A stretch of DNA of 64,000 bases from Convolutriloba macropyga (Eukaryota), in NCBI RefSeq assembly GCF_964194025.1, contig NC_134471.1, forward strand, positions 26,350,001-26,414,000, read 5' to 3'. A model generated the notes under the pieces. It ran no database searches. It was not told where the DNA came from and saw nothing but the letters and a program-made list of their open reading frames with translations. Of this stretch, positions 1 through 64,000 are shown one piece after another. Made by a program: the position numbers and the translations under genes. The stretch's first letter is position 1; each line of letters begins with the position of its first letter.

Positions 1-319
1 ACATTAAAATCTACTTTTTCTGTGAAAAACTCCAAAGAACGGCTCAGTCGCAACGTTAAATTTACTAATCACCACTGTCCTTTGATGCTACGATTTAAGA
101 GTTGTTAAGGACAGCGTTTAACGTTCCCTTAGATGTTAGACACAAACAACGACAGAACGCAAATATCGCCAGAAATTTTTAAGTTTAGAAAAAAATACTT
201 GATAGTTGCTTTAAAGAGCGGTATTAAATTAGTTCGGTCCCAATTTCTGTTTTTTTGCTAATTTTTTAAAAATCTGACGGATTTTGAAAAAAAACGAATG
301 GGCCCGTTACGTTCATGAA
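1..319. repeat. Dispersed repeat fragment, apparently identical to 26145-26463
   Basis: ACATTAAAATCTACTTTTTCTGTG...CCGTTACGTTCATGAA reads the same at both loci, then the two diverge abruptly. Confidence 0.9.
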
Positions 320-1066
320 TCAATAAAGCAACCATAACGTCAGATACGAAAAATCAAGATATTTGGGCTTAGATCATGTGAATCATGGGATTAACATAAT
401 GATTAATGTTGAAAGAGTTTAATCAAGAGCTGGCCCATCTGCAACAAGTTCCGCAATCCATAAGAAAAACCGCATCCAGTGTGTGTTCTGATTAATTGTT
501 TCCTCGTTCCAGTATTCACTAAGGGCCAATTGTTTGGCGTCCAAAAAAACAAACGTTGCAGCGCTTAGGAATAATGCAGAGAAATAGTGCAGATGTGTTA
601 AACGGGCACTCAGCAGACAGGAACTCTCTGATTCAGAACATTCGTCCTTCATTCAGAACAGAGTTCATTCTTTCCTTCAACATTCTTATCCGACAGACAA
701 CTATGAATCCAAATCATTTCGGGAAATTCATTATTAATGATTCCAACATAGGCTGTAGCGGCGAACTGTTAATGTAAAGGCAAGAAAGCAAGGGCGATGA
801 CAGGAAAACTTTCGAAAAGTAGCTGTCAAAGTTTTAAAATTAATTGATGTTCTTTCAAGTGACTAATTTGATTCAGCTAGTATCCATCAGCAACTGAAGT
901 AATCTGCCAATAAAGAGATTAAGTTATTAAATAGTACTAAGTACAACAACTTCTAATATAAAAATCAGTAAAATCTTTTGAAAACGAAAAGCGTATAAGT
1001 CAAAGAAAAAACAGACGATAACAGAAAAGAAGAATACAATTGGACATTCGAATTGAACATTATCAG

Positions 1067-3328
1067 TGTAAAGTCGTAACCAATAGGCTAAGACCACAAC
1101 TATTAGAATTTTGGTCGTGAAACCTTCTTTTTTTAGTTAAACGGACAATTAAGTAAAGCAACTAGTGACAAAATAATAGCTATGAACAACGGACAACTTT
1201 TGAATACCTTTAAGTGAAAATAAAATGTGGACAGGGAAGAAGCTAACAAGCAGATTAGGGTCAGTGACGGCTGTAATGAGAGACTGAGAGCGGATTAATT
1301 TTGTTGAAACGGTTTAACTTGAACTCTTAGAAGTCGCAGGTATTCTATTAAAGATTGGGGATTTGTGGTGCACTGAGTGAGAGTTGGCGGAACCCCGGTG
1401 CATGCTGTTGTCATAAAGACTGGAGTCATAACAAATGTCATCATTATACTGTTATCATGAAAATGATTATATCATGAAAGTCGTTATAAAAGGGTTGAGC
1501 CATCTCTTTCTATTTCCTGCGAGAATTATTTATGGATATCCTAGCTCTCATGATGCCTGATAAATGCAAATGAAAGGCCGTTGCTACGCAGCTGAAGTTC
1601 ATAAACCGAAGATAACGTATTACTGACCTCAATGCATTTTAAAGGGATTTATATGAAATTGAGTTCTATAATGAATACTAGGCTGCTGTAATCCGCGAGT
1701 AGCTTGTTGCAACGAAGAAAACCGTTAGTAGTAACTGCCATGCATTATAAATGAAAAAAATTAGAGTTTTACAAAATACCCGATTTTGGTCAAATCTGAA
1801 AATTTTTACAAATTGGGACTGAAAGTTTGTCCACCCCCACCCCCGATTTTGCAAACCCGATATTGCCGAACCCAACCGGGATCACCAACACCCTAGAGGA
1901 CCTCTAAGCTCTTTGTGTACAAGAATTTGTAGTGACAGCTTTACTAGGCGGGTAGCCATTAAAACTTATAGGGGGAAAAGTGATAATTTTAGGAGAAAAT
2001 CCAATAACGCTGATTTTCAAATCCATGAAAGCCACCTATTACAGGGTGTAATAAGGCCTTGAGCCCATGCCTGAGTAGGCCGAATGGAAACCGTACCCCC
2101 CAAACCGCCTTATGTAAACAAAAGACCGGAAACGTAGGATCGGCCGAGAACTAAGCGTGGACCGATTTGTCGGCCATTTTGAATTATTTCGTTTATCACG
2201 GACGTACGACGCAACCAGGCCGTAAACCTGCAGCGGGTGAGTGGACGCGCGCGGACGGTACTTTAGGAACCCCCCTATGTAAACAAATTGCATGTAAGGA
2301 CAGAAAAATCCGGAATTCACATATACGTAAATTTGGCGGCCATCTTGACTGACGTTTAATAAGTATGTGTTGGTATTTAACACGTCACCATATTACGGCA
2401 TTGGTATTGCGGACTTTCAACGAAGTAGCCAATAGCAGTATAGAAGGCTGAAAGCCTTGTGCAATAATGACGGTTGTTTGGTTTGAGTAAACAAACTGTT
2501 TGCTCGGCTCAGTATATAAGCGGCTTACACTATAAGCGCAGCGGAGAATTTGCTAACCGTGAACGAGTTAATATTCGATTGTTTGGCATAGTTTGTCGGT
2601 ATTATTGAGCTAGAGGCTCTGTGAATCGTTATTGAGCGTCGTTGCGTTAACTTTGCCGGAGCGATTGAGCGCGATGCTCTGAATAGTCGCTGTTATAGAA
2701 TTAGAGTTATTTGGCTAAGTTTGCCTGATTTGATTGAGCGAGAAGCTCTGAGTAGTCTTTGCAGTTCGGTTACGTTATTGAGCACCGATTGCTGTTGCAA
2801 ATGAGCGAGAGGCTCAGGAACTTGCATTATATGATTGAGCAAGGGAATCGGATTAGTTATAGTTATTTGGCAGCGTTTGCCTGATTGAGCGAGAAGCTCG
2901 GACTTATTGTTGTTGTTAGACTGTGGTTCATCAGTCTGTTATTAGCTGAGGGATAATTCCAGCTGTTTGATTGCGTTTGAGTATAGGCGGCAATCGGTAT
3001 TATAGTAGAGTTGAATCGAGAAACAACTTAGTTAGTTATTGTTTCAAGCTTGTGGTTGCTTGTGTTAGAATCAGTTATAGTGGTAGTTATTTTGATTGTC
3101 ATAGTGCATGTTACCTGATGCCTATTGGGTTATTGTAATTAGCTATTAGAATTACTTATTTTAAGTGTTTTACCATCGACACTTTTGAACAGCCAAGAGC
3201 ATAGTACGGGAAATCTATTGTTGTTAAAAAGAAGACTAACCACCAAACTAAAATCCTTTCGAATTGTGAGATCTGGGCGCTATCGTTTTCCCGTGATAGG
3301 CAACCTAATCAAAATTCAGAATCTTACA
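1067..3328 (+). repeat. 5' LTR of giant-LTR element
   Basis: TG...CA termini; high identity to 7170-9429; TATA-like GTATATAAG at ~2512. Confidence 0.9.
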
Positions 3329-3329
3329 G

Positions 3330-3347
3330 TGGTGCTCCTGGGTGGGC
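3330..3347 (+). other. Primer-binding site (tRNA 3'-end complement; resembles Asn/Ile tRNA ends, identity uncertain)
   Basis: TGG (complement of CCA) one base after the LTR end, followed by TGCTCCTGGGTGGGC. Confidence 0.65.
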
Positions 3348-3367
3348 TTCTTCTTCAGCGGGACACA

Positions 3368-6096
3368 ATGGAGCGGAAATCTACGAGTGGTGATAATGTA
3401 TCGAAACAACGACAGATGCGAGGGGGATGGCAACGATCGGTGTGACTTTGGCTCAGGTCCAGGACAAGTGGCGAGCAAGTAGGGCGAAGAGAACAAAATA
3501 CACAATTGACAGAGGAATGAAGAGATGGAATTGTTGGAGATGGGTAGACAGCTCTTCTAAAATGTTTCGATCATGTTCTAATGGACGTGTTGTGGATTTG
3601 GAGCAAGTAGATCGCTGGATTGCGGACAATGGACTTAACTCAACAAACGTGTTAGAAATGATGCGAGAACAAGTAGAGGCGAAACCAGCCCCCGGTTTCT
3701 ACAGGCAGCCGTAGGACTTAGAGGGATGTGAAGACTATAGAGCACCGACGGTGAGCTACGCCGAACAGGATGTTGAGACGATGACTAACCTGGACGAGAT
3801 AAGTTCCAGACTGCAAGCCATTCAACAAGGCATCCACGCATTTGAAAGACATGACCCTATGTGATGGTAGAAGACTTCGCACAACGTGTTCATCTGTGGA
3901 GTTTAGAATTGAGCTGCTTGGAAGAAGGGGAACGAGATGACATAACCATCGACGTGATGTGACAAAAGCTCGCGAGGAATTGAAGGAGGGGCTCGAATCG
4001 AACCACAACTATAGCTATTTCGAAGAAGTTGTCTGGGAGCTCCAGAGATTAGAAATAGAAACTGGAATCCTCGTCCCAGAATCAAAGACCCTAAGTGATG
4101 GCAGCGAGGTGGCGGTGTACCAAACATCGAGCGAGTGGTTAACCCGTAGCAAAGAAAATGAGACCCTGCAAGGGAGAATACTTGAAACTGAAAAACTTGT
4201 AGAGGAAGCCATCTCCTCTAAAGACAAAGGCAATTCCACAGCACAATCAATTCCGAGCACTGAGAGGGAAGTGGAAAAGGAGACTGATGTGACTCTCAAC
4301 AATCTCGAACTGGAAGACACAGCAGAGGCAAGTGCCGAACCTGGAGTACTAGACATCGACTGGTCCAAGAGTATGGAGCTAGAAGGAAGCGAGCATGAGT
4401 TGGACTCGCTGATAGAACACGAGTTAGACAACTTAACTTTTCAAACACCAGAGGAACTGGTAGCCAATTTTGCGGAGCGGGTAATTGCTTGGAGCACCAA
4501 TCTTGATCTCAACGAGGCGGACATAGAGTACGCCAAGATTCAAGCGCTTTGGTTCAGAACGACAGATCAGTTCTACCTTCAATTGCCTAGAGACAGAATT
4601 TGGAGCCACATGCCAGGTCTAGTGGAAGACATGCAGGTGGTGGAGTGGCAGATCAATGAGAGACTGCAAGAGTCGGTTGAGCGCAACGAATTAGTGGGAA
4701 CTGAAGCAGCAGCAGCTAGTGCAGTCCTGGAGACTGAGGAGCCCAAAAACACTGATCAGTGGGACCAACGAAGTCAAAGAGGGTCTACTGAAAACTTTCT
4801 GGTTGACAGTAAAGAGTCAGAAATGAATTATTTAGCTCTACCCACCAGTGAGAGGACAATAAAAACCTACCCCTTTCCTCACAGAGATGAGCGAGTGGAC
4901 GAAGTAATCACGTTGTGCACTCAAAAATGTCCATTACTGAAAGTAGTGGCAGTAACAGACGGAGACGGACTGAATTGCGAAAGTCTTGCCTCCCAAATTG
5001 GCACGCAAGAAGACAACCCAGACAATCACAAGACAGCTGGTCCGTCAAAGGAGAAGGGAACAAATGTGAAAGAAAGAAAAGCAAGTAGAGGATGCAGAAG
5101 ACGATTTAGAGTTTGTCACCAAAAAAGAAGATCGAGCGCAAGGCAACGCTACCGGAGCCTACCTGAAAGCTTATCTGAGGAAGCCTTGCACTCTGATTAA
5201 GCGACAACACCGCTTCAGCAGGAGGAGAATTAGATGATGGAAAGACAACTGAGCTGGTCCAAAGCAATTTGCAGCTATCCCCAAGACTCCCGACGAATGA
5301 GGGGCCTGATGAAGGGCCGCAACACAGCCAAGAACACGCTGACTTCGGCCCTCCGACCCCGGATTGCGAGGAGAGCTACTCAACAGATTGGGAGCGTCCA
5401 CCCCCTTCCCCCGTTTTGATAGATGAGAGGCAAGGCAGTCGGAATCGGGAGGATGCACAACCACAGGGAGCAAATTTTACGGTCAGAGAATTAATTGACG
5501 TTAACACGTCGAACGAGCAGCTAGCCGTCGAACATTTGAGTGCACATCTTGGCTCAGGCACAGACTATAAAATTGAGTTCAAATCTCAGTTGCATGCGGC
5601 TGACCATTGGCGGGAAGCGATTGGTCTGGAGGCACCAGTGGTAGCTAACAGTCAGGAATTGTTCTCCAGTAGTAGCACGGAACTTGATCCGGCAAGTAGC
5701 GAGAGAAGCGGCTGCCAAAAGGAAACCCCTTACCAGGAGGAATTGACGACAGAACAGAACCCCACAGGACCTAACCAAAGCAGACCAGCGAACCTGTCTG
5801 CGCAAAAAGCAGGAGCGACGGACAATCAAAACTTTCTTCCAGCGGACGGGTGGGAACAAAACCACAGATGGAGTCAAACCCTACATGCAGGCCAGCCAAA
5901 TTCTGGTCAACTTCCGGACGGGAGAAACATGTCTCCCAGCCGATGGGCAACAATGAAGGGAACCCAGTCAGAGTGTAGAAGGGAGGAGAAGCAGGAACAA
6001 GAAAGAGGAATCATGTGGGTTAGTTCAATGGAAACTCAGATCCTTGGTGTGGCTTATGAAAGCCCGTTTGATCCAGGTCCTTCACGAAGTCCGTAA
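3368..6096 (+). pseudogene. Disrupted long ORF of the giant-LTR element (acidic, helical, gag position; fragments 3427-3714, 3959-5200, 5269-6096)
   Basis: Same-strand, purine-rich coding-like ORF fragments joined across stops and frameshifts; no CCHC, YxDD or DDE motif recognised. Confidence 0.55.
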
Positions 6097-6457
6097 GACT
6101 TTTCAAATTTCTTGCTCATTAACTTTTGCTCTATTCATTCATGGTGCTAAAGAACCTCCATTTGTGCTGTAAATATCACTAAAGTGGTAAATTGTTGCCT
6201 TCAGGGCCAATTGACAGCAAGCAATCACAAGCTAGAACTCAAATATGACTCGGCAAACAAATAGGTAAGGTGATATAGAAACATGTATTGGTTTAGCAAA
6301 TGTCAAACAGCATAATATGCACTCGCCAGTTAAACGTAAACAAACCAGGGATCATTGTTAAGAATCAACAGTCTGAAGCCGGTTATCTTTCAGTTGGCAT
6401 CGCGAAACCGCTTAACTAGGCTACGTAGAGAAAATACGGAGAAACCAAAAACTATAA

Positions 6458-7015
6458 ATGGATACGCAGTTTAGCGTGAGGCAAGCACTGCAGGACGATG
6501 GAATCTTCTCATCAGAAGAAGTCAAAGCCGCTGCCAGGAACGTAGCGTGAAGACTGGGAAGGGACCTTAAAACTGATGTTTACCCGGCGATGCTCGAACT
6601 GAAAGTACGGCATCTCAACACGTGCTTCTTTGCCCATTGGGATTATTCTATCCACCAAGTGCTCATCTATATGGATCAATCATACATTGGACAACCAGCA
6701 TTGATGGCCAACGAGATACACAGGCTCGATGTTTTCCAAAGGAATGGGGGTACTCCAACTAAAGATGGGAATATTGGAGGAGTCTCTGAAGAAACACTAA
6801 AAATACTGCGATTTTTTGAGAAAGGTGCAAAGTTGAAGAAATATAGAGAAATATCAAAGGTGTGGTGGAGCCCAACCGAGGGAGCGCTTTTTCAGAGTAT
6901 GTACGACAATCTTAGGGAAGGGAACGTTAGTGGGATCAATTTGGCAGACGATACGCTCAGGAGCTTGATTCTGAGGCAAGTGATAGAGCGAGCCGATGAA
7001 GAGGCGGAAGCTTAA
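6458..7015 (+). pseudogene. Second ORF of the giant-LTR element (~185 aa, one in-frame TGA at 6548), unknown function
   Basis: ATG 6458 is in frame with the 6590-7015 ORF; only TGA 6548-6550 interrupts it. Confidence 0.5.
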
Positions 7016-7169
7016 ATTGGACACTTAAATAAGATGAAGAACATTGGCCTAATCGAAAACTTTTTGTGTGTTCGAAAAGTCTTGGGCTAAACGTTACAAT
7101 TTTACTGATAGTGCATTTTGATCTGATGTTAAATTTATCCAGGAGGATAAAGAGTATAGAAGGGAGGTA

Positions 7170-9429
7170 TGTAAAATCGTAACCAATAGGCTGAGACCAC
7201 AACTATTAGAACTTTAGTCGTGAAACATTTTTTTTAGTTAAACGCACAATTAATTAATGCAACTAGTGACAAAATAATAGCTATGAACAACCGACAACTT
7301 TTGAATACCTTTAAGTGAAAATAAAATGTGGACAGGGAAGAAGCTAACAAGCAGATTAGGGTCAGTGACGGCTGTAATGAGAGACTGAGAGCGGATTAAT
7401 TTTGTTGAAACGGTTTAACTTGAACTCTTAGAAGTCGCAGCTATTCTATTAAAGATTGGGGATTTGTGGTGCACTGATTGGGAGTTGGCGGAACCCCGGT
7501 GCATGCTGTTGTCATAAAGACTCGAGTCATAACAAATGTCATCATTATACTGTTATCATGAAAATGATTATATCATGAAAGTCGTTATAAAAAGGTTAAG
7601 CCATCTCTTTCTATTTCCTGCGAGAAATATTTATGGATATCCTAGCTCTCATGATGCCTGATAAATGCAAATGAAAGGCCATTGCTACGCAGCTGAAGTT
7701 CATAAACCGAAGATAACGTGTTACTGACCTCAATGCATTTTAAAGGGATTTATATGAAATTGAGTTCTATAATGAATACTAGGTTGCTGTAATCCGCGAG
7801 TAAATTGTTGCAACGAAGAAAACCGTTAGTAGTAACTGCCATGCATTATAAGTGAAAAAAATTAGAGTTTTACAAAATACCCGATTTTGGTCAAATCCAA
7901 AAATTTTTACAAGTTGGGACTGAAAATTTGTCCATCCCCCCCCCCGATTTTGCGAACCCGATATTGTCGAACCCAACCGGGATCACCAACACCCTAGAGG
8001 ACCTCTAAGCTCTTTGTGTACAAGAATTTGTAGTGACAGCTTTACTAGGCGGGGAGCCATTAACACTTATAGGGGAAAAGTGATAATTTCAGGGAAAATT
8101 CCGAAAACGCTGATTTTGAGTTTCATGAACGCCACCTATTACAGGGTGTAATAAGGCCTTGAGCTCATGCCTGATTAGGCCGAATGCGAACCGTACCCCA
8201 CAAACCGCCTGATGTAAACAAAAGACCCAAAAACGTAGGATCGACCGAGAACTAAGCGTGAACCGATTTGTCGGCCATTTTGAATTATTTCGCTTATCAC
8301 GGACGTACGACGCAACCAGGCCGTAAACCTGCAGCGGGTGAGTGGACGCGCGCGGACGGTACTTTAGGAACCCCCCTATGTAAACAAATTGCATGTAAGG
8401 ACAGAAAAATCCGGAATTCACATATACGTAAATTTGGCGGCCATCTTGACTGACGTTTAATAAGTATGTGTTGGTATTTAACACGTCACCATATTACGGC
8501 ATTGGTATTGCGGACTTTCAACGAAGTAGCCAATAGCAGTATAGAAGGCTGAAAACCTTGTGCAATAATGACGGTTGTTTGGTTTGAGTAAACAAACTGT
8601 TTGCTCGGCTCAGTATATAAGCGGCTTACACTATAAGCGCAGCGCAGAATTTGCTAACCGTGAACGAGTTAATATTCGATTGTTTGGCATAGTTTGTCGG
8701 TATTATTGAGCTAGAGGCTCTGTGAATCGTTATTGAGCGTCGTTGCGTTAACTTTGCCGGAGCGATTGAGCGCGATGCTCTGAATAGTCGCTGTTATAGA
8801 ATTAGAGTTATTTGGCTAAGTTTGCCTGATTTGATTGAGCGAGAAGCTCTGAGTAGTCTTTGCAGTTCGGTTACGTTATTGAGCACCGATTGCTGTTGCA
8901 AGTGAGCGAGAGGCTCAGGAACTTGCATTATTTGATTGAGCAAGGGAATCGGATTAGTTATAGTTATTTGGCAGCGTTTGCCTGATTGAGCGAGAAGCTC
9001 GGACTTATTGTTGTTGTTAGACTGTGGTTCATCAGTCTGTTATTAGCTGAGGGATAATTCCAGCTGTTTGATTGCGTTTGAGTATAGGCGGCAATCGGTA
9101 TTATAGTAGAGTTGAATCGAGAAACAACTTAGTTAGTTATTGTTTCAAGCTTGTGGTTGCTTGTGTTAGAATCAGTTATAGTGGTAGTTATTTTGATTGT
9201 CATAGTGCATGTTACCTGATGCCTATTGAGTTATTGTAATTAGCTATTAGAATTACTTATTTTAAGTGTTTTACCATCGACACTTTTGAACAGCCAAGAG
9301 CATAGTACGGGAAATCTATTGTTGTTAAGAAGAAGACGAACCACCAAACTAAAAACCTTTCGAATTGTGAGATCTGGGCGCTATGGTTTTCCCGTGATAG
9401 GCAGCCTAATCAAAATTCAGAATCTTACA
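7170..9429 (+). repeat. 3' LTR of giant-LTR element
   Basis: Preceded by a PPT, ends TTACA, followed by the TSD copy. Confidence 0.9.
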
Positions 9430-9812
9430 ATTAGCATAAAATTCCAATGAGTCTTATCATTAAGGAGACTAAGAGATTAAACAAATTGAGCAATAAAACT
9501 AGTAAAACCTTTAAATATTGATAATATTTTCGAAAAGTCAAAGTCATAGAAAGGATTAACTGAAACCTTGATTTCAACTGAAACATTTAAATCGATTAAA
9601 AGAATTCACATTAAAACCAGCCTGCAAGAGCTAGAAGAGAAAATGATGATTCTCTTTTCCTCTACGATGCGCTAATAAAAATTGAAGTTTTGACTGAAGA
9701 AAATAACCGGCCTCAAATATATTCACCATTTTGGAAAAAAACGTTGGAACAAGAAATTCAACAATCATAAATAGCATCGATTTCATCACGAAATCCACGT
9801 TTCATTACTTAC

Positions 9813-9921
9813 TTCTTTCCTTTTGAGTTTCTGCGTAAACTCGTCTGTGATTCGTTGGATTTCAAGTTGTTTTAAGTTTAACTCCGCCATCTTGGCTTTG
9901 TACGCTTTCTCCACTGTTGAT
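9813..9921 (-). CDS. Coiled-coil gene exon 6
   Basis: Acceptor CTCTCAG, donor GTAAGT, 109 nt open with a heptad-like peptide. Confidence 0.82.
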
Positions 9922-12900
9922 CTGAGAGGAAATGAAACCAAAAGTACACATAAAAAGAATTAAACTTAGCAGAGGCTATTTAATTAAATTATATTTTGAC
10001 ATTCAATTTTTAATTATCTGAGAATGTAATTGTAGTATATCGTCAGTAAGATCTGACGAGTTGGACATAAACTTTAGGAAGAGAATATGATACTAAAGAA
10101 AACGACATTAAAACCCGAGTTTGTCGATGAGTCAGCGTTAATTTCATTCTTATTAGTTTCTGCCTCAAGAGGCCTAAGCCTCGATCCAAATCAACGACTT
10201 CAGTTTTAAGTATCTTCAAGGATCATTTTAAGGTCTATAATGTTCTCGCCAAACAGGTTTTTTTTCGTTGGTTTGTATTAAAAATATGATCACAATTTGG
10301 CTTACAATTGTAGGTCTGATTTCCTGGCATTTTTGGTTCTACTGATTTGATTGCTTCTGTTCTCAACACTTCTCGCAGAAGACTTCTGAAATAGAGAAAC
10401 ACAGTTGAATAGTCATGCTTTTTATCCTTCCCTTTTCTGATTTGATTGATTTATGATAAGAGTAGTGACCTCTTTTCTTTTGTGAGCATACTCCTGTTGT
10501 GATCTGGCACTCTCCTGGTTCAGACTCTTGAGTTGTTCGTCTTTCTTGTCCATCCTCCCGGACACCACTACAGTCAACATACAAGTTAAAACTGGAATAT
10601 AAACGTCAAAAAAGACATTAAACTATGATAACAAAAAAAAACAAAGGCTTTATTGATATGAACAGATATCAACAGTTGATATGCAACAGTTATCGTATTA
10701 CAAGATGGCGAATCTGCATGGACGACTATATGAAATCCGTCTAGCTTTTACCCACATAGCATAATCATGAGGAGAGAGGTGAACAACACAAGACAATCAT
10801 TCTGTAAAACAACTTCCCTTAGGCCCGCCTACATACCCAAATGAGCAGTTCATCATCGACAGTGTTGACAAAAATGCTTCTATATGTTGTCAAAAATAGC
10901 AGCCCAAGAAACTTCATGTGTTCTGTTGTACGTCTAAAACATTCTGAATACTGACTGACCTGATTCGAACTTTTTGAATGACTTTCTAATGGAGTATTGA
11001 TGTTTGTTGAGGTCGCCCTCCAGGCGTCTCAGGTCTCTCTTCTTGGCACGGGTCAGGGCTATGTTTTGCTAAACACAATAGAACCCTAACAGCCACAATT
11101 GATCTAACATAAATTGTTCTCAAGTGGAATGGACATTTGTTTGCAACTCGTATGTTATAAATTATGTTGCATAATATGACATCTACTCGACAGGTCATCA
11201 ATATCTCCCAGGGCCCTAGTCAAGTGAAATGGACAGTATCAGTACTATGATGTGTGGTGTAAATTAAGTGACTTACATAGCATTGGAAAACAGGGGGAAA
11301 CCTCAAAACGTAGTTTATGGAATCTATATAACTTTGTTAATAAAACAGAGCAAAAAGTTCCATGTTGTTCACAAAAGATTGTCCCACAAATTAGAAAGAA
11401 ATCACTTCAGTTTTCTTGGACTTCTAAAACAAAATTAGGATAGAATTTTAAAATGAAGCTCTGTAGTTTTCGAGTATGACATAAATCGGCTACGGTTAAA
11501 CCAATGGAATGGAGTGCCATGCCGCAGAACTAATTTACGCTGCGACTTAACGACAGTCATTCAAAACTTGAGGCCAGACAAAATTCAATGACCTCGTCTG
11601 ACCTCGCCTTTAACACAGACCTCGCCTTTTTTGAACGCACACACCTTAAATATTTTGGAATTTATATTTTAAGTTAATAGCAAAATTTTATAAACAAACT
11701 AGACAGGAATACATTTTAATATAGACTCAACTTGTATAGTAAACTGTCCATGTTAAGTTTTGTTTCGTTTGAACAACTCCTGTGCTCGATTCGATTGAAT
11801 CTGCTTTTCAATCGACAATTTTTTTGTTATCTTTTGAGCACCAAGTAAGTCTAGGTCAAAACCTCGGGTACGTTGCGCTCAAATATAAACATGCGCAAGC
11901 CACGGTTTCTTAACGAACCACATAAAGACCCTATTTACTAGCAGTAGCTAGTGCTAATTGGTCCAATTATTTAATTTTTAAAAATTGTAACAGCTGTAAA
12001 TGCTAACAGCTCTTAAAATTTTCAGACACTGACAGAAAAGTATGACAACAACAATAATTCCTGTAAACGTACCTCGATAGTTCTCAATTGCGTGTTCCTC
12101 TCCTCTTCGAGGTCTTTTGTGGTACTCAATGCATCTACCAGACTCCCAACGGACCTGGATCTCTTCACACCTCCAGATGGTTTCTCTGGTGGCAGGTACT
12201 TGGCTTCTCCGCTCCTCATTGAGTCTATCGCCCGGTTGTCAGGCCCAAATGCACGTTCTTGAGCTCTAGAATGTGGAAAAGTATAGAAATATTTTTAAAC
12301 TGAGAATTTGAATCGATAATTAAGTTGGTTGTCATATATATGGTTATCAACAGTATAAATAACAGTTTAATGATTATGACGTTAGCAGTCCATCTCATTT
12401 TCAACCCGTACATTTGGCATTTCTAGTAATTTGTGAATGGATGGTCGCAATTTTCAGTACAGAATAGCCTTAATTCTCCCCACTTTGATCAGGTACGAAC
12501 ATAATTTTGTTCGCCAGAGAGAAATTAAGAAGAACTAAAAAGTTAGTTTTGTACAACTCGTCCATGGCATGGTATGATAGTCCCAGTTTAGACTTAGACT
12601 TATGGAGAAACTCAAAGACTCTAATGTGGAGTTAACTTTTAGTAATATTACATTGTCCAGAACCCTAGTTAAAATCGAACCGAATTCTTTGCACTAACGG
12701 GGAAATAAGATTTCTATAAACAGGGAAAAATGTGCTAAGCAGGGAATGCGCATAAAGATCGAAAAATAAGATAAAACCGAGTTTAGGACAACTAGCATTG
12801 AATTTAACAGTATCACGTAAAAATATAGCAATTTGATTTAAAAAAATTTTTGAAATCCAATTGCAATAGAGACACTTTTCGTTTTATGATTACAAAATCA

Positions 12901-15900
12901 CACTCAGTATTCCAGTCTCACAGACCTCAAATAACTCTATTTTGAATATTTTTAGTCCTTAATTATTAAAAGAGAACAAAAATCATGCCAAATCGCAGCA
13001 ATAAAATTTTGAAGCAACAATTACATTAACTAATAAAATTGCTAAAAATAAAATTTGTTTTTGTAAAACGAAATGCTTCAGTCTGAGATAACATTTTAAC
13101 ATAATAAAGATTCCCTTCTTAAAAGATCTACATTAAACTGGTTTCAGCAAAGTCAATTGCATAAATACTGATCGTATGTTCTTCTTCTCATCAATTCTTC
13201 TCATATTTGTCTTCAATAGGCAAATTCCACGCATAAAATATTATCGCAGATCATTGACTCAAGAAGGCGTAGAAAAGTAAAAGACACTTCAGATTTTTTC
13301 AAAAGTAAAAATTGCGAACATAAACCACTAATTTAGGGCAAATTGCTCTCAGACGACTGACAAGCGGTTGGCTTCGTCAGCAGCTAACTGCGGCCTAATA
13401 AGGCTAGCTTAAGTTTAATTGAGGAGTTGGGTGAGAAGTGCATGATGAGCAGTGAACGGGGAAGGGTCGTGTGCCCGGTTGAATGAGGTGCGGTAGGGTT
13501 GATGAAGGGAAAAAGGGTAGAGTGGGGGTGAGTGGGGCGAGGGCAGGTGCTGAGTGGGCGGTAAAACTCTATAGAACCGCACTTTACACCATAAATTCAT
13601 GCCTCCTCATTGGAACCCAGGCGTTACGAGCATATCCCGTTCTTGACGGAAAGTAAAAAAAAATCAGAATATTCGACGAAAAGTTAGTAACACGAAGAAT
13701 TGCAAAAAACATCAGAACTAATATAGTTGCTACAAACATCGTTTCAGAGAATTTCAAAACTTTACAATAGCAGATTGAAACAATCTAGAGATCAATCAAC
13801 CGAATTAAATTTGAGAGCAAATGAAATTCTTACAGGTTCATAGCGACATTAAATATTTTCTCTTTTTTGCAGTTAAAATTGAACAAAAAGATTGACAAAA
13901 ATTCTCAGTTACAAAACAGCTTATACGACAGTTAAAAAGTGAAAACAATGGATGATTGTTAGGAGTGCATAATTTGTTTTTTGTTCATCCTTATAGTTTT
14001 TTGTTCTTATTTTTTCCAGCAAGCAATTGTACAAATGATGCTTTGAAGAGAAACAGCTTTTTGATTAAACTCTAAAGTGATAAAATCTTGAATTATGCAA
14101 TGCGAGGTTTGAATTGATTTCAATTCAGATTTAATTCGTAACTAATGAGTTTTCTGTCTGTTCAAAGTTGTACAGTTTTATCAGATTAAAATTTAGTGGA
14201 CACCTCTAAAACACAGAAAATTTTTTATTTAAAACAACCGTTTAGATTTACTATAATGAAACTTGTGAATAAATCAAACTTACAGACCGATAAAAACAAA
14301 AAAAGATGAATAATTATGACGCGATATCAAAATCTGTTATTTTGCAACATCGAAGGATATGTTAGTTGATAATTTTGTATTCAGATATATTTTTACGTGG
14401 AGATTAGAATACAGTTAACATCTTCATTCTAAATTTTAAATTGTTCTCTTCTAGAGCAGACACTTTGAGCTATCATACAAAGTTGTCACCTAAGCCATCA
14501 ACCCAAATAGTTCTCCGTATCAACTTTTCTGTAAATTTGTGTCCTCAAGTGATAAACCTCAACAATTTGTAGGAAGAGCAATACAGGGAACAAAATATCA
14601 ACCATCCCATTTCAAACAAAAGAAGTTATATAAAACATTCCACCAGCACAATGATCATGATTATGAAAAACAAACTTGAAAGCTTTCCGTTGAAATTAAT
14701 TATGTTTGATGCATTCAATAAACAGCAGAGTATGTTCTATGTGCGAAGAATACGCTTTTGCACAATGCAATCAAAGCTTAATATTTGTGAAAATCTAGCT
14801 TATCTGAAATTTCTGAAACAAGGGAAAAAACTGAATGAGAGGCACAAATTGAGATTGCTATGACAGTTATTGTTTAAATAGGAGGAATTTTTAATTCTTA
14901 AAATCTTTTTTAATTTGAAATTTGGGATCTTTCGAACAATTACCCCACTTTTCCAAGGGGGGGGGGGGGGTTGGGCAATTTATTAACCAATCAGAGCCGA
15001 CTGCTAAATATCAACGTATACGCATACTATGTTAAACTGAGGAGAACAAAAGAGGCCATGCAGTCACAATCAGCCAAATTGGAATATAAAGCGAAATAAA
15101 TTTCCAACTGGCGGGTCAGTGGGCGCGCTTCGTTAACAAAAATTGACAATTTTTGAAAAGATCCAAAATTTGTTCAAACGCATACTATTTGCAAGTTAGC
15201 GGGAAATTCCGGAAGGGAAGAAAGCAAAAGAAAACGTTTTAAGAGTTTGCGAGCTCATATAATACCTGAGATTAAAATGCTATAAAAGATTGTTCTGTAT
15301 AACAATTTTTGGGGCTGGCAAATTAAAGTTCAAAATTTGAACCAATCGAGAAACTTGTGATTGTTCCGGCCCACTTTATTGGGGGAGAAACTATATTCCA
15401 AACTCGTTATTTATTGTTTAGTCAATTTTAGCCGATCGATATATTCATAGTTCTGAAGTTCAACATTGGAAAGCTTGCCAAAACGTAGAATATTAAATTA
15501 ACAAGGGTTCTCTTTTATTTTCAATTTTTGAGAGGAATTAGGAAGGCAGTTTTGAGGTTTTTTGAACGTTAGCCTCACTTATGTATTTTTGTTTGCATTT
15601 TCACAGCATTTGCATAAACATTTAATTAATTTTACTACAAAAAACGATGAAATTGATAAAGAGTGTCATTGGTTGTAGCTTTTGACGATAAAAGAGTTGC
15701 TGAACTGTTCAGAACAACACTTTTGACTAAAATTTGGGCTAATATTTGAGAAATTCGGCAGATTTTTCATATTTTCTTTTTCTTGATAATGGCACCAAAT
15801 ATGCTTCTTTAGTCCAATTTGACCAAATTGTCCAAAGAGACAAAAAAATTGACGAAATAGTTCTTGTTCATCCAGATGATGGTTGCTTTTATCTCCGTTT

Positions 15901-18900
15901 CTTAACAAAATATTCCTGAACTAACAATTTGGCGGACTTTATCTATTTTAAAGTGATATTTATCAAAAATACATAACTTATATTTGATATATTAATATTA
16001 CCGTCTGCCAACATATCTATTACACAATTAGTTGGTAAAATAACGTTATTAATTAGCTGAGCAGCGATAACAAGTCCTTTTGCAATGAAAAAGTATCCGG
16101 ATTGTATTTAAACTCTGTACTTTGTAAAATATTTCTTGCATTTTTTCATCCGCCCTTTCAACCTTCCATTTAGAGGTTCAGTCACTGAGAGGTTCCATTC
16201 ATGATCAAACGAGAACCAATTTAATTTTTTGAGTGTCTTCTGAGTAAAGCTCATAGTTTGTCTCCCACGAACTTGAAGTAAATGCTTATTGAGTTCTTAT
16301 GTTTTACCAGCATAGGTTGTTCTTTTTGCTGTCTTATGATAGAGTCTAACCAATCAAAAGTCTACTTCGCTTTCTAATCGAATTCTTCAGCTGATACCTA
16401 ATGGATTTTCAATCAAACAACCTGACAACTATCCAAAATTCATAATTTATTAATCATCAAATTCATCATTTGGAACAATTTGTTTTAAGGGACAAAAAAC
16501 AGAAAAAGGACAGTTCACGTCTAAGATACTGTTATAGCTTTTATTTATTTTAATTAAATACCAGAATTATATCAAAGCAAAACTCACATAGTGATAGATC
16601 AAATTTAAGTGCAAATGAAGCCCAACGTACATTAAAATTTCGGCGAAAAGAGTAGTTTTTAACCTTTATTACTCTGTTTAAGTAAAATTGTTTGCAATTT
16701 GAAGTCTACCTGTGCTTGTTGCTATCTATTTGGTCTTTTGACTTAAACACACTAATGAGTTGATAATTGGATTCCCAAACACTAAAATGTTCATCTAAAA
16801 AATTTCTTAGTTGAACACTTTCGCTTGTTATAATTTAGGATTTTAATAAATTCGTTTTCAAAAAAAATTATTGTTTTTTATATTTTGCCAAATTTTATCA
16901 CATTTTTTTCACATTGTAGCGCGGTGTCGACAAGTCATTTTTTTAAATGACTCAGTTTTGTTTGCTCTTTCATCATTAGAAAAACTGTTTTTTCGCCTTG
17001 ATACTACCTTTATATATTCTTGGACATTTTCAAGCTTAAAGGTAACTTTTCTGTCTTGTCCGATGGTCGCATTAAGCACAAGTCATATGACACATAAGTG
17101 GCGTTTAAAGAATGCGCAATTGGCCATATTTAGTTTTTTTATGATCAATAGATTATGATTTTAAAGGCGTCGACTCCATTTTCTCGCTAAACATAAGTGA
17201 CTGTTTGATTTTGCATGTATTTGTTCATTTTGTGGTCGCATAACATTCTTAATAATGACAAGTCTCAAGGGCTTCCTATTGAGGTATAAATTGAGTTTTG
17301 GTTGTAATCAATGTTAATTGTTTTCATCTGATTTTGTTTTTTGTCTTGACTCTATTTTTCTGTAATGGCAGGTATCATCGCTCCTCTAATGAGGAATTCT
17401 TTATTTTGCTTATTTTTGTAATTTTTTTGCGATTTTTTGAATACATCAATTATTTTTGAACAATTCATGAATTCTTGAAAGCTTCCTATCTCTTCCTCAT
17501 CTAATAGGCAATTAAGTCAAAAATGTGGTTGAGCTGGGTCGGAACATTATGTGCAAACGCACATTACCGAGTTTCCTTGCTTTGTTTTTACCTACAAAGG
17601 CTAATTAAAAAGCTGATCGTGACATTTAAGAAATGAGTTGTGTTCCTAATATGAAAAGTTGAATTTTTTAATTCCTAGCAATTAATTCCTGTATTTTAAT
17701 TCCTAACAAAAAATGATCAAAATACCCAGAATTTTATGGAAAAAATTTCCAACAGAAAATATTGCGAGCTTTTTATTTGCTACCAGGTTCTAGAATATCC
17801 CTTTCGGCAAATTTTGAGCATGCTTAATTTTTTAAAATCAAAAGTACATTGCTGTACATACTTTTATAAACAATGAAAAGTAGATCGTTTTAAGAATTTG
17901 CATCAAATTTGTAGTTTGATTTTGTCTGGTTTAAGAAAATATATAATGAAACTCAAGACTGCAAATTGACCTGAACTTTGAGCCATTTCTTCAGCTTTTA
18001 GGTGTACTTAACTGGATCTTGATGATATATTTGCTTTATTTGTTGTCTCTGAGCAAGGTGAATCATAAGACCCTCTTAATCAGAATGTCGACATCAGAAT
18101 GCTCAATCAAATTTGCACGATGAGCGGTGAACGGTCGTGTGCTGGGTTGAATGAGGTGGGGTAGGGTGGATGAAGGGAGGAAGGGTAGAGTGGGGGTGAG
18201 TGGGGCAAGGGCAGGTGTTGAGTGGGCGGTAAAACTCTATAGAACCGCACTTTACACCATAAATTCATGTCTCCTCATTGGAACCCAGCCGTTACGAGCA
18301 TATCCCGTTCTTGACGAAAAAAAGTAAAAAAAAATCAGAATATCCGACGAAAAGTTAGTAACACGAAGAATTGCAAAAAACAGCAGAACTAATATAGTTG
18401 CTACAAACATCGTTTCAGAGAATTTCATAATTTTACAATAGCAGATTGAAACAATCTAGAGATAAATCAACCGAATTAAATTTGAGAGTAAATGAAATTC
18501 TTACAGGTTCATAGCGACATTAAATATTTTCTCTTTTTTGCAGTTAAGATTGAATAAAACGATTGACAAAAATTCTCAGTTACAAAACAGCTTTTAGCAC
18601 AGTTAAAAAGTGAAAACAATGGATGGTTGTTAAGCGTGCATAACATAAATTGATTTCCGGCATCCTTATAGTTTTTTGTTCTTATTTTTTCCAGCAAGCA
18701 ATCATACAAAAAATAATGCTTTGAAGAGAAACAGCTTTTTGATTAAACTCTAAAGTGATAAAATCTTGAAATATGCAATGCGAGGTTTGAATTGATTTCA
18801 ACTCAGGTTTAATTCGTAACTAATTAATTTTCTGTCTGTTCAAAGTTGTACAGTTTTATCAGATTAAAATTTAGTGACACCTCTAAAACACAGAAAATTT

Positions 18901-21900
18901 TTTATTTAAAACAACCGTTTAGATTTACTATAATGAAACTTATGAATAAATCAATTTTACAGACCGATAAAAACGAAAAAAGATGAATAATTATGTCGCG
19001 GTATCAAAATCTGTTATTTTGCAACATCGAAGGATTTTTTAGTTGATCATTTTGTATTTAGATATATTTTTACGTGGAGATTAGAATATAGTAATCATCT
19101 TCAATCTAAATTTTAAATCGTTCTCTTCAAGAGCAGACATTTTGAGCTATCATACAAACTTGTCACCTAAACTATCAACCCAAACACAGTTGATAGTTCT
19201 CCGTATCAACTTTTCTGTAAATTTGTGTCCTCAAGTGATAAACCTCAACAATTTGTAGGAAGAGCAATACAGGGAACAAAATATCAACCATCCCATTTCA
19301 AACAAAAGAAGTTATATAAAACATTCCACCAGCACAATGATCATGATTATGAAAAACAAACTTGAAAGCTTTCCGTTGAAATTAATTATGTTTGATGCAT
19401 TCAATAAACAGCAGAGTATGTTCTATGTGCGAAGAATACGCTTTTGCACAATGCAATCAAAGCTTAATATTTGTGAAAATCTAGCTTATCTGAAATTTCT
19501 GAAACAAGGGAAAAAATCTGAAATTTCTGAAACAAGGGAGAAAAACAAATTGAGATTGCTATGACAGTTATTGTTTAAATAGGAGGAATTTTTAATTCTT
19601 AAAATCTTTTTTAATTTGAAATTTGGGATCTTTCGAACAATTACCCCACGTTTCCAAGGGGGGGTTGGGCAATTTATTAACCAATCAGAGCCGACTGCTA
19701 AATATCAACGTATACGCATACTATGTTAAACTGAAGAGAACAAAAGAGGCCATGCAGTCACAATCAGCCAAATTGGAATATAAAGCGAAATAAATTTCCA
19801 ACTGGCGGGTCAGTGGGCGCGCTTCGTTAACAAAAATTGACAATTTTTGAAAAGATCCAAAATTTGTTCAAACGCATACTATTTGCAAGTTAGCGGGAAA
19901 TTCCGGAAGGGAAGAAAGCAAAAGAAAACGTTTTAGGAGTTTGCGAGCTCATATAATACCTGAGATTAAAATGCTATAAAAGATTGTTCTGTATAACAAT
20001 TTTTGGGGCTGGCAAATTAAAGTTCAAAATTTGAACCAATCGAGAAACTTGTGATTGTTCCGGCCCACTTTATTGGGGGAGAAACTATATTCCAAACTCG
20101 TTATTTATTGTTTAGTCAATTTTAGCCGATCGATATATTCATAGTTCTGAAGTTCAACATTGGAAAGCTTGCCAAAACGTAGAATATTAAATTAACAAGG
20201 GTTCTCTTTTATTTTCAATTTTTGAGAGGAATTAAGAAGGCAGTTTTGAGGTTTTTTGAACGTTAGCCTCACTTATGTATTTTTGTTTGCATTTTCACAG
20301 CATTTGCATAAACATTTAATTAATTTTACTACAAAAAACGATGAAATTGATAAAGAGTGTCATTGGTTGTAGCTTTTGACGATAAAAGAGTTGCTGAACT
20401 GTTCAGAACAACACTTTTGACTAAAATTTGGGCTAATATTTGAGAAATTCGGCAGATTTTTCATGTTTTCTTTTTCTTGAAAATGGCATCAAATATGCTT
20501 CTTTAGTCCAATTTGACCAAATTGTCCAAAGAGACAAAAAAATGACGAAATAGTTCTTGTTCATCCAGATGATGGTTGTTTTTATCTCCGTTTCTTAACA
20601 AAATATTCCTGAACTAACAATTTGGCGGACTTTATCTATTTTAAAGTGATATTTATCAAAAATACATAACTTATATTTGATATATTAATATTACCGTCTG
20701 CCAACATATCTATTACACAATTACTCGGTACAATAACGTTATTAATTAGCTGAGCAGCGATAACAAGTCCTTTTGCAATGAAAAAGTATCCGGATCGTAT
20801 TTAAACTCTGTACTTTGTAAAATGTTTCGTGCATTTTTTCATCCGGCCTATCAACCTTCCATTTAGAGGTTCAGTCACTGAGAGGTTCCATTCATGATCA
20901 AACGAGAACCAATTTAATTTTTTTTGTCTTCTGAGTAAAGCTCATAGTTTGTCTCCCACGAACTTGAAGTAAATGCTTATTGAGTTCTTATGTTTTACCA
21001 GCATAGGTTGTTCTTTTTGCAGTCTTATGATAGAGAGTAATCAATCAAAAGTCTACTTCGCTATCTAATCGAATTCTTCAGCTGATACCTAATGGATTTT
21101 CAATCAAACAACCTGACAACTATCCAAAATTCATAATTTATTCATCATCAAATTCATCATTTGGAACAATTTGTTTTAAGGGACAAAAAGCAGAAAAAGG
21201 ACAGTTCACGTCTAAGATACTGTTATAGCTTTTCTTTATTTTAAAGAAATACCAGAATTATATCAAAGCAAAAATCACATAGTGATAGATCAAATTTAAG
21301 TGCAAATGAAGCCCAACGTACATTAAAATTTCAGCGAAAAGAGTAGTTGTTAACCTTTATTACTCTGTTTAAGTAAAATTGTTTCTAATTTGAAGTCTAC
21401 CTGTGCTCGTTGCTATCTATTTGGTCTTCTTTTGACTTAAACACACTAATGAGTTGATAATTGGATTCCCAAGCACTAAAATGTTCATCTAAAAAAATTT
21501 CTTAGTTGAACACTTTCGCTTGTTATGATTTAGGATTTTAATAAATTCGTTTTCAAAAGAAATTATTGTTTTTTATATTTTGCCAATTTTTATCACATTT
21601 TTTTCACATTGTAGCGCGGTCTCGACAAGTCATTTTTTACATGAATCAGTTTTGTTTGCTCTTTCATCATTAGAAAAACTGTTTTTTCGCCTTGATACTA
21701 CAAGTTTTCATAACCTTTATATATTCTGCGACATTTTCAAGTTTAAAGGTAACTTTTCTGTCTTGTCAGATGGTCGCATTAAGCACAAGTCATATGACAC
21801 ATAAGTGGCGTTTAAAGAAGGCGCAATTGGCCATATTTAGTTTTTTTATGATCAATAGATTATGATTTTAAAGGCATCGACTCCATTTTCTCGCTAAACA

Positions 21901-23014
21901 TAAGTGACTGTTTGATTTTGCATGTATTTGTTCTTTTTGTGGTCGCATAACATTTTGAATAATGACAAGTCTCAAGGGCTTCCTATTGAGGTATAAATTG
22001 AGTTTTGGTTGTAATCAATGTTAATTGTTTTCATTTGATTTTGTTTTTTGTCTTGACTCTTTTTTTCTGTAATGGCAGGTATCATCGCTCCTCTAATGAG
22101 GAATTCTTTATTTTGCTTATTTTTGTAATTTTTTTGCGATTTTTTGAATACATCAATTAGTTTTGAACAGTTTATGAATTCTTGAAAGTTTCCTATCTCT
22201 TCCTCATCTAATAGGCAATTAAGTCAAAAATGTGGTTGAGCTGGGTCGGAACATTATGTGCAAACGCACATTACCGAGTCTCCTTGCTTTGTTTTTACCT
22301 ACAAAAGCTAATTAAAAAGCTGATCGTGACATTTAAGAAATGAGTTGTGTTCCTAATATGAAAAGTTGAATTTTTTCTTTCTGCTTTTCTTGCGTATTTT
22401 AATTCCTAACAAAAAATGATCAAAATACCCAGAATTTTATGGAAAAAATTTCCAACAGAAAATATTGCGAGCTTTTTATTTGCTACCAGGTTCTAGAATA
22501 TCCCTTTCGGCAAATTTTGAGCATGCTTAATTTTTTTAAATCAAAAGTACATTGCTGTACATACTTTTATAATCAATGAAAAGTAGATCGTTTTAACAAT
22601 TTGCATCAAATTTGTAGTTTGATTTTGTCTGGTTTAAGAAAATATATAATGAAACTCAAGACTGCAAATTGACCTGAACTTTGAGCCATTTCTTCAGCTT
22701 TTAGGTGTACTTAACTGGATCTTGATGATATATTTGCTTTATTTGTTGTCTCTGAGCAAGGTGAATCATAAGACCCTCTTAATCAGAATGTCGACATCAG
22801 AATGTTCACATCGATAAATTGATTACCTTAAGAATTCGGCATATGTTAAAGGTTTGCGTCGCCTCCTTGATGACAGGTCGCCCCTCTCCCCCGAGGGGTC
22901 ACTCTCATACCCCCCAGCTGTGGAACCCGCTTCGGACTCCGTGTCGTCATCAGTGTCATAATCAGGACCCCCAATCCGCTCCAGTGGGGTCAACTTCGAC
23001 CGGGCAAAAACCAT
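9813..23014 (-). CDS. Uncharacterised coiled-coil protein gene, exons 23014-22827, 12265-12073, 11068-10960, 10567-10470, 10385-10306, 9921-9813; 3' part not found in the window
   Basis: All junctions are GT-AG and intron phases chain correctly (2,0,1,0,2,0) into one open frame: MVFARSKLTPLERIGGPDYD...FLR/AQERAFGPD...LRTIE/QNIALTRAKK...KFES/VVSGRMDKK...KRKE/KSSARSVE...DLQL/STVEKAYKAKMAELNLKQLEIQRITDEFTQKLKRKE. Confidence 0.8.
10306..10385 (-). CDS. Coiled-coil gene exon 5
   Basis: Acceptor TTTCAG after an 84-nt intron, donor GTAAGC, 80 nt open. Confidence 0.78.
10470..10567 (-). CDS. Coiled-coil gene exon 4
   Basis: Acceptor CTGTAG, donor GTCACT, 98 nt open. Confidence 0.75.
10960..11068 (-). 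CDS. Coiled-coil gene exon 3
   Basis: Acceptor GTTTAG, donor GTCAGT, 109 nt open. Confidence 0.8.
12073..12265 (-). CDS. Coiled-coil gene exon 2
   Basis: Acceptor TTCTAG, donor GTACGT, 193 nt open. Confidence 0.8.
15361..17585 (+). mobile_element. Helentron/DINE-1-like non-autonomous element (HINE-like), copy A1
   Basis: 5' TTGTTCCGGCCC; near the 3' end the inverted GGGTCGGAACA (17536-17546), then hairpin ATGTGC-AAAC-GCACAT, then CCTTG and a T-run. Confidence 0.6.
20055..22292 (+). mobile_element. HINE-like element, copy A2 (duplicate of 15361-17585)
   Basis: Same subterminal inverted repeats and 3' hairpin (22243-22271). Confidence 0.6.
22827..23014 (-). CDS. Coiled-coil gene exon 1 (start codon)
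   Basis: ATG at 23014; donor GTAATC after AG (phase 2). Confidence 0.7.
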
Positions 23015-24296
23015 GTTATAATGGTAGTTATAACTACTAACTCAATATTAAAGAAACTGTTTGAAGGCTCAAATTTTGATTATTTGGAATTAATTCGCAC
23101 TGTTTTCGAACCAATAAAACGTTTCAGAAAAAAGCTGGATGTGAAGAAATTTTGTCTCAACGATAAAAATTTTGCCGTTACCAATTAGAAATAACTGCAA
23201 ATTAAAAAATGAAAATTTGAACTGACAGCAGATATCAGATAATAAAAACCTGGAGGAAAAGATTGGGAGCAGAAAATTTTTTTGCCAAGTTTTTTTTAAC
23301 TAAATGATCAGATTTGGTAGATAACAAAAATACAATAGCTGGAGTCTATTATTGCAACTTGTTTCAAGAAAGGGTTGTTCCAATCTTGAAAGCGATAATT
23401 CTCATCTGATCTCAACAGAAAAAACAACAGAAAACATAAAAGCCAGATAGCTTAAAGCAATCACGGAAAGTGCACCTTAAATTTGTTGATTTGTAATAAT
23501 AAACAAACACATCAATTAAATTTCAAATCATTCAACCATGAAGCCAAAGAACAGAAATAGCGGAAATCGATCAAAATTTTAGGCGCCGAATTTTGGTATG
23601 AATTTTCCACAATTATGCCATCACAATTTTTCATTAATGGTATTAACGTTTTTCACCCGGCATTCGCTTGTTAATATTAATATAAGCTACAAGAAGAAAG
23701 ACCGCAAAAGCGAGAAATAATAATTACACGTGCGTTTTCGCAGCTGCGCCAGAACTAAAACCAAAACGCATTAATCCCCCTACGGTTCAAATACAACTAC
23801 ATACAACAGTACTGCAGCGTTTTTGTACCTTTCATTGTATATTAAGTGTATTACACACCAAATCTTCAGCCGAGCAGATTATTTTCAGAGCGAAAACAAA
23901 AAATTCGAGAGATATTTTGTAGCATTTGTTCGCGCGTGCTTAGCTGAAGGAAAATTACGCTTTCCAGGTATAAATATATGCATATTGTTTTGGTACGAAT
24001 TACCAGCACGTGAGATTTTGTCAATTTTGATGCAACGATGCTGGTCGTTTTATAAATTATTCAAAGCATTTTGAAGAGTTGCAATTACATACAGCCATAT
24101 TTAAAAAGAAAATAGAAAGTTCGGAGCGTTACAGGTACAACAGAGCACAACTTTCAACGTTTAATTTTACTCAACAATTTTCGCAGAGCTTTTATAGCAC
24201 AAAGTTCCCTGCAAAAAAACCAATTTTTTCTTCGTTTTATACCAAACTTTATTTTAAATTGTAGTCACAGACCAGACAGAAAAAGAAGGACTAGAA
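23015..24296. promoter_or_regulatory. Probable shared bidirectional promoter region
   Basis: Two divergent start codons 1.28 kb apart; locally CpG-richer; CACGTG at ~23727 and ~24007. No transcription start site can be seen. Confidence 0.45.
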
Positions 24297-24401
24297 ATGG
24301 AGGAAGAGAATCTGGGAGGCGATACGATGATCTCTGACTTTGCTACTTACGAGGACTTTTTAGATGCTCAGATCACAGTCGCAGATCTTTTCTATTTGGA
24401 G
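24297..24401 (+). CDS. CFAP299: CFAP299 exon 1
   Basis: ATG 24297, donor GTAAGA. Confidence 0.9.
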
Positions 24402-27400
24402 GTAAGAAAAAAGACAGATTTTTTTTTGGTGGTAGGGTATCCGCAATTGATCTTTTGATACACTGATAATAGGACACTTTCATTTTCAAAACGGGCCGAC
24501 CTCATAGTTGAACAATTTTAAAATTTCCCATTTTGGCACCTATGAATCAGACTTTTTAAGCTCTCAGAAAAAAATCAACACCTGCAAATTTGATGCTAAA
24601 ACGTCAACACTGTCAACACCTGCTAAGGCTCTTTCTAATTTAGTTTGAAAACCATTATCAGCACTACCCATTAGTTTGCTTGAAACTGTTTCCGTTCTCA
24701 GTAATATCTTGGTTTGATTACAATTGAGATCAAACGAGTTACCTTCTTGCACTCATGATGGTTTGCATTGACCAAAAGATAATGGTACAAGTCATTATAA
24801 TCGACGATTCTTGGCAGTTTGTGCCGCTTCATTTAATGCAATTAATGATAACATGTTCTTTGCGAACTATGCGCGCGCGTACTATTTCAAATAGTTTTTA
24901 TATTTTACATAAAACAATTTAAGAGCAGTCCGGATAAATAAACGGAAAAAAAGAGCAAACCGTGTGTTAGTAAATGTGACAACAATTTATTCAAAAATTA
25001 GGGAATTTATATGCGAGGCTGGCTTTTTTCTTCAGTCAAATTTTCACTTTTTGTTGACGCATCGAGAAGAACGAAAAACACCATTTTTCGTCCTGGGGAT
25101 CTAGTTTTAACATATAAAAAAATAATCAGAAATTCGAAAAAATTTGAAAATTTGAGGGAAAAATTGAAAAGGAAAAAACATTGCTCGGGGGATGCGGTTA
25201 GGGGTGACGGTGACAGATCTCGAGAAAAAAAAGAACAAGAAAAAAGAAACGGAGATTTTTGTAGTAAACTTAGTTGCTTTAAGGTGAGTTTAAATTGACA
25301 CGAGTAAAACTTTACAGTTCCAAGCCCAAAAATAACAATTTGACCCAAACAATTTTGACAATTTGACAAAAAGTTGTCAAAATTTGACAAAAATTGACAA
25401 ATTTTCAACAATTTGACATAAAATTTCGAAAAAATCAATTATTTTGTTTTTTGTTTCATCACTATTTTGAGTAAAAATGTATTTTCAGTCTCTCCGTTTC
25501 CTTTTGATTTTAAACTACTGTAACAACCAATGTTTCGCTGTAGGAACCAAAGTATCGAACGGATTTTTCGGAAAACAGAAGACTTCAGGCAAATTGAAGC
25601 TCACAAACTAGCCAAAAGTTCGACTTTGAAATATTAAACCAGAAGCAGAAAACGACATTCTTTTCTAAAATTTAGAGTTTATACAAACGATTCGCCCAAC
25701 TTTTTCAAAAGTAATCATTTCCCTATGTTCAAAACCGAGGTGACGTAAAAAAAAAACAGTTTCTTCAAATGAACATCTACTCAACCAAATTATTTATCGA
25801 GAAGTTAGGACGGATTTCCTTTCGAACCATTTTTATCCGTATTCCTTATGTTCTCAGAGCAGATTCTTTTGACTAACTTCCTCTAGTATATTTAAATACA
25901 GAAGGTGTTGGAAGTAGAGAGTTTATGGATCGACAGTTTGGAAAACCCAATACAAATATCCATAATTGTTCTAAAAATTAAAAAAGTTCGTTTCTCTGTA
26001 TTTCTAAATTAATCATGGAATTGACCTCTTCTAGACGGTGGGAATTACTGTGCGCTGCACAATTTAACAACTTGTTGATTGTGAAAATTCTCATATAAAA
26101 ACGTAGTGTTTGATACAAAAAAATTCTCTTCCTCAATTCACACGACATTAAAATCTACTTTTTCTGTGAAAAACTCCAAAGAACGGCTCAGTCGCAACGT
26201 TAAATTTACTAATCACCACTGTCCTTTGATGCTACGATTTAAGAGTTGTTAAGGACAGCGTTTAACGTTCCCTTAGATGTTAGACACAAACAACGACAGA
26301 ACGCAAATATCGCCAGAAATTTTTAAGTTTAGAAAAAAATACTTGATAGTTGCTTTAAAGAGCGGTATTAAATTAGTTCGGTCCCAATTTCTGTTTTTTT
26401 GCTAATTTTTTAAAAATCTGACGGATTTTGAAAAAAAACGAATGGGCCCGTTACGTTCATGAAACGTGAAAAGTAACAGAAATTTTAGAAACAAATTTTG
26501 AAAAATGTTCATTTAAATTTTAATGTCAGTTTTGCAATTAACGAGTTCTGCCTGTACTCGTTGAAAATTTTTTGTCTTAAGACTTGCTTGTCTCCATTTG
26601 TTTGAGGTACCAATTAGCTCCCATACATTTGAAAATTGTTTCTAGTATATTATAGTTGAAAGTTTAGGTTTTTTGAAACTTTAGAAAAATCTGGTTAAAA
26701 AATCATAACTTTTGAATTTCGGCGTTTGTTAAATCTCATTTCTGACAATTTGCTACAGAGTCTCTAACGTAAACACAGCGCAACTAACATCTTTTTTCCC
26801 GAGAAATTTTTCTAGAAATTTCACTAGTTTTTGTAGATTAGCGGCGTTGTGGCTCCGTTGTTTTAAGTTTTCATAAATCTTTTGTGACCCGATTAAAGGG
26901 ATTTTTTTTGAAATTTGAATTTCTTGTGTTTCATATTTATTGCTTTTTGGCATACTGCAACAATAACGGCTATTTTCAAAACACATGACGGTTGCTTTAA
27001 TTTTGAAATAGCCAGATGAGAACCGTTAATGATATATAACGGTTTTTTAACGAATTTGAGGCCATTTTCTCCCAAATTTAAAATGAATTATTGATTTTTA
27101 GATTTATCTCTCTATAGCTCACGGTTTTTAACGAATTTGAGTTCATTTTCTCCCATATTTAAAATGAATTATTGATTTTTAGATTTATCTCTGTCTATTG
27201 TAGTCATAGGAGAAATTCTGGATAAATCGAGATTTCAATGTATCTCTGTATGGACGTATAAAAAAACCTATCCCGTTTTTTCGGTTGTGAGCTAATTGGT
27301 TTTTTTGAAATTGTTGAACTTCAAACGTTGAAAATGGTTTCAAAAATATAAATGTATTTTCAAAATTCGATCTTCCGTTCTTTTTCTGTCTAAATGTTAC

Positions 27401-30400
27401 CTAGTCTCAGTCAGGCACAGTCCCAGATGTTTTCTGGACACAGTCAAGCTTTTTTGCCAATTTAATGTTAATTGATGTTTTAATTGATACTATTTAGGCT
27501 TTTGTCTGGTTTTATATGTTGCCTTTTGACTTTTTTTCATGTTGCATTTTGTCTCCTAATTGCAAGTACCATTGATTTCCAAGGTGGCATTATTTATTTC
27601 ATGCTAACGAATCCTCTCAAGGGCTGTGACGGAGCTACATGAGACTATATAGTATTTGTAGTTAACAGCTGATGGTTGATTTCTGCACATCTGCTTTGAG
27701 GTGAACTCAAAGTTGTTTTTTTTTAATTTAGGTTTTAACTGATTGTATTTTGAGGTTGCTAGTAATTTTTTGAAATATAAGAAACAGATTTTGAGTTAGA
27801 GGGGAATTGTTGTTTTTTGTTTTTGTTGCTTATCTTGTCTCGTAGTTTCATTCATTAGCAGCTATCATCGGCTCTCCAATGTTGCAGTAATTAATTCAGT
27901 ACTAGGTTTGCACTTAAGACAAATTAGTCTTTAACAAATTGTTTTTCGAGCGTATGTGTCTTTTTGAAAGTTTTCTTTCTTTACGTCATTTCGTAGACAA
28001 GTAAGTCAAAAATATGAGCGGGGTCGGAACATTATATGCGAACGCACATTATCGAGCATCCTTGTTTCCTATCTGAAACGAAGTGGTTTTTTTCCGGTGG
28101 AAATTAAGTTATTTTTCCGAAACCGAGCGAGCTTATAGCTCATATTATATGCCCACAGTACGTAGATATTTGATACTAATGCTGATAACATTTGAGGCAA
28201 CTCTATCTGAACTGTTTTTCATAGGATGAAGATTTGGCTCGTCAGCTGGTGGAGTTGGGCTATCGCGGCAGTGGAGAAGTGCTCAAGAGATCAGAGTTCG
28301 AAAAGAGGAAGGAACTGGCAGAAGCAAGCAAACTATCCAAGACCAACCAGGAAATGTTAGCACACAATTTTCACAAATTTATTAAAATTCACTATAAGCA
28401 ATCAAAACTATTCGTCTCCCACAGATATTTCAGATATGAAGTTCTGATAACATTTTTCCTCTATTTTTTTGGTCTGCAATAAGTTATTTCGTTAGTTAAA
28501 TTTTAAATCAAATATATTCCTTAATGTAGTTGCTCACAAAAGCAGTCTTTTACAAAAGTAAATACAATTTGTTGAAATCTGTTCTGGCAGTTCCCAGAGC
28601 AAAATCAAATTTCATCACTTCCTAATTAAAAATTTCAACAATAATTTTAATCTAAATTTTGTATTCATGCAAATTAAAATTGACGTAGAAAACGATGGAC
28701 TCACATGAGGGTTTTCATATAGCTCAAAGCTGCAACTACAAAATGGGGAAAATGGGGAGAAAGTGGACTTGGAAGACAGAAAATTTGTATAATTCTTTAT
28801 AAAACCTATAGGTTTATATGGAGTTGGGCTCTATACTTGAAAATCAAATTTTCCTCCAAAAAGGGACTCCAAAAAGAATTTTCCTCAGCATGAATATTAG
28901 CAAACATATTGCTGCAGTGTCATTTATAATAAAAAACCCGATTGTATGGGTTTGTTAGCTCTAAATGCAGACCCGATTGTGTGGCTCCAAATGCAGCTAT
29001 GTTGACGTTGTAATTAATTGAATCGTATTGCGAGTTCAACTTCTGAGTTGAACTTAATTAAAAACTAGTAAAATTATTCGATGTTCACTTTGCATGTCAT
29101 TAATGCATTTCATGTTTCATAGGACGTTGGCAAGTTATGGCAAATCAATCAAGAATCCTTTGTTGAAAGAATTGGCCAAGAGAGAAGAAGCCAATAGATC
29201 AGGAAAAATGACAGTGAGTCCATTTTTTAACTCTTTCATCAATCTGCAAAATTCCCATCCAGATGAGTGAAAAATGAAATTTATTTCCAACTTATTTCAA
29301 TCGATAACTTCCAAAGAATGAGTTGTCTGTTGTTGTCTTATAATCCAATTGCACGATATAAACAAGAGCGCGTATTGTTCATATTGCAATGATTATTTGA
29401 TTCCATGAGCTGCTCAAAATTTATGTGAAGTTTTTTTTAACTACTAGATGTCACGATATCCAGAGATATTATAAATATTGAAAATCATTTTCTGGAATCT
29501 TAATCCAGCGATAATGTAACAAATTGTTTGTTTCAGACAATAATTTTTATCCGAGACAGAAATGCCAAGGGTCAAGAAATATCTGGCTACATAGACTACG
29601 CATACAGGCTGAAAAGCGAGGATTTCGGACCATACTTCACGGGAAAGAAGCGACTCCTTCCCAGGGCATCTGATTTGAGTTTCTACAATTGGGAGACACA
29701 GAAGTCAACGAGTAATCACACGACTAACTTCGAAGTCATAACTGAGAACACGAGTGGCTTATTGTTCAAAAGCAAACGAGATCGAAAGATAATCAACGTC
29801 GACCCAAAGGTTAGTTAATTTTTTGTAAGCCTAATTTAACAGCAGAGTCGCATAGGGTGTGTCAGAGCCAACAGTTTCTGCACCTGGTGTTGAGATTACT
29901 TTAACTCGTGTCTCAAATACTGGCTTCAACTGTACACGTACTCAAAATCGGTTTTGTATACAATTGTCTCAACTCAAAACTTCTGGTGACTGGAAATTAA
30001 TTTAAAAAAGTTACGCAGTAGATGCGCATTTAGCCGCTGCTAGTTGAAGAATGTCGGATTTTATGTGTCTTTTTTGTTTCATATGAAGGCAATATTTCAA
30101 AATTTAAACTGACGCAACTTCGAAGAGATTTTGTTTCTCTGAAAATACTGTTATCAAACGCCAAAAGTTGATTTTCGGCGAAAATCTTAAAAACTTACCG
30201 TAAGAAAACAGGTGCTATTGTCTGCAGCATTAAACTTGACAGAAATTCAAATTAGACCAATTTTGTTCTCAATAGTTTCTTAATTTTTGTCCTATCAGAC
30301 ATACGCCGATGGATGTCTAAAATTCTTTTTTTTTTCTATTGACTGAGACTTTTAAACAAGCCAACCTCAATATAGCCCGATATATTAACCAACCGATTAA

Positions 30401-33400
30401 TTACAGGCATTGCAAAAGGCTTCAAAAGACATTCCATTTATTCTCGTTGATCCAGGTGCACTAAAAATCGCAGATCACTCTAGTTATACGATTACCATGA
30501 AGAGGATTTTTCGATATTATGAAACTTCGCTAATAGGGGTTACCGTACATGGTAAACAAAGCAAAGTGCAAATAATTTTTTTCCTTAGCATTTAAAGATA
30601 ACAAATCCGCGCTTACACTTGAGGTAGGTATTATAGAGAGAATGGCAAAGTAGTCTTTTGAATTGAGCTCTTCAATAGTGTTCAGATTGTTTACTTCTTG
30701 AAGCATCTGGCCTCAAAATAAGGATTTCGCCAAGATGTGAGAGCAGGGGAAAATTACGTGTCTCAAGTCGAGCAGGTGCCTTCTTTAATAAAGTTGTTTG
30801 AAATTTTAAATGAACAATTAAAATTGAGAAAACATATTAAGAAGAACGGAGAAGTTGTTTATTTCTCGAGCACTTCAAGAGATGCGAACTCCTGAAGTGT
30901 TAAAAATTTTAGAGCGATTTAGATCAGCTTATTTGTTCTAACTTCCGCCAATAATTGAGCATTGCCGAATTTACTATTACATTAAAGTTGGTTTTATTTT
31001 CTTACTATTTGACACTTAAAAGAGCTTATTTTCAAATCGCGAAAAATTATCAATTAGCCACTGAAATGGTAAACATCTTGAAAAAGTCTCCCACATAAAA
31101 CTTTTATCGCAGAGGTGTCTATTTTAATAATATTCTGCACATAAAAGATTTTGTTGATTTAAAGTGTCAACTTCTTGAAAAATTCTGCTTTATAGTTAAC
31201 GGTTTGTAAGAGTTCAATTGCGTTGAAGCTGTGAAAGATTCAAAAACCTTATTTGCTAATTGAAAATAGACTTCCTCATAAAAGCAACTGTGGTGGAGGA
31301 ATCCACAAAACGCAACCAAGTATACCAAGTATTAATATAAACACTCTTAAACTATATACATATTTATCTTATGGTATAATCTCCATCCGTAGAACAAACT
31401 CATTTGTTGTCGTACGTACTTCTCTACATGTTAACACTTCACCAATTGGTGACAACGCATTGTACATAGATTGATGATTGTGATTGACATTTCTGTTAAC
31501 TGTTAACCACACAGTATAACTGGTACTGTGTCTTGACCAACAAGTGCGAAAGCACTCCGTTGCAGTTCTGCCTTAACGCGTTCAGAGATTAGTTGTTGAA
31601 ATTCAAGATTAACTCTTGCTCTTTTCATTAATAAGCGAATCGTATACAACATGGCGCAGTCAACTATGGCTCGTTCTCCACTAGGAGTAAATTTCTTTTG
31701 GGACAAAGGTCACCAACCCGAAATAGAATGGGAAAAATGGCTAGCTACAGTAAAACTAGCAATCATGGTAAAAGAAAATATACAAGTTGACAAGCTACTA
31801 CAACCAAGACCCGAAAATGAAGATCTTGATTACCCAACAGAGCCACACTACGAACCAGCACTACCTGATGAAACAACCGCCAAAAGAAGGCAAAGGGAAC
31901 AAAGAAACGTCAAAAGACGTACCGATTGGCAAAACTCATGCAAAGACATAGAAGACAAGGGACCACAAGTAGATAACATACCATGGGAAGAAGCAGATAA
32001 CAAAACAAAAAGCCACATATACCTCTCACTAGGAACACAAGCAACAAACACTTTCCACCAAAGATTCCCTCACACAGACATTCAAAAATGCACCACGGAC
32101 GCACTAGTAGAACAACTCAGAGAATCATTCATACAAACAAGGAATGAAACATTTGACAGATATCAATTCTTCCGATGCCGACAAAAAGAAGGCGAATCAC
32201 TAGAAGTATTCCACTCACGAATCAAAAAACACGCATCAGTCTGCAACTGGGAACACATGGAGGAAAGCCTTGTCAAGAGCATCTTCATGCAAGGAATGAA
32301 CAACCAGCAAATCCAAATGGATTTATTATCAGAGGCACGAACACCATCAGAGACACTACAATATGCACTAGCACGAGAAAGAGGACAAGAAAGCCAACAG
32401 ATAATGAGAAACACTTATACAAATACACTACAAGCAAACCCATGGTTCGAAAAAATTCAGTACATAAAACGACAAAACAGGGTCCCAATTCTCCCAACCC
32501 CACAATCAGGACAAATCCAAGACTGCCGACGCTGTGGCAACAAATTCCTCCCTGGCCACTTAAACGTTTGCCCCGCAAAAAACGAAATCAGCAGAATATG
32601 CAAGAAAATAGGGCACTTTGCAAAACAGTGCAAGTCAGGGATGCCACCACGTCCACAATACAACCCACAACAACGCAGACAACAAAACTATCCCGGACAA
32701 CAAACATATTCGGGCTACCAACAACAACAAAAGAGTAACCAATTGGTTCAAAGAAAAACATCACAGAAAATGAGAAACATAAATGAAGAAGAACAGGAGG
32801 ATATACACAATTCAACTGAAGAAACAATCGACCCAGAATCAACTTGCTACATTCGGGAAATGATGGAAGACTGACAAAACACAACAAACTTCATCCATTC
32901 AGTTAAATTTACAAATGAAAAAGTCAGCGACATCAACAAGACTAGAAGAGGGGAATTTTGGCTGAAAACATACACCAACAAAAAACAAACCTATTGGTTA
33001 GCCGATACAGGAAGCCCCAGGAGTTCCATGAACATCCAGACGGCAAAAAACCTACTAGTAGATAACAAGACAAAGATCCACCATCCGGATAAATCCTTGG
33101 GCGAATTCAGATGTTTCAACAACAACAAAATAAATATACTCGGCACAATCCACGTGGACTCCACGTCAGGAACATCAACTGCAAAAAACTGCACAATCCT
33201 ATTGGTAGACACCAATACAATAAATATTATGGGAAGAGACATCATGAAGAAACTAGGCCTCCGACTCACAATGGGAACACAACAAAAAGAAGGTGAGAGA
33301 AATTTACTCAACATAACAAACACCCATTTAAGAATATCCCAATGGATATTCCAAAAGTACCCACACCTATGCACAAGACTAGGTAGATCACAAAATCATG

Positions 33401-36400
33401 TAGCAAAATCAACATTCAAAAGCGAAATCAACCCAACACAACACAAGGGTAGACGAATCCCACTACACCTAGTAGAAAAAGTAGAAAACGAACTTAAAAA
33501 ATTAATCGAAGACAAACAAATTAAAAAACTAACATCATGTTCAGACGAATATTTCATAAGCCCAGTAGTAATAACTGTCAAAGCAGATCACTCCATCAAA
33601 ATCGCATTAGACTCAAAAATACTCAACGACGCAATGGAATAGCGCAATAGCTATGAAAATTTCTGAACTCAAAACAACAGGGGGGACGCTATACTTTAGC
33701 AAAATAGATCTCAAATATGCTTATAGCCAACTCCCCCTACACCCCGAAACACAAAAACACTGCAATTTCAATATACTAGGCGGCAACGCTACGGGCACTT
33801 ACAGATTCCTAAATGGCTTCTACGGCCTGACAGACCTACCAGCAACATTCCAGAAAATGATGGATACGACACTAGATGGATTAGACTCAACAAATGCATT
33901 CCTTGATGACATAATAATAATAACAAAAGGAACAATAGAAAAACATGAAAACGAAATAGACAAAGCACTAAAAAGACTAGACCAAGAAAATCTTGCAATA
34001 AGCCTTCACAAATGCGAATTTGGCCTAACAGAGATTACCTGGCTAGGATACAAAATAAATTCGGAAGGCATTACCCCAACTAAACGAAAAACAGACGCAA
34101 TCATCCAACTGGAGAACCCAAAAACGCTGAAACAACTAAGATCATTTATGGGCAGCATACACCACTTGGTAAAATTCATACCAAACCTAGCAGCATTAAG
34201 CGCACCGCTAAGACCACTATTAACAAAACCAACAAATAAAACACCCAAAAAATTAGAATGGGAAGAAATACACACCAGTGCATTTAACAAAATAAAACAA
34301 GCAATTAAAACAATCGTCGAACAAAAACATTTCGACATTAACTGCCAAGCACGAGTAAAATGTGATGCCAGCAAAGAAGGCTTAGGCGCGTGCCTCGAAC
34401 AAAGACAAAACAACATATGGCAACCAATAGCATACGCCAGCAGATTCCTTAACAAAAATGAACAAAGATATAGCATAAACGAACTAGAACTACTGGCCGT
34501 AGTTTGGTCACTCGAACACTTTAAGTACTATCTATACGGATCACATTTCACTCTCCGAACGGACCACCAAGCTCTACTCTCCGCCCTAAAAAACAATAGA
34601 GGCAACAAAACATACCAAAGTAGATTAACTAGATGGGTAGACCGATTACTACCATTCCACTTTAAAGTCGAACACATCGCGGGGACAAACATGGGATTTG
34701 CGGACTATTTAAGCCGCCATCCAATAACACAACCAACCGGTGAAAACTTCGACGAAAATCATGTAATAAACACCATAGAAGCAATACATTATACACTACA
34801 GACAACGCAAAGAAAAATAACCAATCAGATCGCTAGAAAACAGAATGAACTAAATGACGTCACAAACCAGTCCAATCCAAGCAAACAGAAACAGAACGCT
34901 TTTCGCCATTTACACGCTATAAATCAGTTGCCTCCTAACACATTAAACAATTCAATTACTTCAAAATTAACTCAAAATTCTACAAATACAAATCGAATTA
35001 TCAGAAATTATTTATACAAATCTTCTATTCATCATATTACAAATCCTTTATCAACATCTTTATTTAGTAGATCTTACAACTCAATTAACCCTTTATTTAG
35101 CAACAAAATACACGTTACGACAAGTAACAACCCACAAGTAGAAACGTTCCAAGTCCCAAAAAACGATACCGAGCACCAAACACAACGAAAACACAAATGA
35201 TGACAAACCCACTGGAAACAAATACAATTGCCACACAGACAGACGAAACATCTAACATTGGGCAAGGACGCCAACCACTAGAAGAAAAAGAGGAATTCAA
35301 CCCAATCCCAGAACTAGACTACCAAAACACTCCCAACTACCTAACACAACTACATCGAGTATTCGGAGAAAATTTCATCGCCGAAGCTACACGAAACGAC
35401 CCACAGCAAAAATTTACTACAAATCATAGAAGATAAAAACTGGGACTCACTCAAACAATTCAGCAGATACTGGCACTCCCTAAAACGAGATCTGAGCACG
35501 ACACCAGCTGGCTGCATACTCTATGACGGGAAATGTATATACCTACACAACTACGTAAACTAATCATGAACTCCATTCACCGCAATCACCCAGGCCAATC
35601 AAGAATGATGCACTTAGCAAACATGATATGGTTCCCAAGAATCCATAGAGAGATAGTAACTCTCACCCAGAATTGCCAACCGTGCATCAAAATAGGTAAG
35701 AATTTAAAACCAATAATCCCAAAATCAAAATTAGCAAACCTACCACCACTACACGAACCAAACGAAGAAATCCAAATGGATTTTGCCGGCCCCATACTAG
35801 ACGAACAAAATAATGATTCGTATATATTAGCTTCGGTAGATAGATTCTCAAGATACCCACACGCAATAGTATACCACAACTGCGACACCGACACAGCAAT
35901 AAAATATTTAGAAAAATACAAAATTTCACGGAATACCTAGAAATATAAGATGCGACCAAGCCCAAGCATTCAAATCCAGGCAATTCGAAATTTTCTTTAA
36001 CAATCACAATATTAAACTAATACTAGCTCCAGCTGGAGACCACAGAGCTAACGGAATGATAGAACGTCTAATACAAACAATAAAACGCCGTCTCTCAGTC
36101 CTAAATAACGACCCCAAATGGTCAAAAATCACACTTGCAGATAAAATCACAGAAATAATCCAAGAAATAAAACCCATACCTAACACAACTACAAAAATCG
36201 CACCATTCACAGCTCACTTCGGCAGAAAACCTAACACACCAATATCAAACATTACATCCAGGACATCACCAAAAAACCTATCATACAATGAAATAACAAA
36301 ATTACATTTAGATAAACGAAGAGGACTAAAACAACCGATGCTGAAAGCCGACACAATCGGGAATCTCGAGTCAGATTCTGAACCTCAACTGGACATACAA

Positions 36401-39400
36401 TTCCAACCAACAATCGAGGGAGATGACTCCTCGGACCAATCTACGCTGCAGAACATTAAGAAAAAAGCCATCAAACGTAAGAATACTTCTCCAATTAAGA
36501 TAACACCTGACAAACTAATGATAACATTTGGTGATAAAACAACATCAATAACTAACAAACGAAAACAAATAGCACGAAAAACAATAGCACGCAAAGACCC
36601 TGAACCACGCGGCACACTAAAACCACTTTGGAACATAATACCAGATGGTACTATTACTAATTACTCACCAACAACAATAACTCTAGACACAAACACCAGA
36701 AAGAACACAGTAATCAGAAAGAATGACTTGGCAATCATAAACGAAACAAAACCGAGACTAATGCACTTCGTAGCGTGTAAAACAGTACGAGAATATAATA
36801 GAAATCAGGAAAAAATAAAACAATTTTTGTTAACAGAAAAGAAACAATTCAAACAGTCCAAGCAGAAAGACCAACTGGACAGACCAGAAGAACCAACCAA
36901 CATAAACGAAGCCCACTTCTACTCGCAACCTGGACCATCCCACCAACTCGACATCCCCGGACCAAACAACCGAAACCCACCTCAACGAAAAAGAAAACAG
37001 CAGCCCACAAAAAGATCAACGAAACCCAAAAGCGATTTTGACAGAAAATCAAAAGAAGCGGCTATAGCCCAATCGAAACTAAACAAGGCAAAACAGCGCC
37101 AGCGCAAAATTTCCAACTCCCCAAGAATCCAAATGGATACTTCAAAGTTAGAACAAAACAAATCTATCGAAGTTATTAACCTAATCTCGGACTCCTCACA
37201 AGGCAGCCCGATAAAGATATTTACCTCAGATGACCCAACAGCCTTCATGTCAACACCAGCGAGGAAAAAGTCCCAAGAACAAGTAAACAAAAAGATAGAT
37301 AAAATCATCCACCGCATCACCCACTCACCAAAGAAACAACAGAACAACGACGAAAAAATAATCTCAATCACCCCAGCTAACCACACAAGACTAATCCAAG
37401 ACATCATATCCATTACTCCAGCACACCAGTCGACCCCTGTAGACCCAATAACTAAAACAATGACAACAACTCAGGATACCGCGAGGACCAGCACAAATGA
37501 TTACCAATTGGTAAAACCCAACGCACCCACCACCACCAATTGCGAGAACGAAAACAGTAACCAACTGGTACATACTATTTGGACAACCGATACCAACTCC
37601 GACACAACATCCCAAGACAATTAACCGAGACAAACACAAAACAAGGAAACAATCAAACACACAAAACATCACAACATCGAAGCACAACCAGACATACCGG
37701 AGGAAAGAGAAAAGGCCGACGAACCTATTGATTTAATACACATGGAGGAGGACAATGGCGAAAGCCTTACAACAAGCTCCATCTCATCCCTCAACACAGA
37801 GGATATCGCCGCCCTCGACAAACTCTTTGACTAGTCAGCCAAAGATTCGACGAAGGGGGAGTGTGGTGGAGGAATCCACAAAACGCAACCAAGTATACCA
37901 AGTATTAATATAAACACTCTTAAACTATATACGTATTTATCTTATGGTATAATCTCCATCCGGAGAACAAACTCATTTGTTGTCGTACGTACTTCTACAT
38001 GTTAACACTTCACCAATTGGTGACAACGCATTGTACATAGATTGATGATTGTGATTGACATTTCTGTTAACTGTTAACCACACAGTATAACTGGTACTGT
38101 GTCTTGACCAACAAGTGCGAAAGCACTCCGTTGCAGTTCTGCCTTAACGCGTTCAGAGATTAGTTGTTGAAATTCAAGATTAACTCTTGCTCTTTTCATT
38201 AATAAGCGAATCGTATACAACAGCAACAAAAAATCAATTGTTAACATCCGGGCAATGATAATAAAGGGTATATAGGTAATCTTTTGCATTTGTAGATTTA
38301 GGATTCATTTTCGTAAGTATTAATATAGGTTTTATTAATTTAGTTCGCTAAATTAACCTATGAGAATTTCTCAACAATTTGTATTGAAATAAACTTTTCC
38401 AATTTTGAAAAGAGAAATATGAAGGCCTTTGAAATTAAGTATGGTATGCTTAAACTTTTTAGTTTTGTTTTAGGTTTTTACCGCAAAACGTTTTTCTTGC
38501 TTTGAAGTTTTTAAAATAAGGGTATAAGACTTTTGATCAGGTTGTCCATTAAATATGCATCCAACTACCAAACAGAAAAAACTATTCATAGCTTCAAAAC
38601 ATGCAAGGAAGATGAAATCAAACAAAAAGATAAAATAATAAATGGTTTTTGTGCAGTTGTCAAAGAATCAAAATTGAGGTAAATTTTTATTGCTCTCGTA
38701 GTTTCCGTAATACCGATCTTGTTTAAGCTTATGATCAAAAATATTCCGAGAAAGACCAATAAAGTCACATTCTAACGTAAGTTAGCATTTAAAAAAGTAA
38801 ATAGATGGTAACGTCGCAGCCAGCTGTGTAAAAGCACAAAACTGATGTTGAGGTGTGCCAGAAAAATAATACTCACTGAACAGCTTAACTCATTATTTTT
38901 GAGCTCCAGGTTTGACCAAATGGTCAAACGGAAATTCAGGTCAGTTGACAAATTATAATTTCACGAACTGGTTCGTAAGAGCGTCAGCTATCGGATAATA
39001 TCTACTAGCAAAATTAAACCGCCACATTAAAAACCATAATTTCATTTTGCAAATATGCAAAATTGTTGATCCAAAAATCATAAACTGCCAGTTTCAAAAA
39101 TTAGTAGTCCTTAAAAATACCTTTTTAAAATCTAAATGGCAGCAATTGTTTGCCTTTCTCTGCTAGGAAAAACACATGAAGCTTGAACTTTTAAACCAAG
39201 ATTTAATTTCCATGCTGACAAAAAAACCAAAATTTGCACTATGGTATCAAGAAGCTGCTTTCAGCACAATTTGAGCTGTTTAAGCGTTATTCATTTGTAA
39301 TATGGCGAGGAAATAAGACGTGACATTTCGAAGTTTTAACAAGATTTTTGCTGTTCTGCGATTTAAAAAAATGTTGCGAAATGTGATGGTCAATGATTTC

Positions 39401-40942
39401 TGTTGTCATGGACAAACAGAAATAACTAAACCCAATATTAATATCTACTATACAGCGTTCATACAAACGTTGCCGAAAAACTAACAAGCTCAAGGCATCT
39501 CCAGCAAAAAAAATGTTCTTCGAGGAAATGGAACGAGATTTATGGAGAATCATCGAAAACTTCAAATTCAGAAAAGCAATCTGAGGGGCTACAAGCAATT
39601 TGTTTTTCAGTTACAATACAATCAAACGGGCCCAAACTCTTCCATAGATCTTCAAACAAGTTAAAGATTCTAGGTTATCTAGAAATTTAAATAAATAAAT
39701 CACAAAGACGATTTGCATTTCAAGACATTTTTCAACTAGATGATGCTCCTGTGCATAAGTTTAAGATTGCTAGCAATTTCGTGAGGGAATAGCAGCAAGG
39801 TGCACTAGAAGTATTAGCAAATTGTCCATATTTGAATGCAATTGAAAAAGTATGGACAATATTGCACCACAATAACTAAGACAGTAGTGGAAAAATTTGG
39901 AATTAAAAGTGTCGAAAATTTCACTGAGATGTCGTTATAAACTTGTAAGGAAACTATATAAACCCTCTACTAGATGTTTAAAAATTTAATGGCGTAATGA
40001 CTCGTTAATAGAGAACTGATTTGAACACAGAATGTTGTATTATTTGACGTTTGTGGCGCTTTTTAAAAACTCCTAAGGTGTAGGAAGCTTTTTGGAACAT
40101 TAGTGTTTCTGCTTCAAAACACTTAGGTACGATTTTAGTTTTGTTAAAACCCTGATAGAAATATATCTTGAAAAGGTACTTAAATCCTATTAAATCTATT
40201 CTCCTTTTTAAAAGAACTAGTTTCTTATCCTTTTAAAACTTTGCCTATTTTGTCTGAAAGAGGTTTTCTAATGGGGGGAAACATTTAAAATGTTCACGTT
40301 TATTAACAAAAACTAGGGAAGCTGTTTGAAATGATCGTCAGATTTTGCGGGACATTATTTCGGACATGGTCCTTTAATAAAGTTCTCTGGAATTTATTAC
40401 GTCAGTAAAGTTTTTGTATGTGACGTAGTAAGGCAACTTGTCAACAAGTCGTTTATGGTGCTAGGACAATAAATCGAAAGACAACAGATCGAAAGCGAAA
40501 AATGGGACAATAGATCAAAATTAAATTATTCAAGTTGCGTATTGGCCAATCAGATTTAAGCCCTCATTTAATAAGCACATTAAGATGTTCTGTTGTGATA
40601 TTTTGTTCGGTTGCAATAGATTCATATCAAGTCCCACGGGCCGTTAAGGCATGGTCATGGCTCGCGAGGCATGGCCATTATGTGGTAATTATATTGCAGC
40701 TCGCAAATAATGCTTAATTTCAACCAATAAGGATAGATTAATTTTCGATCTATTCTCCCAATTTTTCTGTTTTCGATCAGTTGTCCTTTCGATCTATTGT
40801 CCGATCACCGTCTTTTATTTCATTTCAGGCATCGACTCCTGGTGACAATTCGACGAGAACACGAATTGAGAACAACGAAGACTATCCTCCAGTCTACAAT
40901 CAAGTGGTCCTGTACGATCACATCACCAGGAGGAAAACTTAA
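24297..40942 (+). CDS. CFAP299: Cilia- and flagella-associated protein 299 (C4orf22 family), join 24297-24401, 28225-28355, 29123-29213, 29537-29809, 40829-40942; 237 aa
   Basis: The spliced translation ([36 protein letters not shown]../..[61 protein letters not shown]) follows the C4orf22/CFAP299 sequence as I recall it. All introns are GT-AG and in phase. Confidence 0.93.
26145..26463. repeat. Second copy of the 1-319 repeat, in CFAP299 intron 1
   Basis: Direct match to the window start. Confidence 0.9.
27039..27192. repeat. Short tandem duplication, ~82-bp period
   Basis: ACGGTTTTT(T)AACGAATTTGAG...GATTTATCTCT at 27039 and 27121. Confidence 0.85.
27995..28066 (+). mobile_element. 3' terminus of a HINE-like element (5' end not located)
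   Basis: AAGTCAAAAAT..GGGGTCGGAACATTATATGCGAACGCACATTATCGAGCATCCTTGTT, homologous to 17510-17585 and 56317-56390. Confidence 0.6.
28225..28355 (+). CDS. CFAP299: CFAP299 exon 2
   Basis: Acceptor TTCATAG, donor GTTAGC. Confidence 0.9.
29123..29213 (+). CDS. CFAP299: CFAP299 exon 3
   Basis: Acceptor TTCATAG, donor GTGAGT. Confidence 0.9.
29537..29809 (+). CDS. CFAP299: CFAP299 exon 4
   Basis: Acceptor TTTCAG, donor GTTAGT. Confidence 0.93.
31651..32874 (+). CDS. gag: Gag of Gypsy element (407 aa) with double zinc knuckle
   Basis: [21 protein letters not shown], the arrangement typical of Mag-clade Gag. Confidence 0.88.
   Translation: MAQSTMARSPLGVNFFWDKGHQPEIEWEKWLATVKLAIMVKENIQVDKLLQPRPENEDLDYPTEPHYEPALPDETTAKRRQREQRNVKRRTDWQNSCKDIEDKGPQVDNIPWEEADNKTKSHIYLSLGTQATNTFHQRFPHTDIQKCTTDALVEQLRESFIQTRNETFDRYQFFRCRQKEGESLEVFHSRIKKHASVCNWEHMEESLVKSIFMQGMNNQQIQMDLLSEARTPSETLQYALARERGQESQQIMRNTYTNTLQANPWFEKIQYIKRQNRVPILPTPQSGQIQDCRRCGNKFLPGHLNVCPAKNEISRICKKIGHFAKQCKSGMPPRPQYNPQQRRQQNYPGQQTYSGYQQQQKSNQLVQRKTSQKMRNINEEEQEDIHNSTEETIDPESTCYIREMMED
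32875..37834 (+). pseudogene. pol: pol (protease, RT, RNase H, integrase, long C-terminal tail) broken by stops, a deletion and frameshifts
   Basis: LADTGS protease; [10 protein letters not shown] and AFLDD RT; CDAS..ELELLAV..TDHQAL RNase H; H-H-C-C, MDFAGP, CDQ and NGMIER integrase pieces in different frames. Confidence 0.92.
39400..40110 (+). mobile_element. Degenerate Tc1 (DD34E) transposon remnant; boundaries approximate
   Basis: 39724-39865 translates [12 protein letters not shown]...*...[12 protein letters not shown] (cf. FQQDNAPxH...SPDLNPIENVW) with exactly 34 residues between D and E. Confidence 0.7.
40456..40810. mobile_element. MITE-like element with ~70-bp imperfect terminal inverted repeats
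   Basis: GGTGCTAGGACAATAAATCGAAAGACAACAGATCGAAA... versus ...TTTCGATCAGTTGTCCTTTCGATCTATTGTCCGATCACC. Confidence 0.8.
40829..40942 (+). CDS. CFAP299: CFAP299 exon 5 (stop)
   Basis: Acceptor ATTTCAG; ends [11 protein letters not shown]. Confidence 0.9.
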   Translation, partial: ASTPGDNSTRTRIENNEDYPPVYNQVVLYDHITRRKT

Positions 40943-41939
40943 CGCAAACCAAGTCTCAGTCTCCGCAATTTTCCAAAGGAGCTAGTTTAATCTGCCTCTG
41001 CCATTATATTATTGTTCAAAGAATACAAAATTAGAACAAATTGACGCTTTCAAAGTAGCTGTTTTTAGCTTTAGCGCCCTCAACTTGCTGTGGCATCAAA
41101 ACATAACTGTTTTTCCTTAGTCAAAATATTGGCAAACTTACTGTATTCTAGTTATCGTGAAAAGATTTTTTAATGTATCTTCCTTTTTAATTTTCACAGA
41201 CCCATTCATCAAAATCAAAGTAATCAACTGCTACCTATTTTCTTGTAGTATTGATCGCAAGACGAATCACATCCCAAACATACAATTATATCTCAACCAT
41301 AACCGGCAGATTGCCAGAAAATTGCACCGCTCTCAGAACAGAGCATTCAAAATTAGGTTTTCGAGATAGAAAATTTAAAAAATCAAATCATCGGCTTCTA
41401 GAGCACAAAAATTTGGGGCACAATTTCCGTGCCTTCAATTAACCAATGTTTAAAAATCAAACTTCGTCAAGTGCAGAGTGCAAAAGTTAAATTTGCCGTA
41501 CGAGGTAAGTCAAAACTTTTGATAAAAATGACGTAAAAGCTGACACCACTGAGAGTAAATTATGACATCAGTCATTCAATTTCAATCTTTGGGGGCAGAA
41601 ATCACTGAAAAAGATGCCAAATGGTCACAAGAATTGCTGTAGACGATCAATTAATACAGCATGCAAGACAAGTCCTGAACTACAAGAAAAAAAGCACAAC
41701 TTGTGACTCAAACAATACTCAAAAGATATACTCAATGGACCATGCCAAAGAGCTTTTCTTTAATGAGACATAAGGAGATAGAGGAAAACAAAAACAGCTG
41801 ACAGATCGTCAGGAAGTAGCAGCTATAGCTTTGTAGATTTGCAGTCTCGAAAAAGAATCTATAATTTATTGCTGTTTCTATTAGCTGCTTCTATATAACT
41901 TCACTCTTCAATTAGAGTGACACATTAAAGTGATAAAAG

Positions 41940-42790
41940 GTCAATTCGAGAGAGGAAGTCTTTTTTGAAAGAGAGGTAAGTCACGTGCGGCTAAAACTTA
42001 TGAAGCGGATCAACAAAAAACTCGCTCCACTAAGAGTTAAAAATGACGTCACATGCAATTTAGTCATGGCCTCATGCTCAAAACAAAAATCCTGAAGAAT
42101 AAAAAACAGCAAAAATTAAATATACAAAAATTTCAACAAGTCTCGTCCTAAAAATTAAAGAATTATCATTGACTTAAGAAAAAACTAGACCTAGAATTGA
42201 TTATGCATGGCTTATGGCTTAGAAAAACTATTGAGAAAAAATCCGAACACAAAATCGAAAAAACATTTTCAAAAGTCAAATCGCCGAATATTATTACTTC
42301 TATTGGTTTAAGCACTATTTACATTATCAAAAGTGCTCTACAATAGATTTCTTCTTGTACAGTAGCGCTGTAAAAGACTTCCAATTCAAGAGGGGAAGCC
42401 TTTTTTGAAAGAGAGGTAAGTCAAGTGCAGCCAAAAAATTATGAAGCGGATAAACAAAAAACTCTCTCAACCAAGAGTTAAAAATCACGTCACACATGCA
42501 ATTTAGTCGTGGCCTCATGCTCAAAACAGAAATCCTGACGAATTAGAAACAGCAAAATTTAATACATACGATAATATAAACAAGTTCTGTCCTAAAGAAT
42601 GATCATTGACTTAAGGAAAAACGACCTAGAATGGATTATGCATGGCTTCAAAAAAACTTTCGAAAATCTGATTAAGAAAATCGAAAAACATTTTTAAAAG
42701 ATAAATTGCCACAAATTATTATTATTTTAAAAATTGGTTTAAGCACTAACTACATAAACAAAAGTGCTTTACAACAGATTTCTTAAAACA
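41940..42790. repeat. Diverged tandem duplication, ~440-bp unit
   Basis: TTTTTTGAAAGAGAGGTAAGTCA..TATGAAGCGGAT..GGCCTCATGCTCAAAACA..TTGGTTTAAGCACTA occurs twice in the same order. Confidence 0.8.
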
Positions 42791-42849
42791 AAAAAGTTTT
42801 TAGTTTCTGAATGCAATTTTGTTTGATGAAAGTTCTTTCAAAGGAAGTC

Positions 42850-43240
42850 TCTTCCATTCAAGAGGAACTGCAAAGTCGAATAATCTTTTTCCGAAAGCTG
42901 TCTGCAAATCTGAAGTTTGAAAGTTGTAAATATAGAGATCTTGTCACTTTGCCATTTCGAGATACCAGCGAGTTAAGATAGTCTGCAAGTCTTTGCGGAT
43001 GGTGATCCAGACGATGACCCGTCAGAAGAATTTTGAAAATACGTTTTTGTACAGGTAACCAGTGCAACTGTTAAATAAAAATCCGAAGTTGGTGTGCCAG
43101 GTGATAGTCGAAAAATTAATCTGCATTCAAAGTTCATTATCCTTTGTAATTCCTGAAGGAGAACGTCGGGCAACCCATCGAAAAGCCAATTACAATAGTG
43201 ATGCCTAGTGTGAATAAAAACTCACTAATAGTCGCATATA
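42850..43240 (-). mobile_element. L2-type LINE ORF2 3' fragment, degenerate
   Basis: GLPDVLLQELQRIMN..CRLIF...LHWLPVQKRI.KILL, motifs typical of the C-terminus of L2/CR1-group ORF2. Confidence 0.72.
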
Positions 43241-44569
43241 TTGCTTTGCGGCTGTTAAAAACAATACATATGAAGAAACGGAAAAGGTAAAGAAAGGAAC
43301 ACATAGATATTGGCAAAATCTTTGTCGCCAACAACAACCTTCAATAATTGTGACGTCTCATTATTTCTTCTCCCGAGAACCTATAAACTTCATTATTTGC
43401 TACTCAAACTGCGAACAAATTAAGAAGAACACGAAATGTCCGTTTCATTCATTTTCGGTTCATTCATTTTCAGTAAAATGGCCTATCAACCTAAAAACTG
43501 GCCTATCAACCTAAAAATGACTATATAAAACATCAGAAACGTCGGAATAACATCGGAAAAATTGCTCTCGAATGACAGGCGCAGCAATTTATTTTAGGGG
43601 CTGTAGCTTAGATTAATTTTTCTTTATGGGTGCGAAGACATCAGCCAAAGGTAGGGTTCGTTCGAACCCCGAGCTCCTGAGTCCGATTGCGTCACCTCAA
43701 CAGAGGTATTAACAACACTCGTCAATCAGTTTCTTGCAAGCGTCTCTCTAACAATCGGTTTTTGTTTGAGCAACAAACTTTATTTCAGAGTGAGAGCAAT
43801 TGAAATCTTGAGCACTTGAGAAGTCAAAGAAAAGCGCAAAAATGGTCAAGCAAAAAATCTGCATTTAGAAAGACATACAAGTTTGCAATAATTGATTCTC
43901 ATTTGAGAGCAATTAATAACAGTAATCAATCGAAAGTTCGTCTATACTAGTCCAATCTTTGACCGCCAAAACTCTAACAGTAAAACATTTAAAAAAGCCA
44001 ATGGCTGCAAAAGGCGCAACCTGACAAAATTGCATCTAAAAGTCTAATGTAATGTATACTTCAAATCCGATCGGTTCCCAAAATTACTATTGCTGGTTAA
44101 AATATGTCAGTAAAATCACTTTAGCAGGAAAAGTTGAGCAAAAAAAGCTTTCGAAAAAGCCGAAAGTGAAGAATTTTAGGTCGCTTGGTGAAAGTTTGTG
44201 CCTTTTTTCGCTATAATTTATAATCCGACGTGAACAATTAACTATTCTCTATTACTCAAATTTTTTTCACGCGCGTTATAGAGATCAATAATATCCTCGC
44301 CATCTCTTCGCGGCTATTTATAAAGACTGATTTTTGGCGCGAGATCGTATCCGTAAAAGTTCCCTTGTTAATCTATCCCTATTCTGATAATTATTAGAAC
44401 TCAGGCTATATCAAGTGTAAATTCATCTGATATCCGTAAATTCGTTCAACTAAAATTAAAATATCTATTTCCATAAACAAAAATGTTTTTAATAACAAGT
44501 TCTGAAAGCTGAAACAACCAAATTCATTTGTAAAGCAAAGAAGTTCATTCAATTTAACGCAAGAGTCAT

Positions 44570-45112
44570 TCAATGTTTGGTTTTACGCGATTTCGAACCT
44601 GTAGCTTTTGACATTGCAACGGATTTTCTCCCTGATTTTGGACTAGAGGGGCCACTTTGCTTCGAAGATTTTTTAGCAGCTGGTGATTTACTTGTATCGT
44701 TACTCACGGATTTTTCCTCCTTCTTATGTAACTTTGACCTGGGAATTCTGAACACGCCGTTCGCTCCAACAGAAGCATCAGATGCGTGAGCAATGTCCCC
44801 TTCCTCCAACATGGACAAAATGTTCTTCCTAATAAGACCTGTCAGTCGATTTTCACTGACGTCATAGTTTTCCTTCACGTATTTCTGAATAGCAGCCCGG
44901 CTAACTCCAGCTCTGTTATGTAATGTAGTTACCGCTTCCGTAATCATATCACGAATAGTCTTTTTGGAACTTGAAGGGGGTTTGGGCGAAGTTTTTGACG
45001 TTGGCTTTGGGGACTCTTTTGACGCATCTTTCGTTTTATCGGGTTTTGATTTCTTGCTGCTTTGCTCTTCAGCTTGGCGTTCTTCCATTTTTCGCTTCGA
45101 ACCCTTTCCCAT
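44570..45112 (-). CDS. Linker histone H1/H5-like protein (180 aa, intronless)
   Basis: Globular domain MITEAVTTLHNRAGVSRAAIQKYVKENY...GANGVFRI flanked by K/S/P-rich tails with SPK motifs. Confidence 0.88.
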   Translation of the reverse strand: MGKGSKRKMEERQAEEQSSKKSKPDKTKDASKESPKPTSKTSPKPPSSSKKTIRDMITEAVTTLHNRAGVSRAAIQKYVKENYDVSENRLTGLIRKNILSMLEEGDIAHASDASVGANGVFRIPRSKLHKKEEKSVSNDTSKSPAAKKSSKQSGPSSPKSGRKSVAMSKATGSKSRKTKH

Positions 45113-45524
45113 TATAACAGGAATTTAGACAATTTCCAACACAAATAAATAATTCACAAGTTGAAGGTCAGATTTTATTTCGCAATGGGTGGCGGAATTT
45201 CAAGTAACTGATTTCAAAGTTTCAGACAATAGAGCAAAAGGCACTGAAAAAGGTCAAACAAAACGGTCATTGTGTCTGGTTAGAAAACTGAAATCAAAGC
45301 AATTCGAAAGACCTCCATCTAATGAGATTTTAGCAATTGCGGCTCAGGGGAGAATCAATAAAAAGTCAGGACATCTAATATGCATAGGTTCAGATTTTAC
45401 GCTTTTGTCCGCTTATACTTCGTATGTTCTCTTTTATTTCCCAACTCTATCAAACTACAGTAGAGGATGTAAATTTCCATCATGCAAAAGACCCGCACCA
45501 TATTTTCTTAAAATTTGAAACGTA

Positions 45525-48500
45525 ACCAACTAATGTTGGGCTAATTGCTCTCAAGACGACCCGCAAGACGTTGGCACCGTTGGTAGCCAGCTTGGAGATA
45601 GGACAGCAAGCATTAAGAGTATATTAGGTGGAGGGGTTAGGAGATGTGTGGGGAGCCTATGGACGGGGCTTCCTAATTGACGTGGTTGGGGGCTTAACTG
45701 AGGTCTGTGTGCGCTGAGAGCATGATTTTACCTGTCTTCGCAGCAACTTCAGTGACGGAAACTTAGACTAGTAAAACTTTTACGAGATCAGTCTGTTTAG
45801 CCCGTTGTTGAGGACGAAAAGTCAAACCAAACCAATCACAAACAGTCGGTCGTACAAAAAATTGCATAAACAGGAAAATTTTTTTCTATTATTAATTTTA
45901 AACTTCAAAATTGCCTCATTTGAAGCATTTATTAGTGTGAGGTTTTTGATTGAGTAGCATAAAGGTCATGGTAGGTTCTCCTCTGTAAAAGCTAGCACGA
46001 AAACATTTATTACATTAGAGGGAGTTTTTATAGGAAATTTTATGGGAGTTTTTATAAAAAAAGAGTAAAAAATACTCGCTCATTTACATTTAACACTAGA
46101 ACAACAAATACAAAAGAAGAGCACACAAAATCAAAAATTTTGTTCAGAAGTTATTATTACTGCTCTTCGAACAAAACCGGATATTTTGTTAAAAAAATAT
46201 CGATTTCGCATGCGCAAATGGCAAAGTTTCCATTGGCCTGACTTAGTCCGCAGCAAGTTAAGAGATTATTAGTTGTCTGGTGAAGCTCACTGTACCTGAT
46301 TGAATGACAAAAAGCTTGAGAAGTTTAAAATTATAGCATCCCGATAAATTTTGAGACAACAGGGCAAACGTTCGTAAGTTGAACTCATAGCACCAGGCGA
46401 GAACTTAATGGTCTCTTAGATGTTTAGAATACATCAGTTTTTTGTACTTACAAACTGCCTTTACCAAGGGATGCTTTTGTTACTTAATAGTTATAAACCG
46501 ATAGAGTGAATACAACTCGCCTTCTTAAAAACTATACTACTAACTTTATTACGATAGATTACTAAACTACAAAGCTATGACCATCCCTCGACAAGTCAGC
46601 TCGAAAAAGACAAGCAATCATCTAACGTTGGGTTAAACGCTCTTTAACGATTGGCGAGACGTTCGCATCGGCAGTAGCTAGCTTGGACTTGAGGAGACAA
46701 ACATTACGGAGTACATTAGGAGTGGGAGCGGGCGTAGGACTGACAATTAAAGTGGGGGCTAGGTGTGTATATGAGTGCAGGGGGCTAGGAGTGCAATGAA
46801 GGGATTAAAATCCCCAAAAATGGCCCTCAAAAGGAATATTTAATGTATACTATGCAACTTACCTGATTGGTAGACTTAAACAAAAGTAAAACTCTATGAA
46901 CTCAGTCACTTGATGCAATCAGGGAATTATCTGTTCACACCGTTGCTTTGGACAAACAGTTATATGATTAGAAAAGAATACTATCAGACAAAAGGTCGGT
47001 AGTACCAGAAGTCAAAAAACGAAGATTAACAGGACTAATACAATTACTATAAACTTTGTTTGATAGCAATATAAATTTTTGAAATCAATATTCAGCTAAT
47101 CAAAAAAACGAGACTCTGGTTAGGTGAAAAATTGAAATCCACAAAAAATGAAGCACTCAACATGGCGTTTAACAAGCAAATGTTTTTACACGCGTGGCAA
47201 GCAACGAAAAATGTCAAAATTTAAAACGTTCAACAGAAAAAATTATACTTCAAAATAACCCAATTTATACTTTGAAACACTTATCAATACGAGGTCTCTC
47301 ACTGTGAAGCAAAAACGCCAGGGAAGGTTTTGCTCTGTAATCGCTAGCGCAAAACATTTATTAATGATTGCAATTATTTCTTGAACCTAAGCCAGGTTCA
47401 TGAAAAAACTCAACTCAAACTCAAGATAAAAGCTCGTCAAGCAAATAATTATTAGGACAAAACACAAAAAAAATTTCTCGTTAATTGAAATCAACGCTAC
47501 AGCAATAAAAATTTGAATCAACAGAATTTGAAGCACTTATCATGACGCTTGTCAAGCTCGACAGTTTATACAGGCTGGGAAAGCCACAAAAATTGATGAA
47601 AGTTCAAACGTTCAACAGCAAAAATTGTTTTCTATTAATAATTTCATATTTCAAAATAAATCAATTTATACTTCTAAGGAACTACATTTGACAAGGGAAG
47701 CTTTTGTTATTTTAGAGCTAAGAAGCGTCACAGTACGCTGATTGTAATTAATGAGAAATATTTTTTAAATTGTATTTTCTCTCCTTAACGAGCCACAAAC
47801 ACTCTCTAATAATTTGCTTGGCGAGAGCGTTTTTCATTTTATTTTAGCTACTCATTCTTTTTGGAGAGTTTATCTTCGCAGCTACAAACAACCATTGTCA
47901 GATGTAGTTTCGAAACGACAAACACAACAGACCAACGTTGGGCTAATTGGTCTCAGGCGACCAGGGAGGTTGACTTAGGAAGTAGTTAGCATTCAATAAG
48001 TTTGAGAGCAATTCAAAACAAACTTTTGAAATCAGTTTTCCGGAAAGATGTCAATCTGCCTCGGTGACAATTTCAATCCACAAAATTGGAAGCACCTATT
48101 ATGACGCTTGACAAGTACAAGTGTTTATAGTCTTGGAAAGCAACAAAATCTGATTGAAAATCAAAACGTTCAACACCAAAAATTAGTCTTCTATTAACAA
48201 TTTTATATTTCAAAATAACCCAATTTATACTATGAAGCATTTGCCAGTTGGAGGTCTCTCACTGTGAGGCAATGTAACCATGGAGGGGGTTTCTCTGTAA
48301 ACACTCTCATAGAAAAGTTAGCAATGGCGGTAGCCATTATTTCATGAACCTAACTTTCAACTCAAACTTGAATGAAAAAAATGAAAAACGCTCTCGCCAA
48401 GCAAATTATTAGAGAGTGTTTGTGGCTCGTTAAGGAGAGAAAATACAATTTAAAAAATATTTCTCATTAATTACAATCAGCGTTACAGCAATAAAAGACA

Positions 48501-49700
48501 GAGGTTATTTTTACTGCTAATTCTTTGAACAACAGGCTTGAACAATTCATAATTATAGCGTCCTGTTAATTTTAAGAAAAAGCCAAGCCTTCTCATTTTA
48601 ATTTTATAACAAATAGAATTTCATTGGCTCTATGATGTTAACAAAACGTCCCGCATTTTCATCTGGTAGTAGTTTTCACACTGCAATTGACAAGGGAAGC
48701 TTTTATTTAGTAGCTAAAAAGCATCAGAGGGAGTACTCACTACTATTTGATAGATTACTTATCTTCACAGCTATTAGCATTCATTGTCAGAGGTAGTTTG
48801 AAACCGACAAACTAAACAGACAAACGTTGAGCTAATTGATTTAGACGACGTTGACTTATGAAGTAGCCAGCATTGAAGATCTTCAGGGGGCTTGCTATGA
48901 GGTGGCTGGGGGCTTAGCCTTGAGGTGAGTTTCCAAGGGCTGTTAGGGGCCGAATGAGGTTGGTTTCAATCGCCAAAAACACGGTCTTAAAATTATGATT
49001 TTACTTTTTTCTTAGGAGGCAAATTAAAATGAAATTTATTTGACGAAATTCACTTGTTTAAATAAGAACAGTCTCGAACAATTTGCAATTAAAGTAACGT
49101 GTTAACTTTGGGAAAAGAAGCCAAGCGTTACCAATTCGATTTCATAACAAATATAGACAACATTAATAGCTTTTAGATGTTTAGAATACCTTCTGCAGTG
49201 TCGTCTTGTTGTTGTTGTTTTCGAACTATCTTTGACAAGGGAAGCTTTAATACTTATGAAGCGTCCAAGGGACTTTTAATATTCTGCTAATGGATAGATT
49301 ACTTATCTTTACAGCTATCACCATGCCTTGTTAGAGGAAGTTCAAAGGAGATAAACATAAGAAACTAACTTCGGGTTAATTACTCACAGAGGACCATCGA
49401 GATGGCTTCGGCAGTACCAACTTGGATTTAGGCAACATAGGGGAGTGCATTAAGGGAGGGGGCTTCGGAGCGGAGGGGGACCTCAGGGAGCGGATGAAGT
49501 TTCGAGCGTGTCCAGTTAGGAGTGGAATTGAGAGGAGGTGGAGGTTGGGGGAAAGAATTGCGGACGGAGTAAGGGAGCCAAACCGCCAAAAACGGCTTTT
49601 TTCACCATAATTTTTTTCTCTCAATAGCTTCGGCGAAGTGTAAACTTAGAGACTAGTAGGATTAGAAAGGTCAGACAAAAAATCGATCACGCGATAGATT
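45525..49700. repeat. Array of old, diverged ~0.5-1.3-kb repeat units (conserved motif + G-rich tract)
   Basis: AA(C/T)GTTGGGCTAATTG(C/G)TCTCAGACGAC-like motif at ~45532, 46624, 47934, 48823 and 49367, usually preceded by TTTGACAAGGGAAGCTTT..GATAGATTACTTATCTT. Confidence 0.7.
47735..48483. repeat. Perfect ~106-bp inverted repeat (47735-47840 / 48378-48483)
   Basis: ACGCTGATTGTAATTAATGAG...GCGTTTTTCATTTT is the exact reverse complement of AAAATGAAAAACGC...CAATCAGCGT. Confidence 0.9.
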
Positions 49701-52700
49701 GCATGAAAAAGACTGCAGGACTTTTTCAAGAAATATCTGGTACAAACTTTGTTTCAGAAGGAATCAATAACATGAAGACAATGCGGCATGAGGGTTTTAA
49801 TTCTCAAGTTCAAAAAAGAGCTGACAGTTAACAGACAATGGTAAGTTGCCCCTGAAAAGAACGAATAAAATCTTCCTAACGCAGGAAAGTTGTTTGAGCT
49901 GAGTCTTTGTTAGCAACAAAGTAACATATAAAGCAGCTACGCGGCAACAACTCTATTTCACTCAAACAAAAAAGCAATGTTTAAAAAATTGGCTCACAAA
50001 AAAATTCTGTTATTACCAGCTATGATGATATGAAGCCGCAAGCTCTCATGGGAAATTTATTTGGCTCATCCCAATCTAATTACAGCAGTAACACTCACTA
50101 AGACTTGTCCCCCGATATATATACAGGATACATGTTCATTCAGCAACAACCGTCTATGATCGGGATGAAAAAGAAGAAGACGAGAACTAAATGAAGACGG
50201 ACAAGTCAGCGCATCAAAAAATTCGTTCATCAGGATTAGTACTGATTTTTATTTCTCTGATGGCCCTTGGGTTATTTTTTATCGAATCTAAATTGCCACT
50301 GAAATCCCTCTAGCAAAATTATTTTTGAGAAATTATCAAAATTGAAAACCAAGACAGTTGCAAAACCCCTGGACACCACTTTGAAAAAGCAACAAGCCTC
50401 AATAGCATAATTGAAATGTTAATTTATAGCAAAATTAGAAATAAAAACTTCCTCTATTTGGCCTATCTCACAGAATATATTGAAATATTTGGATCATCCA
50501 TTTTCTTCCGACCCCACTTGTGGGGGGAGGAACTATATACTCAAATGGTTTTTTTCAGACAATATTGGCCGATCGATATATTCATCGTAGAGAAATAAGA
50601 GTGGTATCATTAAAAAAACTCGTAGCGTAGAATTCAAAATTAAAAAGAGTTTTTTGAAGAATTTCGTTTTTTTTTTTTTCGAGGAGTTATCGAGGTTTAA
50701 AATTTAGTGAGAAGACAGGAAATTGACATGATTTTGTTCGCTTTCAACTTAATTTTCGTAATTTTTTCTATAAAAATATTAATTCAAGATTACATTTCAC
50801 GCTACTAATTGAAACAATTTTGCATTCCTAATAGACTAAAGGCAACAAAAATAATAGTTTCGGTCACATGGGTGTGTTTACTATCAGAAAAAAACCTGAA
50901 TTCTCTTTAAGAGCTGTTTTTTTAAATAAAGCTTTCGCGTTTTTTGTTTTTTTAAAAAGTTACTCATAGACTCATTTCGAGATTCCGTTGATGACGGGCC
51001 CCACTTACAGTAAAATATAGCCCTAAGAACCGCTCTTGTTTTCTTTTGGCATCTTCTCTGAATTTTGTAATTTTCAATGAAATTTTGATTTTATTTTTGA
51101 GATTTTACTAAATTTTTGTAGTCCAATGGCATAGACTCGTTGACTAAAAGTGCAATTGGCTTCCTAATGAGCATTAAGTGAACATATCTAGTGCTCTGAG
51201 TGGACAGATAATGGCTGTTGAATGAATTCGCAATTTTTTTTGAACATTAACCGATATTAAACTTATTTTTTTGAACTGTAATTCAATTTCAGTAATGAGA
51301 GTACCCACTTATTGTCCACTGCAACCGAAATTGATCCGGATAGCGATTTTTAATTCTAACTATTGGTTTCATGACATCGATGCCACGAGTTTTCATATTT
51401 TTTTAATTTTTGGATAACTTTTTTTTCATTATTTTGTTCATTTTGAAATCTTAAACCATTATCTCAAAATTGATAGTTCCAATTTGCAGAGAGAAGACTT
51501 TAATGTATAATTCTGAAAATATTCATAGAAAAGCTTATGGTTTAACTGGCTTCGGCACCTTCTCGCACTTTTCTATTGAAATTTTAGCTTTTGCCTGTAT
51601 TTGTTGTTGTTTTCATAGCCATAAGACTGACAGTGATGTCTTATTGATAACTTATGAATGACAAACATTATATTCGTCCCATCCAGGCACAAGTTACCGT
51701 ATTTATTGACTTCCGTTGAATGCCATTGAATTTAATGGCGTTGATAACGTTTTTTTCAAAAATTTCGTCCTTTTGTTATACTTGTTCATATTTCTTGATA
51801 ATTTTTAGGTCAAATTTTCTAAACAAAGAATCAATCCATTGTTGTTAAAAAAATAAACTAAAAAGCAAGCTTTTAATGAAAATTTTTCTTTAATGGCTTC
51901 GACACTTTTCTCCCTCATTTTTTTTAATTTGCTGTTTTTGACTGCTTTTTCTTTAATTCTTTTTGTAGTCGTAAAAAGCTGGGAGGTCTCATAATCTACG
52001 AATTGAGAATTGCAAGAATGATGATTCTCAATGCAGTCAGTTTATAGCGAAGAGTCTTAAAGTTTATATTTATTTTCAAAAAAATTTTTAATATTTTCAG
52101 TTTTGTTGTTCTTTTCGTCAACTTGAAACTTATTCTAATCACAGAGGTCCTATTGAACATCAGGACCTAGTGAAAATTTTAATCGTTCAGATTATTTTTA
52201 GCTGAGTTAAAAAAATAACAATTGAAATAAGAAACAATATTGAGATAAACGCTAATGATTTTAATGGCTTCAATAATTAGTGTATTTTGCAACTTTTCTA
52301 CAAAAAAGTTTTTCTACAACGTTAGTTCGTTTCTATGGTTTAGTCTAAACAAATATAGGTCATATCAGTTTCGTACGGCCATTTTAGTAAAATTATCACG
52401 AATGTTTCGTTAAAGGCTTAGGGTTTTTAAGACGTTTGAAGTTATGATACGTTTTTAAAAATGTTGATTGAATTTTGCCCCATTATTTCTTTTTGTTGAC
52501 CTTCTACCTAGTCCCATTAAGGAAAAAACCCATCTGCTGTTTAGCTGAGAAAAAGTAAATTTGTGTAGCTAAGGTTTTATCTGACTGCATTTTGACTTTG
52601 TTACTAGGTGCTTTTAAATTTAGATATTGAGGTTTTGCCGTGAAATGTTTGTTTTTCCTGATTTTGTTGTTTGTTTTATTCTCGTAGTCTTTAGAATACC

Positions 52701-55700
52701 TCCTGCAGTGTCGTCTTGTTGTTGTTGTTTTCGAACTGTCTTTGACAAGGGAAGCTTTAATACTTATGAAGCGTCCACTGGACTTTTAATATTCTGCTAA
52801 TGGATAGATTACTTATCTTTACAGCTATCACCATGCCTTGTTAGAGGAAGTTCAAAGGAGATAAACATAAGAAACTAACTTCGGGTTAATTACTCACAGA
52901 CGACCATCGAGATGGCTTCGGCAGTACCAACTTGGATTTAGGCAACATAGGGGAGTGCATTAAGGGAGGGGGCTTCGGAGCGGAGGGGGACCTCAGGGAG
53001 CGGATGAAGTTTCGAGCGTGTCCGGTTAGGAGTGGAATTGAGAGGAGGTGGAGGTTGGGGGAAAGAATTGCGGACGGAGTAAGGGAGCCAAACCGCCAAA
53101 AACGGCTTTTTTCACCATAATTTTTTTCTCTCAATAGCTTCGGCGAAGTGTAAACTTAGAGACTAGTAGGATAAGGTCAGACAAAAAATCGATCACGCGA
53201 TAGATTGCATGAAAAAGACCGCAGGACTTTTTCAAGAAATATCTGGTACAAACTTTGTTTCAGAAGGAATCAATAACATGAAGACAATGTGGCATGAGGA
53301 TTTTAATTCTCAAGTTCAAAAAAGATCTGACAGTTAACAGACAATGGTAAGTTGCCCCTGAAAAGAACGAATAAAATTTTCCTAACGCAGGAAATTTGTT
53401 TGAGCTGAGTCTTTGTTAGCAACAAAGTAACATAAAAAGCAGCTACGCGGCAAAAACTCTATTTCACTCAAACAAAAAGAGCAATGTTTAAAAAAATGGC
53501 TCAAAAAAATTCTGTTATCAGCTATGATGATATGAAGCCACAAGCTCTCATGGGAAATTTATTTGGCTCATCCCAATCTAATTACAGCAGTAACACTCAC
53601 CAAGACTTGTCCCCCGATATATATACAGGATACATGTTCAATCAGCAACAACCGTCTATGATCAGGATGAAAAAGAAGAAGACGAGAACTAAATGAAGAC
53701 GGACAAGTCAGCGCATCAAAAAATTCGTTCATCAGGATTAGTACCGATTTTGATTTCTCTGATGGCCCTTGGGTTATTTTTTATCGAATCTAAATTGCCA
53801 CTGAAATCCCTCTAGCAAAATTATTTTTGAGAAATTATCAAAATTGAAAACCAAGACAGTTGCAAAACCCCTGGACACCACTTTGAAAAAGCAACAAGCC
53901 TCAATAGCATAATTGAAAAGTTAATTTATAGCAAAATTAGAAATAAAAACTTCTATACCTCTATTTGGCCTATCTCACAGAATATATTGAAATATTTGGA
54001 TCATCCATTTTGTTCCGACCCCACTTGTGGGGGGAGGGACTATATACTGAAATGTTTTTTTTTCAGAAAATATTGGCCGATCGATATATTCATCGTAGAG
54101 AAATAAGAGTGGTATCATTAAAAAAAACTCGTAGCGTAGAATTCAAAATTAAAAAGAGTTTTTTGAAGAATTTCGTTTTTTTTTCGAGGAGTTATCGAGG
54201 TTTAAAATTTAGTGAGAAGACAGGAAAATTGACATGATTTTGTTCGCTTTTAACTTAATTTTCGTAATTTTTTCTAATAAAATATTAATTCAAGATTACA
54301 TTTCACGCTACTAATTGAAACAATTTTGCATTCCTAATAGACTAAAGGCAACAAAAATAATAGTTTCGGTCACATGGGTGTGTTTACTATCAGAAAAAAA
54401 CCTGAATTCTCTTTAAGAGCTGTTTTTTTTTTAAATAAAGCTTTCGCATTTTTTGTTTTTTTAAAAAGTCACTCATAGACTCATTTCGAGATTTTGTTGA
54501 TGCGGGCCCCACTTACAGTAAAATATAGCCCTAAGAGTCGCTCTTGTTTTCTTTTGGCATCTCCTCTGAATTTTGTAATTTTTAATGAAATTTTGATTTT
54601 ATTTTTGAGATTTTACTAAATTTTTTGTAGTCCAATGGCATAGACGCGTTGACTAAAAGTGCAATAGGCTTCCTAATGAGCATTAAGTGAACATATCTAG
54701 TGCTCTGAGTGGACAGCTAATGGCTGTTGAATGAATTCGGAATTTTTTTTGAACATTAACCGATATTAAACTTATTTTTTTGAACTGTAATTCATTTTCA
54801 GTAATGAGAGTACCCACTTATTGTCCACTGCAACCGAAATTGATCCGGATAGCGATTCTTAATTCTAACTATTGGTTTCATGACATCGATGCCACGAGTT
54901 TTCATATTTTTTTAATTTTTGGATAACTTTTTTTTCATTATTTTGTTCATTTTGAAATCTTAAACCATTATCTCAAAACTGATAGTTCCAATTTGCTGAG
55001 AGAAGACGTTTAATGTATAATTCTGAAAAAATTCATAGAAAAGCTTATGGTTTAACTGGCTTCGGCACCTTCTCGCACTTTTCTATTGAAATTTTAGTTT
55101 TTGCCTGTATTTGTTGTTGTTTTCATAGCCATAAGACTGACAGTGATGTCTTATTGATAACTTATGAATGACAAACATTATATTCGTCCCATCGAGGCAC
55201 AAGTTACCGTATTTATTGACTTCCGTTGAATGCCATTCAATTTAATGGCGTTGATATTACGTTTTTTTCAAAAATTTCGTCGTTTTGTTATACTTGTTCA
55301 TATTTCTTGATAATTTTTAGGTCAAATTTTCTAAACAAAGAATCATTCCATTGTTGAAAAAATAAACTAAAAAGCAAGTTTTTAATGAAATTTTTTTTGA
55401 TGGCTTCGACACTTTTTTCCCTCATTTTTTTTAATTTGCTGTTTTTGGCTGCTTTTTCTTTAATTCTTTTTGTAGTCGTAAAAAGCTGGGAGGTCTCATA
55501 AGCTACGAATTGAGAATTGCAAGAATGATGATTCTCAATGCAGTCAGTTTATAGCGAAGAGTCTTAAAGTTTATATTTATTTTCAAAAAAAATTTTAATA
55601 TTTTCAGTTTTGTTGTTCTTTTCGTCAACTTGAAACTTATTCTAATCACTGAGAGGTCCTATTGAACATCAGGACCTAGTGAAAATTTTAATCGTTCAGA

Positions 55701-56197
55701 TTATTTTTAGCTGAGTTTAAAAAAATAACAATTGAAATAAGAAACAATATTGAGATAAACGCTAATGGTTTTAATGGCTTCAATAATTAGTGTATTTTGC
55801 AACTTTTCTACAAAAGTTTTTCTACAACTTTAGTTCGTTTCTATGGTTTAGTCTAAACAAATATAGGTCATATCAGTTTAGTACGGCCATTTTAGTAAAA
55901 TTATCACGAATATTTCATTAAAGGCTTAAGGTTTTTAAGACGTTTGAAGTTATGATACGTTTTTAAAAATGTTGATTGAATTTTGCCCCATTATTTCTTT
56001 TTGTCGACCTTCTACCTAGTCCCATTAAGGAAAAAACCCATCTGCTGTTTAGCTAAGAAAAAGTAAATTTGTGTAGCTAAGTTTTTATCTGACTGCATTT
56101 TGACTTTGTTACTAGGTGCTTTTAAATTTAGATATTGAGGTTTTGCCGTGAAATGTTTGTTTTTCCTGATTTTGTTGTGTTTTATTCTCGTAGTCTT
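49180..56197. repeat. Head-to-tail tandem duplication, ~3.51-kb unit (49180-52689, 52690-56197)
   Basis: TTTAGAATACC at 49180 and 52690; identical ORF pairs (49376/52886, 49422/52932); TTT microhomology at the junction. Confidence 0.93.
50501..52689 (+). mobile_element. HINE-like element copy B1, 3'-truncated by the duplication junction
   Basis: 5' TTCTTCCGACCCCACTTGTGGGGGGAG; collinear with 54010-56197. Confidence 0.55.
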
Positions 56198-56390
56198 TTT
56201 GGTGGCAGATCTCATGAGCGCTGTAATGAGGCAAGGCATTATGTAATTTAATTAGTGGGTGTGTAAAGATTTTTTTAACTCAAACTTCTATTTTTGATTA
56301 TCTCTTTATTTGGTGGACAATTAAGTCAAAAATTAGATGAGCCCGGGTCGGAACATCATGGGCGAACGCACATTAACGAGCCTCCTTGTT
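54010..56390 (+). mobile_element. HINE-like element copy B2, complete
   Basis: Perfect 11-bp subterminal inverted repeat TGTTCCGACCC (54011) / GGGTCGGAACA (56345), degenerate 3' hairpin, ends CCTTGTT. Confidence 0.65.
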
Positions 56391-56606
56391 ATATTTGAGA
56401 TTTCAATGCAGCTAATAAAGTCTTTTACTACTACTACATATTTGAATTGCTTCGGAATATACTATTGTTCCTGAAGCTGACAGATATTGACAAAAAGCCT
56501 TGAACAAATTACAGAAGATTTGAATTAATACCATAAGAATCCGAAACACATCAGATCAAATATAAACATTATCATCAGGGGTCTCATGCCGTTTTCTATT
56601 GCATAG

Positions 56607-57278
56607 TTAATTTGAAGACAAAGCGGAAGCCACCTTCTCAAAATTCAATATCTCTACGATGTTCTTCGATTTCACATTATCTTCGTGTCCCGGGAAGAAC
56701 ACCTGGTTTGTGGTAACTTGCCATTTCTTAGCTGCTGCCATCTGGTTGAGAACCGTGACGCTGATTCCTCCTAAATGTTGGCACATAGTATCGCGCGGAA
56801 CGTTTGCAAATGTCGATGCCACAACGTGTCCGATATAATTACGAATGGCTATGTCAAATCCTTCAATCTTACAAATAAGATGTTGCATCTGGTCAATTCT
56901 TTGCCATGCATCTTCGAATTGACACGTCTCCAACAAGAAGTGTATTTCAAACACTCCGGTAAGATCATGGGGCGGAATTCGCTCGCATAAGTCTTTATCC
57001 ATGAGAGCTTTGCAGATTAGAAAATCCGGATGCGGCAGATTCATTAGAGCTTTGAGCAGAATTTTCAGAATTATCTGGTCATTGGATTTCTGAGGATCGA
57101 ATTGATACAACTTCAGCAAACAAAGATTAGCTTTAAAATCATATTTATTTGCAGCTACTTGAGCATCGACGTAAGCCTCGAATTGCACTGCATTTTCAGG
57201 ATTGTATAGTTCAATTCCTTCTAGAAGATACTCGATTTGCTCTTTGAGTTCTTCGTAATTCCCATCGGTTTCACTCAT
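56607..57278 (-). CDS. EIF3K: Eukaryotic translation initiation factor 3 subunit K (223 aa, intronless CDS)
   Basis: LLEGIELYNPEN, ANLCLLKLYQFDP, ILLKALMNLPHPDF, LLETCQF, GFDIAIRNYIGHVV and KSKNIVE follow eIF3k along the full length. Confidence 0.95.
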   Translation of the reverse strand: MSETDGNYEELKEQIEYLLEGIELYNPENAVQFEAYVDAQVAANKYDFKANLCLLKLYQFDPQKSNDQIILKILLKALMNLPHPDFLICKALMDKDLCERIPPHDLTGVFEIHFLLETCQFEDAWQRIDQMQHLICKIEGFDIAIRNYIGHVVASTFANVPRDTMCQHLGGISVTVLNQMAAAKKWQVTTNQVFFPGHEDNVKSKNIVEILNFEKVASALSSN

Positions 57279-57325
57279 TTCGACCTAAATTTGCATAACT
57301 GCGACAAGTCGTGATACAATCAATA

Positions 57326-60300
57326 GACTAAATAGAACGCAGTCAGCAAGTTGAGCAAAATTGAGACACACAATTTTTGCTATTACTGGATTAACTAGTT
57401 TCCTACTTTCTCTGGGATTTCGGATTTTTTCAGTTACTAACCCCCTGGGATTACGTTAAGCCGACCTGGAATATGAAAAAATTACCTGCAAATAACTGGC
57501 GGGAGAAAATTGAGAACAACCAACTAACTTAATTGTCAAAATACAGCATTCATTGCAATTATTGATTCAACCTTTTAACCATAATTATTTTCGTAGTTCT
57601 GCCTTGATTTTATCAAAATTTGTAATAAAACTTGGACTTGAGGGTTGCTAATGACGGGTCAGTCAACTAATATGGGGTCACAAACCGACTATCGTATGTT
57701 TGGTAACTATACGTTTTCTTTAAATCCCAAATACTACAAAAATCTTTTTCTGCCGAAAAAATTTCTCAAACTTCAATCAAAAGAAAGTCTCTCCCAATTG
57801 GTTATTAGGTCAACTCGGAAATGGCAAGTCTACTCAAATTTTTGGGCATTATATGTAGTAGTAGATAGGCTTTAGGACGAGAACAGGGTTGAAAATTCAC
57901 CCTTCAGTTTTCAGCTGGCACAATTTTCTTGGCAGGGTCACAGAGACAGAGAATTCGCTAGGAACAGGGTTCCATTGTTGCTCCTATCGAAGAACTCGTG
58001 ATACATCTTCGTCAGTCTTGATTTCGTTAACTCATTCTCAGGTATGTGCTTGTTTAAGATGTTCATAAGTCTGTGTCCACAAATTTGCATCGGTCTTCTT
58101 CAACCTGTTAAAGGAACTTCGAAGTTTTTGTTTTGCCGCGTTTCTGTTGATCTGGATTTTGGTTTGTCGTTCGAATCTAGAGCATAATTGTTTTGGCATA
58201 TTGCGTTTGTGAGTGTCACACGTATGTAAAAAAAGGGTGTACTAAAAACCTTGGGTTTCAAGGTCAAAGATTTAGTTTAAATTTTAATTTATTACTTGAT
58301 TAATGACTGACACAATCTTGATAGGTGTCGACAGATTGAAATAGACAAAGCTCGGGCTTCGAGCAATACTAACAATTGTGACATATCAGTATTTACTTGG
58401 TTAATTTACCACGGTGATAGAACCGATATTGGGTACGGGCAAAACTGAGGATAAAACTCATTCATTGAATAATAACCCTACCTTCAGAGTTAATCACTCA
58501 ATTAGATCTTCATTTATTTGAAACAATTCTCTTCTGCTTTTATCTACTTATTAATTAATCCTCAATCCTTGTATTTTAAACAAGTACCACGCTCAATTAC
58601 AAAAGATAATACATATTACGTACGGGCGGCTGCTATAGTGGCGACAGAGATTAAAAGTAAATAGAAAACCACCACCCAATAACATTGAGCGTTGTACTAA
58701 TTTCCAAGAGAAATCTATTTTTTTGTTTGAAAACCAATTTTTAAACGCGAGTTCGACGTCTTAACATCACGAACCGGAAAAGGAATTGTGGACTGCTGTC
58801 GGGATTCGACAACAACAACTGCCACCTTGGAACTATCAAGTGAGTACTCCCTAAAAATTCGAATAGCATAAATCAGGGCGTACATGTTTTTTTGATAATA
58901 AAATAGCGTTCAGAAATATCAGTATTTTAATTTGACTTAATTTGACTTAAACTCAAGCATTAAACCTCGAGTTTTTTATGCATTTATTGACGAGGGAATT
59001 AGAGTTTCAATCAAATTTAAAAGCTGTTAACTAGAGTATCGGAAAAATAGTTCGAGTTTCGAACAGAATTAAAGAAATATTTTGAATAATAACAGCTTTT
59101 AAATAAAATAAGGATGGCGTGGCACTCCTCAAAAACGATGTTACCGGAACCGTTTACTGAATCAAATGATTTTGAAAGTTACATTACACACTTTGAGCTC
59201 TTGTCACAACTTCAAAAGTGGCAAAGAAAAGAAACAGTAAACGGCGCCGAGACCGAAATTGATGAACGGCCGCATTATTTCGCGATAAGGGTACAAAACC
59301 GGGCTATTGATTTCTATCGTACACTTTCGGAGGACACTAGAAAGAGTTATGACGAGACCGTAAAGGCTTTCAGACAACATTATAATGACTAAATAGAACG
59401 CAGTCAGCAAGTTGAGCAAAATTGAGACACACAATTTTTGCTATTACTGGATTAACTAGTTTCCTACTTTCTCTGGGATTTCGGATTTTTTCAGTTACTA
59501 ACCCCCTGTGATTACGTTAAGCCGACCTGGAATATGAAAAAATTACCTGCAAATAACTGGCGGGAGAAAATTGAGAACAACCAACTAATTAATTGTCAAT
59601 ATACAGCACTCATTGCAATTATTGATTCAACCTTTTAACCATAATTATTTTCGTAGTTCTGCCTTGATATTATCAAAATTTGTAATAAAACTTGGACTTG
59701 AGGGTTGCTAATGACGGGTCAGTCAACTAATATGGGGTCACAAACCGACTATCGTATGTTTGGTAACTATACGTTTTCTTTAAATCCCAAATACTACAAA
59801 AATCTTTTTCTGCCGAAAAAATTTCTCAAACTTCAATCAAAAGAAAGTCCCTCCCAATTGGTTTTTAGGTCAACTCGGAAATGGCAAGTCTACTCAAATT
59901 TTTGGGCATTATATGTAGTAGTAGATAGGCTTTAGGACGAGAACAGGGTTGAAAATTCACCCTTCAGTTTTCAGCTGGCACAATTTTCTTGGCAGGGTCA
60001 CAGAGACAGAGAATTCGCTAGGAACAGGGTTCCATTGTTGCTCCTATCGAAGAACTCGTGATACATCTTTGTCAGTCTTGATTTCGTTAACTCATTCTCA
60101 GGTATGTGCTTGTTTAAGATGTTCATAAGTCTGTGTCCACAAATTCGCATCGGTCTTCTTCAACCTGTTAAAGGAACTTCGAAGTTTTTGTTTTGCCGCG
60201 TTTCTGTTGATCTGGATTTTGGTTTGTCGTTCGAATCTAGAGCATAATTGTTTTGGCATATTGCGTTTGTGAGTGTCACACGTATGTAAAAAAAGGGTGT

Positions 60301-61186
60301 ACTAAAAACCTTGGGTTTCAAGGTCAAAAATTTAGTTTAAATTTTAATTTATTACTTGATTAATGACTGACACAATCTTGATAGGTGTCGACAGATTGAA
60401 ATAGACAAAGCTCGGGCTTCGAGCAATACTAACAATTGTGACATATCAGTATTTACTTGGTTAATTTACCACGGTGATAGAACCGATATTGGGTACGGGC
60501 AAAACTGAGGATAAAACTCATTCATTGAAAACCAATTTTTAAACGCGAGTTCGACGTCTTAACATCACGACCCGGAAGAGGAATTGTAGACTGCTGTCCG
60601 GATTCGACAACAACAACTGCCACCTTGGAACTATCAAGTGAGTACTCTCTAAAAATTCGAATTGCATAAATCAGGGCGTACATGTTTTTTTGATAATAAA
60701 ATAGCGTTCAAAAATATCAGTATTTTAATTTGACTTAATTTGACATAAACTCAAGCATTAAACCTCGAGTTTTTTATGCATTTATTGACGAGGGAATTAG
60801 AGTTTCAATCAAATTTAAAAGCTGTTAACTAGAGTATCGGAAAAATAGTTTGAGTTTCGAACAGAATTAATGAAATATTTTGAATAATAACAGCTTCTAA
60901 ATAAAATAAGGATGGCGTGGCACTCCTCAAAAACGCTGTTACCGGAACCGTTTACTGAATCAAATGATTTTGAAAGTTACATTACACACTTAGAGCTCTT
61001 GTCACAACTTCAAAAGTGGCAAAGAAAAGAAACAGTAAACGGCGCCGAGACCGAAATTGATGAACGGTCGCATTATTTCGCGATAAGGGTACAAAAGCGG
61101 GCTATTGATTTCTATCGTACACTTTCGGAGGACACTAGAAAGAGTTATGACGAGACCGTAAAGGCTTTCAGACAACATTATAATGA
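57326..61186. repeat. Tandem duplication (57326-59386; 59387-61186, the latter with a 262-bp deletion) of eIF3k upstream DNA + LTR + gag start
   Basis: GACTAAATAGAACGCAGTC at 57326 and 59387; duplicated ORFs 57645/59705 and 59114/60912; GA microhomology at the junction. Confidence 0.92.
57854..59386 (+). mobile_element. 5' LTR (57854-58637), PBS and truncated gag of a second Gypsy-like element
   Basis: TGTAGTAG...CTGCTATA imperfect inverted termini; PBS-like TGGCGAC at 58639; gag start MAWHSSK at 59114 is cut at the duplication junction. Confidence 0.7.
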
Positions 61187-61943
61187 GAAACCAGTAGTGT
61201 TCCGGGGGAGGCTAGCTAGGAGAGTCCACCAGACTGGTGAAAAATTAACAGATTCTCTCGGTGATTAGCAAACTTTAGCCTTAAAAGCATACCCTCAGGA
61301 GTCTAATGAGATAAGAGAACATCTCATTTTGAGGGGTTTTCTCGAAGGCATAGAAAATAGTCAGGTGCGACGTGACCTGAGAAAAAACTTGGGTGACGCG
61401 GATATGCCTTTAGACAAAGCTTTAGAAAGAGCACTACACATTGAAGCAGTCACGAGAATTGAGGAGGAGGATAATGAGCCGCGGGTTTCTGCCATCCAGT
61501 CGAATGAAAACACACAACTGGTTAATTCGATTAACGATTTAGTGCGAACACTGCAGAGTAATCAACCTAATAGGCAAGAGAATCAAAAGTTTTCATCGCA
61601 AGGAGCGCGGCCAAAAGAGTTTCTGCGCGGTAGTCAGCGAAGTTCAAGAGAGAACAAAGATAGAAATAGAAATACTAATAGCTATACTAGAAGCAGCGCT
61701 GAGCATAGACAAAACAATTACGAAAGTAGAGCGCGTGCGCTAACACCGGTAGGTGAGAACAGAAGCCGAGATCGATCGCACGAGAGTCTTGCCGAGCAGT
61801 CGAAGGCAGCGGCGAGTTTCGAGAAAGAAAAATGTCGCCGTTACGGTCAGCGAAACCATGCATCTAGGGATTGCAAAAATTATTTCGAATGTGGGAGTCC
61901 AAATCACTTCAAACGAAATTGTTCGTATTTGAACGAGAATTAG
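60912..61943 (+). pseudogene. gag: Gypsy-like gag pseudogene (in-frame TAG at 61266, eroded zinc knuckles); no pol follows
   Basis: PEPF..DFESYITH.E, QTGEKL..SLGD*QTLALKAYP, RGFLEGI and C..G..NH...C..FECGSPNHFKRNC. Confidence 0.8.
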
Positions 61944-61999
61944 CTGGAAATGGCAGAATAAATAATTGAGTAGTTCGAGATACAACGATACAGTCAGTT

Positions 62000-62500
62000 C
62001 GTTGAGTTTTAGTAGTCGCTGTTTGTAGTCAGCATCTTTTCCGCATATCCATGCAGTGGCTTTGCGTTGCACTCTTTCATCGACTTCAGGTCAGTTTTTG
62101 ATGCGTAACAAACCTGGGAAGCGAAGGTCAGAACAGGCACTACGTAACCAACGTTTGCATTTAGTTTTGTGTCGGGATTAGCTTTGTGTGAACATATTAT
62201 TTTCAAGAACCAGAAAGATCGCCAGGCCTTGATTGTTTTTCGAGAGCAGTTATCACTCCAGAAGATTTCCAGATGATTACCCCAAGGTTGTTCTGTTGCG
62301 ACACCACTTCGAGTGAATCGCCGGATTCTCATGAGGCCCTTCCTTACAGACATATTTTTTTGCTTTTCTCGACGTTAAGGGACATGTGGTTGTCTTTACT
62401 CCAAGTTTGAATCTTTTCAACGAGCCAATTTGCGTCAGTTTTGCTCTCCATGATGACTTTGAAGTGGTCAGCATAGCCATACGATGAGTAATGGGCATTT
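62000..62500 (-). mobile_element. Non-LTR (CR1/L2-group) RT fragment, degenerate
   Basis: GYADHFKV (cf. YADD), WSKDNHMSLNVEKSK, and GYVVPVLTFASQV across frameshifts. Confidence 0.75.
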
Positions 62501-62818
62501 TCTATGGACACTATATGCAACATCAAAGGGCATTTTAAGCCAAAAAATTGCCGCGAGACCAACTAAAATGTGCGATAACTTCGTAGACCTGGGGTTTTAA
62601 AAATTTTAGAAAATATGACCGAAGATAAGAAAACTGCTCTGATAGAATTGCTATCTAGAGAAGAGTCGCGTAATTTCTACGGTTATCCACAAAGGAACAT
62701 ATGGAACTCGACAAAACGAGTCATGCAAAAACTGTTTTCATTCAAAAATATAGGGAAAAAAGAGAAACTGAGAACATTTACAACATGGTGTGGACTTGCT
62801 CATAGCCATCATCGTAAA

Positions 62819-64000
62819 ATAAGAGATTGCCCAAGGGCATTGTTCTCGTAGTGTTTCTTAAAGTTGAGGTATCACTGCAAATACCAGAGCTCAGTGAAAA
62901 TATCTCTAAATCTGACTAAACCGGAATTGAAAGACTGCAACCGGAGAGCGCCTTTCCGAGGAAAAGCAGAATGTGAGTCATGCAAAAATTGGTTTCAATC
63001 AAAATGCCAGATATCAAATGAGGAGTACGCCAACATGCAGGATGTTGTTTGAATTTGTACGTATTGCAGCAATCCACAGTCGGAAGGGCAAGTTGAGGAG
63101 ATGAAATTGTTCAAAAATATGTGGATGATACTATCTGCACAGTTCCTGGTGAACCGGAAAAGTACTTGAAATTTGCCAATTCATTACACAAAAAATCTGC
63201 AATGTACCTTAGAAAAAATGAACATGGAAAAGGATTTGGCTTTTCTTGATATCAGCGTATATGTGAGCAGGGAAAATAGAATCCCCTGTAATTGGTATCA
63301 AAAACAAACTAGCACAGGAATAAAAACTGAATTTTCTCTGCTCTGCACGGTTTCAGCATAAAAAAATGGGGTTTTCTGGCCCCCTAGATTAGTGGACACA
63401 TATAATTTGCTTCCCCCAAACGTACGTGCCATGTTTTCACATAAAGATTTGCAAAATGATTTGTAATGGAACGTGCTATCGTAACTGGGTGGCGCATAAC
63501 GTACTGGGGTGAGGCGCAAAGTGAAAAGATCCAAAAAATGTGATTCAAGGGACGGTTCACATGGTTTTCAAAGCAACATCTAAGTGGCCTCCGATCAAGC
63601 GCTCGAAGAACAAGACATGCTGAACCAAGTATCAGTACCCAGATGAATGGTCTTCAAAACTAGTCAACAGATCATACAAAAAATAATAGTTTGCAGTCAA
63701 GATTAATTGAAAACAGCACCAAAAGAGCATCAAAAACGAAAGATCAGATCTCATCATAAATCAACAATTTTTCTCCGATAGAGAAGCAACAAAAATCAAA
63801 ATTTTGCAAGCAAATTGAAGAACCTATGCCACTTGCAGGTTGTTTTCGAAACGGGAAAAATAAGATCATGCCTCACCACCCTTAAATCATCTCTGGATTG
63901 AGACATGAAATCCCACGTGGTATATGAGATAAACTGTAATTTATGCGGATCTATCTATTTTGAAAAGGCAATCAGGCATATTACCACTAAAATATCAGAA
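62819..64000 (+). mobile_element. Decayed Penelope-like retroelement: RT with embedded PHD finger, then GIY-YIG endonuclease (runs off the window)
   Basis: YVDD at 63118, ANSLHKNLQ.TLE, LAFLDI, WYQKQTSTG, then KSHVVYEINCNLCGSIYF (GIY-YIG-like) at ~63908-63962. PHD-like Cys pattern at 62922-63067. Confidence 0.82.
63369..63532. mobile_element. 164-bp insertion with 8-bp target-site duplication inside the Penelope-like ORF
   Basis: AAAAAATG at 63361-63368 and 63533-63540; removing the insert restores FQHKKNVIQGTVH. Confidence 0.7.

Follow-up and report, generated by a model that had tools for sequence, protein, structure and literature searches.

One degraded member of an LTR retrotransposon family lacking pol and env in Convolutriloba macropyga, and the env-bearing Ty3/gypsy element through which the family likely multiplies

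An element of 8363 bp, flanked by unusually long terminal repeats (LTRs), raises a simple question: how does a retrotransposon in which no replication enzyme can be recognised succeed in multiplying? The element lies in a 64,000-nucleotide stretch of the Convolutriloba macropyga genome (contig NC_134471.1, here called the window). A previous examination, which we term the sequence-only reading, proposed that it was a member of a non-autonomous, "LARD-like" family that is mobilised in trans, that carries orphan protein cargo of its own and that belongs to a type best known from plants. Here, we compare the window copy with its relatives in the same genome and with an autonomous element that is its likely helper.

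The copy in the window

The features on which the argument depends are listed below by their positions in the window.

649..765, minus strand: candidate next (last) host exon, in the same phase, predicted only
1062..1066, unstranded: left target-site duplication, ATCAG
1067..3328, plus strand: 5' LTR, 2262 bp
1739..2883, plus strand: LTR segment in common with the helper LTR (84% overall, about 90% in the 3' half)
about 2513, plus strand: TATATAAG, within the helper-shared segment 1739..2883
3225..3328, plus strand: LTR 3' end in common with the helper (about 83%)
3330..3348, plus strand: primer-binding site (PBS), complementary to the 3' end of the host tRNA-Asn(GTT)
3396..6096, plus strand: ORF1, broken in this copy
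3790..4070 (approximate), plus strand: ORF1 helical repeat 1, with a weak likeness to the Gag capsid C-terminal domain
4380..4660 (approximate), plus strand: ORF1 helical repeat 2, about 25-28% identical to repeat 1
5163..5165, unstranded: site of a deletion of about 230 bp, found only in the window copy and its segmental duplicate
6458..7015, plus strand: ORF2, 185 codons, with one in-frame stop in this copy; homologue of helper ORF4
7141..7167, plus strand: polypurine tract (PPT) region, almost identical to the helper PPT
7170..9429, plus strand: 3' LTR, 2260 bp
9430..9434, unstranded: right target-site duplication, ATTAG
9813..9921, minus strand: host coiled-coil-like exon, donor side of a putative intron

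The anatomy given by the sequence-only reading was largely accurate. Its LTRs of about 2.26 kb, TG..CA ends, PBS and PPT are all present: both LTRs have TGT..ACA termini and together make up 54% of the element, the PBS begins 1 nt past the 5' LTR (matching the tRNA at 18 of 19 nt here and at 19/19 in most family copies) and the PPT lies directly upstream of the 3' LTR. The two LTRs are indeed very similar (97.3% identity, K2P 0.0275). The 5-bp target-site duplication also exists, but it is imperfect, its two sides agreeing at four of five positions. The reported lack of reverse transcriptase, RNase H, integrase and CCHC motifs holds as well, since Pfam searches returned 0 matches at curated cut-offs in five frames of the window and none at E<=1 in four natural ORF1 and ORF2 proteins. 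The breaks in the reading frames are real; ORF1 is split into at least four pieces with stops, ORF2 has its single stop, and some 230 bp near position 5164 that are present in other family copies are absent here. Sequencing depth over the element is several times that of its flanks, the two runs in question being contigs of unknown kind.

The insertion is plausibly antisense within a predicted coiled-coil gene: the minus-strand exon 9921-9813 terminates at a GTAAGT donor, and at 765 an AG acceptor in the same phase opens a 38-codon minus-strand exon, which would place the element in a putative intron of about 9 kb.

A family without pol and its likely helper

The main condition that the sequence-only reading named for its own refutation, that other copies bear pol, did not hold. 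The count of copies with the same interior gave 74 matches at 36 places in the same genome, or at least 36 collinear copies, 37 of 62 candidates having been scored. These elements are 8.4-8.6 kb long and have two ORFs. None of the 30 complete interiors contains pol, 27 of them span 4011-4104 bp and are collinear, and a pol insert is absent in 35/35 fetched loci. Where both ends could be mapped (25 copies), 17 have perfect 5-bp target-site duplications, 3 have duplications matching at 4/5 and 5 have none; the K of their LTR pairs ranges from 0.003 to 0.065, with a median of 0.024 (n=25). The window element is a degraded member of a family that lacks both pol and env, and not a lone deletion.

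The search for an autonomous partner with a common LTR and PBS revealed a likely helper in the same genome, a Ty3/gypsy element of about 10 close copies with the layout gag-pol-env-ORF4. Its Gag has a zf-CCHC motif and its Pol the order PR-RT-RH-IN. The N-terminus of the env-like ORF is hydrophobic, an RSKR has a hydrophobic peptide after it, and a further hydrophobic segment lies at the C-terminal end; from sequence and hydropathy these can be read as signal peptide, furin site, fusion peptide and transmembrane segment. As to an F-type fold of the ectodomain, related env ORFs match Baculo_F weakly (E 0.1-0.15), and PDB sequences gave no viral match. In five copies the LTR pairs are 95-99.6% identical, three of the five exceeding 99%. 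The helper's PBS junction is that of the satellite, again for tRNA-Asn, its PPT and LTR ends are nearly identical to the satellite's, and its ORF4, at about 32% identity, is by sequence comparison homologous to satellite ORF2.

It might be argued that the copies are post-insertion deletions of an autonomous element, or that some other family serves as the true helper. The same PBS occurs in at least two further autonomous families, so that the PBS alone does not point to this helper, and the identity between the LTR of the window copy and current helper LTRs is no more than 84%. However, the collinear interiors occupy separate sites with their own target-site duplications, and at the DNA level the satellite interior shares next to nothing with that of the helper, so that it is no simple deletion. 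Furthermore, no satellite LTR match appeared among the matches listed for 19 other PBS loci sampled. Together with the LTR-core trees described below, the pol-free loci and collinear copies largely refute this explanation, which we regard as most improbable.

In phylogenetic trees of the LTR core, satellite and helper are intermixed, and AU tests reject the monophyly of the satellite (p=1.5e-38) and of the helper (p=1.9e-75). In the ORF2/ORF4 tree, by contrast, the 11 current satellite rows form a single clade (100/99) apart from the helpers. This discordance of the LTR and ORF2 trees indicates that LTR sequences have been repeatedly swapped between the two elements. In one satellite (L056), 950 bp of each LTR match a helper at 97.7-97.9% identity; in another (L048), both LTRs have a helper-type 3' part. 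The swapping most likely took place in shared particles; alternatively, gene conversion at the DNA level could have created such mosaics in a source copy before it transposed.

The common start signals, the swapped repeat segments and the one small gene in common suggest that the satellites ride on the helper's machinery, and we consider it very probable that they multiply through the proteins of this co-resident element. A promoter in the LTR segment common to satellite and helper would drive transcription of the satellite RNA, which, we infer, would be co-packaged into helper particles, where tRNA-Asn would prime it and the helper's reverse transcriptase and integrase would copy and integrate it. 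Template switches between the co-packaged RNAs would renew the helper-shared segment, and this renewal would keep satellite and helper expressed in the same cells. ORF2 would likely perform the accessory job of helper ORF4. Cis signals, many independent enzyme-free insertions and an autonomous partner with common LTR, PBS and PPT sequences are the marks of a non-autonomous family, and all are found here. The core of the sequence-only reading, an LTR family with its own protein genes and presumably moved in trans, is upheld.

Selection on the reading frames and the nature of ORF1

ORF2 is under purifying selection (net between-subfamily dN/dS 0.17, bootstrap 0.009). Both it and ORF4 are devoid of hydrophobic segments (best 19-mer hydropathy 0.7). 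A homologue search with ORF2 gave 19 matches, all 77-95% identical and all unnamed proteins; its ESM Atlas matches (best 0.83) come from mixed families and are for this reason uninformative, and its AlphaFold2 model is of low confidence (pLDDT 54).

ORF1 has about 976 codons, is acidic (D+E 18%) and carries a duplicated helical domain of about 90 amino acids. Its codons 1-440 are under purifying selection (net between-subfamily dN/dS 0.40, bootstrap 0.001), with codons 441-976 near neutral (1.01 and 0.83); one off-frame control test gave 0.67 (bootstrap 0.06). Could both ORFs be inert hitchhiking remnants of what is in effect a non-coding LARD, their open frames reflecting nothing but youth? 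Most copies are indeed broken, ORF1 being nearly whole in 4/30 (open over 933-976 codons) and ORF2 whole in 8/30; private changes are neutral (dN/dS about 0.9), as is the ORF1 tail. Against this, the shared and net changes bear the mark of purifying selection, and of the ORF1 stops 46 are private and none is shared. Both reading frames persist in older sister elements, whose amino-acid identity is 25-45%, and pS (0.44-0.91) exceeds pN (0.27-0.49) in 15/15 comparisons. We consider the inert-remnant explanation very unlikely.

The description of the ORFs as orphan cargo also requires revision: ORF2 has its homologue in the helper, and ORF1 is possibly a Gag that has diverged heavily. ORF1 occupies the gag position directly after the PBS, and its two repeats weakly resemble, in profile comparisons, the Gag capsid C-terminal domain. 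One and the same Gag motif is matched by both, although the link is weak, with an hhalign probability of 1-4% (P 0.012-0.05). The merged repeat profile aligns almost gap-free over 75 columns with that domain, a score reached by 3/200 block shuffles. All five named ESM Atlas sets shown for ORF1 are gag- or coat-related (0.83-0.85), which we take as a lead. We lean slightly towards reading ORF1 as what remains of a Gag, in which the capsid C-terminal domain is doubled and a long acidic tail would bind the capsids of the helper.

A different possibility, to which we give a little less than even credence, is that the satellite is helper-dependent but that ORF1 encodes an acidic protein, either captured or arisen de novo (e.g., an anti-silencing or host-binding factor), its capsid likeness being due to chance. 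In its favor, ORF1 scores no higher than reversed decoys with a Gag-CTD HMM, all 48 rows of its alignment A1 are without Pfam matches at curated cut-offs, a PDB sequence search with A1, like one with A2, gave nothing below E 0.7, and BLASTP found nothing between ORF1 and helper Gag. ORF1 also lacks both a CCHC motif and the Gag N-terminal domain that is clearly present in two other pol-less families with the same PBS. BLASTP of ORF1 against Env and the integrase tail gave short stretches only (E 0.02 and 0.004), which are not relied on, and a search of 1.84 billion representatives yielded 15 matches, 40-93% identical and apparently of this lineage only. The AlphaFold2 model of ORF1 residues 36-232 is of low confidence (pLDDT 40); in fold searches the models of ORF1 and ORF2 matched nothing more specific than helical proteins in general (best Z 5.2 and 4.0), and the best viral Foldseek match had E 0.8. 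These fold searches speak neither for nor against a capsid fold. The d1-d2 hhalign probability of 99.7% is discounted and not used, inflated as it is by rows shared between the two profiles.

A bolder and rather doubtful proposal can be made: that this animal errantivirus has true coding satellites, comparable to those of phages. LTR swapping would keep their promoter matched to the helper; a remodelled Gag, its capsid C-terminal domain doubled, its nucleocapsid missing and its acidic tail long, would join or redirect helper capsids to favor the satellite's own RNA; and they would have their own diverged copy of the accessory protein. Within a single tRNA-Asn clade such a strategy might have arisen on three occasions, each time with a different half of Gag retained.

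Comparison with known systems

In the literature covered, to which Repbase and most subscription papers do not belong, no invertebrate errantivirus is described as having a non-autonomous partner that codes for protein. The arrangement is nonetheless of a known kind, represented by the plant SNRE and TR-GAG elements and by VL30 and ETn. Pol-based surveys miss such families by design. This one exposes an uncharacterised accessory protein (ORF2/ORF4), putatively required by both partners, and with two proteins under selection and at least 36 copies to the helper's 10 or so, the satellite forms with its helper a pair in which the question of how non-autonomous LTR elements secure their packaging can be put concretely.

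Among vertebrates, the non-autonomous LTR elements VL30, ETn/MusD and MaLR owe their movement to an autonomous partner of retrovirus-like type whose LTR and PBS are related to theirs; they are related to the Retroviridae and not to Ty3/gypsy. VL30 and ETn are essentially non-coding and MaLR has one gag-like ORF; we know of no co-evolving helper of MaLR. LARDs have long LTRs and, by original definition, a conserved non-coding interior. As otherwise described, they are non-autonomous, longer than 4 kb and have intact cis signals (PMC13570524). With its 8363 bp, intact cis signals and absence of gag-pol enzymes the window element resembles them, but the satellite interior is protein-coding and under selection, so that "LARD-like" applies to size only. 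TR-GAG elements of plants, in the account of Chaparro et al. (2015, PMC4350172), are likewise enzyme-free, retain an ORF where gag would lie and have not lost their mobility; they are, however, shorter than 4 kb with one recognisable Gag ORF, whereas the satellite (8.4 kb in the window, 8.4-8.6 kb in the family) has two ORFs, the first not recognisable as Gag in standard searches.

The helper has the gag-pol-env layout described for F-type errantiviruses (Chary and Hayashi, PMC13524379), including the env-like ORF with its hydrophobic N-terminus and RSKR, and differs from them in its fourth ORF after env; in the main text of that paper the words "non-autonomous", "accessory" and "Asn" each occur 0 times. 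The sORF2 of the MDG1 group is also a small accessory ORF near the 3' end of a Ty3/gypsy element, but it is described as a transmembrane fusogen (Voichek et al., PMC11952523), unlike the non-hydrophobic ORF2 and ORF4.

Helper-satellite pairs with LTR swapping have been described mainly in plants. The closest parallel is the soybean SNARE family (SARE/SNRE), in which, according to what Du and colleagues are said to have reported in 2010, a high-copy non-autonomous partner is kept compatible by region-specific LTR exchange. A non-autonomous and an autonomous element with LTR swapping are paired here too. As far as that account goes, the differences are that the host is not a plant, that the helper is an enveloped invertebrate-type Ty3/gypsy element with an env-like ORF, and that the satellite keeps a selected homologue of its helper's accessory gene together with a long ORF in the gag position.

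The window element and its family

The LTR element recognised in the sequence-only reading proved to be real, with TG..CA ends, LTRs of ~2.26 kb and a 3.84-kb interior in which no pol or CCHC domain was found.

1067-9429: LTR element, both LTRs TGT..ACA

The LTRs (2262 and 2260 bp) are 97.3% identical (K2P 0.0275), and the PBS starts 1 nt past the 5' LTR; its complement, combined with a T-loop pattern, has 16 matches in the genome, and the three inspected are all tRNA-Asn(GTT) genes. Among the cis signals previously claimed, the LTR ends and the PBS stand and the 5-bp TSD holds in part, reading ATCAG on the left and ATTAG on the right. About 230 bp present in other family copies are missing here. 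Element and host gene both lie in a tandem duplication of 26.1 kb and 99.9% identity (window 320-26463 and G000:C4 ~26.324-26.350 Mb; L031, L066, L067); the copy in the second unit is no independent insertion, and that unit could be an assembly artefact. More tandem duplications occur at 13453-22808, 49180-56198 and 57326-61186 (spacing 4.7 kb, 3.5 kb and ~2 kb; 96-99% identity).

Other features of the window
31289-38222: decayed Ty3/gypsy element, fragmented gag-pol, 363-bp LTRs 98.9% identical
44570-45124 (-): ORF, linker-histone-like by eye
56607-57284 (-): intronless eIF3k ORF, PDB match E 1e-45

The proposed count of copies sharing the interior gave matches at no fewer than 36 places, many of them collinear, and the element thus belongs to a family, the pol-less and env-less "satellite"; with 37 of the 62 candidates scored this is a lower bound, and one further copy came from a separate search. 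Siblings with a normal pol would have spoken against the sequence-only reading, and none of the 35 fetched satellite loci carries a pol-sized insert. The interior is complete in 30 of them and measures 4011-4104 bp in 27; of the remaining three, one is the window's segmental duplicate, one carries a deletion and one an internal duplication. Both ends could be mapped in 25 copies, of which 17 have a perfect 5-bp TSD, and LTR-pair K ranges from 0.003 to 0.065 (median 0.024).

Coding capacity of the satellite

Natural copies contain two ORFs: ORF1 (~976 codons, the tail being codons 441-976) is open across 933-976 codons in 4/30, and ORF2 (185 codons) across 181-185 codons in 8/30. Some copies (L039, L061, L047, L116, L134) are tandem or internally duplicated, a few with a common LTR or a repeated ORF2-PPT block.

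Private changes, tallied over 29 interiors, show a neutral dN/dS of about 0.9, with 46 private stops in ORF1 and 15 in ORF2; shared changes give a dN/dS of 0.31 in ORF1 codons 1-250 and 0.28 in ORF2, and neither ORF has a shared stop. Pairwise comparison between two subfamilies (11 versus 16 copies, L037 and L048 excluded) gave a net dN/dS of 0.40 for ORF1 codons 1-440, 0.17 for ORF2, 1.01 and 0.83 for the ORF1 tail, and 0.67-2.06 for off-frame and spacer controls. Remnants of ORF1 and/or ORF2 (25-45% identity) also survive in some 15 older elements whose LTRs are related, with no pol hit within the 10 kb fetched, so the design with two ORFs is old.

The likely helper, the origin of ORF1 and LTR exchange

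The autonomous partner sought by the sequence-only reading has a likely counterpart in this genome. Homologues of ORF2 (201 codons, ~32% identical) are located, as ORF4, 3' of env in a Ty3/gypsy gag-pol-env element, the "helper". Its PBS junction is that of the satellite, its PPT is almost identical, and the two have LTR pieces in common (positions ~660-1800 and the final ~100 bp); specific to the satellite LTR are its 5' 600 bp and positions 1830-2150. Helper LTRs are ~3.1 kb, with within-copy identity above 99% in three of five copies compared. The env, matched at >=86% in 10 places, is an env-like ORF that is hydrophobic at its start and in a C-terminal segment and contains RSKR with a hydrophobic peptide after it. 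GTAAACA motifs, presumably forkhead-like, recur in the LTR (window ~2100-2600) and upstream of both ORF2 (~6330-6350) and helper ORF4 (L106 190-390), where they are possibly an internal promoter.

The ORF2 product is soluble and predicted to be helical; homologue, ESM Atlas and fold searches found no relatives outside this lineage. ORF1 comprises two helical repeats of ~90 residues and an acidic tail. Each repeat can be aligned to the same QGEKES-type motif in helper Gag (P 0.012-0.016). The profile merged from both spans 75 capsid C-terminal-domain columns; 3/200 shuffles score as high, and the hhalign probability is below 3%. All ESM Atlas neighbours with a name are gag- or coat-related, at lead level only, and searches against Gag HMMs gave no score above decoys. 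Fold searches with a low-confidence structure model of ORF1 returned generic helical folds. From these comparisons we lean slightly towards a Gag origin for ORF1. Its C-terminus (window ~5960-6096) bears short likenesses to the tails of the helper Env (E 0.02) and integrase (DPG motif, E 0.004), which may be relics of helper sequence.

In trees of the LTR core, satellites are nested among helpers at several points, and monophyly is rejected for either group; in the ORF2/ORF4 tree the two separate. Both LTRs of the satellite L056 are 98% identical to a helper across 950 bp, and in L048 the 3' part is helper-type in both LTRs. Because these copies are chimeric in both LTRs, the chimeras must have gone through reverse transcription. 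They are most simply explained by template switching within shared particles, with gene conversion in a source copy as a possible alternative. Since the sole TATATAAG sits in the swapped LTR segment, such swapping would keep satellite expression matched to that of the helper.

Other pol-less families and known systems

The LTR-end/PBS junction has 150 exact occurrences in the genome. Nineteen sites were read, all outside the satellite/helper pair: eight belong to two other gag-pol-env families, and the remaining 11 lack pol (3' LTR visible in nine) and form two families, whose acidic ORFs of 860-1240 codons have a clearly recognisable Gag N-terminal domain at their start (E 4e-11 and 5e-7). 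Both have LTR pieces in common with the two other gag-pol-env families; that of the third pol-less family is 93% identical to the autonomous family of L146/L156.

Further pol-less families
L141, L145, L154, L155, L157, L158, L160: second family, tRNA-Asn PBS, 860-880-codon acidic ORF, Gag N-terminal domain first
L142, L143, L149, L153: third family, 1242-codon ORF, Gag N-terminal domain, PPD motif near end

The helper resembles in layout the env-bearing elements described in PMC13524379, whose supplements may already list it. The satellite had been taken for a LARD-like non-autonomous family; non-autonomous it is, but its coding interior sets it apart from LARDs, and it differs from TR-GAG elements in size and ORF number. 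It would work much as the soybean SNRE partner does, and much like the non-autonomous pararetroviruses of PMC5491270, which swap regulatory regions with their partners.
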